Notes under the pieces: generated by a model
Database searches by the model: none
What the model was told of the DNA's origin: nothing
What the model saw: only the letters and a program-made list of their open reading frames with translations
Program-made: the position numbers and the translations under genes
Shown here: in pieces, positions 1 to 64,000 of the stretch
How positions within the stretch are numbered: position 1 is the first letter of the stretch
Layout of the letters: each line of letters opens with the position of its first letter
NCBI GenBank assembly: GCA_964016885.1
Contig: OZ024740.1
Coordinates: 410,626,001 to 410,690,000 of the forward strand
Reading direction: 5' to 3'
Origin: Eledone cirrhosa
Taxonomy: Eukaryota
DNA length: 64,000 nt

Positions 1-285
1 ATCTCTCTGTTGCTTTCTTTTGTCTTTCTTATTTCTTTCTTTTTTCTTTTTTTTTCATTTCCTCCTATCTATTTTTATATATATCTTCCTTTTCTCTCTC
101 TCCTTCTTTTTTCTCTCTCCCTCTATATCTCCGTTTTTCTTTTCTCTCCGTCTTTTTTCTAACTGTGCTTAACACTACAACTAATAAAATAATTATAAAC
201 ATATCACTATCCAGGCAGCTTCCAAAAGTAATGGTCGCTTCTAATAGGGTACGTCAAAATTATTTATAAAAGTGTTTATATATTG

Positions 286-350
286 TATTTTGTCTGATGA
301 AGGCATACCATATTTTAATTTGGTATCCCCGAAATATGTATAATGAAATA
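286..350 (+). ncRNA. Minimal type I hammerhead ribozyme (PLE pLTR-type)
   Basis: TATTTTGT-CTGATGA-aggcatacca/tggtatcccc (stem II)-GAAA-TATGTA-TA-ATGAAATA. Stem I pairs with 2 G-U. Followed by an AT-rich tail and (TA)n at ~393. Confidence 0.8.
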
Positions 351-390
351 AATATGGTTTTATAAATATAGTTTCCATTTATTTAATATC

Positions 391-427
<37 letters not shown>

Positions 428-1224
428 CACTTTCCAAAGGTTTACGAAGTGATATGAATTATTTTGCCGTGAGGAAGTAAAGTTTAACGTTGCGCGCAGT
501 GCTTCGATACTGTTTAGAATATGTTTAGGTATTTACATATTTTATCTTGTTCCTATAATGTATAAGCTTTATTTGAAACAAAGCTGAAAATATTCAAGTG
601 AAAAATAGTACGGTTGGCAATATGAAGAGCAACCAACCACAAAAACACGCAGGGGCCCATTAGTAGATGTATTGTTTTATTATGCCACGTTTTTCCATCG
701 AAATCATTTGAACAGTAAACATATATAAAAATATATATGAAAAGGCAGTTTGGAATGTTATTGTTTCAGTCTTTATAAAACAAAATGATAAATGTTGAGT
801 AAGCTTGATAGACTAAATTGAAATTTTATCAAATCGGAAAGTAGAATGTTTTATTGTGTTTCCATTTATATTACCTCAGCAAATAATACAGCTATTTCGT
901 ATGTATTAGACTACGTTTATTTTATTTTGTTATTTATTTCTGTCCTTTAGTAGTTGGTAAACATTTAAAGTATCTACCAGCGTAGAATTGGTAAATACTT
1001 TCAGTATTTTGTGGGAATAGTATTAATCTATATTTATTGAGAATGATATCAATTTGAATGGAGATTGTCGTAAAAAGTTTCTGATGAGATAATCCTGCGA
1101 TAACTAAATGTACATTTCTCTGTAGAGTTCACTGTAAGACATACATACTACAAAGGTTTACAAGCTGTATACTTCATATGGATATTAAAAACAAAAGCAC
1201 CATCCACAAATATTCACACGCACA

Positions 1225-1260
<36 letters not shown>

Positions 1261-1511
1261 CACACACATATATACATATATATTTCGGTAGGGCAGTTAC
1301 AAGCGGAAAGGATAGGGCGGCCGGTATTATCGGGTTTATGTATCTTGGTGAGAAAGTAAATGGTGCGTGCATGTTGGATGCGTACTATAACATTGGTGGC
1401 AATAGGAGAGAGGAGGAGATGAGTTGGCGAATGGTAGAGGACACGAGCTGTTAGTAGCCTAGGGTGGGTGTCAGAGAGAAAAGGGCCGGTAAAATGTATA
1501 TATATATATAT

Positions 1512-1935
1512 ATAGGAAAAAGTATGACCCGACGGCAGAGCTCAAGCCGTTTCGACGGCTATTTCTGGACTATATATATATAATAAAATAAAACAAGGAC
1601 GAATAGTTACTCCTTCATTACGTTTATTGGTTGGTGACGGGCGTTTCGCCACCGATCTGCTCAAGGTTCGATCTTTATCTATCTAGCCCGACTCTGTAAT
1701 CAACGCGCATCACCAACCAATAAACGTAATGCAGTAACCACTCGTCCTTATTTTATTTTATTTTACTACACTCTGTCTAGATCTAGACATTGACACAGAA
1801 GTGAACCTAACATCGAGTGCTCACCCGGGTGAACCTACAGAAACTCCGCGTTACACTCCTTGGATATATATATATATAGTCCAGAAATAGCCGTCGAAAC
1901 GGCTTGAGCTCTGTCGTCGGGGTCATACTTTTTCC
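1512..1935. repeat. Nested inverted repeats between (TA)n tracts
   Basis: Outer arms ~1512-1570 and ~1878-1935 are near-perfect reverse complements. Inner arms ~1581-1648 and ~1703-1765 are diverged and include an HHR 3' half (GAAACGCCCGTC on minus). Confidence 0.8.
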
Positions 1936-2021
1936 TATATATATATATATATATATATATAAATTCGAGCTGATTCCATTGTAAAAGAATTCATTACCTT
2001 ATTAATTATATATATATATAT

Positions 2022-4169
2022 ATATTTATTAAAATAACAGATTAAAGTTTAAGCAAAGGATCGCTGCTTTCACCCCTAACGGGAACGGGATCTTCTGAAA
2101 CTAACAAAGTCAATCTGTGAACGCAGAAGTGAATATTTCAAAAATGTTGCAACCGGAGGAAGACAGGAAGACGATACTTTGTTCCGTCGAAACGTTCCCT
2201 GGCAAAGAACGAAAAAAAACGAATATAATACGTCATTATTTGGAGCGGTGAAAAACAATTACACGCAAAGACAAAATCACGTTGTATCAGATGAAATAAT
2301 GGTATTTAACTAATGTATTGGTACGCGATGGGGCCCACCCACAGCCCCGGCGGACAGAATGGAGAAGGCGTTTCCCCGGAGGACGGCAAGGGAGACGCGC
2401 TGGAAAAGCCACTCCAACTCGCGGGGCTCACACCTGCGGCTCGCCAGCTCAGCGCCTATGGTGGTGAGTAAGGAGGTATAAAAGAAGTCGTCGACTAATA
2501 TTCTATTAGGTGGTTCATAGAGACGTTCTCTGGCAATGAACGGAAAAAACGAAGATAATACGTCATATGTGGAGCCTAGAGAACAATTGCACGCAAAGAC
2601 ATAACCACATAAATGGTATAACTGAAGTCGTAGACTAATATTCTAACTAGGAAACCGAATGATTCTCGGCTTCAGAGTTAAGAATAAAGTAAATAAAATA
2701 CAGAGGTAATTGAAATTAAATAAATAGATACACAAGCATACGCGAAAAATCCTGCCATAGGTATACAAATACAAGCACATATAAATATGTGTGTGTGTGT
2801 GCGCGTGTATACAAATAATTAAATAAACTTATGTAAATAAATACGTATATAACAAGCGCACACACATACCTACATGTAAATACACATATGTTGGGAGACG
2901 TACGTCAACCAAAACACGAAGAGCACATATACACACACCCTACATACGTACGAACCCGCATAATCACACAGACGCAAAACTTACACTTACAGATAACCAA
3001 AAGCATATGTACCAGAATATATAAAATATACGCCATAACATATACAATAAAATATACGTACGAGAAAGTATACGTACTTTCACAAAACATGCAGGTAATA
3101 TATACTTACCTATACAAATAAGTAATGGTAAAAAAAAACATATACTTAGCTACCACATCAAGACGTAAAATATCCGCGTATAGTTGGTACTATCCGTTGG
3201 GGTATAATGTGGGGCTGTATTACAGGAAAGTTTTGTGCAATTTATGTTTACAAGCCAAAATTGTCTCAGATTTTTTGTTTAAGTGTGGTCTATGGCGTAG
3301 AATATTTCCAGGGCCTCAGCGGTGCAGAGGTCCAATGGTCTTTTATTTCCGTTATACAATCTAGCCCTAGCTAGGATCTCGCAGTGTAACTTATATTGGG
3401 TGTGGTTGTCTTTTAGACTCCAGATATAATCTGAAAGTGACGTCATAATCCTTCTTAGAGGGTAACGAAAAGAATGGGTATGCATGTAAAGACGCTGCTT
3501 GAATCTATTGGCGGTTAACCCTATGTAGGCCCTACGGGACGTTTGTGTTTCAACCTTACATTTGTAGACAATGTTACTAGAGTGGCATTTCCCGGATAGG
3601 GGGCAGTCAACCCGATTCTTACAATTACAGTTAGTACTAACTACAGGGTTGCACGTGTTCCTACGGATAGTTAGTTTAGCGAAATTTGAAGCTTTGATGT
3701 TATGTGCAAGGTTAGGAATCGTAGAGTAAGAAATTTTAATAGTATTTCTATTAAAAATGTTACTATATTTATGTGTAGGGGGAAAATGCTTCGTAATAAG
3801 GGAGAGAAAGATCTTAGCTAATGGTGTGGCCACCTCCATATTATACAGTGGGTTATACCATATAATGCGTCGGGATCTATTTCTTCTAGGTCTATTGTAT
3901 ATGCTACCTTATCGACAAATCCACTCCGAGCAAGAGCTTCATTGTAATATGTGCTTCATTGTAATATGTGCTTCATTGTAATATGTGGTCATTGAAGATA
4001 TGCTCGTTAGTAGATAGACGCGAAAGCCTCAAAGAAACGTCTCTTACCAGGTTCTTAGTTATGCTGGCAGGATGGTTAATACATTTTTGCTCTACGGTTC
4101 TTATATATTTGATATATATTTATCCTTATCGAGCCCTCTTTGGATTTTAGTCTTCAAATTTATTATCAT

Positions 4170-4172
<3 letters not shown>
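2022..4172 (-). mobile_element. 5'-truncated Penelope-like element, family A (RT thumb remnant, GIY-YIG, long 3' UTR/pLTR) with inverted terminal fragment at 4078-4172
   Basis: ORF 3279-3839 has CNCKNRVDCPLSGKC..NIVYKC..YIGLT..FKQR..H..SF. Upstream minus frame reads NHPASITKNL..RLSRLS. The UTR matches copies at 11121-12683 and 13431-13718. (TA)n on both sides. Confidence 0.88.
3279..3839 (-). pseudogene. GIY-YIG endonuclease domain of a PLE
   Basis: IVY...YIG motif, FKQR..H, preceding Cys-rich linker. The C-terminus is frameshifted. Confidence 0.88.
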
Positions 4173-4237
<65 letters not shown>

Positions 4238-4323
4238 TTATATACATATATGTATATATATAAACCCCCCCCCCACACACACACACACATAGTGGTGTAT
4301 ACATTTATGTGCATGTGAGAGGG

Positions 4324-4524
<201 letters not shown>

Positions 4525-4682
4525 AATGAGATCTGAAGAAAAGGAGGGAAAAGAGTCTATGACGATAAAAAAATTAAGAATAGCTTTTCTAAAGAATATA
4601 TAAATTATCCCAAAATACTTGTAGAAATATAATATATATAGCCTGAAGGTTTAGATTTAATAGGTACACATGCACATATCTT

Positions 4683-4743
<61 letters not shown>

Positions 4744-4762
4744 ATATATATATATATGTGAG

Positions 4763-4871
<109 letters not shown>

Positions 4872-4979
4872 GCAAAAGTTTTATTTAAAATTGTTGGGTT
4901 ACAACAAGTAAATATTTTATAACCGATATAAAGCACTCGACAAGTTTTTGGAGTAGATATACGATATTAAACAAATGGA

Positions 4980-5014
<35 letters not shown>

Positions 5015-5280
5015 AACGTGCCGACGCAGACACATACATATACGCACACATGAATTGCACACTGATGGGCACATATATATTTGTACACAAGTATACCAAT
5101 ACTTGCAGTACGTACAATCTGGACACTCACACACACCTTGGTGTTATGACAATACTATACATCATTTCACACCTCTTATTATTAAGGTTTTTGATGTTCT
5201 ATTGAGAGAATTGTGTTTACTGAAAATATCGAATAATGTACACCATTTTTACCAGTATCACACAAAAATACTGGTCCACC

Positions 5281-5386
<106 letters not shown>

Positions 5387-5459
5387 CACACACACATACA
5401 CATGCGCACACTAACATACAAAGAGACATACACACACACACACACACACACACTTCTCC

Positions 5460-6120
5460 GTATAAGACAAGAGCTGAACATTTCTTTTAACATGTTAAAA
5501 TATGCCCCACACACGTACAGACACATTCCTACTGACCGATCCCTCTACCACGAATTACTCTGCTACACACGCACACACACACACACTTGTCTTAATAGGC
5601 ACCTGAACTGTTGACCTGACAACATGACTGCAATTCACACACACATCCCTACTGACCATTATCACAACAATGAACCTCTTTACTACTACTACTACTACAC
5701 ACACACACACACATATGTGTCTTAAAAGACTTATTTTTCAGTGACTTCTCAGTCAGCCGAGACAAACCTACATTTGACGCAAAATCAATTTTTAACATTC
5801 ACATGACCTCTACCGACCAATCACAATTGTTTTGACCACAAGAATTTTTGCAACACGAATTGGCGCGAAACTTATTTTAATACATCTGGAGCCACTTTTT
5901 TCACATAAAACAGGTAGAATTTCCCAAACTAATCAAATTAGAGCAAACATCACGGGCGCTGTATCTCAAAATTATTATTGAAAAGCATTAGAAATGCGCA
6001 ATCGGTAAAAACTTAAAACCATAACTGAATACTAACCAATACTTATTAATAATTTTTACTTATTCCCAATTAAACTATTTTTCACTGGCAACAATTTGTC
6101 AGCATTTTCTTTTCCTTTTA

Positions 6121-6170
<50 letters not shown>

Positions 6171-6655
6171 TAAACGGAATAGAAAATGCTGACACATTGT
6201 TCAAAGTTGAAAAATGGTTTAATTAGGAATAAAAGAGTATTAGTGATTGTATGGGTTAGTATTCAGTTGTGGTTTTAAGTTTTTAAGTTTTTACCGGTTG
6301 CGCATTTCTAAATGCTTTTCAAAAATAATTTTGAGATAGAGTGTCCGTGCTGTTTGCTCTGATCTGATTAGTTTTGGGAATTCTACCTGTTTTTATGTTA
6401 AAAAAGTGGCTCCAGCGTTATTTTTGTGTTGCAAAAATGCTTGTGGTCAAAACAATTTTGATTGGTCGGTAGAGGTCATGTGAATGTAAAAAGTTGATTT
6501 TGCGCCAAGACTGTTTTTATGTTAAAAAAGTGGCTCCAGCAAAAATTCTTGGTCAAAACAATTTTGATTGGTCGGTGGAGGTCATGTGGATAAAAAATTG
6601 GTTTTGCGCCAAGATTGAGAAATGACTCTTTCACAACAAATATGTGTGTGTGTGT

Positions 6656-6716
<61 letters not shown>

Positions 6717-6804
6717 TGTGTGTGTGTGTGTGTAGTAGTAGTAGTAAGGTGTTCGATGCTGCGACAATGGCCAGCAGCGATGTGTGTCAAATGGCTATTA
6801 AGAT

Positions 6805-6859
<55 letters not shown>

Positions 6860-6925
6860 GCAGAGTAATTCGATGGTCAGTAAGAATGTGTCTGAAAGCA
6901 ATGGGGGGTATTTTAGCATGTCTTA
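5460..6925. repeat. Two diverged copies of an unclassified ~0.7 kb repeat in inverted orientation abutting a central (TA)n
   Basis: Arms ~5460-6123 and ~6168-6925 align as reverse complements, e.g. cagcattttc..ttttacca / tggtaaac..gaaaatgctg. A related sequence lies at ~9950-10280. Confidence 0.8.
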
Positions 6926-6991
6926 TTTTAATACATTTTAATACACACAAGTTATTATATATATATAATAACTTGTGTGTTACACCTCTAT

Positions 6992-7059
<68 letters not shown>

Positions 7060-7384
7060 CTGTGTGTGTGTGAGTATGTATTTATGTAAATAAGACAGTT
7101 ATAGCTCCAATCAGTACACAAAATACAAAACACTTAGCAAACACCCTAATCTGAACATCAAGCTGCACTCATGACTCCTGCTAAACCCACCTTAGAGCAT
7201 ATATAGCTTCACATCATATCTAGTTAAATCCCTTGGAAACAAGATTTACAAATATCTAAATATAAGTAAACTAAGCAACAATATATCTAAACACACACAT
7301 ACACACAAACATATATATACATATATATATATGCAATTCATATATATATATACATATATGGTATATATATATATATACAAACAC

Positions 7385-7426
<42 letters not shown>

Positions 7427-7468
7427 AACACACATATAATATATATATATATATATATATACAAACAC

Positions 7469-8232
<764 letters not shown>

Positions 8233-8714
8233 ATATGTGTGTGTGTTTGTGTGTATATATATAGTTGAAAATAGAATTAGAAGCTTTCACCGTATATTGC
8301 CTACAGACAATAATCTAATATTGGGGCTTATGAACTCCCATAACAGAACAAAGTGGACATTATATATATATATATATACCAATGTACTTATTTGTCACCT
8401 GTCTACCCTTCATAACAATTGTATCTTGATCGTTAGCCACGTGATGATTTTCACCCTTTTTGAATTCGTTACTAACGGAGACCACTTTCGAAATATCGGT
8501 CTAACAGAGGAAGTCTCTTGATAAGCTCGAAACCTCATGGATAATTTAACAATTAGACATTTCTATAAAGTACGAGCGAAGTTGTCGACAGTCAGGACTA
8601 GAGGAATTTTTGGTAACATTCATCTATTTGTTCTTCAAACTTACATTTTAACCTACGGAGTGATTCCATTTATATATGTGTGTTTATATATATATATATA
8701 TATATATATTTATA

Positions 8715-9328
8715 GTGGTGGAACACTGGATCCAACCGACCAAACGAACCACAGGAGGTCAAATCCTATGTGGAAATGACGGAGGGCTGATTTAAGCAAC
8801 GTTTCCTGAACCACAAGTCTACCTTCAGGTACCCGGACAGACGTTCATCCACGAAACTCGCGAGCCACGTATGGTCCCTCAAGGACTCAAGTATAGACTA
8901 CCCCATCCAATGGAAAGCCATCACTAAGTCCAAGCCATACGCAAGGGGAAATCCGACGTGTGGCTTATGTATTGATGAACGAATAACTATTCTAAAGAGA
9001 TTACGCAATAGTGATTGCCTAAACACGAGAAATGAATTTTTCACACGGTGTCCAGACGTCGCCAAACACCTATTGAATAACTACAAGGCTCCGGACTGAC
9101 TCCTTGTAATTTTATTTTCAACTAAAAATTTTCGGACTTTCGCAGTTATCTCCCTTACACCTCTCGCACGCATTCTAGTATTGCCTGTGTGAGGTGATCG
9201 GGTTTCTGCGCATGCGCGTTCGTACGGTTGTCCTTCCTGTTCCTATAACCATGCCCATTACGAGCTGAGGATCCGCTAAGGTGAAACAATTGTTCTCGGT
9301 ATGGTGAACTAACTGTTGTGTAACCACT
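8715..9328 (+). mobile_element. 5'-truncated PLE (GIY-YIG 3' half, UTR, HHR)
   Basis: ~8755-9099 translates EVKSYVEMTEG*FKQRFLNHKSTFRY..KLASHVWSLK..WK..CGLC..E..LNTRNEFFTRC, with one in-frame stop. (TA)n on both flanks. Confidence 0.85.
9261..9298 (+). ncRNA. Minimal type I hammerhead ribozyme
   Basis: CGAG-CTGAGGA-tccgctaaggt-GAAA-CAATTG-TT-CTCG. Palindromic stem III, downstream of the PLE ORF. Confidence 0.75.
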
Positions 9329-9380
<52 letters not shown>

Positions 9381-9502
9381 GTGTGTGTGTGTGTTTGAAT
9401 TTCTTTTTACTTAAAAATCAAATTACGTTTATTAAAAAAAAGCCTTCGTGAGCCCCCCTTTTTTTAAGTAAAAAGAAATTCAAACACACACACACACAAC
9501 AC

Positions 9503-9571
<69 letters not shown>

Positions 9572-10275
9572 ACATACACACACACACACACACACAAGCA
9601 CACAAATAAACATACACATCTTTACTTTCTTCAATAGAAAATCTGAATTCTGACACCCCAGCGAACTAACCATATTCACTGAACCAGAACAATTCTCCCA
9701 TCCATTATCTTTTACTTGTCATAAAATTCTCTAAAAAGGCTACAGAATAGATTTCCAAATAAGGGCGCGAAAATTTAATGAAAACTTGTTCACGTGACAG
9801 CCATAATTTCATTTATAACCAATCCAATTACGTTTATTAAAAAAAAGCCTTTGTGAGCCCCTTTTTTTAAGTAAAAAGAAATTCAAACACTCATATATGA
9901 AAAAAACAACCTGTGACACCCCCCCCCCCTCCGTGTTTGAAGAACTTTGTAACGCGAATTGGCGCGAAATTTATTATAATTATTGACCAACCAATCAAAT
10001 TACTTCTCGAAAAACCTGGCATTTCGAGCCACTTTTTCCATATAAAACAAGTAACATTCAGAGACCAACCAGATGTGAGAAAAACTACAGACCCTCCATC
10101 TCAACTCTACTTTTGAAAAGCAGAAGAACTGCGAAACCGGTAAAGGAACCAAATAAATATATATATATTTTTAAAAATAAGACTCCAGTTGCATTTTCGA
10201 TTTCATCCTTTTTTCTTTATACTTTCACTCGTGTTGGACACCTCGGTTATTTTCCATTTGTTAAAAAATCCTCAC

Positions 10276-10429
<154 letters not shown>

Positions 10430-10593
10430 TGCGCTCGTTGACTTACTTTCACTTATGAACATTAAAAAAAAATCATATTTACTTAAACATTTTTAAATAA
10501 TTAAAATATACGCAGACATTTATATAATGTAAAATGAAATTAAAAGGCCCATGTATAAATGTGTATGTGTTTATACATATATATATGTGTGTG

Positions 10594-10631
<38 letters not shown>

Positions 10632-10640
10632 CACACATAA

Positions 10641-10671
<31 letters not shown>

Positions 10672-10877
10672 CACACATATTTATACATACTTAGGAACCC
10701 TTCCTATTTAACAGGAAATATTCGCTATACACATCCTGTTCTAACACAAATTATATGATACATATGACCTAATATTCAGCCAACAAATTGGAGCTAGATA
10801 CAGTAATGCTGTATTCGATTATTTGATGTCTCTCTGTCTCTTCCATTTTCCTTCTCTGTCTCCTTCTCTCTCTCTTT

Positions 10878-10913
<36 letters not shown>

Positions 10914-11069
10914 CCCCCCTCTCTCTCTCTCTATGTCTCTCTTTCAATCTACTCTTTCACAACCACTATCTCTTTCTCACTATCTTTCTCTCTCTCTATT
11001 TATGAAGGTAACCGGTAAAACCCGTATCTCGGTAACCCTTGCTCTTGTGTTGGCATGTTAACAGAACTT

Positions 11070-11106
11070 CAGACACTAATGTTTCTGGGTATCACCCTTC
11101 ATCAGT
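11070..11106 (-). ncRNA. Truncated hammerhead motif
   Basis: Minus strand CTGATGA-agggt gat accca-GAAA-cattagtgtc. The 5' strand of stem I is replaced by (TA)n. Confidence 0.5.
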
Positions 11107-11120
11107 ATATATATATATAT

Positions 11121-12683
11121 ATAATAAATTTGAAGACTAAAATCCAAAGAGGGCTCGATAAGGATAAATATATATCAAATATATAAGAACCGTAGAGCAA
11201 ATATTTATTAAAATAACAGATTAAAGTTTAAGCAAAGAATCGCTGCGTTCACCCTTAATGGGACCTTCTGAAACTAACAAAGTCAATCTGTGAACGCAGA
11301 AGTGAATATTTTAAAAAATGTTGCAACCGGAGGAGGACAGGAAGACGATACATTGGTTCGTGGAAACGTTGCCTGTCAAAGAACGGGAAAAAACGATAAT
11401 ACGTCATTATTTGGATCGGTGAAAATCAATTACACGCAAAGACAAAACCATGTTAATGGTATAAAAGAAGTCGTAGACTAATATTCTATTAGGTGCTTCA
11501 TAGAGACGTTCTCTGGCAATGAACGAAGATAATACATCATATGTGGAGCGGGGAGAACAATTTCACGCAAAGACAAAACCACGTAAATGGTATAACTGAA
11601 GTTGTAGACTAAAATTCTAACTAGGAAACCGAATGATTCTCGGCTTCAGAGTTAAGAATAAAGTAAAAAAATACAGAGGTAATTGAAATTAAATAAATAC
11701 TTACATGCATACACAGACACGAGCATACGCGAAAACGTTCGCCATAGGTATACAAATACACGCACGTACACAAAAAAACAAAAAAATAAAAAAACAAAAA
11801 AAACCCCCGCACGCACATACATAACCCACGCAACGCCTGTACCCGCTCGCATACGAATGTATACACCAAATACACATAAAAATATATATATAAAAAAAGA
11901 ATATATATGTGTGTGTGTGTGCGTGTATACATATAATTAAATAAACGTATATAAATAAATAAATACGTATATAACAAGCGCACACACATACCTACATGTA
12001 AATACACATATGTTCGGAGACGACGTCAACCAAAACACAAAGTAGACATATACACACACCCTACATACGTACGAAGCCGCATACTCACATAGACGCAAAA
12101 CTCACGTATACACATAACCAAAAGCATATGTACCAGTATATATAATATATACGCCATAACATATACAATCAAATATACGTACGAGAACGTATACGTACTT
12201 TCACAAAATATACAGGTAATATATACTTACCTATACAAATAAGTAATGGTATAAAATAACATATACTTAGCTACCACATCGAGACGTATAATATCCGCGT
12301 ATAGTTGGTACTATCCGTTAGGGTATAATATGGGGCTGTAATACAGGAAAGTTTTGTGCAATTTATGTTTACAAGCCGAAATTGCCTCAGATTATTTGTT
12401 TAAGATTTGTTAAAGGGCGGTGGATTGGCAGTATCGGTAGAGGCTCGGACGCCATACTTTGACGCATAGAGTTACGGCCCTTGCCATTCTGAGTTCAAAT
12501 CCTGCCGAGGTTAACTTTGCCTTTCATCCTTACGGGGTCGATAAAATAAAGTACCAGTAATACACTGGGTAATTGCTGGCCTTGTGCCAAAAGTAGAAAC
12601 AATTATTTGTTTAAGATGTGGTCTTTGGCGTAGAGTATTTCCATGGCCTCAGCGGCGCAGAGGTCACATGGTCTTTTATTTTT
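11121..12683 (-). mobile_element. PLE family A 3' UTR/pLTR copy with contiguous 3' terminus, interrupted by a SINE
   Basis: Colinear with 2022-3350 and additionally carries the terminal ~80 nt (11121-11200). Confidence 0.85.
12407..12601 (+). mobile_element. tRNA-derived SINE with 16-bp TSD
   Basis: A box TGGCAGTATCGG and B box GTTCAAATCC. TSD ATTATTTGTTTAAGAT at 12391-12406 and 12602-12617. The empty site is visible in the paralog at ~3270. Confidence 0.9.
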
Positions 12684-13412
12684 TGGTGTTTGCATAGCTA
12701 CGGCTTCCTAAAACCGTATTTCTTTGGATATAGGAAATATTTATACATATTGTATAAAGCTATGCTTGAAGCGAAATCCTATTTCTTTTTTATTATAAGT
12801 TGAGCCAACTTATGCAGCTTCATATGCAAATGAGATTATATATATAAAAGAAATAGTATTTCGCTTCAAGCATAGCTTTATACAATATGTATAAATATTT
12901 CGTATATCCAAAGAAATACGGTTTTAGGAAGCCGTAGCTATGCAAACACCGGGGGGCTAACGCCCTCTGGTGATGTCCAGCAGAAGCAAGGGGGACAACC
13001 GTCTATGCATTTTGGCCTTCGTCAGGACGGTCCCTCCCACCACTTGCGACTGCTGGACTAGAAGACAGGCGAGAATATATACTTTTCTCGTCTGTGTAAA
13101 TGAAGTGATTAATCTCATTTGCATATGAAGTTGCATAAGTTGGCTCAACTTATAATGAGATTAAATGAGATTAATCACCTCATTTACACAGACGAGAAAA
13201 GTATATATTCTCGCCTGTATTCTAGTCCAGCAGTCGCAAGCGGCGGGAGGGAGCGTCCTGGCAAAGGCCAGTTAAGCCTGAAATGCATAGACGGTTGTCC
13301 CCCTTGCTTCTGCTGGACATTACCTGAGGACGTTAGCTCCCCCCCCCCCCGGTGTTTGCATAGCTACGCCTTCCTAAAACCGTATTTCTTTGGATATACG
13401 AAATATTTATAC
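12684..13412. repeat. Multiply inverted PLE-type terminus (family C) with two complementary decayed HHRs
   Basis: 12684-12792 mirrors 12846-12950, and ~12885-13118 mirrors ~13165-13412. HHRs at 12999-13030 (-) and 13254-13293 (+). Confidence 0.82.
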
Positions 13413-13430
13413 ATATATATATATATATAT

Positions 13431-13800
13431 ATATTTATTAAAATAACAGATTAAAGTTTAAGCAAAGAATCGCTGCTTTCACCCTTAACAGGATCTTCTG
13501 AAACTAACAAAGTCAATCTGTGAACGCTGAAGTGAATATTTCAAAAAACGTTGCAACCGGAGGAAGACAGGAAGACGATACTTTGGTTCGTGGAAACACT
13601 CCCTGGCAAAGAACGGGAAAAAACGAATATAATACGTCATTCATTTGGGCGGTGAAAAACAATTACGCGCAAAGACAGAACCACGTTAATGGTATAAAAG
13701 AAGTCGTAGACTAATATTCAAATAAATATTTGCTCTACGGTTCTTATATATTTGATATATATTTATCCTTATGGATTTTAGTCTTCAAATTTATTATTAT

Positions 13801-13803
<3 letters not shown>
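13431..13803 (-). mobile_element. Short PLE family A copy with inverted terminal fragment (13721-13803)
   Basis: 13431-13718 matches 11201-11486. 13721-13803 is the reverse complement of 11121-11209 with a small deletion. (TA)n on both sides. Confidence 0.85.
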
Positions 13804-13856
<53 letters not shown>

Positions 13857-14329
13857 GATATATTAATTATCTATATTTAACTCCAAATCACTGATTTGTC
13901 GAGCAAACCTGCCAAAACCACTACTAAAAAATTTTTGGTGTGTTAGTAGGCGTCTGTCATCTTACCATCCCACTCCTACCGACTAGCCTCAGTGTCACGT
14001 GATTGATTCTTTAGAATCGGCCATTTGACCAGTGGCAGCGAGAATTTTCAGTGCTTGGAATCCAGTCCTCGATAGCTGTTCCATTTACCGAATTATTATT
14101 ATTTTTATATGAGTCCCCAGTGTCCGCGCATTGCCTGGAGACTTGGCTGAGAATAGACCTCCCTGATGACGCAATGAAATTCTCAACAGTTCATTACGTA
14201 ACTGTCTTTATCCCATTGCAGAAACTAATTAGTTGGAGTGAAAATTTAAGTAAGTTAATTTAAAAAAAATTTTTTTTTTAAATTTTCTTATTTTATTTTA
14301 CGTCTTTTATATATATATATATATATATG

Positions 14330-15830
14330 TAGAAATATCCGTAGATATGAAAAAGAAAAAGGAAAACAGTGTTCAATCGGGGAGAAATTAGAACTATTAT
14401 ATTATTTATTTATCTTCATTCACGAAATAAAGGCGCTACCCAAGGTTTCAAGGCCCAAATTTGACCATACCTCAAGAAAACAAGAGGCATCAAAATAGTG
14501 ACCTTTCTCCAGGTGCTAATACGAGTTTATAAGATATCATTAAAAGTAAATTATGCGAAGAACTCATGATTTCGAAAATAACGTCATAAAACAATGGGAA
14601 ATAATTCGTAGATGTAAATATGAATTATGAGATGAACCTCTTGTTTGTCTTCGTATTATATAGCTGAAATTTTGAATCATGTCGTGTAATGTAATATAGA
14701 GATGGTAATACTATTAATGTATCGAGTATAGTAGTAAAGAAAGTGTATTGTATCATATAAATGTAGAAATAGAAGGAGAAAGAAAAGATATAACGGAAGT
14801 ATATGAATCAAATTAAGGTGGTTGAAAATCAGTCAAATTTTTTAGTATTTCCACTTAGCAAGCAGTTTTGAGAGGAGGTATCCCCTAAAAATTTCGCTCG
14901 TTGAGCTCAGGTAAATATTGTTCGGAGATGACAAACCTTGGATTATGCTAAATTTCTCACTTAGACAGGGATGAGATTTCTAGGTACCGTTGGTGTAAGG
15001 CCTGTATCTTTCAAGTACTTCCACTAAATATTATGTGGGACTCCTTTCTACTTTAATTGCCAGACGTTTTTTGTCAGGGCTGTACTGGCTGTAATGTACT
15101 TATATCAGGAATCCTGAAGGAGTAGAGATGCGTGTAAAAAGATGTTTCACCTGATCTAGCCTCACACACAACGGATTTGATATTAAAATTCTGTTGGAGA
15201 GGGAAAATTTAATCCTACAAGATCAGTTAGGATTTTCGTCGGGTATATTTTTTCTAGTTATTTTTATCTCGTAGAAGGTCCACATGTTGTGAGGGGAATT
15301 TCTATCTAATATATCAACATTTTTTTACCTACCTTACATAATTATTCTTTTTCTATTATTATCTTTAGTACGGTTGGGAATGATGGGGTTTGTACATCAT
15401 TTTGTCATTACAATCCCTATCTAACAGGGCTTGGTTCTAATAAGGCGTTGCCATATCGAAATCTCTCTGGTAGCTGATAAATTAAGGATCCTTCTACTAA
15501 TATTAGGAACTAAATTTTTAAAGACAGCAGGGGGCTGGCGTGAGGCTTTATATTATAAATCAAGTTTTCGTTAGGCTTATTGCATGATTTATACGAAGCT
15601 GTAAATTTGCATTAGTAAGATTTGTATCTACAGTAATTTTAAGCCCTGGAGCACTAAATGTGTCAACTAAATTTTACAGAATTTGTGAAGGGTCTGTCCG
15701 TTACAATCTTGTGAAAACGAAAGACAGTCGTCACTGTATACACCAAAAGAGTAGTTGGGAAATTTAGACTTTAGCGTATAAAGAATGTATAAGCCGATAA
15801 GATTACAAACATCACCACTGTCATAGGATC

Positions 15831-15834
<4 letters not shown>
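14330..15834 (-). pseudogene. Heavily decayed 5'-truncated PLE (RT C-half, probable EN remnant)
   Basis: Minus strand from 15834 reads MGSYDSGDVCNLIGLYIL, then GVYSDD (cf. MGSFDGAE..GLYRDDG in PLE RTs). Many stops follow. (TA)n on both flanks. Confidence 0.7.
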
Positions 15835-15917
<83 letters not shown>

Positions 15918-16004
15918 AAAGGTAAACAGAAATAACAACACAATCGGTACAGTATATATAGAAGGTATATATATTAGGTTAACGCTTGATATAGCAGGAA
16001 GAGG

Positions 16005-16042
16005 GTCTTAACGTTTCGGACGCTAGTCCTTCATCAAAAGAA
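16005..16042 (-). ncRNA. Decayed hammerhead motif
   Basis: Minus strand TTGATGA-a-ggac tagc gtcc-GAAACGTTA. Confidence 0.6.
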
Positions 16043-16297
16043 AGAATGAGAAATAAAATAGATTAAGGGGACGGGCGGGATAGAATCGGAAATAATGTCT
16101 TTAGATAAAAATAATAGGTCAATTCATGTTGACATCTCTTGTAAAACTGTTGGTGCTGGCGTTTTGTGTATGATTTGCTTTTTAGAAAAGTGGATGATGG
16201 CGCGCGTCTACCTGAAATGGAAAAAAAAACCGTTTTGTAAAAAGAGGTATACTTGAGCACGTGCGTAAGCATATATATATATATATATATATTTATA

Positions 16298-19065
16298 TAT
16301 TTCGTTTCTGAATTTGTTTAGCAAGATTCTTTATCTGAAAAAGTGTGTTGAAACCGATATTGTAATACTTTGGGAGGGTCATGTTACCAATAAGAAACAC
16401 ACGCACCAGTTGCTTTCACTTAAATTTATTATAATAAATTTATAAATTTCTGGTTGGTTGGTTGGTTCCACAACCAGATAGTTGTTTATATATAGTCATA
16501 GTCCTTTCGTCACACATTCTGTGACATCTTCAGTGACTGGGGATTCTTTTCTTTGTTTTTGTGCCTCTCGTTTGTTCTATCCTACGCCATCTTGTTTTCG
16601 TGTGTGTGTTGTATGCTTAGTTTGCGCATGTGTTACATCCGGGTGTCCGTGTGTGTTTATATTCGTTTATTTATTTGTTTATTTGCACGTTACTGGTTGG
16701 TTGTTTGTTCTATGTGCTTGTGTGTTTTCCTTTTGTCCTTAATTGTAAGTTGTGATGTTGCTGTTCCTTCATGTTTTCTATTTAATTTTGGTTGGAGTTC
16801 ATTTATGTTTATTGCCTCTGTGATTTCTCTAAACATTGCGTCTTTTCTGTGTGTAGATTCTATTTTTATTTCTATGTTCTCTAATTTACCCTTTTGTTCT
16901 ATTTTAGCATGTTGGTAGAGTATTGATGATTATTTTTTATCCTGAAGCTCTCGCCAGTATTCATTTAACCGTTCTCCTATACTACGAGCTGTCTCACCTA
17001 TGTACACTATATTCTTATCTTTACATTGTCCTTCAGTACATCTTATGCTATATACTACATTTCTAGTTTTACATTTAATATGGGGGCTCAGTTTACAGAT
17101 TACGCATTTCTTATCTATACAGGGAGGTCTTTGAAAAGGGTATGTATTACTAATAAGTGTTTTTATGGAGGTACCTGGTCTTTCTACTATCTTAATATTA
17201 AGTTTAAGTTTATCTAGGGCCCTTCTAAATTTGTAAGCTAATTCACCTCTAGGAGTTGTATTGATGAACATTACACTCTGGTATTTATTGCTATCATACC
17301 ATGAGTTTATTCTATTAACCTTATTCCAAGTTCTTTCTATTCTATTCCAAAATGTGCTTCTATACAAGGGGCAGGTCCCATTTGTATCATTATTTACCAT
17401 TTTTTCCCCATTTGGTTCTGGCTCCTCTATATACTCTGATTTTATCTCTCTGATTGTAACCAGAGAACTATATACGGTGGATGAAGTGTTGTATGTGTCT
17501 TTCTAGTTCTTTGGAGTTGCACATGCGGGACACATTTCTCATCACCCGTACCAAATCCGCAATCAGTATGTTGATTTTGGTGTGATCCGAAACAGCTGTG
17601 TTTCGGTAGATCAGATATTAGGAAGTCATGGGTTTGGCATAATGGGAATGGAGGATTTGTTTTTTGTTATTAATGGTTTCTAACCAGAATTCTGTTTCCA
17701 ACCATCGATTACCAGTCTAGTACAGGTAATCGATGGTTGGGGTGTTTGCTTGGATAGTCTATAGTAACTCTAATACTCTGGTGGATGGAGTTAGCTATTT
17801 GCTGGATGCTTTCCATGCTGTTTTTCTCTAATTCCTAACTGTTCTCTAGTGGGGGTGTTTTTACTACGATGTTTATATCATCAACGTAGCGGGAGTTCAT
17901 TATCAGGGTTAAGAGTTTGCTGTCTTCTAATTGTTCTTTAAGTTTAAGTTTAAATTTATTGTCCCACCATACCATGAATAGGTTAGATATGTCACCTGCA
18001 ATGCTAACACCAATTGCTGCTCCATCCTCTTGGGCATATGTTTTTCTATTAAATTTGAACACATGTTCCTTAAGGGTTAGTTTTATACTGGCCCCCACCG
18101 CATGTGCAATCATTTTCTTTAGTTCATCGTGGTTTTCGGGGGTCTGTATGGCTCTGGTCCACCCGTTCCATCTTTCTGTGTGGGTTTTCTTGGCCATTGA
18201 GGTAATGGTAGGTGGTCTGCTCTTGCTGGTGTGGTAGGGAACAGGTTGCTAAGGTCATACGTATCTAGATAATCATTACTATAGGTAAGTTTAAGTAGGA
18301 GTCCCAGCTCACTGGTATCAATCCCACGGAATTCAACATTGCTCTCACTGAACATTTCTACGCATTTCTCCACAGCAAAATCCACGCCAATGGATGCATA
18401 TAGGGACACAACATCCATACTACCTATTATACAGTCTGTTAGGTCCCTAGATCGGTTATTTTCGCTGATTCTGCTGAGGAGGTCCTCCGTGCTGTCACAT
18501 ATATCTGGGGACATTTCAATGATGGGGCGAATGATCAGGGAGAGGAAGTAGGTAAGTCTGTAGTTACTAGCAATGTTAGCTCCACACACTGGCCGTGTTG
18601 GTGGTCCTGTGACAGGGTCATTGTTCGTCTTATGGTCTTTTTGAAGCCCATACAACTCTGGCACGTCATTGTTCCAGGCCTGGAAGTTGTTGGCAGTCCT
18701 TTTATTGGGCTGCATTATGTTTGTCTACATCATCATATGGGCATTGAGGGTTTTCTCCCTATCCTCATGCTCTTGTGGTGTTACTTCTCTTGTGTTAGTG
18801 ATGTGGGGTTGCATTGCCTGCATGTAGTTTGACAGACTGTTAACCAACATTCTGCCAGACTTGTCTGTTGGAAAGCATGCAATCTCTCCATTACGCGAGC
18901 GCTGCATGAGCTTACGCAAGCCATTTGCAGATATTTCTTCCAGTTGTTGGGCCTCCATTCTATTTTACTTCTTGCTATACTGTTCTACAATATTTCTAAG
19001 TTTAGATCTAGCTATACTAAATTCTGCTTCGGTTTGTTCATCCACGGTTAGTTGTGGGGTCTAGT
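16298..19065 (-). mobile_element. Penelope-like element, family B: RT + GIY-YIG, frameshifted, with HHR-bearing 3' pLTR
   Basis: ORF pieces 18725-18958 (PTDKSGR), 18119-18715 (PTRPV..GSMDVVSLY), 17835-18197 (QEDGAAIG..RYVDDI) and 16930-17400 (C-rich linker, NVVYSIRC..YIGETARS). Confidence 0.93.
16494..16538 (-). ncRNA. Minimal type I hammerhead ribozyme in PLE family B pLTR
   Basis: AGTCA-CTGAAGA-t-GTCACA gaatg TGTGAC-GAAA-GGAC-TA-TGACT, with stems I and II perfect. Confidence 0.88.
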
Positions 19066-19163
19066 TTGCATGAAGAACTCAATGTAATCCATATGTTAAA
19101 AATGTTGTAGGTTAAAATAAATCCCGGAAAACAATAAAACATCAAAAGGAAAACAGAGTCATG

Positions 19164-21083
19164 ATATAAGTTAAAACAATGAAATAAAAATTCAAGTCAT
19201 TAGAAATATACTTCACTGTTTTACGATCGTTTCTAGGTGATAATAATACACCGTACGCATATTTCGTTATCGATCTATGTAGGGTTAGTTACAAAATATC
19301 AAATATGGAATATATTTACCTACATGTATACCATCAGCCGTTGTCAAAAGCAATGAAAATTTTATTCAAAATCAATAGTAAATTGAGTTCTATGACCTTA
19401 TTTGGATGTAGCCAAAAACCATCTTACGTATGGTTGTAATTGCATAAATAGAAGCGTTTGCTCCTTAAATGGCAACTGTTTGATTAATAATGTAATATAT
19501 AAATGCACTGTGTCTACTACTGACTCCAACAAATCATATATAGGATCTACATCGAACACATTTAAGAAAAGATATTACGCACACTCCAGTAGCTTTAACA
19601 ATACTAAACTAGTTAACACCACATCTTTAGCTGAAGCAGTAAATAACTATACAAAGAAAAAAAATAGATTTCAAGCTATCGTGGAATACCATTCTGCAAA
19701 GAACTCCATATCTTGGGAACAGGAGAGAATGCAGGTTATGTTCCGGGGAGATCTTGGAAATTACTAAATCTAAGGACGATTTATTGAATAAAGGACAGGA
19801 ACTGATTATAGCTTGTAATCACCGTATACGAAAAACATTTAAGTACTATAAACCTAATTAAACACTCTAAATAACAACTCACTATAGTTCTATGTGACGT
19901 ACCATTTGTTAGTATCCCCTTCCCCTAATTATAAGCTTTCCTGTTTATTTTTTTATTTTTTAACCTTTTAATTTTTTAGCTTCCATAGATTCATGCGTTT
20001 CTGACTAAGGGCATCAAGGTACATAACCACCTGTAATTGCATGGGTATACATGTATCTATGTATGTATGATAGGAGAATATATATATATATATGTATGTA
20101 TATATGGGTGTATATGTGTATGTGTGTGTATATGTGTATGTATATGTATGTGTCTGTACATGTATATATGTATGTATAAGTGCGTATATATGTATATATA
20201 TATATGTATATATATATGTTTGTGTGCGTGTATGTATGTATGTGTATATGTTTATATCTATGTATGCGTATGTATGTTTTTAATGGAGTATCAATGTAAT
20301 TATACCTCTATCTATATATGTGAATATATGTACTTTTGTTGTCTAAGAAAATTATGCGTTTTGACTATATGTCAACATGCATTTATCTGAGTTTGATTAC
20401 TTATACACTTGAAAATATCTACTATTTTATATTTTATGATGCATCATATGCTATATTATACTATATACAATGTACCATACTGTACTATATTATACTACAT
20501 TATATTATATTATTATATTATTATATTTTATTATCTTATTATAATTTTCATCTTTTAATATACTATCCTTCCTAGTTATGACCATTACTTTACCAATCTA
20601 TATTTATCCTAGTTATTTCTGTATATTTTATATTTACTTATCTATATTCACCTAAAACTTCCATACAACACAACTCAACCATCTACAATCCACTATCAAT
20701 ATAATAATTCCTTTTTATTCATAGATTCTTTATAGTAATTCTATTTTTAACACCATTTAATCATTCCTTTCAAAGGGTCATGACCTCAACTAAAGTGAGT
20801 TATATTTCATCTTAACATCATATGGCAAAAAACCATTTGATTGGTTTGTTCTTCAGCTACCTCCAAATAAGGTCATAGAACTCAATTTACTATTGATTTT
20901 GAATAAAATTTTCATTGCTTTGACATACATGTAGGTAAATATATTCCTTATTTGATATTTTGTAACTAACCCTACATAGATCGATAACGAAATATGCGTA
21001 CGATGTATTATTATCACCTAGAAACGATCGTAAAGAAGTGAAGTAAATTTCTAATGACTTGAATTTTTATTTCATTGTTTTAA

Positions 21084-21090
<7 letters not shown>
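19164..21090 (+). mobile_element. 5'-truncated PLE with inverted pLTRs flanking a GIY-YIG
   Basis: ORF 19402-19767 has CNC..CSLNGNC..NVIYKC..YIGST..FKKRY..H..SF. Arms 19164-19412 and 20856-21090 are inverted copies. Confidence 0.88.
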
Positions 21091-21149
<59 letters not shown>

Positions 21150-21194
21150 CTAAACAATATTAATAAATGGAAAATATCTTTACAAAACCATATT

Positions 21195-21255
21195 TATTTT
21201 ATTATACGTATTTCAAGGGTACTAATATTTAAGTACGCTTTCGTCAGATAAAATA
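21195..21255 (-). ncRNA. Minimal type I hammerhead ribozyme in a short (TA)n-flanked module
   Basis: TATTTTAT-CTGACGA-aagcgtact..agtaccctt-GAAA-TACGTA-TA-ATAAAATA. The downstream tail is shared with the 286-350 copy. Confidence 0.88.
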
Positions 21256-22460
21256 TAATATTTGGTGTTAAAATAGTGACATATCTTCATGTGAACTTAA
21301 TGGTATAAGCCCAATGTTTATATATATATATATATATATCTGTGTGTGTGTGATGGATGTCTGTGTGTCATGTAGGTCTAACATTTGTACCTCCCTTTTT
21401 CGCTGGAAGCATGCAGTATTTTAGTAATTTCCAATGATTGGATCACACGACGAGGATGACGCATACAAAAATGCAAAGACCTTAAAACCACACCCAAAGC
21501 ACTCAACACTTAACATAGGATGCTGTAGTATTATCAACTGAAGAACTTAGTGTGACAACTCCTATATATAATACTCCTCCCGAGTAACAAACCTAATCGG
21601 AAGTTGTGCTGCTTCCGCATCTGATCGACATGAACTTTTTATTTTTATTAATATGGTGCCAAGACTGTGTCGTGTCTTTCTAGGGTGGAGTTGTATATAC
21701 AGAGCTAAACAGAGGGTAACAATATGGACGCAAAATGTTTTTATGCATAAGATTTAACAGAGACATATGCTTGTGAAACTTGTGATCTACTTCCTGAATG
21801 TTTGAAGCAATGAAACTAACATGTAAATACACACACACACACATATATATATATAAGTAAGCACATGTGTGCATGTATAAGTATGACTTAGGAGTTCGTC
21901 TGACCTTAGGCAGAATTTTTTACTTTTCATCTCAACGTGAACAAAAACTACTCGCTTCATCTTTGGTTTTGTAGCGTTTCGCCGACGACTCGATCATGCA
22001 ACGGCTCTCACTATATTACATGTTGCGAATGGCGTTCAAAGATGACCTCATATACACTCCACTCACACAAACACAAAGGCACCGCATTTCATGTTAGTTT
22101 GTCTGTGTGTGTTTTTATGAGAGGTGTATGCATTCAAAATTGATACCAAGGGAGCTAATGTGTTTTTGTAGTGTCGTTACTTATAGAGAATTAATATTCA
22201 GGTATTCGATATTAAGAAATCATTGAATATGTTGGCTTTGATATCACTCACTTTTCTGTATCTCGATCTATGTTTACTGCCTGAAAATTTCTCTCTATAA
22301 CATATGTTGCATATCGCCTGAAATGTTGCTCTTTTCATATTACAATGCGTAACTAAATTAATAGAAAATGGCAATAAATCCCTACATCATACTTCAGATT
22401 GACATATTCATACGCACACACACACATGCACACGCACAAATATGAATGTATGTATGTATG

Positions 22461-25400
22461 TTCTTCTTGTTTTATAATTTCACAAAGTTTTACCAATAGA
22501 GAGAGAGTCCGTTTCTAACATAGACACATACTCTCTCATTGGAATTTACACAACATCAACTAGGTAGGTATGTATGTATGCATGCATGTGTAGATATGGA
22601 TGTTATTGTATGTGTGGATGTGTATGTTTTGAGTTGTATGTGTGCATGTGTGTATGCTTTGCATCTGTATATGTGTATATGCAGTTATTAGATGCAACAT
22701 TTTTGGAATGTCTTACATATTTTTACTGTTCCATTAATGGATTGTACTTGTAATTTCCTAACTAGTTGTGTTCTTTCTGTTCCTGTGAAGCCTAGCTTCT
22801 CAAGATTTTTATTGAGGCAGTTACTAACATATGCCAGTACCCCAATAATCACAGGCATAAATCTGAAGGTATAATCAGGGTGGAGTATCTGCAGATTTTT
22901 CATCAGTTCTGCATAAATATTCTCCTTGTCGCTAATCTTTGATATTATATTGGCATCTGTTGGACAGCTAACTTCCACTACTGTGCATGCTTTCTTCTCC
23001 CTGTCCCATATCATAATATCTGGTCTGTTATGCCTGCATTTTATTGGGGTTTTTACTGCAACATTCGACCAGTACTCTTTCATATTATGTACATGGATGT
23101 CTTCCATATTGCTGTAGCTTTTAATGTGTTTATTATCGGGTCTATCTTTTTTACGAACTGCATTGTACAGTGTTTTGGCTACTACATCATGGCTCATAGG
23201 TAGATAGTACCACGATGACATATTTGGACAGCTGCTGATGACATGGGTGATATCCTCGATGTTAGTTCTGCTGAGTCTGCACTTGTTATCACATCTAGGT
23301 GTTTTGCCTGCATCCCTATCTCTTTTGTGAATCAGGTATTTCGTGCTAATCTCCTGTTCCTGGATTGCAAAAGCGTATCCTTCAAAGTGGGAGCCAATAT
23401 AGTGGTTGTTGGTCCAAGATAGACTACTTTCCTTATCTATATTACTCTCACTCTGGAGCTTCCTGGCAAGATATCCATGCATGCATTTTTGCTGATAGGC
23501 ATGCAGTTTTTCATCCATGGATTCACTGCGATACTGCTGAGCGACATCCCTGGGTGTGATGTTTTGATTATCACACAGGGAATATCTCTCGAGGAGTTCC
23601 TTCCCAACTCTCATGATCTTATCTGTTTCATGCAGATAGACTTGCTCGAGAAACGGGCTCCTACGCTTCGAGGTTCGTAGATGTTGTCGGAGAGATATGA
23701 TGCGACATTCAAATGTTGTCTGGACTGATGTTAGGCCTCTGCCTCCCTGTTTACGTTTCAAGTAAAGGCGGTCTATGTCACTGTCGATGTGGAAGTTTCC
23801 GGTGTTGTTCAGTATTTTTCGAGTTCCAGCATCAACTGCTCGGATTTCGTCTATCGTCCAATTGAGTATTCCAAACGTTGGTGTTAGGACAGGCACTACA
23901 AACACATTGTGAGTCACTGTTTTGTTTTGCGCAGAGAGTTCCGATGACAAGATCTTTCTTAATCGGGTGTAGTATTCCTTGGTTACGCGTTCTTTATTAC
24001 AGATACCATTATACGATCTGTAGCAGTCCTCATCAGATATCGGTGAAATAGTTAGGCCATTGATGACAATGTTGCTAGATTGGGTTGTTGTTTTCCCCCG
24101 CTTTACAGTCATGTATGAGCATTTATCTTGGCCAAACTCCATCCTATATCCTTTGAGAACGTTGTAACCAGGTCAAGATTTTTCTTCATCTCATCCATGT
24201 TCTTGGCATAGAGTCTCAGATCGTCCACAAAGAAATTAGGGGTTAGGTTCGTATTTCTGTCCTCCTGTGAGCCAATGATGTATCCCCCACATTTCTTGAG
24301 CAGAAAGGACAAGGGGTTTAATGACAAGATGAATAATATCACAGAAAGACTGCCCCCCCCCCCCCCCCTGAAATATACCCCTCAATATTTTATTTTATCA
24401 GTGAAAATAGAGTCCCCCCTTTCTGTCTTTAACCTTAGGATAGTAGCCCAAGAAGAAGACAGCCTCTCTATGGCTCTGACAATAATGTCTGGGACTTTAG
24501 CAAGTTGGAGGGCCTCTATCATCCAAGAATGGGGAATAGAATCAAAAGCTTTCCTGTAGTCCAGCCAGACTGTAGTCATATTCCTCCTAAGTTGTCGCAC
24601 CTCCGACATCGCAATTTTGTTGATTAGGAGTTGTTCAGCACATCCCCAAACCCCTTTCTTTCCAGCTGCTTGTTCATCTGTGATGATGTTCTTATTTTCA
24701 CAGTGATCTTGGAGGAATAGGCTCAGACAGGCTGTATACATCTTATACATCAGGTTCTGGCATGCAATGGGTCGGTAGTTTTTTGCAAAGTGGGTGTCTT
24801 TATTCTTGGGGACCAGTAATGTTTGTGCTAATGTCAACCATTCTGGTATAAGTGTTTCTCCCTTAAGAACTTGTTGGTAGAGGTCAGTAAGATACCTCCG
24901 ATAGAATATCAGTTTTTTGTACCAGTAGCCGACAAACATGTCTCTTCCTGGTGTTTTCTTATCTTGGAGTTTTCCTATCACAGTCTCAAGGGTACCCTCC
25001 CTTATTTCGTATGTTTTTGTTGTAGTGTAGGAGCAATAGTTCTTTCGGATTTCTCTTAACCACACTCCATCATGGATGAAATTCTTCTTTTCACCCCATA
25101 TTTTGCTCCAAAAGGAATCTATGTCTTTTAGGGATGGGCCTCAGTGACACTTATTATTTTGCCCTTCATATCTCTATAGACTGATGTTTGGTTTCGTCTG
25201 AATCTTTTATTATGCACTTTTCTCTCATCTACCTTCTTCAGGTATCGGCGTTTTTCGCTAACGGCCCTCAATTCTTGTTTGAGGGTGATCAGCTTATATT
25301 GGAGAGTTCTGGTTCTACTGTTACCAAACATCGTCTCTATTTTATTTTTCACTCTTTGTTGGTGAGGAGTGAGGTTTTTTTGTGTTTGTTTGCATGTAAG

Positions 25401-26521
25401 GAGCATTGTCACATATCCTATGTTTTTTCGTAGGTCAACAATCTTTTTTTCTATTTTAGTTATATATGATGGTATTTTTGGTGGTGTTTTGTTCTTGGTA
25501 ATATCTCTGCTATCACCAAGATAATGCTTCACTGTCATTGCTAAGGCATATAAACAGGCGTTGATTTGTCAAAATGTTGGGATTTTTATCCGTCGTAATA
25601 TTCATTCCCTATTTCGTCAATAACACGTAATATTTCATTATTTGTTTTTTTATTCAACATTGTCGTTTTAACAACAGAAATATTTATACATGAGTTAATT
25701 TCTCTCTGGAAGATTTCGTTGAGGGAAATTTTCAATTGTTTATATTTTGATTATCCTTATCGATAGTATTTTCCAGAATAGTCGAGGTAGCCTCGGATAG
25801 TACACGTGGTGTCAAATTTCTTCGATTATTATTATTATCGATAGTGTTTTCCCCAGCATTCGAGGTAGACTTAGATGGTACAGGTGGTGTCAAGTTTCTT
25901 ACAGGCATAGTTGTTTCAAGGCGCTGTTCGACCTGGCTGCTAGGAAGTCTAGTAGTATGGCGACCTGTAGCAAGTATTGTTGATAACATGTTTGTTGTGG
26001 GGGACTTACAATTAATACGTTCAACAAACGTCGCTTGTTGGCGTAATTGTTTCGCTGTGAAATAATTTAGCTCTGAGTGCATTTCGTCCCACTGTAGCTT
26101 CATTCTGTTCATATAGCCAATGGAGGGATTGTTTTTTGTCATTTTATAACAATTAAATAAATCATTATTAAGTTCGCAACTCCAAGAGAAATGCGATTTA
26201 TAATTTCGGTTTCTTCTGTAGCTACAACTGAATAAAGTTTGATTACTTTCCTTGTTATTTGTCTTCGATACTTCCTTAATTTTTTTGTTGATATTGTGTT
26301 CAGCCATGTTATTTGTAGCAAATTTTTGTAAAATGAATTATGTATTTAGTCGGATATCTCTACGAATTCGAATAAAAGGTGTCTTCAGAAGGGATAGTTA
26401 GAAGAATAACCAGTTATTCAACCTGACTGTAGTTGTGGCATTACTGTCGGAGATAGTATTCATCTTAAATTTAATAAATAGTCTCCCACGCCAAAATATG
26501 GGACTGTTCGCGTTGACTGTC
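22461..26521 (-). mobile_element. Near full-length R4/Dong-type non-LTR retrotransposon (RT + CCHC + restriction-like endonuclease), frameshifted
   Basis: RT motifs TPGRD, NYRPIAC, WLDYRKAFDSIPH and FVDDL. GGRGL. Degenerate CCHC CRLS..EDITHVISSC. RLE HDVV..RPDI..VEVSCP..KENIY. ORF pieces span 22688-26307. (TATG)n on both flanks. Confidence 0.9.
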
Positions 26522-26607
26522 TATGTATGTATGTCTGTCTATTTATGTATGTATGTATGTCTATTTATGTATGTATGTATGTATATACATATATATATAT
26601 ATATATC

Positions 26608-26669
26608 ACTAGTTCCAGCCGATTGGCTGAGGCCGTACTGGGCGCCATCGTTGCACCGCCATTGCACCA

Positions 26670-26713
<44 letters not shown>

Positions 26714-26809
26714 TTAATATAGATGAATATATATATTAAAACTTTTATACTCTGCAATGTATTGAGTACCTTGCTTACTGTGGTTACCTCCGATTCAACC
26801 CGGAATAAC

Positions 26810-26855
<46 letters not shown>

Positions 26856-26944
26856 CTATATATCTATATATATCACTCTTTTACTAGTTCCAGCCGATTG
26901 GCTGAGGCCGTACTGGGCGCCATCGTTGCACCGCCATTGCACCA

Positions 26945-26946
<2 letters not shown>
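26608..26946. repeat. 64-bp identical GC-rich direct repeat, each copy followed by (TA)n
   Basis: actagttccagccgattggctgaggcc...gcaccacc at 26608-26671 and 26883-26946. Confidence 0.9.
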
Positions 26947-27021
<75 letters not shown>

Positions 27022-27024
<3 letters not shown>

Positions 27025-27385
27025 TGTTATATTTGGGGAGGGTCATATTGCTATAATATTGACAGAAATAATAATAAAACACACTCAATGTTTGGTTTGG
27101 ATTGGTTTTCGCTTCTGTATATTTTATATCCCTATATTAATTTAGCTGGCAATCAATGTTTATCATTGATTGATCAGCAGTTAAAAAAAACAACAATATA
27201 TATATATTTAGTCTATCAAAGTTCTTTCATCACGCACCTGTGACATCTTCAGTGGTACTATTATGTTTCCTCCGGTTGTATTGTAATGTCTATTCTATAG
27301 TAGACCTTACAATAGAACGGGAGGAAACATAATAGTACCACTCATGATGTCACAGGTTTGTGATGAAAGAACTTTGATAGGCTAT
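27022..27385. repeat. PLE family-B-like terminus folded back on itself with two HHR motifs
   Basis: End motif tattgttatatttggggagggtcat resembles 16358-16382. HHRs at 27213-27258 (-, CTGAAGA) and 27335-27380 (+, CTCATGA). Hairpin centre ~27296. Confidence 0.78.
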
Positions 27386-27905
27386 ATATCTCTCTATATT
27401 TTTAACTGTATATATATTCCCAATATATATTCCGTACTCATTGATACCTATAGGAACTTTATAGTTAAAGGATTAAACATGAAATATAGAAAAACGGATA
27501 ATTCTACCATTGATAACATTAATAGGGAAGACCTTAAGATAGTCACTCACTTAGTCATAGCCGACAGAACAGAACCGTTTCAACCGTGACTTCCGATAAC
27601 ATGTTTGATAACATGTTTGTTGTGGGGGACTTACAATTAATAATATTTATTTTATTTTTACAAACGTCGCTTGTTGGCGTACTTATTTCGCTGTGAAATA
27701 ATTTAGCTCTGGACAACTCAAGGACAATTTCGAATCAAACCACTCTATTAGACTAATATGTCCCTTTAAATGTGACGCATAAGTAAGCACATTGTAGATA
27801 GGGTACTAATACAAATAAAAAAACAGACTGTCTTTGAGACAGATGACTACTATTCATCAACTCCTCTAGACGTTTTATTTTTCTTTGGGCACTACATGCT
27901 TATAT

Positions 27906-28000
<95 letters not shown>

Positions 28001-28010
28001 TAGATATGTG

Positions 28011-28250
28011 GAAAAAAATGAAAACGAAAAACGAAATTTCATTTCTCACTCTTAGTATGGCACTTACTTAAATGTAAGTATGTATGTATACGTACATACA
28101 TATATGTATACAGACGTACAGTAGCATATATACATGCTACTGTACGTCTGTATACATATATGTATGTACGTATACATACATACTTACATTTAAGTAAGTG
28201 CCATACTAAGAGTGAGAAATGAAATTTCGTTTTTCGTTTTCATTTTTTTC
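28011..28250. repeat. Perfect palindrome, 117-bp arms with a 6-nt loop
   Basis: 28011-28127 is the exact reverse complement of 28134-28250. Part of an arm recurs at ~28612-28676. Confidence 0.92.
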
Positions 28251-28574
28251 AACTTATCGTTTTCGGTATGCCTGACCGATTTAACTCACTCAATATGCAA
28301 ATTAGGCTGCTCAGCCGTTAATTTTCATAAGGAAAGTATATACTTTCGAACGTTCAACTATCTGGCAGATGGGTAAACGGTGCTGATGATAGCTAACAAG
28401 CTTGAAACTAGTACATCGTTCCTGTGTCAGTGTTGAACAAAAAGGTGACGTGGTTGCCTTAACACCGTATGGCATAAATTCAGGCTGTTCAGTTTGTTGA
28501 CAAACGAACAAAGCAAGCGCTATAATAAGTGTCTGCTAAACTGATGCGTGCATATATGTATGTGTACCTGCATG

Positions 28575-28617
<43 letters not shown>

Positions 28618-28751
28618 GCTACTGTACGTCTGTATACATATATGTATGTACGTATACATACATACTTACATTTAAGATAGATATGTGTATATATATATAT
28701 GTATGTATATATATATATATAGATATAGATATAGATAGATATGTGTATATA

Positions 28752-28833
<82 letters not shown>

Positions 28834-28845
28834 TAGATATAGATA

Positions 28846-30593
28846 ACTTTCTTTTTATTTGCCACCAGGGCATCAAAAGTGGGACAAGTACCATGGGGGG
28901 AGTTTACATAACAAGGCGTCCTCAATATGGAGCAGGCAATAACAAAGTATAAAAATAAAATACAATATAACAAAATAAATTTTATAACAAAATCCTCCAT
29001 AGGGAGGCGGCGCCTTGGGGGGTCGCACACACCCCCGAAAAAAAGTGTGCAACCCTTCTCCTCAGGAGCACAGAGAGGGGTGCTCCCTTGATCTTTCCTC
29101 TTCCTCACCTATAGTCTGATGTAGAGTGAAGGCCCATTCACACGGGCCATTCTCGCCACTTTCACCCATCTTTCATAAAAACGGCTGGGGTGCAGCACCT
29201 CTCTCTCCATCCTGATCCTTCTTCCGAAATGATATCGGAAGAAACGGACCAGTTGTTGGTCAGAGAGAAAGGTGCCTGACTTCAGTCCTTTCAGACGCGT
29301 CCACCATACAACCTCTTTCGCCATGGCTATTACGCACAGAAACACCGCTTCTCCTTCGTTTTTGAAGAGGGGGGCGGCTTGATCGTTACAATAGACTCGG
29401 TGGTAAACCGGATCGGTCTCACCCTTGATAGAAGTTGTTCGACATAGCCCCACAGATCGGTAATGCCCGAGCAGTGTACCAATGCGTGTGCAACGGTTTC
29501 CTCGTCGCACACGCATCTGGGACAAATCTTTTTCGAGGGGTCCCTACCCGGGCGCCCGTGTCTGTAGAGCCTTTCTCGAACGGGCAGAGCTCTTCGGTAG
29601 CACTGCCAGGCCAGAGACCTCTGGAAGTTATCCATGGGTCCCGGGCTGAATGTCCTACCGAACAGGTTGGCCAGTTCGTCTTCCTCCATGCCTAGGGCTT
29701 CTCCGAGGGCGTCATCGTACCTGCTAACCACCAGCCCTCTATAGAATGACGAGGTGGATTCTCCACTGACAGCCGGGTCCGCCTGCCAGAGAGCCGTGAG
29801 CGCCTGGGCACACTAGGTGTGCCAGGCGCCCAGTTTTCTCGGTCTTTGCTTGACCCAGGATTGCAGCTCGGTGAGTGAGACGAGTCTGGTAAAGGCTCGC
29901 CTCACAAACGGGGCCCACACCGGTTGACCGGTGAGGAATACCTGGAGGTGCCGTAGCCTTAATGTGTGTTTACGTATAATTAGCCACGGCATCCCCAGCC
30001 CTCCTTTCGAAGGATGTTGACAGCAGATGGATCTCCTCACCATAGGAGCCCGCTTCTTCCAAAGGAATTGGAAGAGTGCGCGCTCCATTTTGGCGAGCGT
30101 TTCCCTTGGGCAAGGCACAACGGTCAGGCGATAGTAGATGACGGACGCTATATAAGTGTTCGCCACCTCCGCCCGACCTTTCAGGGACAGTTTGCACTCG
30201 GCCCACTTCTGGGTCAGTGCAAACACCCTGTTCGTTACCTCACCCCAGTTCTTCTCCACCTGGAGGTCTGGTCCGAACCAGACCCCGAGCAACTTCACCG
30301 GGCCCTCCGTCCAGCGCCCGACGACGCCATCGGAGGGCATCGATCTGCCCCTCCACGTGCCGAGTTGCAGACCGATCGACTTGTCCCGGTTCAGCTTAGC
30401 CCCTGTAAACCTTTCGTACTCCTACAGTAAGGTGCCGATCGCCCCGATTTCCGAGGCCGTCGACACCATTACTGTTACGTCGTCGGCGTAGGTCGACACC
30501 GCTTTCCGCAATGCCGGTTCTAACGGGATGCCCTGCAACAACTCCAACTTCCGCAGCAGTGGCTCTAGAGTCACTACATACAGAAGGGAGGAG
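28846..30593 (-). mobile_element. 5'-truncated Tx1/L1-clade LINE (RT C-half, CCHC, 3' UTR)
   Basis: [66 protein letters not shown]-rich. Flanked by (GATA/TA)n. Confidence 0.9.
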
Positions 30594-30636
30594 AGATAGA
30601 TAGATATATATAGATATGTGTATATATATATATATG

Positions 30637-31885
<1,249 letters not shown>

Positions 31886-31898
31886 ATATATATATATA

Positions 31899-32637
31899 TA
31901 TTTCGTTTCTGAATTTGTTTAGCAAGATTCTTTATCTGTAGAAACAAAAATATAGTGTACATAGGTGAGACAGCTCGTAGTATAGGGGAAAGGATAAATG
32001 AACACTGGCGAGACCTTCAAGATAATAAAGAATCATCTGTACTCTACCAACATGCTAAGATAGAACACAAGGGTAAATTAGAGAACATAGAAATAAAAAT
32101 AGAATCTACACACAGAAAAGATGCAATGTTTAGACAAATTACAGAGGCAATAAACATAAAAGAATTAAAACCAAAATTAAATAGAAAATATGAGTGGAAC
32201 AGCAACATCACAACTTACAATTAAGGACAAAATGAAAACACACACACACATAGAACAAACAACCAACCAATAACATGTAAATAAATAAATAAATAAACAA
32301 ATAGATAAATGAACATAAACACACACAGACACCCGGATGTGGCGCATGCGCAAACTGAGCACACAACACACACACAGAAACAAAATGGCGTAGGACAGAA
32401 CAAAGGAAAGGCACGGAGACAAAGAAAGGAATCCCCAGTCACTGAAGAGGTCACAGAGTGTGTGACGAAAGGACTATGACTATATATAAACAACTATCTG
32501 GTTGTGGAACCAACCAACCAACCAGAAATTTATAAATTTATAAATTTGTAAATTTATAAATATATAACAAATTGAAGTGAAAGCAACTGGTGCGTGTGTT
32601 TCTTATTGGCAACATGACCCCCCCAAAGTATAACAAT
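31899..32637 (+). mobile_element. 5'-truncated PLE family B copy (GIY-YIG C-half, pLTR) with inverted terminal fragment at 31899-31938
   Basis: ORF 31955-32224 YIGETARSIGER..HRKDAMFRQITEA. Close paralog of 16358-17020. Confidence 0.9.
32437..32481 (+). ncRNA. Minimal type I hammerhead ribozyme
   Basis: AGTCA-CTGAAGA-g-GTCACA gagtg TGTGAC-GAAA-GGAC-TA-TGACT. Confidence 0.88.
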
Positions 32638-32640
32638 ATA

Positions 32641-32699
<59 letters not shown>

Positions 32700-32700
32700 A

Positions 32701-32761
<61 letters not shown>

Positions 32762-32783
32762 GTATATATATATATATATATAT

Positions 32784-32841
<58 letters not shown>

Positions 32842-33048
32842 GTATATATATATACATATAATAATATAATATATATATATATATATATATATAAATACAC
32901 ATACAAAGGTGAAAGAGAACTCATATACAATATTATTATATGTAATAATCATGCAATTACTATCGCTGTGAGTATTCATGTTGTGATCGTGTCAACGCTT
33001 TCACAGTATCGAGGTATGAGTGGTGGATGTATATTTCACAGATGGTAA

Positions 33049-33204
33049 CAGTCGCGTTACTGCTACTTTATTTTATCGACCCCGTAAGGATGAAAGGCAA
33101 AACTAACCTCTGCGGGATTTGAACTCAGAACGTAAAGAGCCGTAAAACTAGGCCGCAAACCATATTTTCCGATGCACTACAGACTCTGCCAATCCACTAC
33201 CCTT
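33049..33204 (-). mobile_element. tRNA-derived SINE (same family as 12407)
   Basis: ttttatcgaccccgtaaggatgaaaggcaaa..ggatttgaactcagaa..ctgccaatcca. Confidence 0.85.
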
Positions 33205-33267
33205 AACGACAAAAACAACAATAACATAAACAACAACAACAACAACAACAATAATAATATCAATAAT

Positions 33268-33420
33268 GATTTCTACTATAGGCACAAGGCCAACAATTTG
33301 GGGGAGGGGAAAGTCAATTAAATCGACCCCAGTGCATTAGTGGTGCTTTATTTTATCGACCACGATGAAAGCCAAAACTAACCTCGGCGGGATTTGAACT
33401 CAGAACGTAAAGAGCCGTAA
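33268..33420 (-). mobile_element. tRNA-derived SINE, 5'-truncated
   Basis: ggcacaaggcc..ttttatcgacc..aacctcggcgggatttgaactcagaa. Confidence 0.85.
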
Positions 33421-36108
33421 CTCTATGCTGAACGTTTTCTTTCTTCAAGGAAACCAAGAAAACCTGAATTGACAGATAATTGTGAGGAAAATGAAAAAAA
33501 AAGGAAACAACAGAAATTATGAAAAACAAAATCTAAATTAATAAACAGACCTCCAGAATGCCATGAATAAACGATCCATAAGTATAAACCAGCTTCCGGA
33601 AACCACCAGAAGTAGAAAAGGAGGTAGAACACGGTAACTATAGAATATATGGAGTCAGAGAAGAAACGATTAACGACATTATCTCTTCACAAAAAAGGAA
33701 TATATCCACAGGTATGTTAGAGTTGGGATTTTTAAATACTGGAGGTTATATGCCAATGGAACGAAATATCAATAGAAAAATAAAGACGGTACAAACATAC
33801 ACTAGAAAAGGTGCCAGAGAATGAGAAAGTTACTATACTCTCGGATAGTCCAATACATAGATACAGGGAGATCAAAGCCTACTGACCAGATATGTTAGGA
33901 GCAAATGTGGCATATTACCATTTCAACTTAGCCTATTCCATTCAACATGATAGTTACTGGCAGAAAAAAACTACCCTTCTGGTGGTTTTCTGCTAGCATC
34001 TGTAGTGTCAATATTGATATTATACGCAAGTATATATGCATGTAGATATGATACATTAAATAACATCGTAATTGACAATATACACAGAAATTGAACGAAG
34101 ACTGCGTTATATGTAATCAGTAACTTAATACATGATACATAAAAAAAAAAAAAATGATATGATATATAAACTGCATTAGGAGAAAATTAGTGACGGAAAT
34201 ATATGTATGTTTATTTAAGCTAACCGGAAGTGTTAACATTTGAACATTTTAAAGAAGTGAATCTTTAAATAAACAATAAAATATATTTAATCAACAGCTA
34301 CGAAATTTAGTAGATAAATTATGTAATATTCATTCATTATTTATTCAAAGTAATCCAACTTATTTTACTAATGGGATAACAAATTATAAACCGTACTCAA
34401 TCCGGCACTCCTTACTTTATTATAGTTTAGATTTATATCACAAGAATTTATTTAACTTTTGATTTCCTCCTATTTTCATGACCTAGCCTTATATAACTAT
34501 CTTAGAATTTGTCTTTTTATTAGATTCACTTTCATTTATTACAATGTTTCAGTCAATGCACTCTTTCTAATATTTGACTATTATTTACTAAGTCAACTTA
34601 TTTTTAGCTTCTTTATATTTTACATTGTTTGTCTTCAATCATCACATTGTACGTCCCTTTTTTATATATTTACCCATTGCCTGCACTTTTCCAATCTTCT
34701 TTGCTTACAGCCACCCCATTTCTACACGTTTCATCCTCCTATAAAATTGATTATCTTTATATACCACTAACTTCATTATTTGCCACCAATTCTGCACCCA
34801 TACTGTCCTTGACATTTTAAACCCGCAACTCTCCTCTAATAACTCTTCCGTTCTCCGTCAGGATTAAGTTTCCCTCCTTATTTACCCCATAATAAATATA
34901 ATTATATTTATTCAAAGTTGAGTCTTCGGGAGTCGTTATTTAGTTTCCCATTGTCGAACGTCAAGCGACAAAATTTGTATATTAACAATATGCTTATATA
35001 AGTGATTGGATGGGATGAAAATCGAGGCTGTAATAAGAACATATGTAGAAAGCAAAAGAAGAAATGTATTAACCACAATACAACGACCAGCTGGCAAGAA
35101 CAAACAGACACACCGTTGTCTAACGCAGACCAGTATCATACTAAAATCTCTCTATGCTAATGACTGAAGAAAACAAAAGAATCCGAATAGTAATATACTA
35201 TATTATTGGTTAAGATTATTATAATAATATAAAGCTGTATAATATATTTACAAGTATGACTTTAAACTGAAAATAATTGTTTCATATACCGACATATACC
35301 AGATTTTAAACAATTTTATAAACTGGAATTGAGTCCTGCTATGTATCTTTAAATTTTCAGAAAAAATATATGATTCTTCACTGTTGGCTATCAGTATAAA
35401 TAACATTCCTCCATAATTAATATTTAGTTATAAATAAGGCAACATAATATGACAACTGAAAAGATGAGTTTAAAGTCAGATGAACATCCACTTGTTTCTT
35501 TTATTCATGAAGAAGGAAACTCGGGTGACGTACCGTGTAATTACAACATTCCCGCTTCGCAAATGACAAATCTCTCTTTCAATTTTGTCAGGTGAATGTC
35601 TGAGAGTCTTGATGGATACAATGTTTATTCAATCTTTCTGGTTCTTTGTATATTAATAAATCGATATGAACAAAAGCAGGCACACACACACATATACACA
35701 GACACAAACACACACACAGGTACACAGACACAGACACACACGTGCACACATTTATAATTACACACACGCGCATATACACATACAAAACAAAAGACTGTAG
35801 CTGAGACAGTAGTTATCTAATAAGAAAACGCATGTAATGTTGAAGCTTTTGTAATTTGTTCACCATGTCTGGCCATATATCAGGGAGCGCGATTAAATTC
35901 TATTACTATAAATAGCGCTAATGTGGTCGTGCAAACATTTAAAATATCTAAATTTGACCTATATATCAGTCCGGAGAAGATCAGAATTGATTTTATAGAA
36001 ATTATTTTAGTGGAGCTGGTGGATGTAGATTGATGCTGACCAGAAGATATGAGAAAGGAAGTAAGGACCTTCTAGCGTCATAAATATAATTAATGCTACT
36101 ACCAAAAG

Positions 36109-36330
36109 AGGTGAAGGTGCGTGGCATATTGTTTAATGAATACGGATCATAATGTTTTGGGTTCCATTTCTGCACCGGGTTGTTGTTCTTGAGCAACAAA
36201 TTTAATTTCACAATTGTTCATGCGGGTTTCATACTGTGATGCATTGGTGTCCGGTCTGATATGAATCAGTCGTATACTCTAAGTCACTTAATGCCAAATA
36301 AACCGGTATAACCACCAGCCTAATGAGCAA
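36109..36330 (+). mobile_element. Decayed SINE of a second family
   Basis: ggtgaaggtgcgtggc head, degenerate B box (gggttccatttc) and cttgagcaacaaattt central motif. Confidence 0.45.
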
Positions 36331-37334
36331 CAGGTATGAATGCTGATTTAGTGCAAAATGCAAAAGGGCAGCTGAGGGATGTATTTTGACAGCGTCCTTG
36401 TAATTTAAAATTATTATTAAGCAAATGTTTTCGAATCAGAGTGCTGGAAGTTTTTTTCTTTTACATACATCGAGAATGCTGTGTGTCAGCAATTACTTAA
36501 TCTTGGATTTATGAGCAGTGATCCAGTACTATGTATAAGGTCAGATGTTAGCTAAAGAGGACGGCTAGATTCTTAGATGTAGTTTCAGTTGTTATTAATA
36601 TGGGCTCACTATTATACTGTGAGGGATATTTTAAAAATATGTACATATTTCAGTTAATTTAGTGGAGAAAGTTTAGAGTTGCGAGTTTATGTGAGAGTGT
36701 AATGTCCGTTTTCATTATGTTGAATAAATGGTTATATACCCATTGACATGTATTTCAAAGGTTTTCGTTTATGTAAAGAATTTCAAACTTTATTTCCTGT
36801 CTTCCGTTGGCAGAGCCTAATGACAATTGCGCTTCTATAACGGACGTTTAGCATGAATTCTATCATCAAACGGGGAAACCTATATGCATAAAGAAAGATA
36901 CAGATAAATTTATTTCAATCACATCAAAGAAAAGGATAAAACATTATGCCGCTAGAGGTTATTCCTTATCTAAATCCTGATTCGTAAAATCAGTAGTTCA
37001 GCATTGAATCCGAGCAATCATTATCTCCTCCGTAATTACTTGATCTAGCGTTGCAGAAAAAGATCTTCATAGTATCTGTGATGACGTATACACTCATGAT
37101 TCACCAGCCAGATTTATATAGTACTTCCTCTTGCCATGTCATTCGCCACATTCACCTGGCTAAATATTCCATGTCTTTTCATGAAATAGAAGAATTAAAT
37201 GTGAGACATTAATAGTTGAAATTTGTATGTATTTTCTGGTACACGCCCCTTGAATCTAGTGTATATAATACTAGGTTCGGAAGAAGATATCTTGTGATTA
37301 CAAAATCTTTACCGATAATATATAGAATACGTTT

Positions 37335-38640
37335 CTACTTCTTCCTCGCCAACTTATTCCTGGGTAGGTCGTGGGGGAGGTGTTATCATAAACGCTTTCC
37401 AACGTATCCTGTCAGGAGGAACCATCTCCGATTGATCCGCGTGCTCATGGATGATATCCAACCCTCTTGTTCAGAGTCTACCCTTGGAACTTCCTACCAG
37501 TTGGTTTTACCCGTAAAATCTGGCCAGTGATTCTNNNNNNNNNNNNNNNNNNNNNNNNNNNNNNNNNNNNNNNNNNNNNNNNNNNNNNNNNNNNNNNNNN
37601 NNNNNNNNNNNNNNNNNNNNNNNNNNNNNNNNNNNNNNNNNNNNNNNNNNNNNNNNNNNNNNNNNNNNNNNNNNNNNNNNNNNNNNNNNNNNNNNNNNNN
37701 NNNNNNNNNNNNNNNNNNNNNNNNNNNNNNNNNNAATTAAAGATAGTGAGTTTGGCTTTTACACCTATCTCCCTTTTTCTGATTACGGAAAGCTGAAGGC
37801 GGCGCATTACTACCCCAACCTCCTGTCATCCATCAATCATTTAAATGACCCCAAGATACTTGAACTTCTCTACTTGCTTCAGTGGAACTTCACTCGCATG
37901 TAGAGTTTACTTCGCAGGCTTCCTTAAGAGAACGAGTTTCTCAGTCTTTGCAACACTGATTTTCATTCTGGTAGTGCAGTACTCAGTAGTAAACCTATCA
38001 AGTGTCTGTCATAGATCACCTTCTGACATGTTAAGTAGTACCATGTCGTGCGCAAATTCCAGCCGACTAATCATAGACGCACCAGTCTTTACACTAGTTC
38101 CAACCCGGCTGTACCTGTCGATGAAGATTACGAACAGGAGAGGAGAGTATGCAGGATTGGCGGAGTCATACACTCACATTGAATGGTTTCACCTTAGCAC
38201 AATTTATTTAATTAAAATGTTTTCATTATTTTGTTTATTATTTCTTATTTTTATATTAACTTATTGTGTTTCTAACCTGTAAGGATTACTAGATACTTCT
38301 TTTAGTCTAACATGGCTTACTAGTTCCATGTGGACGATTAAATTGATTAAATAAATGCTATGACATTCCTAAAGAAATATCAGGGCAATAAGAAACTGTC
38401 CTCCGATACCATTCTCCTGCAGAACATTAAAAAGACAGGAACGTTGAACGTGATCATATGCCTTTCCGGGGTCTATGAAACAAGCATACTTATCTTGGCA
38501 ATACTCCCACGATTTACCAAAGACATGCAACAGTGTGAATATTTGGTCGTTTGTGCTGCGTCCGTCTGTGCTAGCTTGGACTCGATAATTTCTCTACATT
38601 TCTTTGCCAGACAATTTAGCATAGGCTTAATGAAATTGCA
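37335..38640 (-). mobile_element. Decayed RTE-clade LINE fragment spanning the assembly gap
   Basis: Minus frames read RSTNDQIFTL..KSWEY..YACFIDPGKAYDHV, LSPLLFVIFID..LEFAHD..KISVAKTE..KQVEKFKYLGV, and C-terminal ILRVKPTGRK. Confidence 0.85.
37535..37734. other. Assembly gap (200 N)
   Basis: Run of N. Confidence 1.
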
Positions 38641-39407
38641 TCACCTGGAAATTCTTTCCTCCTGTAGGTTAACCACTCTCTCGGCTATGCGTGGACCTAA
38701 AAACAATATGTCTTGGTGGAAAAAACGGGTTATCGTTCAACATGTTCAATTTAATTGTGTTATATTTAATTTCAACTTCTACACAAAGAATACATGTTAA
38801 AAATCGATTTCTGAAAAAAAAAAATGTATTTTTTATCTTTTCTTAACATAATGATCTTTTCCAATTACTTTTGCATGAAGTAATCATGTTTTCTAGAGTA
38901 GATTGTATTAAATTCTAAAAGAAAATATACAGAAGTAATCCTCAATTGTTTAATTGTATTTAATCATTACGTTCTGTAATTGCTGTTTCATGAAGAACGT
39001 CGCAATGTATACATAGAAATATATATTTATGTACACAAGGGAATTATTGACGTACAATTACAGATATATACATACGCACTCTTGTATGTTGATTTATTTT
39101 TCCTGTTTCAATAAAAAACAATCTCGTGCTTTCATAAATTTGAATGCTTTTTATAAGCTAAAAACAGTAATACACATTATCACTCTATATTTCCTTCACC
39201 TCTACACACGTTAACAAGACAAAACACACTCTGTAAAACACATTTACATAAATGTGCTTTACGATAGGAACTATAGAAAAAATATACGGAAGAAATCTTC
39301 ACTCAATCGCAAATATGTAACATTTAAGATTGAAGGTCACATACAAGGAACAAGATGTATGGGCATGAAGCCCTCTCTTAGCATATACATATATACATAT
39401 GCATTTG

Positions 39408-39522
<115 letters not shown>

Positions 39523-39575
39523 ATATATATAATATATATATATTATATATATATATATTATATATATATTATATA

Positions 39576-39633
<58 letters not shown>

Positions 39634-39812
39634 ATATATGTATATATATATATATATAATTCGAATTAAAAGATATATATATATATATGTAGGAGGTGAG
39701 TTTTATTGTAGCACAATAAAGCAATGCAAATATCGGATAAGTAGCACTCCACAGTTTATAGAACTGGAGTATAAATAATATAAGATCAAAAGATGGTTAA
39801 AAGAGTTCCATG

Positions 39813-39883
39813 TATTTTATTATGCGCATTTCAAAAACAAATATCATCATGGGATGATATTTGCGTTCTCATCAGATAAAATA
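39813..39883 (-). ncRNA. Type I hammerhead ribozyme with long stem II
   Basis: TATTTTAT-CTGATGA-gaacgcaaatatcatc ccat gatgatatttgttttt-GAAA-TGCGCA-TA-ATAAAATA. The 3' half is repeated inverted at ~39950-40015 and again at ~41172-41226. Confidence 0.9.
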
Positions 39884-40009
39884 GGGAGACATGAAATGAA
39901 GCTTAAAAAACACTTGCGAGCAGTGAAGTGTTAAATCAACATATATGACATTTGTTTTTGAAATGCGCATAATAAAATACATGGAACTATTTTAACCATC
40001 TTTTGATCT

Positions 40010-40056
<47 letters not shown>

Positions 40057-40064
<8 letters not shown>

Positions 40065-40949
40065 TCACAGGAATCAAAGTTATGTTCAAACCATTTATTA
40101 GCTTACAATTGTTTCATCCAAACCGAGGCTTGGATTCTTCGGACCATTATTTAATGTTTGTATACATTCATGACCTCCTTTCCAACGCAAGAGACATACA
40201 GATACATATGTATATATTGATGTACAGTGGGGTGACATATATTATATTATTTCTGAATGGCAATTTAAATTCAAAAATTAAAATCATATTAAAACAGAAT
40301 CAAAGCAAAATTAAAATTAAAATATACATCGGCAGTTAACGTAGATAATGCAAGAGGATATTTTGTTAGTCAGTTGTAGTAGTTATTGTATGCATTAGTT
40401 ACACGTGGGGCATGCACGTGTGTCTTATTTATATATGATTATTGTGCGGCAGGGTGTTATATGCAATACAAGCACTTTAAGCGGGTAATCAAGAGTATTA
40501 TGGAGGTAATCTTGATTACCCGCTTAAAGTGCTTGTATTGCATATAACACCCTGCCTCACAATAATCATATATAAATAAGACACACGTGCATGCCCCACA
40601 TATAACTAATGCATACAATAACTACTACAACTGACTAACAAAATATCCTCTTGCATTATCTACGTTAACTGCCGATGTTGTATTTCAATTTTAATTTTGC
40701 TTTGATTCTGTTTTAATATGATTTTAATTTTTGAATTTAAATTGCCTTTCAGAAATAATATAATATATGTCACCCCACTGTGCATCAATATATACATATG
40801 TATCTGTATGTCTCTTGCGTTGGAAAGGAGGTCATGAATGTATACAAGCATTAAATAATGGTCCGAAGACTCCTAGCCTTGGTTTGGATGAAACAATTGT
40901 AAGCTAATAAATGGTTTGAACATAACTTTGATTCCTGTGAATTCTATAT
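40057..40949. repeat. ~0.9 kb fold-back element (~437-bp arms, 15-nt loop) with a decayed HHR in each arm
   Basis: 40057-40494 is the reverse complement of 40510-40949 with few mismatches. CCGAAGA..GAAA-CAATTG-TA at 40100-40145 (-) and 40860-40905 (+). Confidence 0.88.
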
Positions 40950-41105
40950 AACTGCTCTGTAGAACAACTGATGTTATTACATTGAGCTATTTATCTTACT
41001 GGTAATAAGGTAGTAATAAATTACTGCCTTCCACTGTTTAGGGTTTAAAATATATATAACTATAAAAAGTTTTAGTATATACATAACCATAAATAGTATC
41101 CTTAA

Positions 41106-41179
<74 letters not shown>

Positions 41180-42143
41180 AGATCAAAAGATGGTTAAAAT
41201 AGTTCCATGTATTTTATTATGCGCATAGAGAGATTGAGAGAGAGAGACATATATAGTTTGAGAAACACATATTATTTTGTACACATATAAAGCACAGGAC
41301 TGGGTATCATATCTGCTAGAAAGAGGTGTGAAGTGCTAGTCACAGTGTGAGCAGGTCAACAAATTAAGAATTTGGAGCAGTTATATACGAATTTAAGGTA
41401 TCACAACATATACAATATGATTGATGCTTGTCTTTCTCAGTAGAAAATCTCAATGGACATTTGCCCAGAGCATCAATAATTCAAATTAAAAGATATATAT
41501 ATATATAGAGAGAGAAAGATAGAGATAGAAAGAGCCATATATTGCTGGAGAAATATACAGTATTTTGTACATATATAAAGTACATAATATTTAGGAAAAA
41601 CACGTACTTTAAGGTGGAAAAGTTCTTCTTTCCTATGGTACCATTTCGTGATTCGAAAGCCGTGAGAATATCGATGTAAGCAATGAATTATCGATAACCA
41701 ATTATCGATTTTGTTCAAGTTACGGAGGCGCGAACAAAAAAAATCAGAGAATTTTGTCTTTGAATAAAGTTCCAATAGAATATAGAATTTGTTGGGATAC
41801 AAGAGTTAAGCCATCTATATACCAAGATTGGATGTTCAATATAGAGTTAAAGGTCGACACAATAAACAAAATCTTTGTGTACATGCAAGCTATGAAAAGG
41901 TTTAACAACAGAAACATATGTTTTACAGCTTCCCTTATTTCCCATTCTCCTTTTATTTTTCGTTTTCTTAGACATAATCGACTGTGTCTGCTCAGCCTGG
42001 GTTGTTCCCTGTGGCTTGAGGGGAGTTCTCAGCCTAGGGTGTTGTTACTGCCCATATAGCTTGAAGGAGGTCTGGCCGAGAGGTGTCTACATGTTCTGGA
42101 TAAGTCCCTATAGCTTGAAGGGAGTTCACATCTTCTTGTGTTG

Positions 42144-42467
42144 CTACTGTCCATATATCGTGAGGAAGGTCCCGGCTCTAAGGTGTCTACATGTCCCGAA
42201 GAAGTCGGTTCTGAGGTTTATCAGGCCGCATCCACCTCTTAGTATCTCGAGGGTCTCGTTCAGGCATAGTTTGCATATGCAAGATCCCCCTTTATCAGGT
42301 GGTACTTTCCTGATTATGTACCAGGCCAGAGAGTACGGGGTCCTGTCCAGCTTAATCTTCCAGATCAGGTCGGAGAGAGCCGTGCTTTTCCTTTTGGCCT
42401 CCTTATTGAATGAATGGCGATTGTTGTACCAGCGGTCTTTAAAGCTCGTTGATAATTTGGCCAACAT
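42144..42467 (-). pseudogene. GIY-YIG C-terminal fragment of a PLE
   Basis: FKDRWYNNRHSF..STALSDLIWKIK..W.II..CKLCLNE..INLRTDFFGTCRH. Confidence 0.85.
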
Positions 42468-43523
42468 CTATATAACACAAACATTTTAATTTACTTGATT
42501 TCTGATTTTCAATTTTCAATTTTAAATCTTGATTTCTCTTTATTAATTTGTTATTTGTTTTCTGTTTTCTGTTCTCTTCACTGTATCACCTTATATTTAT
42601 TTTAAAGTTGAGATTGATTATAACACAAACACATTTTGTTTGATTATCTTATTCTTTTATTATTTTAACATCTTGTTCCTCATACCAATCTATCCAACAT
42701 ATTTATGACCTTGAGATTGGTTATAGCACACACACACTTTATCCTACTTTATTTGAATCTTCATTTTATTTTTCACTTCTCCATATTCATTTTCATTACT
42801 TTTTCACCAATTTTTCATTTATTCTTTATTCTCTATTTATTATTTATTTTCTGTTTTCTTCCTTTATTGCCTCATATTTCTTCATATACATGGAAGAAAC
42901 CCCCCCCACCACCACCACGGGAGATGGTGGCAGGAGGGATGAAAAAACACACACAGATACTTCTAAATTGTCAGCAGCAGCAAGACATAAGCTGACCACA
43001 ACACCAACAACACTACCGAAATAAGGGTGGAGGTCAAATGTACTTAACAATAGCAAACACAAACACTACAGGGAGCCTCACCCAAGAAAGAATTTCTATA
43101 GACTTCTGAGTGAGAAATGCTCTCAAAACTGACCAATGGGAAGTTTGACATTTTTTTGTTATTTTGTTCCTTTACCACCTTATTCCTTCTACCACTTTAT
43201 CAATTTTTTAAGTTAACTCCAACAATAACAACACTACCAACACAAGAATTGAGGTCAGATGTACCTAACAATAACAAGAACAACAACTACAGATTGGCTT
43301 GCCTCAGAACGAATTTCTATAGACTTTTGACTGAAGAATGTTCTAACAACTAACCAATGAGAGGAGAAGAGGCTCTTTGACACTGAAATTCGTTTGTTTG
43401 AATTCATATGATTCCAGTTCCTCAGTGAAATAACAACCCAGCCAGGAACTGGGCATATCAGAGTATTGACAAAGTTATACACCTGAACAACACATGTACT
43501 CGTCTCTACCACACTAATTCGGA

Positions 43524-43576
43524 CTGCCTGACGAGGTTACAGCCAAAGATGGCTGTCACCGAAATATATATAGCAG
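43524..43576 (+). ncRNA. Type I hammerhead ribozyme
   Basis: CTGC-CTGACGA-ggttacagcca aaga tggctgtcacc-GAAA-TATATA-TA-GCAG, then AATAAA and (TA)n. Confidence 0.9.
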
Positions 43577-43619
43577 CAATAAACGAAGCTAAATTTCAAA
43601 CATTTGACTTATTTATTTT

Positions 43620-43676
<57 letters not shown>

Positions 43677-43929
43677 GTATCTATGTATGAAGATGTGATT
43701 TTTATCATTCCTGCACATTCGTATCGATGGATGATGTATAAGAAGAATTAATTTACATATTGTTACAAAGGAACACCCATCAACTGTAAATAGTTGCAGC
43801 TTTGTACATCAATAATTTGTTGGAATCACATATTCCGGTTTTTTACTCTTCGTAGAAAGTTTTACATATTTCGAATAGTTAACATTTCATGGAAGAAACA
43901 CTTTTTTAAAGATTCCTATATAGTGGATC

Positions 43930-44043
43930 AGGCGGCGAATTGGCAGAGTTATTAGAACGTCGGATAGAATAGATTGTGGTATTTGTTCCGACTCTCTCAG
44001 TTCAAATCCCGCCGATGTCAGCTTAGTCTTTCATTTATTCGAT
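43930..44043 (+). mobile_element. tRNA-derived SINE 5' part
   Basis: aggcggcgaattggcagagtt (A box) and gttcaaatcccgccga (B box). Confidence 0.78.
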
Positions 44044-45144
44044 ATCAACACAAAAGCAACAGTCTAGTATTAGGTTCGATTCTTCCTCTATAACTCTTTC
44101 TCACTTCCTCTCTGTTACTTACCATGGTTTTCTGGAAGAAATCTGCTATGTTGAAACCTAGAGGGACAGGCTTAAAAATGCCCAAGAAACGCCATACGTC
44201 AATACGGACCAAATCATATAGTCGTTTATATTGATATATTAGTAAATGATTCCTACATTTTTTTATCGAATTCTGAACGATGAAATTTAAAGTCATTCAC
44301 GATGTAATACGAACTCATAACTTGGAATGGGGTAACGCAAAACCACAAGATATTTTGTCAGTCACCATACAAATTCTGCCAATTTAATGGTTGAAGGGTG
44401 TAAATTACTTGTCACTTATTTGTATTACTTATTTGCGCATCGAACAACAGGTGAACATTTAGAATTTGAGGTGTCAGGCTGATATAGTTTGTGTACTGTC
44501 ATACAATAAATGGTAATTGGGAAAATTAGCATACGTCATATATTTTGAAAATTTATGAGCTAATAAATCTAACTACAAGAAATTTTAAGATGGCATATTA
44601 TTGCTATTATCATTTTCAATTTCATAAATATTCATCTCAACAAGAAGGTGAACATAGTGAATATATAACACATATTCATGTGAAATAGCGGCGGTTGAAG
44701 TTGTGATTGTAAAAGGAAAAAGACATCTAAAATAATAGAGATAAAATATTTGAAAAGAGTATAAAAAAAAATGTTGTGCTTCTGCATACGATTAACACAT
44801 ATTTGTATGGACGTCTAACGCATTGAATAAATATAGGCGTCCAACGTACACAAAGATGTCTAACAGATCAGACTTATCTGTTAGCGTTTCATTTTGATAT
44901 GGCTTGAAAGAAGAACATGCATAAATAAACCTTTGTAACAAATACATTTGTGTTAAAATTATAAAAAAAGAGAAGCTGTCATCTATGAAGAAACGAAACT
45001 GATTTACAGTTTCGATTTTTATGCATTGATAATATAACACGGTCACTTATTTTATCTTGTATTGAAGCTTGGAGCAGAAAATCGGAGTCTGGTTAGGATA
45101 TAGGGTGGTAATCTCCCTCTCTCACTTTATACATACATAGTACT

Positions 45145-45228
<84 letters not shown>

Positions 45229-45331
45229 ATATATAGTATATACTTGTATATATAAGTATAAACATATATATATGTGGAATCCATCCTTTACCAGTTTTAC
45301 CCGATGAGTAAATTAAATATATAATAAATTA

Positions 45332-45957
45332 ATCTATTGTTCTTTACACTTATAATTCTATATAGTTCTGATTAATTTATTATTTATTTAATTCATTCAT
45401 CAAGCAAAAGTAGTAAAAGAGACCACTCACATATATATGTGTTTATGCTTATGTATCTATATGCATATGTATTTACTATAATTTGTCCTAACTCCCGTAT
45501 GGTTGAGTAAAAATTAGGCTGTAAGAGACTGCTTCTTCTAGCAACTCTGTTATTCGCCATCAGTCTATCCTTCACTACCCCCCCCACTGTTGACCGTAAA
45601 ATCACGTGATAATTTCCCCCCCTTCGAAAATTGTAACTGGTAGCGGTCAGTTCGGGTAATCCGTTCTACACAGAAGGAGTCTCTTGAGAAGCCGACTACC
45701 TTACAGCTTAGGTGCACTTTAACTGCACTTTAGGTGCACACCAGTCGGCAAAACTGTAAAGTCGGGTCTACGAAGAAAAATTAGGTAATCTTTGTCTATT
45801 GTTCTTCACACTTATAATTGTGTAAGCTCTGATTAATTGATTATTTATTTAATTCAAATTCATTCATTCATCAAGCAAAATTTGTAAAGGAGAGACACCA
45901 CACATATATGTGTTTATACTTATCCATTTATATGTATATGTATTTTCTATAATTTGT
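45332..45957. repeat. ~160-bp diverged direct repeat around a structured spacer
   Basis: 45332-45487 resembles 45794-45957. (TA)n on both flanks. Confidence 0.7.
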
Positions 45958-46418
45958 TTTATATATATATATATTTGAAAAATAACACCTATAAGAGTAC
46001 TCTTTTTATCAAGATAGAGCTGGCATGAGGTACACTTCAACCAATTATTTACTTATATAAGCAGCTCACCAGGTTGGATTTAGGCTTGTTAAGTTAATTG
46101 GCAGTAACGGGAGTGAATTAATACACGACAATTAACATATGCTAACATTCTAGATGAAAATGGAAGTTTGCGAGGGACAATGAAGGAAGTTAGCAAGACT
46201 GTAGAAAGAATCCAGGGAAGGACAAGTTTCTGCGGGAACATCATTAAGTGTCGGAGTAGAATCCAGAAAGAATCCAGTCGAGAAGGGGATGGGTGTGGGG
46301 CTTAAATCAAGATATCTTTTAACAGGAAGAGAATATATTAAATGTATTAGGAAAATAACCCAACAAAAACAAATATCTACACACAGAAAAGATATGTACA
46401 CGCATTTACTTAAAAAGC

Positions 46419-46472
<54 letters not shown>

Positions 46473-46857
46473 CAAACATTCATAAAAAATAATTATAAAT
46501 GTATTTACACACAAACATGCATCTACGTCTACGTCAGACATAAGTAAATACAGATGCTCACACATGCTTATTAACATACGCGATGTATGAATATACATCC
46601 GATAAAATCAACAGGTACATTCAGTACCATTAGAAAATGCAGAAGAAAAACTACAGCACATTTGTTGGATAACCGTTAAAGTGTTGATGAACGCACGATG
46701 TTCTTTACGTAAATAACTCATAAAAAGTCTTACGTGCACAAATCGCTCCATATATCCATACATACTCTAGATACCCCTATCCAAAGTAGTGTACAACGTG
46801 TTCCCAAAGAATATACTTTATGATAGATCACTCGCGCACTTAAACATTTGAAAATAA

Positions 46858-46975
46858 TCGTTTCTAGTTGGCACAAGGCCAGCAATTACTCAGTACATTA
46901 CTAGTACTTTATTTTATCGACCCCGTAAGGATGAAAGGCAAAATTAACCTCAACGGGATTTGAACTCAGACCGTA
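46858..46975 (-). mobile_element. SINE 3' part
   Basis: ggcacaaggccagcaatt..ttttatcgaccccgtaaggatgaaagg..ggatttgaactcag. Confidence 0.82.
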
Positions 46976-47552
46976 ATAACCACTTGAGCGCTGGCTTTTC
47001 TTAAATAAATTAGAAAACGCCAACAAAAAAAGGAAATTTTAGAGAACAACAAGAACAGCAACAAAAAACTGCTGTTTATAGAATCCCTACAACTGAGGCT
47101 CCGTAGAGCGTCAAACAACCTGTCTCATTCTAAGTGCTAGGACGCTGTCATCATTAACATCGAGAGCTATAAAGACGGAGAGTATGCTCTAAGTGTTACT
47201 ACCCAAATGACGAGGAGACAGTGATTGTAAAGAAATTATAAAATGTCTGGGAGAGAAAAATAAATGTATAAATTAAATAGAGAATGAAGGAAAAAATGCC
47301 TAGAAGAAGAAAAACCGGCATGACGGACCTGGATGAATCTATTCATCAATAGAATGGCATAGAATGGCATAGAATGTTCAGTCTTAAAGAAATGCCGACG
47401 GACGTATTGAAGGAATTGAAATAAGATTAAAAAAATAGGTGCGCTAATTGACGAGCATTTAGTTTCCAGTATGTGGACAATGACATTTTATTGAAACTTA
47501 CATTACACTAGCAGAACATATTCCGTTAGTGTGTAATTATAAAAAAAAAAAT

Positions 47553-47720
47553 GCTTCTACTTTTGTCACAAGACCAGCAATTATCCTAGTGCATTACTGG
47601 TACTTTATTTTATCGACCCCTTAAGGATGAAAGGCAAAGTTAACCTCGGCGGGATTTGAACTCAGAACGTAAAGAGATGTATACTGCAAAGCATGGTGTC
47701 CGACCCTCCACCGATACTAA
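47553..47720 (-). mobile_element. tRNA-derived SINE
   Basis: Same family motifs as 12407-12601, on the minus strand. Confidence 0.85.
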
Positions 47721-48725
47721 TGATTGGTCATTTTATTCGTACTCCAACAGCAAACACTTCAGGAATACTAGTTTTCAGTACCAGGTGCAGAATGTGATCA
47801 TGTTCTAAGCAAGGTAATGGCTTCTCACTTGTGTGTGAATGAGCTACCCTTAAATTTATTTATTCCTATTTATTTTTACATATAATTATTTATTGTGCAT
47901 AATCAGTCTTTCTTCATAATTTTTATGTATTTTAATATATTGTATAATGATTAAAGCTCAGTCTCTGTTTCTAGATAACATCACACATCTTGTAACTTCG
48001 TTTGTATTGATTCTACTGTTGTTGTTGTTGTTGTCGTCGTCGTCGTCGTTGTTGTTGTTGTTGTTCTATTGTCTTATTTTATGGTGCGCTGTTTCTTACA
48101 TCGAAACTTTCGTTGTATAGCGATTTTGTTTTTATGTTTATCTATTGTATTGAGAATAGTCTACAAAATACATATCTCCATCCTGTTTATTTATATAAGT
48201 ACGGATGTTTTGCTTTACGCATTCGTCTGCACCTGTTTATATTTATTCCTAAAGCTCATGGCTATTGATTCTGTTTTCAATTAGTACAATCTGGTTATCA
48301 ATTTCAAGTCTTGTATGTTTTCGATAGATTTTTTTTCCATTTCTGCCTATATTTCTGATAGACTTTGTAACACCACCATCACCACAACGACGACGACAGC
48401 CTCCACCATGAATGAAGGCGTTGTCAAAATAATTCAAAATCTTTAAAGGGGAATGTATATGAAACAACAAAGTAAAACGAAACTCAATATGCATCGCAAT
48501 TGGTTTATTCTTGGACATGCCAACACCAGGAAAAATTGACATAGTAAGAATATAACAGTGATGAAATATACAGATCGAATTGTTTATTTGGAATCAACGA
48601 ACTATATATATTGTTACCAAAAGTCCATATCTATAACGTGTGCACTGCAAACAAAGAAAAAAATGTGTATACGCAAAGGAGAGAAGGTGTATGTTTCTAT
48701 ACATTTTTGTATGTATGTGAATGTG

Positions 48726-48728
<3 letters not shown>

Positions 48729-48759
<31 letters not shown>

Positions 48760-48931
48760 GTTTTGATTATGCAGGACACAATTAATCCCTAAGTAGGGGT
48801 GGGTCCTGCCTGACAACGCGGCTTAGCCTCCTGAGCCATGTGTTTCTGTCTGTCGGTCTCACTTGATTCCGACGGACAACCTCCATGCAAGTCCTTTTTG
48901 GTCTTCCTGGGCCTCTACTACCCCCTGGATC
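48729..48931 (-). mobile_element. 3' end of an RTE-clade LINE with (GAT)n tail
   Basis: Minus frame DPGGSRGPGRPKRTCMEVV..DRNTW..* (RTE C-terminal GxRxRGRP..W..DR..W), short UTR and (GAT)9. Confidence 0.75.
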
Positions 48932-51900
48932 GACATTGTTGTTGTTATTGCTGGTGGTGGTGGCATGTTGTTGTTATTGGTGGTGGTGGTGGCATTGTTG
49001 TTGTTGTTGGTGGTGGTGGTGGCATTGTTGTTGTTGTTGGTGGTGGTGGTGGCATTGTTGTTATTGGTGGTGGTGGTGGCATTGTTGTTGTTGTTATTGC
49101 TGGTGGTGGTGGCATTGTTGTTGTTGTTATTGCTGGTGGTGGTGACATTGTTGTTGTTATTGGTGGTGGTGGTGGCATTGTTGTTGTTATTGGTGGTGGT
49201 GGTGGCATTGTTGTTGTTGTTATTGCTGGTGGTGGTGACATTGTTGTTGTTATTGGTGGTGGTGGTGGCATTGTTGTTGTTGTTATTGCTGGTGGTGGTG
49301 ACATTGTTGTTGTTATTGGTGGTGGTGGTGGCATTGTTGTTGTTATTGGTGGTGGTGGTGGCATTGTTGTTGTTATTGGTGGTGGTGGTGGCATTGTTGT
49401 TGTTATTGGTGGTGGTGGTGGCATTGTTGTTGTTATTGGTGGTGGTGGTGGCATTGTTGTTGTTATTGCTGGTGGTGGTGGCATTGTTGTTGTTATTGGT
49501 GGTGGTGGTGGCATTGTTGTTGTTATTGGTGGTGGTGGTGGCATTGTTGTTGTTATTGGTGGTGGTGGTGGCATTGTTGTTGTTATTGCTGGTGGTGGTG
49601 ACATTGTTGTTGTTATTGGTGGTGGTGGTGGCATTGTTGTTGTTATTGGTGGTGGTGGTGGCATTGTTGTTGTTGTTATTGCTGGTGGTGGTGACATTGT
49701 TGTTGTTATTGCTGGTGGTGGTGGCATTGTTGTTGTTGTTATTGCTGGTGGTGGTGGCATTGTTGTTGTTATTGCTGGTGGTGGTGGCATTGTTGTTGTT
49801 ATTGCTGGTGGTGGTGGCATTGTTGTTGTTGTTGCTGGTGGTGGTGGCATTGTTGTTGTTATTATTGCTGGTGGTGGTGGCATTGTTGTTGTTATTGGTG
49901 GTGGTGGTGGCATTGTTGTTGTTATTGGTGGTGGTGGTGGCATTGTTGTTGTTATTGGTGGTGGTGGTGGCACTGTTGTTGTTATTGGTGGTGGTGGTGG
50001 CACTGTTGTTGTTATTGGTGGTGGTGGTGGCATTGTTGTTGTTATTGGTGGTGGTGGTGGCATTGTTGTTGTTATTGTTGGTGGTGGTGGCATTGTTGTT
50101 GTTGTTGCTGGTGGTGGTGGCATTGTTGTTGTTATTGGTGGTGGTGGTGGCATTGTTGTTGTTGTTATTGCTGGTGGTGGTGGCATTGTTGTTGTTATTG
50201 GTGGTGGTGGTGGCATTGTTGTTGTTATTGGTGGTGGTGGTGGCATTGTTGTTGTTATTGGTGGTGGTGGTGGCATTGTTGTTGTTATTGCTGGTGGTGG
50301 TGGCATTGTTGTTGTTGTTGCTGGTGGTGGTGGCATTGTTGTTGTTATTGGTGGTGGTGGTGGCATTGTTGTTGTTGTTATTGCTGGTGGTGGTGGCATT
50401 GTTGTTGTTATTGGTGGTGGTGGTGGCATTGTTGTTGTTATTGGTGGTGGTGGTGGCATTGTTGTTGTTATTGCTGGTGGTGGTGGCATTGTTGTTGTTA
50501 TTGCTGGTGGTGGTGGCATTGTTGTTGTTATTGGTGGTGGTGGTGGCATTGTTGTTGTTGTTATTGCTGGTGGTGGTGGCATTGTTGTTGTTATTGGTGG
50601 TGGTGGTGGCATTGTTGTTGTTATTGGTGGTGGTGGTGGCATTGTTGTTGTTATTGGTGGTGGTGGTGGCATTGTTGTTGTTATTGCTGGTGGTGGTGGC
50701 ATTGTTGTTGTTGTTGCTGGTGGTGGTGGCATTGTTGTTGTTATTGGTGGTGGTGGTGGCATTGTTGTTGTTGTTATTGCTGGTGGTGGTGGCATTGTTG
50801 TTGTTATTGGTGGTGGTGGTGGCATTGTTGTTGTTATTGGTGGTGGTGGTGGCATTGTTGTTGTTATTGCTGGTGGTGGTGGCATTGTTGTTGTTATTGC
50901 TGGTGGTGGTGGCATTGTTGTTGTTATTGCTGGTGGTGGTGGCATTGTTGTTGTTGTTATTGCTGGTGGTGGTGGCATTGTTGTTGTTATTGGTGGTGGT
51001 GGTGGCATTGTTGTTGTTGTTGCTGGTGGTGGTGGCATTGTTGTTGTTATTGCTGGTGGTGGTGGCATGTTGTTGTTATTGCTGGTGGTGGTGGCATTGT
51101 TGTTGTTATTGCTGGTGGTGGTGGCATTGTTGTTGTTGTTATTGCTGGTGGTGGTGGCATTGTTGTTGTTATTGGTGGTGGTGGTGGCATTGTTGTTGTT
51201 GTTATTGGTGGTGGTGGTGGCATTGTTGTTGTTATTGCTGGTGGTGGTGGCATTGTTGTTGTTATTGCTGGTGGTGGTGGCATTGTTGTTGTTATTGGTG
51301 GTGGTGGTGGCATTGTTGTTGTTGTTATTGCTGGTGGTGGTGGCATTGTTGTTGTTATTGCTGGTGGTGGTGGCATTGTTGTTGTTATTGGTGGTGGTGG
51401 TGGCATTGTTGTTGTTATTGCTGGTGGTGGTGGCATTGTTGTTGTTATTGCTGGTGGTGGTGGCATTGTTGTTGTTATTGCTGGCGGTGGTGGCATTGTT
51501 GTTGTTGTTATTGCTGGTGGTGGTGACATTGTTGTTGTTATTGGTGGTGGTGGTGGCATTGTTGTTGTTATTGCTGGCGGTGGTGGCATTGTTGTTGTTA
51601 TTGCTGGTGGTGGTGGCATTGTTGTTGTTATTGGTGGTGGTGGTGGCATTGTTGTTGTTATTGCTGGTGGTGGTGGCATTGTTGTTGTTATTGCTGGTGG
51701 TGGTGGCATTGTTGTTGTTGTTATTGCTGGTGGTGGTGGCATTGTTGTTGTTATTGGTGGTGGTGGTGGCATTGTTGTTGTTATTGCTGGTGGTGGTGGC
51801 ATTGTTGTTGTTATTGGTGGTGGTGGTGGCATTGTTGTTGTTATTGCTGGTGGTGGTGGCATTGTTGTTGTTATTGCTGGTGGTGGTGGCATTGTTGTTG

Positions 51901-54900
51901 TTATTGGTGGTGGTGGTGGCATTGTTGTTGTTATTGGTGGTGGTGGTGGCATTGTTGTTGTTGTTATTGCTGGTGGTGGTGGCATTGTTGTTGTTATTGG
52001 TGGTGGTGGTGACATTGTTGTTGTTGTTATTGCTGGTGGTGGTGGCATTGTTGTTGTTATTGGTGGTGGTGGTGACATTGTTGTTGTTGTTATTGCTGGT
52101 GGTGGTGGCATTGTTGTTGTTATTGGTGGTGGTGGTGACATTGTTGTTGTTATTGGTGGTGGTGGTGACATTGTTGTTGTTGTTATTGCTGGTGGTGGTG
52201 GCATTGTTGTTGTTGTTATTGCTGGTGGTGGTGGCATTGTTGTTGTTATTGGTGGTGGTGGTGACATTGTTGTTGTTGTTATTGCTGGTGGTGGTGGCAT
52301 TGTTGTTGTTATTGGTGGTGGTGGTGACATTGTTGTTGTTGTTATTGCTGGTGGTGGTGGCATTGTTGTTGTTATTGGTGGTGGTGGTGACATTGTTGTT
52401 GTTGTTATTGCTGGTGGTGGTGGCATTGTTGTTGTTGTTATTGCTGGTGGTGGTGGCATTGTTGTTGTTATTGGTGGTGGTGGTGGCATTGTTGTTGTTA
52501 TTGGTGGTGGTGGTGGCATTGTTGTTGTTGTTATTGCTGGTGGTGGTGGCATTGTTGTTGTTGTTATTGCTGGTGGTGGTGGCATTGTTGTTGTTGTTGC
52601 TGGTGGTGGTGGCATTGTTGTTGTTATTGGTGGTGGTGGTGGTGGCATTGTTGTTGTTGTTATTGCTGGTGGTGGTGGCATTGTTGTTGTTATTGCTGGT
52701 GGTGGTGGCATTGTTGTTGTTATTGCTGGTGGTGGTGGCATTGTTGTTATTATTGGTGGTGGTGGTGGCATTGTTGTTGTTATTGCTGGTGGTGGTGGCA
52801 TTGTTGTTGTTGTTATTGCTGGTGGTGGTGGCATTGTTGTTGTTGTTATTGCTGGTGGTGGTGGCATTGTTGTTGTTGTTATTGCTGGTGGTGGTGGCAT
52901 TGTTGTTGTTATTGCTGGTGGTGGTGGCATTGTTGTTGTTGTTATTGCTGGTGGTGGTGGCATTGTTGTTGTTGTTATTGCTGGTGGTGGTGGCATTGTT
53001 GTTGTTGTTGCTGGTGGTGGTGGCATTGTTGTTGTTGTTGCTGGTGGTGGTGGCATTGTTGTTGTTATTGGTGGTGGTGGTGGTGGCATTGTTGTTGTTA
53101 TTGCTGGTGGTGGTGGCATTGTTGTTGTTGTTGCTGGTGGTGGTGGCATTGTTGTTGTTGTTGCTGGTGGTGGTGGCATTGTTGTTGTTATTGGTGGTGG
53201 TGGTGGTGGCATTGTTGTTGTTATTGGTGGTGGTGGTGGCATTGTTGTTGTTGTTGCTGGTGGTGGTGGCATTGTTGTTGTTATTGGTGGTGGTGGTGGC
53301 ATTGTTGTTGTTGTTGCTGGTGGTGGTGGCATTGTTGTTGTTATTGTTGGTGGTGGTGGCATTGTTGTTGTTATTGGTGGTGGTGGTGGTGGCATTGTTG
53401 TTGTTATTGCTGGTGGTGGTGGAATTGTTGTTGTTATTGCTGGTGGTGGTGGCATTGTTGTTGTTATTGCTGGTGGTGGTGGCATTGTAGTTGTTATTGC
53501 TGGTGGTGGTGGAATTGTTGTTGTTATTGCTGGTGGTGGTGGCATTGTAGTTGTTATTGCTGGTGGTGGTGGCATTGTTGTTGTTATTGCTGGTGGTGGT
53601 GGCATTGTTGTTGTTGTTATTGCTGGTGGTGGTGGCATTGTTGTAGTTGTTATTGCTGGTGGTGGTGGCATTGTTGTAGTTGTTATTGCTGGTGGTGGTG
53701 GCATTGTTGTTGTTATTGCTGGTGGTGGTGGTGGCATTGTTGTTATTGCTGGTGGTGGTGGAATTGTTGTTGTTATTGCTGGTGGTGGTAGTGGCATTGT
53801 TGTTGTTATTGGTGGTGGTGGTGGCATTGTTGTTGTTATTGCTGGTGGTGGTGGCATTGTTGTTGTTATTGGTGGTGGTTGTGGCATTGTTGTTGTTGTT
53901 GCTGGTGGTGGTGGCATTGTTGTTGTTATTGCTGGTGGTGGTGGTGGCATTGTTGTTGTTATTGCTGGTGGTGGTGGCATTGTTGTAGTTGTTATTGCTG
54001 GTGGTGGTGGCATTGTTGTTGTTATTGCTGGTGGTGGTGGTGGCATTGTTGTTGTTATTGCTGGTGGTGGTGGCATTGTTGTAGTTGTTATTGCTGGTGG
54101 TGGTGGCATTGTTGTTGTTATTGCTGGTGGTGGTGGTGGCATTGTTGTTGTTGTTGCTGGTGGTGGTGGCATTGTTGTTGTTATTGCTGGTGGTGGTGGT
54201 GGCATTGTTGTTGTTATTGCTGGTGGTGGTGGTGGCATTGTTGTTGTTATTGCTGGTGGTGGTGGCATTGTTGTTGTTATTGCTGGTGGTGGTGGCATGT
54301 TGTTGTTATTGCTGGTGGTGGTGGCATTGTTGTTGTTGTTATTGCTGGTGGTGGTGGCATTGTTGTTGTTGTTATTGCTGGTGGTGGTGGCATTGTTGTT
54401 GTTATTGGTGGTGGTTGTGGCATTGTTGTTGTTGTTATTGCTGGTGGTGGTGGCATTGTTGTTGTTATTGGTGGTGGTTGTGGCATTGTTGTTGTTGTTA
54501 TTGCTGGTGGTGGTGGCATTGTTGTTGTTATTGCTGGTGGTGGTGGTGGCATTGTTGTTGTTGTTGCTGGTGGTGGTGGCATTGTTGTTGTTATTGCTGG
54601 TGGTGGTGGTGGCATTGTTGTTGTTATTGCTGGTGGTGGTGGCATTGTTGTTGTTATTGCTGGTGGTGGTGGCATTGTTGTTGTTGTTATTGCTGGTGGT
54701 TGTGGCATTGTTGTTGTTGTTATTGCTGGTGGTGGTGGCATTGTTGTTGTTATTGCTGGTGGTGGTGGTGGCATTGTTGTTGTTATTGCTGGTGGTGGTG
54801 GTGGCATTGTTGTTGTTATTGCTGGTGGTGGTGGCATTGTTGTTGTTATTGCTGGTGGTGGTGGCATTGTTGTTGTTATTGCTGGTGGTGGTGGCATGTT

Positions 54901-57900
54901 GTTGTTATTGCTGGTGGTGGTGGCATTGTTGTTGTTATTGCTGGTGGTGGTGGCATTGTTGTTGTTATTGCTGGTGGTGGTGGCATTGTTGTTGTTATTG
55001 CTGGTGGTGGTGGCATTGTTGTTGTTATTGCTGGTGGTGGTAGCATTGTTGTTGTTATTGGTGGTGGTGGTGGCATTGTTGTTGTTATTGCTGGTGGTGG
55101 TGGCATTGTTGTTGTTATTGCTGGTGGTGGTGGCATTGTTGTTGTTATTGCTGGTGGTGGTGACATTGTTGTTGTTATTGCTGGTGGTGGTGGCATTGTT
55201 GTTGTTATTGCTGGTGGTGGTGGCATTGTTGTTGTTATTGCTGGTGGTGGTGGCATTGTTGTTGTTATTGGTGGTGGTGGTGGCATTGTTGTTGTTATTG
55301 CTGGTGGTGGTAGCATTGTTGTTGTTATTGGTGGTGGTGGTGGCATTGTTGTTGTTATTGCTGGTGGTGGTGGCATTGTTGTTGTTATTGGTGGTGGTGG
55401 TGGCATTGTTGTTGTTGTTATTGCTGGTGGTGGTGGCATTGTTGTTGTTATTGCTGGTGGTGGTGGCATTGTAGTTGTTATTGCTGGTGGTGGTGGAATT
55501 GTTGTTGTTATTGCTGGTGGTGGTAGTGGCATTGTTGTTGTTATTGGTGGTGGTGGTGGCATTGTTGTTGTTATTGCTGGTGGTGGTGGCATTGTTGTTG
55601 TTATTGGTGGTGGTGGTGGCATTGTTGTTGTTATTGCTGGTGGTGGTGGTGGCATTGTTGTTGTTGTTATTGCTGGTGGTGGTGGTGGCATTGTTGTTGT
55701 TGTTATTGCTGGTGGTGGCGGCATTGTTGTTGTTATTGCTGGTGGTGGTGACATTGTTGTTGTTATTGCTGGTGGTGGTGGCATTGTTGTTGTTATTGCT
55801 GGTGGTGGTAGCATTGTTGTTGTTATTGGTGGTGGTGGTGGCATTGTTGTTGTTATTGGTGGTGGTGGTGGCATTGTTGTTGTTATTGGTGGTGGTGGTG
55901 GCATTGTTGTTGTTGTTATTGCTGGTGGTGGTGGCATTGTTGTTGTTATTGCTGGTGGTGGTGGCATTGTTGTTGTTATTGCTGGTGGTGGTGACATTGT
56001 TGTTGTTATTGGTGGTGGTGGTGGCATTGTTGTTGTTATTGCTGGTGGTGGTGGTGGCATTGTTGTTGTTGTTATTGCTGGTGGTGGTGGCATTGTTGTT
56101 GTTATTGCTGGTGGTGGTGGCATTGTTGTTGTTATTGCTGGTGGTGGTGGCATTGTTGTTGTTATTGCTGGTGGTGGTGGTGGCATTGTTGTTGTTGTTA
56201 TTGCTGGTGGTGGTGGCATTGTTGTTGTTATTGCTGGTGGTGGTGGCATTGTTGTTGTTATTGCTGGTGGTGGTGGCATTGTTGTTGTTATTGGTGGTGG
56301 TGGTGGTGGCATTGTTGTTGTTATTGCTCTGTGGTGGTGGCATTGTTGTTGTTATTGCTGGTGGTGGTGGCATTGTTGTTGTTATTGCTGGTGGTGGTGG
56401 TGGCATTGTTGTTGTTATTGCTGGTGGTGGTGTCATTGTTGTTGTTATTGCTGGTGGTGGTGGCATTGTTGTTGTTATTGCTGGTGGTGGTGGCATTGTT
56501 GTTGTTATTGGTGGTGGTGGTGGTGGCATTGTTGTTGTTATTGCTCTGTGGTGGTGGCATTGTTGTTGTTATTGCTGGTGGTGGTGGCATTGTTGTTGTT
56601 ATTGCTGGTGGTGGTGGCATTGTTGTTGTTGTTGCTGGTGGTGGTGGCATTGTTGTTGTTATTGGTGGTGGTGGTGGCATTGTTGTTGTTATTGCTCTGT
56701 GGTGGTGGCATTGTTGTTGTTATTGCTGGTGGTGGTGTCATTGTTGTTGTTATTGCTGGTGGTGGTGGCATTGTTGTTGTTATTGGTGGTGGTGGTGGCA
56801 TTGTTGTTGTTATTGCTCTGTGGTGGTGGCATTGTTGTTGTTATTGCTGGTGGTGGTGTCATTGTTGTTGTTATTGCTGGTGGTGGTGGCATTGTTGTTG
56901 TTATTGCTGGTGGTGGTGGTGGCATTGTTGTTGTTATTGCTGGTGGTGGTGGCATTGTTGTTGTTATTGCTGGTGGTGGTGGCATTGTTGTTGTTATTGC
57001 TGGTGGTGGTGGCATTGTTGTTGTTATTGCTGGTGGTGGTGTCATTGTTGTTGTTATTGCTGGTGGTGGTGGCATTGTTGTTGTTATTGCTGGTGGTGGT
57101 GGTGGCATTGTTGTTGTTATTGCTGGTGGTGGTGGCATTGTTGTTGTTGTTGCTGGTGGTGGTGGTGGCATTGTTGTTGTTATTACTGGTGGTGGTGGCA
57201 TTGTTGTTGTTGTTATTGCTGGTGGTGGTGGCATTGTTGTTGTTATTGCTGGTGGTGGTGGCATTGTTGTTGTTATTGCTAGTGGTGGTGGCTTTGTTGT
57301 TGTTGTTATTGCTGGTGGTGGTGGCATTGTTGTTGTTCTTGCTGGTGGTGGTGGCTTTGTTGTTGTTGTTATTGCTAGTGGTGGTGGCATTGTTGTTGTT
57401 GTTATTGCTGGTGGTGGTGGCATTGTTGTTGTTCTTGCTAGTGGTGGTGGCATTGTTGTTGTTATTGCTGGTGGTGGTGGCATTGTTGTTGTTATTGCTG
57501 GTGGTGGTCGAATTGTTGTTGTTGTTATTGCTGGTGGTGGTGGCATTGTTGTTGTTATTGGTGGTGGTGGTGGCATTGTTGTTGTTATTGGTGGTGGTGG
57601 TGGCATTGTTGTTGTTGTTATTGCTAGTGGTGGTGGCATTGTTGTTGTTATTGCTGGTGGTGGTGGCATTGTTGTTGTTATTGGTGGTGGTGGTGGCATT
57701 GTTGTTGTTGTTATTGCTGGTGGTGGTGGCATTGTTGTTGTTGTTATTGCTGGTGGTGGTGGCATTGTTGTTGTTATTGCTGTTGGTGGTGGCATTGTTG
57801 TTGTTGTTATTGCTGGTGGTGGTGGCATTGTTGTTGTTGTTATTGCTGGTGGTGGTGGCATTGTTGTTGTTATTGCTAGTGGTGGTGGCATTGTTGTTGT

Positions 57901-60900
57901 TGTTATTGCTGGTGGTGGTGACATTGTTGTTGTTATTGCTGGTGGTGGTGGCATTGTTGTTGTTATTGCTAGTGGTGGTGGCATTGTTGTTGTTATTGGT
58001 GGTGGTGGTGGCATTGTTGTTGTTGTTATTGCTGGTGGTGGTGGCATTGTTGTTGTTGTTATTGCTGGTGGTGGTGGTGGTGGCATTGTTGTTGTTATTG
58101 CTGGTGGTGGTGGCATTGTTGTTGTTATTGCTGGTGGTGGTGGCATTGTTGTTGTTATTGGTGGTGGTGGTGGCATTGTTGTTGTTGTTATTGCTGGTGG
58201 TGGTGGCATTGTTGTTGTTGTTATTGCTGGTGGTGGTGGCATTGTTGTTGTTATTGCTGTTGGTGGTGGCATTGTTGTTGTTGTTATTGCTGGTGGTGGT
58301 GGCATTGTTGTTGTTGTTATTGCTGGTGGTGGTGGCATTGTTGTTGTTATTGCTAGTGGTGGTGGCATTGTTGTTGTTATTGCTGGTGGTGGTGGCATTG
58401 TTGTTGTTGTTATTGCTGGTGGTGGTGACATTGTTGTTGTTATTGCTGGTGGTGGTGGCATTGTTGTTGTTGTTATTGCTGGTGGTGGTGGTGGTGGCAT
58501 TGTTGTTGTTGTTGTTGGTGGTGGTGGCATTGTTGTTGTTGTTATTGCTGGTGGTGGTGGCATTGTTGTTATTATTGGTGGTGGTGGTGGCATTGTTGTT
58601 GTTGTTGTTGGTGGTGGTGGCATTGTTGTTGTTGTTATTGCTGGTGGTGGTGGCATTGTTGTTGTTATTGGTGGTGGTGGTGGTGGCATTGTTGTTGTTA
58701 TTGGTGGTGGTGGTGGTGGCATTGTTGTTGTTGTTATTGCTGGTGGTGGTGGTGGTGGCATTGTTGTTGTTATTGCTGGTGGTGGTGGCATTGTTGTTGT
58801 TATTGCTGGTGGTGGTGGCATTGTTGTTGTTATTGCTGGTGGTGGTGGCATTGTTGTTGTTATTGCTGGTGGTGGTGGCATTGTTGTTGTTATTGGTGGT
58901 GGTTGTGGCATTGTTGTTATTATTGGTGGTGGTGGTGGCATTGTTGTTGTTGTTGTTGGTGGTGGTGGCATTGTTGTTGTTGTTATTGCTGGTGGTGGTG
59001 GCATTGTTGTTGTTATTGCTGGTGGTGGTGGTGGCATTGTTGTTGTTATTGCTGGTGGTGGTGGCATTGTTGTTGTTATTGCTGGTGGTGGTGGCATTGT
59101 TGTTGTTATTGCTGGTGGTGGTGGCATTGTTGTTGTTATTGCTGGTGGTGGTGGCATTGTTGTTGTTATTGCTGGTGGTGGTGGCATTGTTGTTGTTATT
59201 GCTGGTGGTGGTGGCATTGTTGTTGTTATTGGTGGTGGTGGTGGCATTGTTGTTGTTATTGCTGGTGGTGGTGGCATTGTTGTTGTTGTTATTGCTGGTG
59301 GTGGTGGCATTGTTGTTGTTGTTATTGCTGGTGGTGGTGGCATTGTTGTTGTTATTGCTGGTGGTGGTGGCATTGTTGTTGTTATTGCTGGTGGTGGTGG
59401 CATTGTTGTTGTTATTGCTGGTGGTGGTGGCATTGTTGTTGTTATTGCTGGTGGTGGTGGCATTGTTGTTGTTATTGCTGGTGGTAGTGGCATTGTTGTT
59501 GTTGTTATTGGTGGTGGTGGTGGCATTGTTGTTGTTATTGGTGGTGGTGGTGGTGGCATTGTTGTTGTTATTGCTGGTGGTGGTGGCATTGTTGTTGTTA
59601 TTGCTGGTGGTGGTGGCATTGTTGTTGTTATTGCTGGTGGTGGTGGCATTGTTGTTGTTGTTATTGCTGGTGGTGGTGGCATTGTTGTTGTTATTGCTGG
59701 TGGTGGTGGCATTGTTGTTGTTATTGGTGGTGGTGGTGGTGGCATTGTTGTTGTTATTGCTGGTGGTGGTGGCATTGTTGTTGTTATTGCTGGTGGTGGT
59801 GGCATTGTTGTTGTTATTGCTGGTGGTGGTGATGGCATTGTTGTTGTTATTGCTGGTGGTGGTGGCATTGTTATTGGTGGTGGTGGTGGTGGCATTGTTG
59901 TTGTTATTGCTGGTGGTGGTGGTGGCATTGTTGTTGTTATTGCTGGTGGTGGTGGCATTGTTGTTGTTGTTGCTGGTGGTGGTGGCATTGTTGTTGTTAT
60001 TGCTGGTGGTGGTGGTGGCATTGTTGTTGTTGTTATTGCTGGTGGTGGTGGCATTGTTGTTGTTGTTATTGGTGGTGGTGGTGGTGGCATTGTTGTTGTT
60101 GTTATTGCTGGTGGTGGTGGCATTGTTGTTGTTGTTATTGCTGGTGGTGGTGTCATTGTTGTTGTTATTGCTGGTGGTGGTGGCATTGTTGTTGTTATTG
60201 CTGGTGGTGGTGGCATTGTTGTTGTTGTTGCTGGTGGTGGTGGCATTGTTGTTGTTATTGCTGGTGGTGGTGGCATTGTTGTTGTTATTGGTGGTGGTGG
60301 TGGTGTCATTGTTGTTGTTATTGCTGGTGGTGGTGGCATTGTTGTTGTTATTGGTGGTGGTGGTGGTGACATTGTTGTTGTTATTGGTGGTGGTGGTGGC
60401 ATTGTTGTTGTTATTGCTGGTGGTGGTGGTGGCATTGTTGTTGTTGTTATTGCTGGTGGTGGTGGCATTGTTGTTGTTGTTGCTGGTGGTGGTGGCATTG
60501 TTGTTGTTATTGCTGGTGGTGGTGGTGGCATTGTTGTTGTTATTGCTGGTGGAGGTGGCATTGTTGTTGTTATTGCTGGTGGTGGTGGCATTGTTGTTGT
60601 TGTTGCTGGTGGTGGTGGCATTGTTGTTGTTATTGCTGGTGGTGGTGGCATTGTTGTTGTTATTGCTGGTGGTGGTGGCATTGTTGTTGTTGTTATTGCT
60701 GGTGGTAGTGGCATTGTTGTTGTTGTTATTGGTGGTGGTGGTGTCATTGTTGTTGTTATTGCTGGTGGTGGTGGCATTGGTGTTGTTATTGCTGGTGGTG
60801 GTGGCATTGTTGTTGTTATTGGTGGTGGTGGTGGCATTGTTGTTGTTGTTATTGGTGGTGGTGGTGGCATTGTTGTTGTTATTGCTGGTGGTGGTGGCAT

Positions 60901-63900
60901 TGGTGTTGTTATTGCTGGTGGTGGTGGCATTGTTGTTGTTATTGCTGGTGGTGGTGGCATTGTTGTTGTTATTGCTGGTGGTGGTGGCATTGTTGTTGTT
61001 GTTATTGCTGGTGGTGGTGTCATGTTGTTGTTATTGCTGGTGGTGGTGGCATTGTTGTTGTTATTGCTGGTGGTGGTGGCATTGTTGTTGTTATTGCTGG
61101 TGGTGGTGGTGGCATTGTTGTTGTTATTGCTGGTGGTGGTGGCATTGTTGTTGTTATTGCTGGTGGTGGTGGCATTGTTGTTGTTATTGCTGGTGGTGGT
61201 GGCATTGTTGTTGTTGTTATTGCTGGTGGTGGTGGCATTGTTGTTGTTATTGCTAGTGGTGGTGGCATTGTTGTTGTTATTGCTGGTGGTGGTGGCATTG
61301 TTGTTGTTGTTATTGCTGGTGGTGGTGGCATTGTTGTTGTTGTTATTGCTGGTGGTGGTGGCATTGTTGTTGTTATTGCTAGTGGTGGTGGCATTGTTGT
61401 TGTTATTGCTGGTGGTGGTGGCATTGTTGTTGTTATTGCTGGTGGTGGTGGTGGCATTGTTGTTGTTATTGCTGGTGGTGGTGGCATTGTTGTTGTTATT
61501 GCTGGTGGTGGTGGCATTGTTGTTGTTATTGCTGGTGGTGGTGGCATTGTTGTTGTTGTTATTGCTGGTGGTGGTGGCATTGTTGTTGTTATTGCTAGTG
61601 GTGGTGGCATTGTTGTTGTTATTGCTGGTGGTGGTGGCATTGTTGTTGTTGTTATTGCTGGTGGTGGTGTCATGTTGTTGTTATTGCTGGTGGTGGTGGC
61701 ATTGTTGTTGTTATTGCTGGTGGTGGTGGCATTGTTGTTGTTATTGCTGGTGGTGGTGGTGGCATTGTTGTTGTTATTGCTGGTGGTGGTGGCATTGTTG
61801 TTGTTATTGCTGGTGGTGGTGGCATTGTTGTTGTTATTGCTGGTGGTGGTGGTGGCATTGTTGTTGTTATTGCTGGTGGTGGTGGTGGCATTGTTGTTGT
61901 TATTGCTGTTGGTGGTGGCATTGTTGTTGTTATTGGTGGTGTTGGTGGCATTGTTGTTGTTATTGCTAGTGGTGGTGGCATTGTTGTTGTTATTGCTGTT
62001 GGTGGTGGCATTGTTTTTGTTATTGCTGGTGGTGGTGGCATTGTTGTTGTTGTTGGTGGTGGTGGTGGTGGCATTGTTGTTGTTGTTATTGCTGGTGGTG
62101 GTGGCATTGTTGTTGTTATTGCTGGTGGTGGTGGCATTGTTGTTGTTATTGCTGGTGGTGGTGGCATTGTTGTTATTGTTGCTGTTGGTGGTGGCATTGT
62201 TGTTCTTATTGCTGGTGGTGGTGGCATTGTTGTTGTTGTTGCTGGTGGTGGTGGCATTGTTGTTGTTATTGGTGGTGGTGGTGGCATTGTTGTTGTTGTT
62301 GCTGGTGGTGGTGGCATTGTTGTTGTTATTGCTGGTGGTGGTGGTATTGTTGTTGTTGTTATTGCTGGTGGTAGTGGCATTGTTGTTGTTGTTATTGCTG
62401 GTGGTGGTGGCATTGTTGTTGTTGTTATTGCTGGTGGTGGTGGCATTGTTGTTGTTATTGCTGGTGGTGGTGGCATTGTTGTTGTTGTTGGTGGTGGTGG
62501 TGGCATTGTTGTTGTTATTGCTGGTGGTGGTGGCATTGTTGTTGTTGTTGCTGTTGGTGGTGGCATTGTTGTCGTTATTGCTGGTGGTGGTGGCATTGTT
62601 GTTGTTGTTGCTGGTGGTGGTGGCATTGTTGTTGTTGTTGCTGGTGGTGGTGGCATTGTTGTTGTTATTGGTGGTGGTGGTGGTGGCATTGTTGTTGTTG
62701 TTATTGCTGGTGGTGGTGGCATTGTTGTTGTTATTGCTGGTGGTGGTGGCATTGTTGTTGTTATTGCTGGTGGTGGTGGCATTGTTGTTATTGTTGCTGT
62801 TGGTGGTGGCATTGTTGTCGTTATTGCTGGTGGTGGTGGCATTGTTGTTGTTATTGCTGGTGGTGGTGGCATTGTTGTTGTTGTTGCTGGTGGTGGTGGC
62901 ATTGTTGTTGTTGTTATTGCTGGTGGTGGTGGCATTGTTGTTGTTGTTATTGCTGGTGGTAGTGGCATTGTTGTTGTTGTTATTGCTGGTGGTGGTGGCA
63001 TTGTTGTTGTTATTGCTGGTGGTGGTGGCATTGTTGTTGTTGTTATTGCTGGTGGTGGTGGCATTGTTGTTGTTATTGGTGGTGGTGGTGGTGGCATTGT
63101 TGTTGTTGTTATTGCTGGTGGTGGTGGCATTGTTGTTGTTGTTGCTGGTGTTGGTGGCATTGTTGTTGTTATTGCTGGTGGTGGTGGTGGTGGCATTGTT
63201 GTTGTTATTGCTGGTGGTAGTGGCATTGTTGTTGTTGTTATTGCTGGTGGTGGTGGCATTGTTGTTGTTGTTATTGCTGGTGGTGGTGGCATTGTTGTTG
63301 TTGTTGCTGGTGGTGGTGGCATTGTTGTTATTGTTGCTGTTGGTGGTGGCATTGTTGTTGTTGTTGCTGGTGGTGGTGGCATTGTTGTTGTTGTTGCTGG
63401 TGGTGGTGGCATTGTTGTTGTTGTTGCTGGTGGTGGTGGCATTGTTGTTGTTATTGGTGGTGGTGGTGGTGGCATTGTTGTTGTTATTGCTGGTGGTGGT
63501 GGCATTGTTGTTGTTGTTGCTGGTGGTGGTGGCATTGTTGTTGTTATTGGTGGTGGTGGTGGTGGCATTGTTGTTGTTATTGGTGGTGGTGGTGGCATTG
63601 TTGTTGTTGTTGCTGGTGGTGGTGGCATTGTTGTTGTTATTGGTGGTGGTGGTGGCATTGTTGTTGTTGTTGCTGGTGGTGGTGGCATTGTTGTTGTTAT
63701 TGGTGGTGGTGGTGGCATTGTTGTTGTTGTTATTGCTGGTGGTGGTGGCATTGTTGTTGTTATTGTTGGTGGTGGTGGCATTGTTGTTGTTATTGGTGGT
63801 GGTGGTGGTGGCATTGTTGTTGTTATTGGTGGTGGTGGTGGCATTGTTGTTGTTGTTATTGCTGGTGGTGGTGGCATTGTTGTTGTTATTGTTGGTGGTG

Positions 63901-64000
63901 GTGGCATTGTTGTTGTTATTGGTGGTGGTGGTGGTGGCATTGTTGTTGTTATTGCTGGTGGTGGTGGCATTGTTGTTGTTGTTGCTGGTGGTGGTGGCAT
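48932..64000. repeat. >15 kb satellite, consensus 30-mer GGCATT(GTT)3ATTGCT(GGT)3, open at the window end
   Basis: Continuous tandem units of about 24-39 bp varying mostly by whole triplets. Roughly 490 units by length estimate. Confidence 0.98.

Follow-up and report, generated by a model that had tools for sequence, protein, structure and literature searches.

Fixed start sites at the two ends of inverted Penelope-like insertions in (TA)n repeats of Eledone cirrhosa

A tail and inverted pLTRs are known from Penelope-like elements (PLEs) of the Penelope/Poseidon and Naiad groups, among others (PMC3846280, PMC8557442). How the inverted repeats and the tail are made is called "undefined" in one part of PMC8557442, and is left open in part of PMC11167929 as well. 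The window, by which is meant here the whole stretch of 64,000 nucleotides of Eledone cirrhosa DNA that was analysed, contains a copy that puts the question in a simple form. A 5'-truncated body (2022..4077, minus strand) begins beside a (TA)n run (2007..2021), and a short tail in the opposite orientation (4076..4172, plus strand) closes the far end against a second run (4173..4262). The original prediction was that this is the product of twin priming, with both cut strands of the (TA)n target priming one RNA, one strand at the 3' end of that RNA and the other at a fixed, AU-rich internal site. What process, then, delivers two such ends to a single insertion?

The elements and their layout

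The window, part of contig C1 of a 3.0-Gb assembly, was aligned with itself with simple repeats masked, and majority references for two families were built from fetched loci. In the family A reference, position 1 is the first base after (TA)n and the body starts at 87; in that of family B, the body starts at 60. The tail end is called site 1, the body start site 2, and the sequence running inward from either site an arm. Site 2 lies inward of site 1 by 86 nt (A) or 59 nt (B), and the one-sided tail has these same two lengths.

Mapped on its reference, the site-2 arm of the first family A copy runs from 87 to 1970 and holds the 3' UTR and the C-terminal, GIY-YIG part of the open frame (3279-3908); it reads through 2102 (minus strand), the counterpart of reference 161, where transcription would start. 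Its inverted tail arm covers 97 to 1 and overlaps the body start by 11 nt. A third copy has its site-2 arm at 13431..13719 (minus strand; reference 87 to 375) and its inverted tail arm at 13721..13803 (plus strand; 95 to 1, with a 12-nt deletion), beside a (TA)n run at 13804..13863. The prediction that these two copies begin their bodies at one nucleotide beside (TA)n, with the tail inverted at the far end, is therefore borne out, since 2022 and 13431 are both reference 87. Tail and body overlap by 9-11 nt in the inverted family A copies of the window. Tail and body are contiguous in another family A copy, a site-1 arm (11121..12681, minus strand; reference 7 to 1260) whose tail is missing its outermost 6 nt and beside which no site-2 partner was seen; its counterpart of reference 161 is 11275. 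It is broken at ~12407-12601 by a short dispersed repeat, of which further copies lie at 33049-33428, 46851-46976 and 47540-47718. This repeat may be a SINE; where it interrupts the family A arm, a direct repeat of 16 nt borders it on either side.

Family B had been noted to share this layout, and it does so, with one coordinate to be corrected. A site-1 arm (16298..19140, minus strand, its 5' limit set by hand) holds the tail (16298-16356), the body, and a broken RT plus GIY-YIG open frame. In the inverted copy, a partial tail arm (31899..31938, minus strand; reference 1-40) adjoins (TA)n, and a site-2 arm in the opposite orientation (31937..32639, plus strand; reference 729 to 60) is followed by (TA)n. 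The 19 nt between them (reference 41-59) are absent, as had been claimed; the body ends at 32639 rather than 32637.

The family A unit, of ~3.27 kb, has in its majority reference a single 709-aa open frame with RT followed by GIY-YIG (YRDD, YIG). A Pfam search with three pieces of family A gave no match at E<=0.1, while family B gave weak matches, each of them under the cut-off, to RVT_1 (E 0.004) and to GIY-YIG (E 0.002). Judged by motifs, then, the two families are probably EN+ PLEs, each with one open frame joining RT to a C-terminal GIY-YIG. The Hydra clade, as described in part of PMC8557442, has RWK, DKT, a CxCX5C linker, a late CxxC and CxH in the nuclease, a C-terminal GIY-YIG and a (TA)n target. 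Family A, with RWR, DKT, CNCRNRVDC (the CxCX5C linker), CDLC and CKH, agrees with that description in DKT, the linker, the late CxxC/CxH, the C-terminal GIY-YIG and the target, and would be of the Hydra type by this motif match; it departs from it in its length (the clade being "generally <3 kb"), in RWR for RWK and in its candidate hammerhead core, CAGAAGA. Family B appears to be of the Neptune/Nematis type, sharing with such PLEs, as they are described in part of the same paper, DKSG, the C-terminal GIY-YIG and a CX4CxxC linker (PCIDKKCVIC before VYIGET), which falls within the CX2-5CxxC expected upstream of GIY-YIG.

The pLTRs come from partial tandems, with tandem units in four loci (L166, L172, L162 and L158), and inverted arms are found in most loci. 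One near full-length family A copy (L172, C1:49841075-49844725) has an intact 5' pLTR and a 3' pLTR lacking 32 nt across site 2. Candidate hammerhead cores were found by eye (CAGAAGA..GAAA in A, CTGAAGA..GAAA in B); that of the third family A copy, CAGAAGA-stem-GAAA, lies at 13455..13507 (minus strand; reference ~111-163), where 13505 is reference 161. An Rfam search of three loci (L166, L182, L199) returned no hammerhead family, only low-complexity miRNA matches, and the predicted folds give the hammerhead only in part, without its three stems. Ribozyme cleavage was set aside as the main cause of arm stops, since few arms end near the predicted cut (~115).

Five more families in the window (7549-8057, 12847-13412, 30783-31883, 39778-40014 and 40061-41109) likewise have arms head-to-head between (TA)n runs, and each carries additional sequence on just one side, measuring in that order ~25, 42, 129, at least 85 and ~160 nt; most lack a linked open frame. 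A short (TA)n-flanked inverted element at 1515-1935 starts with the same base at both ends (GGAAAAAGTATGACC) and has internal (TA)n runs; no tail was seen in it. Near-perfect palindromes persist in the assembly at 28003-28258 and 40061-40944, with arm identities of 97.7% and 96.0%. The opposite geometry occurs at 5774-6612, where two related arms stand tail-to-tail around a central (TA)n (6124-6167); a single repeat has probably been hit twice here. Abutting the family B copy on its 5' side is a third PLE-like element (19169-21085), which has inverted ends and includes a GIY-YIG piece (19396-19767, plus strand, Pfam E 5e-4). The window also holds two broken non-LTR retrotransposon open frames of other types (22688-26337 and 29109-30421, minus strand) and a 15-kb satellite (48934-64000) that has a unit of 30-33 nt in ~486 copies and stays open in several reading frames.

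Two start sites and their pairing

Both families being high-copy, copies were sampled by means of exact patterns that fixed a single end, and the sequence at the other end was then read. Because they were taken from the initial portion of contig C1 and through exact-match anchors, the sampled copies are weighted toward young ones. Genome-wide, (TA)n joined to site 2 has 11,189 exact matches in family A and 11,170 in family B; (TA)n joined to site 1 has 10,322 and 10,083, respectively. Reversed patterns gave no matches in either family. Both starts thus lie beside (TA)n far more often than chance allows, and the fixed AU-rich body start that had been predicted is found in both families. The context on the cDNA strand is similar at both family A sites (GCCAAATA/G and GCAAATAT/T), and 3-4 nt of it match (TA)n. 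An apparent third start, at about position 50, proved to be an alignment artefact.

Do the two ends occur together? Convergent ends less than 7 kb apart, among the first 100 matches listed per pattern, paired site 1 with site 2 in 22 of 25 cases in family A (p = 8e-5 against 50%) and in 44 of 49 in family B (p = 4e-9 against 50%). A few pairs of the same type exist (L176, L272 and L402), and by coordinates they number 3/25 and 5/49; one apparent site-1 to site-1 pair (L162) was either an alignment artefact or tandem read-through.

Reading the far ends by sequence gave the same answer. Among 92 site-1 arms of family A, the far end was site 2 in 51 and site 1 in a single insertion, seen from both sides; the other 39 were longer than the stretch fetched, single-armed, solo tails or paired with a very short partner. 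A further 34 tail-anchored arms, sorted into the same classes, gave 21, 1 and 12. Of 30 family A arms anchored on site 2 instead, 14 had site 1 at their far end, and in none was site 2 found there. In family B, 30 arms anchored on site 1 ended at site 2 in 16 cases and at site 1 in none, with 14 others, while 18 of 30 anchored on site 2 ended at site 1, and again none at site 2. These sets have some insertions in common.

Such a pattern could also arise if one rearranged ancestor had been spread by segmental duplication. This was rejected, because flanks, truncation points and junctions differ among copies; twins are rare (L320/L321, counted once). The tabulation of copies bears out a fixed body start combined with variable truncation. 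An assembly artefact is an unlikely source of the inverted joints. Short-read contigs (runs X1-X3, from one sample that is possibly the assembly's own) contain many joints of body to inverted tail; the window's own junction is spanned by no listed piece from these runs. It is likely that the insertions consist of two RNA-templated arms begun at fixed sites.

The RNA and its copies

What was copied? Inner arm ends in family A cluster at 157-161. The pattern ...GAAACT followed by C, where the reference has A, has 1,532 matches, and 70 of 75 inspected rows stop there. With G or T in that place, there are 1,202 matches together, and 17 of 30 stop, which gives an estimated ~1,430 stops at 161 with C against ~680 with one of these two other bases. 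Among 106 arms that end elsewhere, 7 have C as their first foreign base. The C occurs on both types of arm; of 13 junctions whose two arms extend to 161, chosen for one C, 11 carry it on both. Beyond it the bases vary, and only the C is constant; splicing was rejected as its source for this reason, there being no fixed upstream exon. On the sense strand, position 161 is the A of TTAGT, which we take to be an initiator-like motif. An untemplated G at the 5' ends of L1 and SVA retrocopies is explained, in part of PMC4859970, as a copy of the cap. By analogy, a capped sense RNA would start at reference 161.

The cap C is clear in family A only. Family B has 904 head-to-head junctions near position 292-305, with an extra C after 302 in a few cases, one of them on both arms; most are ambiguous, the next templated base being G. 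The family B hot spot, at B reference 285-300 (16584-16597 in the window), falls at a GCCAT(C/T)TT motif; read on the RNA strand this is AAGATGGCG, which resembles a YY1 site as found near transcription starts.

These observations suggest a mechanism. The arms would come from two fixed positions flanking the tail, and would stand head-to-head because, once (TA)n has been cut, the same capped sense RNA is primed by the DNA end on either side. We put the probability of this reading at about 0.6. The GIY-YIG nuclease would cut both strands within (TA)n, and each 3' end would be set on its own site, site 1 for one strand and site 2 for its opposite, by 3-4 nt of UAU/AUAU pairing, and would prime there. 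The polymerase that starts from site 1 would then either stall at the occupied site 2, leaving the layout of the window and solo tails, or displace the first cDNA and continue. Arms primed in the 5' pLTR would be short, the template running out at the cap (161), and those primed in the 3' pLTR long; the two cDNA 3' ends would finally be joined by microhomology or a template jump. The tail would appear at one end only, because it is simply the stretch between the two sites.

Of the original twin-priming reading, this retains the two arms, the fixed starts, one of each per insertion, and the signs of a sense RNA. It does not retain priming at the RNA's 3' end: there is no poly(A), and in tandem family A copies site 1 runs on into the 5' UTR, ~50 nt before the open frame. 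Nor does it retain near non-overlap. Of the tail arms in 57 simple two-arm insertions of family A, 15 fall short of site 2, 11 overrun it by no more than 17 nt, and 31 continue further; for 20 in family B, the numbers are 2, 1 and 17. A tail that stops where the body begins, expected as the rule, is thus the minority class, and extensive overlap, which the original prediction had named as grounds for its own rejection, is common. This counts against a single RNA as well, since overlapping arms on one RNA require strand displacement.

Two RNAs could have been copied instead, or two pLTR copies of one tandem RNA, an alternative that we consider unlikely. Here, an asymmetric dimer would hold two transcripts of the same locus, one at site 1 and one at site 2. 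Frequent long overlaps would need no displacement, and the C on both arms, as well as the absence in family B of the stall described below, would be accounted for. So would the bases that overlapping arms share. In family A, non-consensus bases common to both arms occur at 29 of 3,457 sites (0.84%, against 0.12% in the control; 23 insertions), and in family B at 49 of 2,135 (2.3% against 0.34%; 15 insertions). Rare variants are shared about 7-fold more than between arms from different insertions, while the arms differ at 4.1% (A) or 1.8% (B) of sites. Gene conversion may also have produced such sharing.

The partners of capped arms bear on the same choice. A hand-made list of 49 insertions, from which mirror rows, one twin, partnerless arms and five rows not stopping at 161 were omitted, includes no partner that passes 165; in the general sample, 30 of 57 site-2 arms (p = 2e-5) and 12 of 57 site-1 arms (p = 0.007) do so. 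Two RNAs would not lead one to expect this, as full-length sources offer both short and long primeable regions, although sources producing only short RNA could mimic the absence of long partners. Two RNAs also supply no simple reason for the pairing of one site with the other or for the stall at site 2 in family A. Shared variants and cap-limited partners together seem best fitted by one RNA and fit two RNAs from one source locus as well; this is the weaker step in the argument.

The stall itself is seen in family A. Of 103 arms that reach 87, 31 end by 104, while 4 of 72 end in the next 18 nt (p = 4e-5). The stop rate at 87-104 is 1.67% per nt, 3.4 times the 0.49% of an equally AT-rich stretch (49-72), and the peak is present in each of two separate samples (20/69 and 11/34). 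No stall was found at site 2 in family B (0/28). In about 14 of the 31, the partner arm extends to 105 or beyond; the others are solo tails (~7), paired with very short partners, or unpaired, and the solo tails and very short partners may reflect later collapse of a palindrome.

This raises a second, improbable, alternative, which concerns the stall and not the start sites: long palindromes being unstable, inverted overlaps might have been trimmed after insertion, so that the non-overlapping layout of the window is secondary. Solo tails between (TA)n runs suit deletion of a whole palindrome between ATAT repeats, and site 2 is AT-rich and itself palindromic (AAATATTT). Slow collapse is nevertheless not favoured, because copies in the peak are no more diverged than overlapping copies (2.9%, n = 7, against 4.8%, n = 28, these being small numbers). 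Against trimming stands also the bimodal distribution of the site-1 partners of capped site-2 arms, 8 of 30 ending at 83-104, none at 105-130 and 13 at 156-161.

Were the arms made one from the other? In 75 family A insertions (the arm ends of L094, L157 and L121 having been corrected by hand), the site-2 arm is longer by more than 10 nt in 46, the site-1 arm is longer in 10, and 19 are symmetric. The site-2 arm is also the longer in all three inverted copies in the window. At junctions without inserts, inverted microhomology averages 3.0 nt, against 0.71 by chance (41 of 57 junctions qualify in A, 8 of 20 in B). It is the order of arm lengths, together with the cap C on both arms, that points to two separately made cDNAs in opposite orientation, which is what twin priming implies at the level of genomic sequence.

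A single priming followed by fold-back (snap-back) copying and by cleavage of the resulting hairpin at site 2 by the nuclease (the "EN-mediated resolution" of PMC8557442), is accordingly a very remote prospect. It does predict one end of each type, shared variants, junction microhomology and an excess of symmetric junctions (the 19 of 75 compare with 8.0 expected on shuffling), and snap-back is known with R2 proteins, as part of PMC11371274 describes. Yet fold-back needs a site-2 arm no longer than the site-1 arm, which the 46 insertions and the window copies contradict unless most arms were shortened after insertion; a cDNA begun at site 2 has no tail to copy; and to form a junction like GAAACT-C-N-G-AGTTTC, a loop of 1 nt would have to be bridged in priming. 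Least credible of all is the suggestion, in part of PMC3846280, that self-priming on antisense RNA makes the inverted structure before integration, for although head-to-head arms and palindromic junction hot spots (reference 158 in A, 152 in B) suit it, the untemplated C is found, on one arm or on both and inside TTAGT, where cDNA templated by the sense strand has its 3' end, and a fixed fold-back polarity does not yield both orders of arm length.

In four loci (L095, L158, L298, L389), arms switch, without a change of orientation, from the pLTR to sequence that lies just downstream of site 1 (reference 3155-3273). Two of these (L158, L389) read the tail a second time. Such arms point to repeated re-priming or template jumps.

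Known systems and what the pairing would mean

Extension at one end, inverted 5'-truncated copies as bounds, partial tandems and (TA)n targets are all shared with known PLE insertions, as described in parts of PMC3846280 and PMC8557442. The tails here, of 86 and 59 nt (~25-160 nt in the other families of the window), differ from the 30-40 nt quoted for PLEs. The tail is attributed in part of PMC8557442 to resolution by the nuclease, and the inversion in part of PMC3846280 to self-priming on antisense RNA; those parts contain no counts of paired ends and no cap signature.

A close parallel comes from Poseidon PAc of Anolis, which in vitro starts at two internal sites bounding the tail (Frangieh 2024, PMC11167929). 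According to part of that paper, PAc cuts and extends both DNA strands at AT-rich targets, is predicted to act as a dimer, and uses uncleaved sense RNA as template; the start site is not different between strands, and later steps are unvalidated. Families A and B resemble PAc in their two internal starts bounding the tail, in the probable extension of both strands and in their AT-rich targets. They belong to different clades, and their sites match the target by 3-4 nt, unlike the PAc site, described there as non-homologous. The main text of PMC11167929, in part, and a text search of three supplementary files do not link the start sites within one insertion or address the inverted arm. Pairing of both start sites within one insertion was not found in the literature searched, and papers beyond it may hold it. 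The tail and the two internal starts are, of course, already published; what is new is genomic evidence on mechanism and the pairing within one insertion.

Twin priming in L1 was reportedly described by Ostertag and Kazazian in 2001. In part of PMC12016303, it has a first primer at the poly(A) end, a variable second start and a median overlap of 12 bp, and accounts for 18-22% of insertions. The likeness, by that paper and part of PMC4859970, lies in two cDNAs from two target strands, put head-to-head in a 5' inversion, with an untemplated cap base. The differences are that here both starts are fixed and internal, that overlaps are long, and that at least 51/92 site-1 ends have this form. The poly(A) end at which the first L1 cDNA starts has no counterpart here, and the small gap or overlap of L1 is enriched in family A only (within 17 nt in 11/57, against 1/20 in B).

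Countable footprints, namely paired starts, a cap base on both arms and cap-limited partners, thus argue against both published explanations and point to a mechanism with two primers, which the existing in vitro system could test at once. It is conceivable, at somewhat less than even odds, that programmed twin priming is the normal route of integration for nuclease-bearing PLEs, with a dimer setting the two ends of a double-strand break at fixed sites on one capped RNA. If so, reverse transcription would create both junctions, and the insertion could be anchored without any further second-strand priming on cDNA. The tail, inverted pLTRs, solo tails and short pLTR-only palindromes would all follow, across at least two clades. 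PLE annotation would gain a rule for boundaries, and the thousands of (TA)n-flanked palindromes in this genome would have an explanation. Twin priming, a side reaction in L1, would then be a programmed route in the group of retroelements closest to telomerase.

Follow-up and report, generated by a model that had tools for sequence, protein, structure and literature searches.

The insert at about 21148–21316 (−) of the window, the whole 64 000-nt stretch of DNA analysed here, is almost certainly a solo pseudo-LTR (pLTR) piece of a Hydra-type Penelope-like retroelement (PLE) inserted in (TA)n. It belongs to the first of three related families, here called A, B and C, many of whose copies end at their 5′ side along a sharp edge common to all three. 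Judging from DNA ends alone, we lean slightly towards the view that the short pieces are run-off cDNA, made when priming takes place inside the element's own transcript, close to its 5′ end; the explanation as a whole, a solo pLTR piece of run-off origin, is regarded as moderately probable. The object itself is ordinary. Its element type, ribozyme type, tail, inverted pairs and solo pLTRs have all been published before, dispersed hammerheads of truncated PLEs having been known since 2014 (PMC4209133) and Hydra elements since 2021 (PMC8557442). The sharp 5′ edge shared by three families is the useful part.

The original prediction had placed hammerheads at 286, 21195 and 39813, and all three are present, at 286–350 (+), 21195–21255 (−) and 39813–39883 (−). 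Each combines the core CUGAYGA...GAAA with an 8-bp stem I, an AUA cleavage triplet and a self-complementary hexamer. As proposed, the stem I sequence TATTTTRT/ATRAAATA is common to the three sites, the hexamers are TATGTA, TACGTA and TGCGCA, each followed by UA, and the 286 and 21195 sites share a downstream tail. The 21195 site belongs to family A and has the form of a minimal type I hammerhead, in which stem I is formed by 21248–21255 and 21195–21202, CUGACGA occupies 21241–21247, stem II 21215–21240, GAAA 21211–21214 and the palindromic hexamer 21205–21210, with the predicted cut (AUA) between 21203 and 21202. The 286 site belongs to family B and carries an A–C mismatch in the first stem II pair, at the stem's base; the 39813 site belongs to family C. 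A structural descriptor scan recovered two of the three window sites, whereas 100 block-wise shuffles of bases 1–48900 averaged 0.01 hits (0 under the strict setting); the 286 site, missed because of its A–C mismatch, was identified by eye. Rfam models searched against the window gave no hammerhead match at E ≤ 1, the only matches being microsatellite-driven ones to miRNAs.

The claim that stem II differs between families and nevertheless pairs was borne out on nine hand-picked representatives of families and subfamilies, taken from the window and from fetched loci. In eight of the nine stem II pairs both partners vary, and pairing is kept in 98.9% of cells, compared with 88.3% in shuffles (0 of 500 as high) and 34–59% in slid controls, a lenient control because the structure was drawn from the very sequences compared. 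Variation in stem I is one-sided only among these representatives, and the first stem II pair is A–U in four, G–U in three, G–C in one and another combination in one. With G–U counted, the hexamer is self-complementary in 403 of 421 descriptor hits (353 loci, redundant). The hammerhead fold of the monomer is predicted at −2.1 kcal/mol, against a minimum free energy of −8.9 kcal/mol, and the hexamer self-duplex at −6.5 kcal/mol. Since the hexamer is palindromic, only the dimer is predicted to cleave. In contigs of runs X1 and X4, depth over the cut-site region (21183–21212 of the window) is far above that over the remainder of the module, and the contig variants there give a TATATA hexamer, probably because the stretch is shared with a related family of greater abundance. 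Contigs of two sequencing runs at the family A piece contained only family variants and, in one contig, one opposite-strand joint; such contigs do not reveal RNA ends.

The idea of short modules holds for the 21195 site, which stands alone, but not for the 286 and 39813 sites, which are arms of inverted insertions. An insert of about 170 nt between two (TA)n tracts was correctly foreseen: counted from the predicted cleavage site, the piece extends from −114 to about +55 (the short 3′ class described below), with the (TA)n target tract at its 3′ end (21086–21146) and a shorter (TA)n tract at its 5′ end (about 21318–21340), and it aligns over its full length with longer copies such as L013 and L160. 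The family B site lies in the 3′ end (3′ UTR and pLTR) of an element at 1–396 (+), 97% identical to the complete copy L144; it is one arm of an inverted insertion of more than 1.7 kb that continues upstream of the window, and the inverted arm reaches the end of a GIY-YIG frame outside the window. The family C site is one arm of a head-to-head pair from 39689 to about 40010. Its direct arm, 39689–39944 (−), runs from −124 to +134 (long-tail 3′ class) and starts at the A of a TCA initiator-like motif; the inverted arm, 39947–40010 (+), is of the short 3′ class, with approximate ends.

The window holds many other traces of retroelements. The target tract of the family A piece lies at the end of a PLE-type insertion at 19164–21090, which has inverted 166-nt arms (19164–19329 and 20925–21090) enclosing a GIY-YIG fragment related to family B (19459–19846); no intact hammerhead core was seen in these arms. 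Further GIY-YIG fragments at 3261–3866, 8764–9078 and 42165–42452 are 35–43% identical to family B, and other Hydra-like families are therefore present. A tail-only piece of family B (+19 to +145) lies at 4866–5005 (−) and has no hammerhead. Fragments of RT and endonuclease from a different PLE-like family, at 16434–18724 and 31913–32541, form an inverted pair about 15 kb apart, and decayed frames at 22688–26337 and 29109–30838 resemble RTs of non-LTR retrotransposons. Near-perfect inverted repeats beside (TA)n at 30779–31900 and 40055–40950 (330-nt and 270-nt arms, 97%) are possibly fold-back insertions of other families. From 48934 to 64000 the window consists of a 30-nt unit repeated in tandem over 15 kb (486 copies, 91% matches, extreme strand skew), an array that runs on beyond the window end.

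The identity of the piece follows from its longer relatives. A search of the 3.0-Gb genome with the stretch around the 21195 site gave 2207 first-look candidates, and the 40 of these that were scored yielded 51 matches; many copies of the family A piece continue past both its ends. One of the loci, L014, has a GIY-YIG frame just upstream of the module, and its use as a query yielded 30 loci. With L014 itself excluded, the module lies 777–1401 nt downstream on the same strand in 22 of 29 endonuclease-selected loci; in three it is found on the opposite strand only, and in four there is none within the fetched flank. Complete pLTR–ORF–pLTR copies also exist, though they are rare. L159 is a decayed complete copy of family A with hammerheads about 4.0 kb apart. 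Its first hammerhead is followed by an ATG (about +196), by RT and endonuclease whose frames are broken, by a 3′ UTR and by the second hammerhead. L144 is a complete copy of family B, a 3899-bp unit with its frame in two pieces. Family C is linked in pieces: L096 joins it to the ORF start, and L116, L246 and L252 join it to the endonuclease end. Long copies with RT and GIY-YIG end in the same pLTR DNA, which also precedes their frame, and all three families are joined to RT and GIY-YIG. Of the two readings offered earlier for the short modules, that of extremely 5′-truncated PLEs is in this respect confirmed; the question whether any copy extends into an RT ORF is answered in the affirmative.

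In protein segments, identity between families A and B is 37–68%, and that between C and B about 43–50% over longer segments. The C-terminal GIY-YIG linker CxCx5C reads CNCRNNISC in family A, CNCRNKSNC in B and CNCPNRTKC in C, and the motifs near the endonuclease E and N read CHLCIEE...CLH, CDLCVEE...CRH and CNLCLAE...CLH, respectively. Families A and B have one cysteine between GIY and YIG and no two-cysteine insert. At the positions of the RWK and DKT motifs, family B has RWR and DKT, in agreement with the Hydra clade; the agreement is approximate for family A, with HWR and DKN in one decayed copy, and for family C, with RWI and a DKT position that is frameshifted in L096. Membership of the Hydra clade is suggested by these motifs and by a by-eye comparison with Hydra-1_Obim. 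Domain order and motifs rule out Naiad and Neptune. No Pfam family was found for any of eight frame proteins, and a PDB sequence search with the frames gave one match at chance level (E = 0.36).

To count ends, copies were drawn by exact match to a core of 36–45 nt, with no selection on length. The samples comprised all 74 copies of family A, 81 of 688 of family B (contig C1 only) and the first 79 of 794 matches of family C (contig C1 only). End calls are uncertain by a few bases, 3′ calls can overshoot into TA, and the arms of one inverted insertion were counted separately. An adjacent inverted arm accompanies 24 of 74 copies in family A, 44 of 81 in B and 28 of 79 in C. Among the fetched loci of the three families, inverted neighbours are almost all head-to-head, the usual layout of PLEs (PMC3846280), and the inverted 5′ copies and optional tail at one end that characterize PLEs are found in all three families. 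A SINE-like element lies at the same place, just before the family A stem I, in L054, L159, L181, L197 and L199; this recurrence suggests a preferred target.

The 5′ ends, which could have been fixed or ragged, pile up in a zone of about 20 nt in all three families. In family A, 41 of 74 lie at −105 to −126, with two more in −127 to −346, and 14 of 74 copies reach beyond −300 from the cut site; in family B, 25 of 81 lie at −119 to −137 and none in −138 to −182; in family C, 17 of 79 lie at −109 to −125 and none in −126 to −148. On its upstream side the zone ends no more than about 2 nt from the A of a TCA, at −122, −137 and −124 in A, B and C, respectively, in families A and B within TCACT; one reference carries another TCA at −125/−126, where three family A copies end. 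Within 20 nt at the TCA lie 39 ends, compared with four in the 60 nt upstream, in family A, 23 compared with two in B, and 17 compared with five in C; the corresponding binomial p-values (1e-19, 2e-12 and 4e-7) are too small because both arms of one insertion were counted. TCA is moreover a common sequence, occurring twice in 155 nt of family B and three to four times in 75 nt of A and C, and the three coincidences are not independent because the families are related. Further 5′ alignment edges occur near −255 and −400 in a family B subfamily (L430–L456) and may be reference artefacts or other hot spots. The original prediction was to fall if all copies were random truncations of one autonomous PLE and no discrete small or circular RNA were detected. 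The PLE origin holds, but three families are involved and their 5′ ends are not random.

The 3′ ends fall into two classes, at about +55 and +144 in family A, +57 and +145 in B, and +51 and +134 in C. A hairpin-like motif occurs twice per leader close to these positions (+63/+149, +57/+149 and +51/+141, respectively), with weak predicted stability (−1.9 to −5.6 kcal/mol). The second hairpin lies beyond the end of the long-tail copies and is therefore present only in the leader before the ORF, so long-tail copies must be primed on leader-containing RNA. Such internal priming has precedent: the Anolis PLE enzyme primes upstream of the RNA 3′ end, requires ORF-start RNA and gives a shorter product from a 5′-shortened template, and two internal priming sites explain the PLE tail in vitro (PMC11167929). 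Transcription of Penelope in Drosophila virilis begins inside the pLTR, upstream of the hammerhead (PMC2377424; PMC4209133), and an Inr-like TCACT occurs in rotifer pLTRs (PMC3846280).

These ends may be accounted for as follows. Transcription would start at the initiator-like TCA (−122, −137 and −124 in A, B and C, respectively). The element protein would then nick (TA)n DNA and prime inside the RNA just before one of the two hairpin-like motifs. When priming occurs in the 5′ leader, the template would run out at the RNA 5′ end and a piece of 170 or 270 nt would be integrated, often as a head-to-head pair, while priming at the 3′ pLTR, or a jump there, would give rise to the longer copies. 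As a passenger, the hammerhead would be copied uncut. None of 30 tail-selected family B copies begins within 5 nt of the cleavage site, and among the ORF-start copies of B and C (30 each) the starts are spread out, a single one lying at +1 (C) and a single one at +6 (B); the lack of copies starting at the cut site is in line with the hammerhead being copied uncut.

The same element could give the same pieces by another route, in which ordinary 5′ truncations, copied from the 3′ pLTR of a long RNA, stall at a structural or protein-bound barrier about 120–135 nt above the cleavage site; we consider this possible but not probable. Truncation at the 5′ end is standard for PLEs (PMC8557442; PMC4209133), a 9-bp inverted repeat can be seen in the sequence around −119/−80 in family A, and 17, 17 and 13 copies (A, B and C) end short of the zone. 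The family A ends, however, lie at the far (5′) side of this hairpin rather than the near side, the zone edge is sharp on its upstream side, and, apart from the TCA, the families have different sequences at the edge. Opposite indications come from copies that contain the ORF start. In family B, none of the 16 that reach the zone stops in it and all 16 pass the edge, compared with 25 of 64 other copies that stop (Fisher p = 0.002), which argues against a block acting at every pass; in family C, two of 12 stop in the zone, compared with 17 of 66 (p = 0.72), and this lack of a difference speaks for stalling and against run-off. The family A ORF-start set consists mostly of 74–84% relatives and was unusable. 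Run-off cDNA, which we still prefer, needs an addition for the longer copies. In family B, 16 of 30 ORF-start copies run seamlessly past the proposed start, so an extra step would be required: a template jump, tandem read-through or a circle. A circular template has been proposed for PLEs (PMC4209133).

In ORF-start copies the upstream pLTR has a ragged 5′ end, a point that weighs on a further explanation, namely that solo pieces are left by recombination or deletion between two pLTRs, in the manner of solo LTRs. This has been suggested for several rotifer solo pLTRs (PMC3846280). Here it would give ragged solos; moreover, head-to-head pairs with both arms of 100–130 nt are frequent and complete copies (L144, L159) are rare, which makes it highly improbable.

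The remaining explanation is the one first put forward alongside truncation: a separate non-autonomous, retrozyme-like RNA with fixed ends, self-cleaving and perhaps circular, mobilized in trans as monomers. The clustering of both copy ends would fit it, as would locus L008 (G000:C19:13984701–13985155), which consists of three head-to-tail 145-nt units of family A, each with a hammerhead and each starting at the 5′ hot spot; retrozymes have, in addition, been proposed to derive from pLTRs (bioRxiv 10.64898/2026.07.22.740005). Against this, no substitution is private to short copies in a comparison of 41 short with 34 long family A copies, in which the 19 copies with intermediate ends were set aside and long copies were added from other searches; the four strongest allele differences arose through the selection imposed by the exact-core search. 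By nearest-neighbour distances, short copies are about as near to long ones as to each other. The cleavage site lies in the middle of the unit and not at an end, none of the 30 tail-selected family B copies begins within 5 nt of it, and in the fetched loci direct repeats at less than 400 nt occur only at L008 (159, 145 and 122 anchors in A, B and C, overlapping loci counting twice). With no private alleles in short copies and a single tandem locus, mobilization in trans as a small self-cleaving RNA is largely refuted at the DNA level, and we regard it as improbable.

The run-off origin can be carried further, in a form that we offer tentatively and consider less likely than not: the modules would be the PLE equivalent of retroviral strong-stop DNA, the leader always being the site of priming and the copy extending to the capped end and then either integrating or jumping. 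The leader would hold both hairpin signals and the ORF start, and the jump would go to the matching 3′ pLTR. If this were true, repeated jumps would rebuild a seamless pLTR of variable length, and the start site could be mapped, with no RNA needed, from thousands of genomic ends. The literature covered, mainly open-access papers, yielded neither a link between solo pLTR ends and the start site nor a proposal of a strong-stop step for PLEs. If the edge is a transcription start, the inserts would be fossil records of where the RNA and its copying began and would show the ribozyme being copied uncut; the regeneration of pLTRs, stated to be an open question in PMC2377424, would then become testable.

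Among known systems, the closest is the Hydra clade, represented by Hydra-1_Obim (PMC8557442). Shared with it are RT followed by GIY-YIG in one frame, the CxCx5C linker, RW-basic and DKT motifs, CxxC and CxH beside the E and N of the endonuclease, a hammerhead close to the 3′ end, insertion into (TA)n, inverted 5′ copies and a one-sided tail. The resemblance extends to longer motifs, family B having IRRIRWRAFHF and SDKTNNLY where Hydra-1_Obim has IRRMRWKAFFF and SDKTNNLY. Published Hydra families are generally smaller than 3 kb, whereas the units here are about 3.9–4.0 kb (3899 bp in B; about 4.0 kb, with later insertions, in A) and include an AT-rich 3′ UTR of 1.0–1.4 kb. The tail is about 85–90 nt, compared with 30–40 in the clade, and the hammerhead is not the same as that given for Hydra-1_Obim (PMC8557442).

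The Anolis Poseidon element PAc (PMC11167929) and the Penelope of D. virilis (PMC2377424) belong to a different clade from the Hydra-type families but offer parallels in mechanism. Two internal RT starts define the tail in PAc, as they may here, and hammerhead cleavage is unnecessary for its insertion, no reads being reported at the cut site (PMC11167929); the promoter and start site of Penelope lie inside the pLTR, as proposed here (PMC2377424). The PAc hammerhead overlaps the ORF start (PMC11167929), whereas in the present families the ORF starts about 190–210 nt after the cut. The relevant parts of PMC11167929 and PMC2377424 draw no link from solo pieces to the start site.

Non-LTR retrozymes (PMC7229834; bioRxiv 10.64898/2026.07.22.740005) are likewise short, non-coding, AT-rich, type I and related to pLTRs. 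They are defined, however, by tandem hammerhead units and circular RNA (PMC7229834), whereas the copies here are solo or head-to-head and continuous with an ORF element. Among the fetched loci, tandem units of the retrozyme kind (150–450 bp, each with a hammerhead) are approached only by L008 (3 × 145 nt), and no non-coding lineage amplifying apart from the autonomous element was found; having few tandem units and no short-only alleles, the family is thus not a retrozyme by the published definition (PMC7229834; bioRxiv 10.64898/2026.07.22.740005).

The ribozymes themselves resemble the metazoan PLE min-HHR (PMC4209133) in being type I with a long stem II, paired stems I and II, a palindromic helix III region and the core CUGANGA/GAAA/UH. 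In both cases the families covary, most motifs are single and dispersed and are ascribed to truncated PLEs, and pairs lie 100–700 bp apart on opposite strands; the covariation seen here runs between PLE families and has already been described for PLE hammerheads (PMC4209133). Differences are found in the stems. Stem I is 8 bp, and stem II follows CUGANGA directly, usually with an A–U or G–U pair, whereas the min-HHR has G10.1–C11.1 (PMC4209133); neither this pair nor an unpaired base between positions 9 and 10.1 is a feature of the present families, and a conserved pyrimidine mismatch follows the first three stem II pairs, unlike in the PLE min-HHR. The relevant parts of PMC4209133 contain no description of a fixed 5′ edge.
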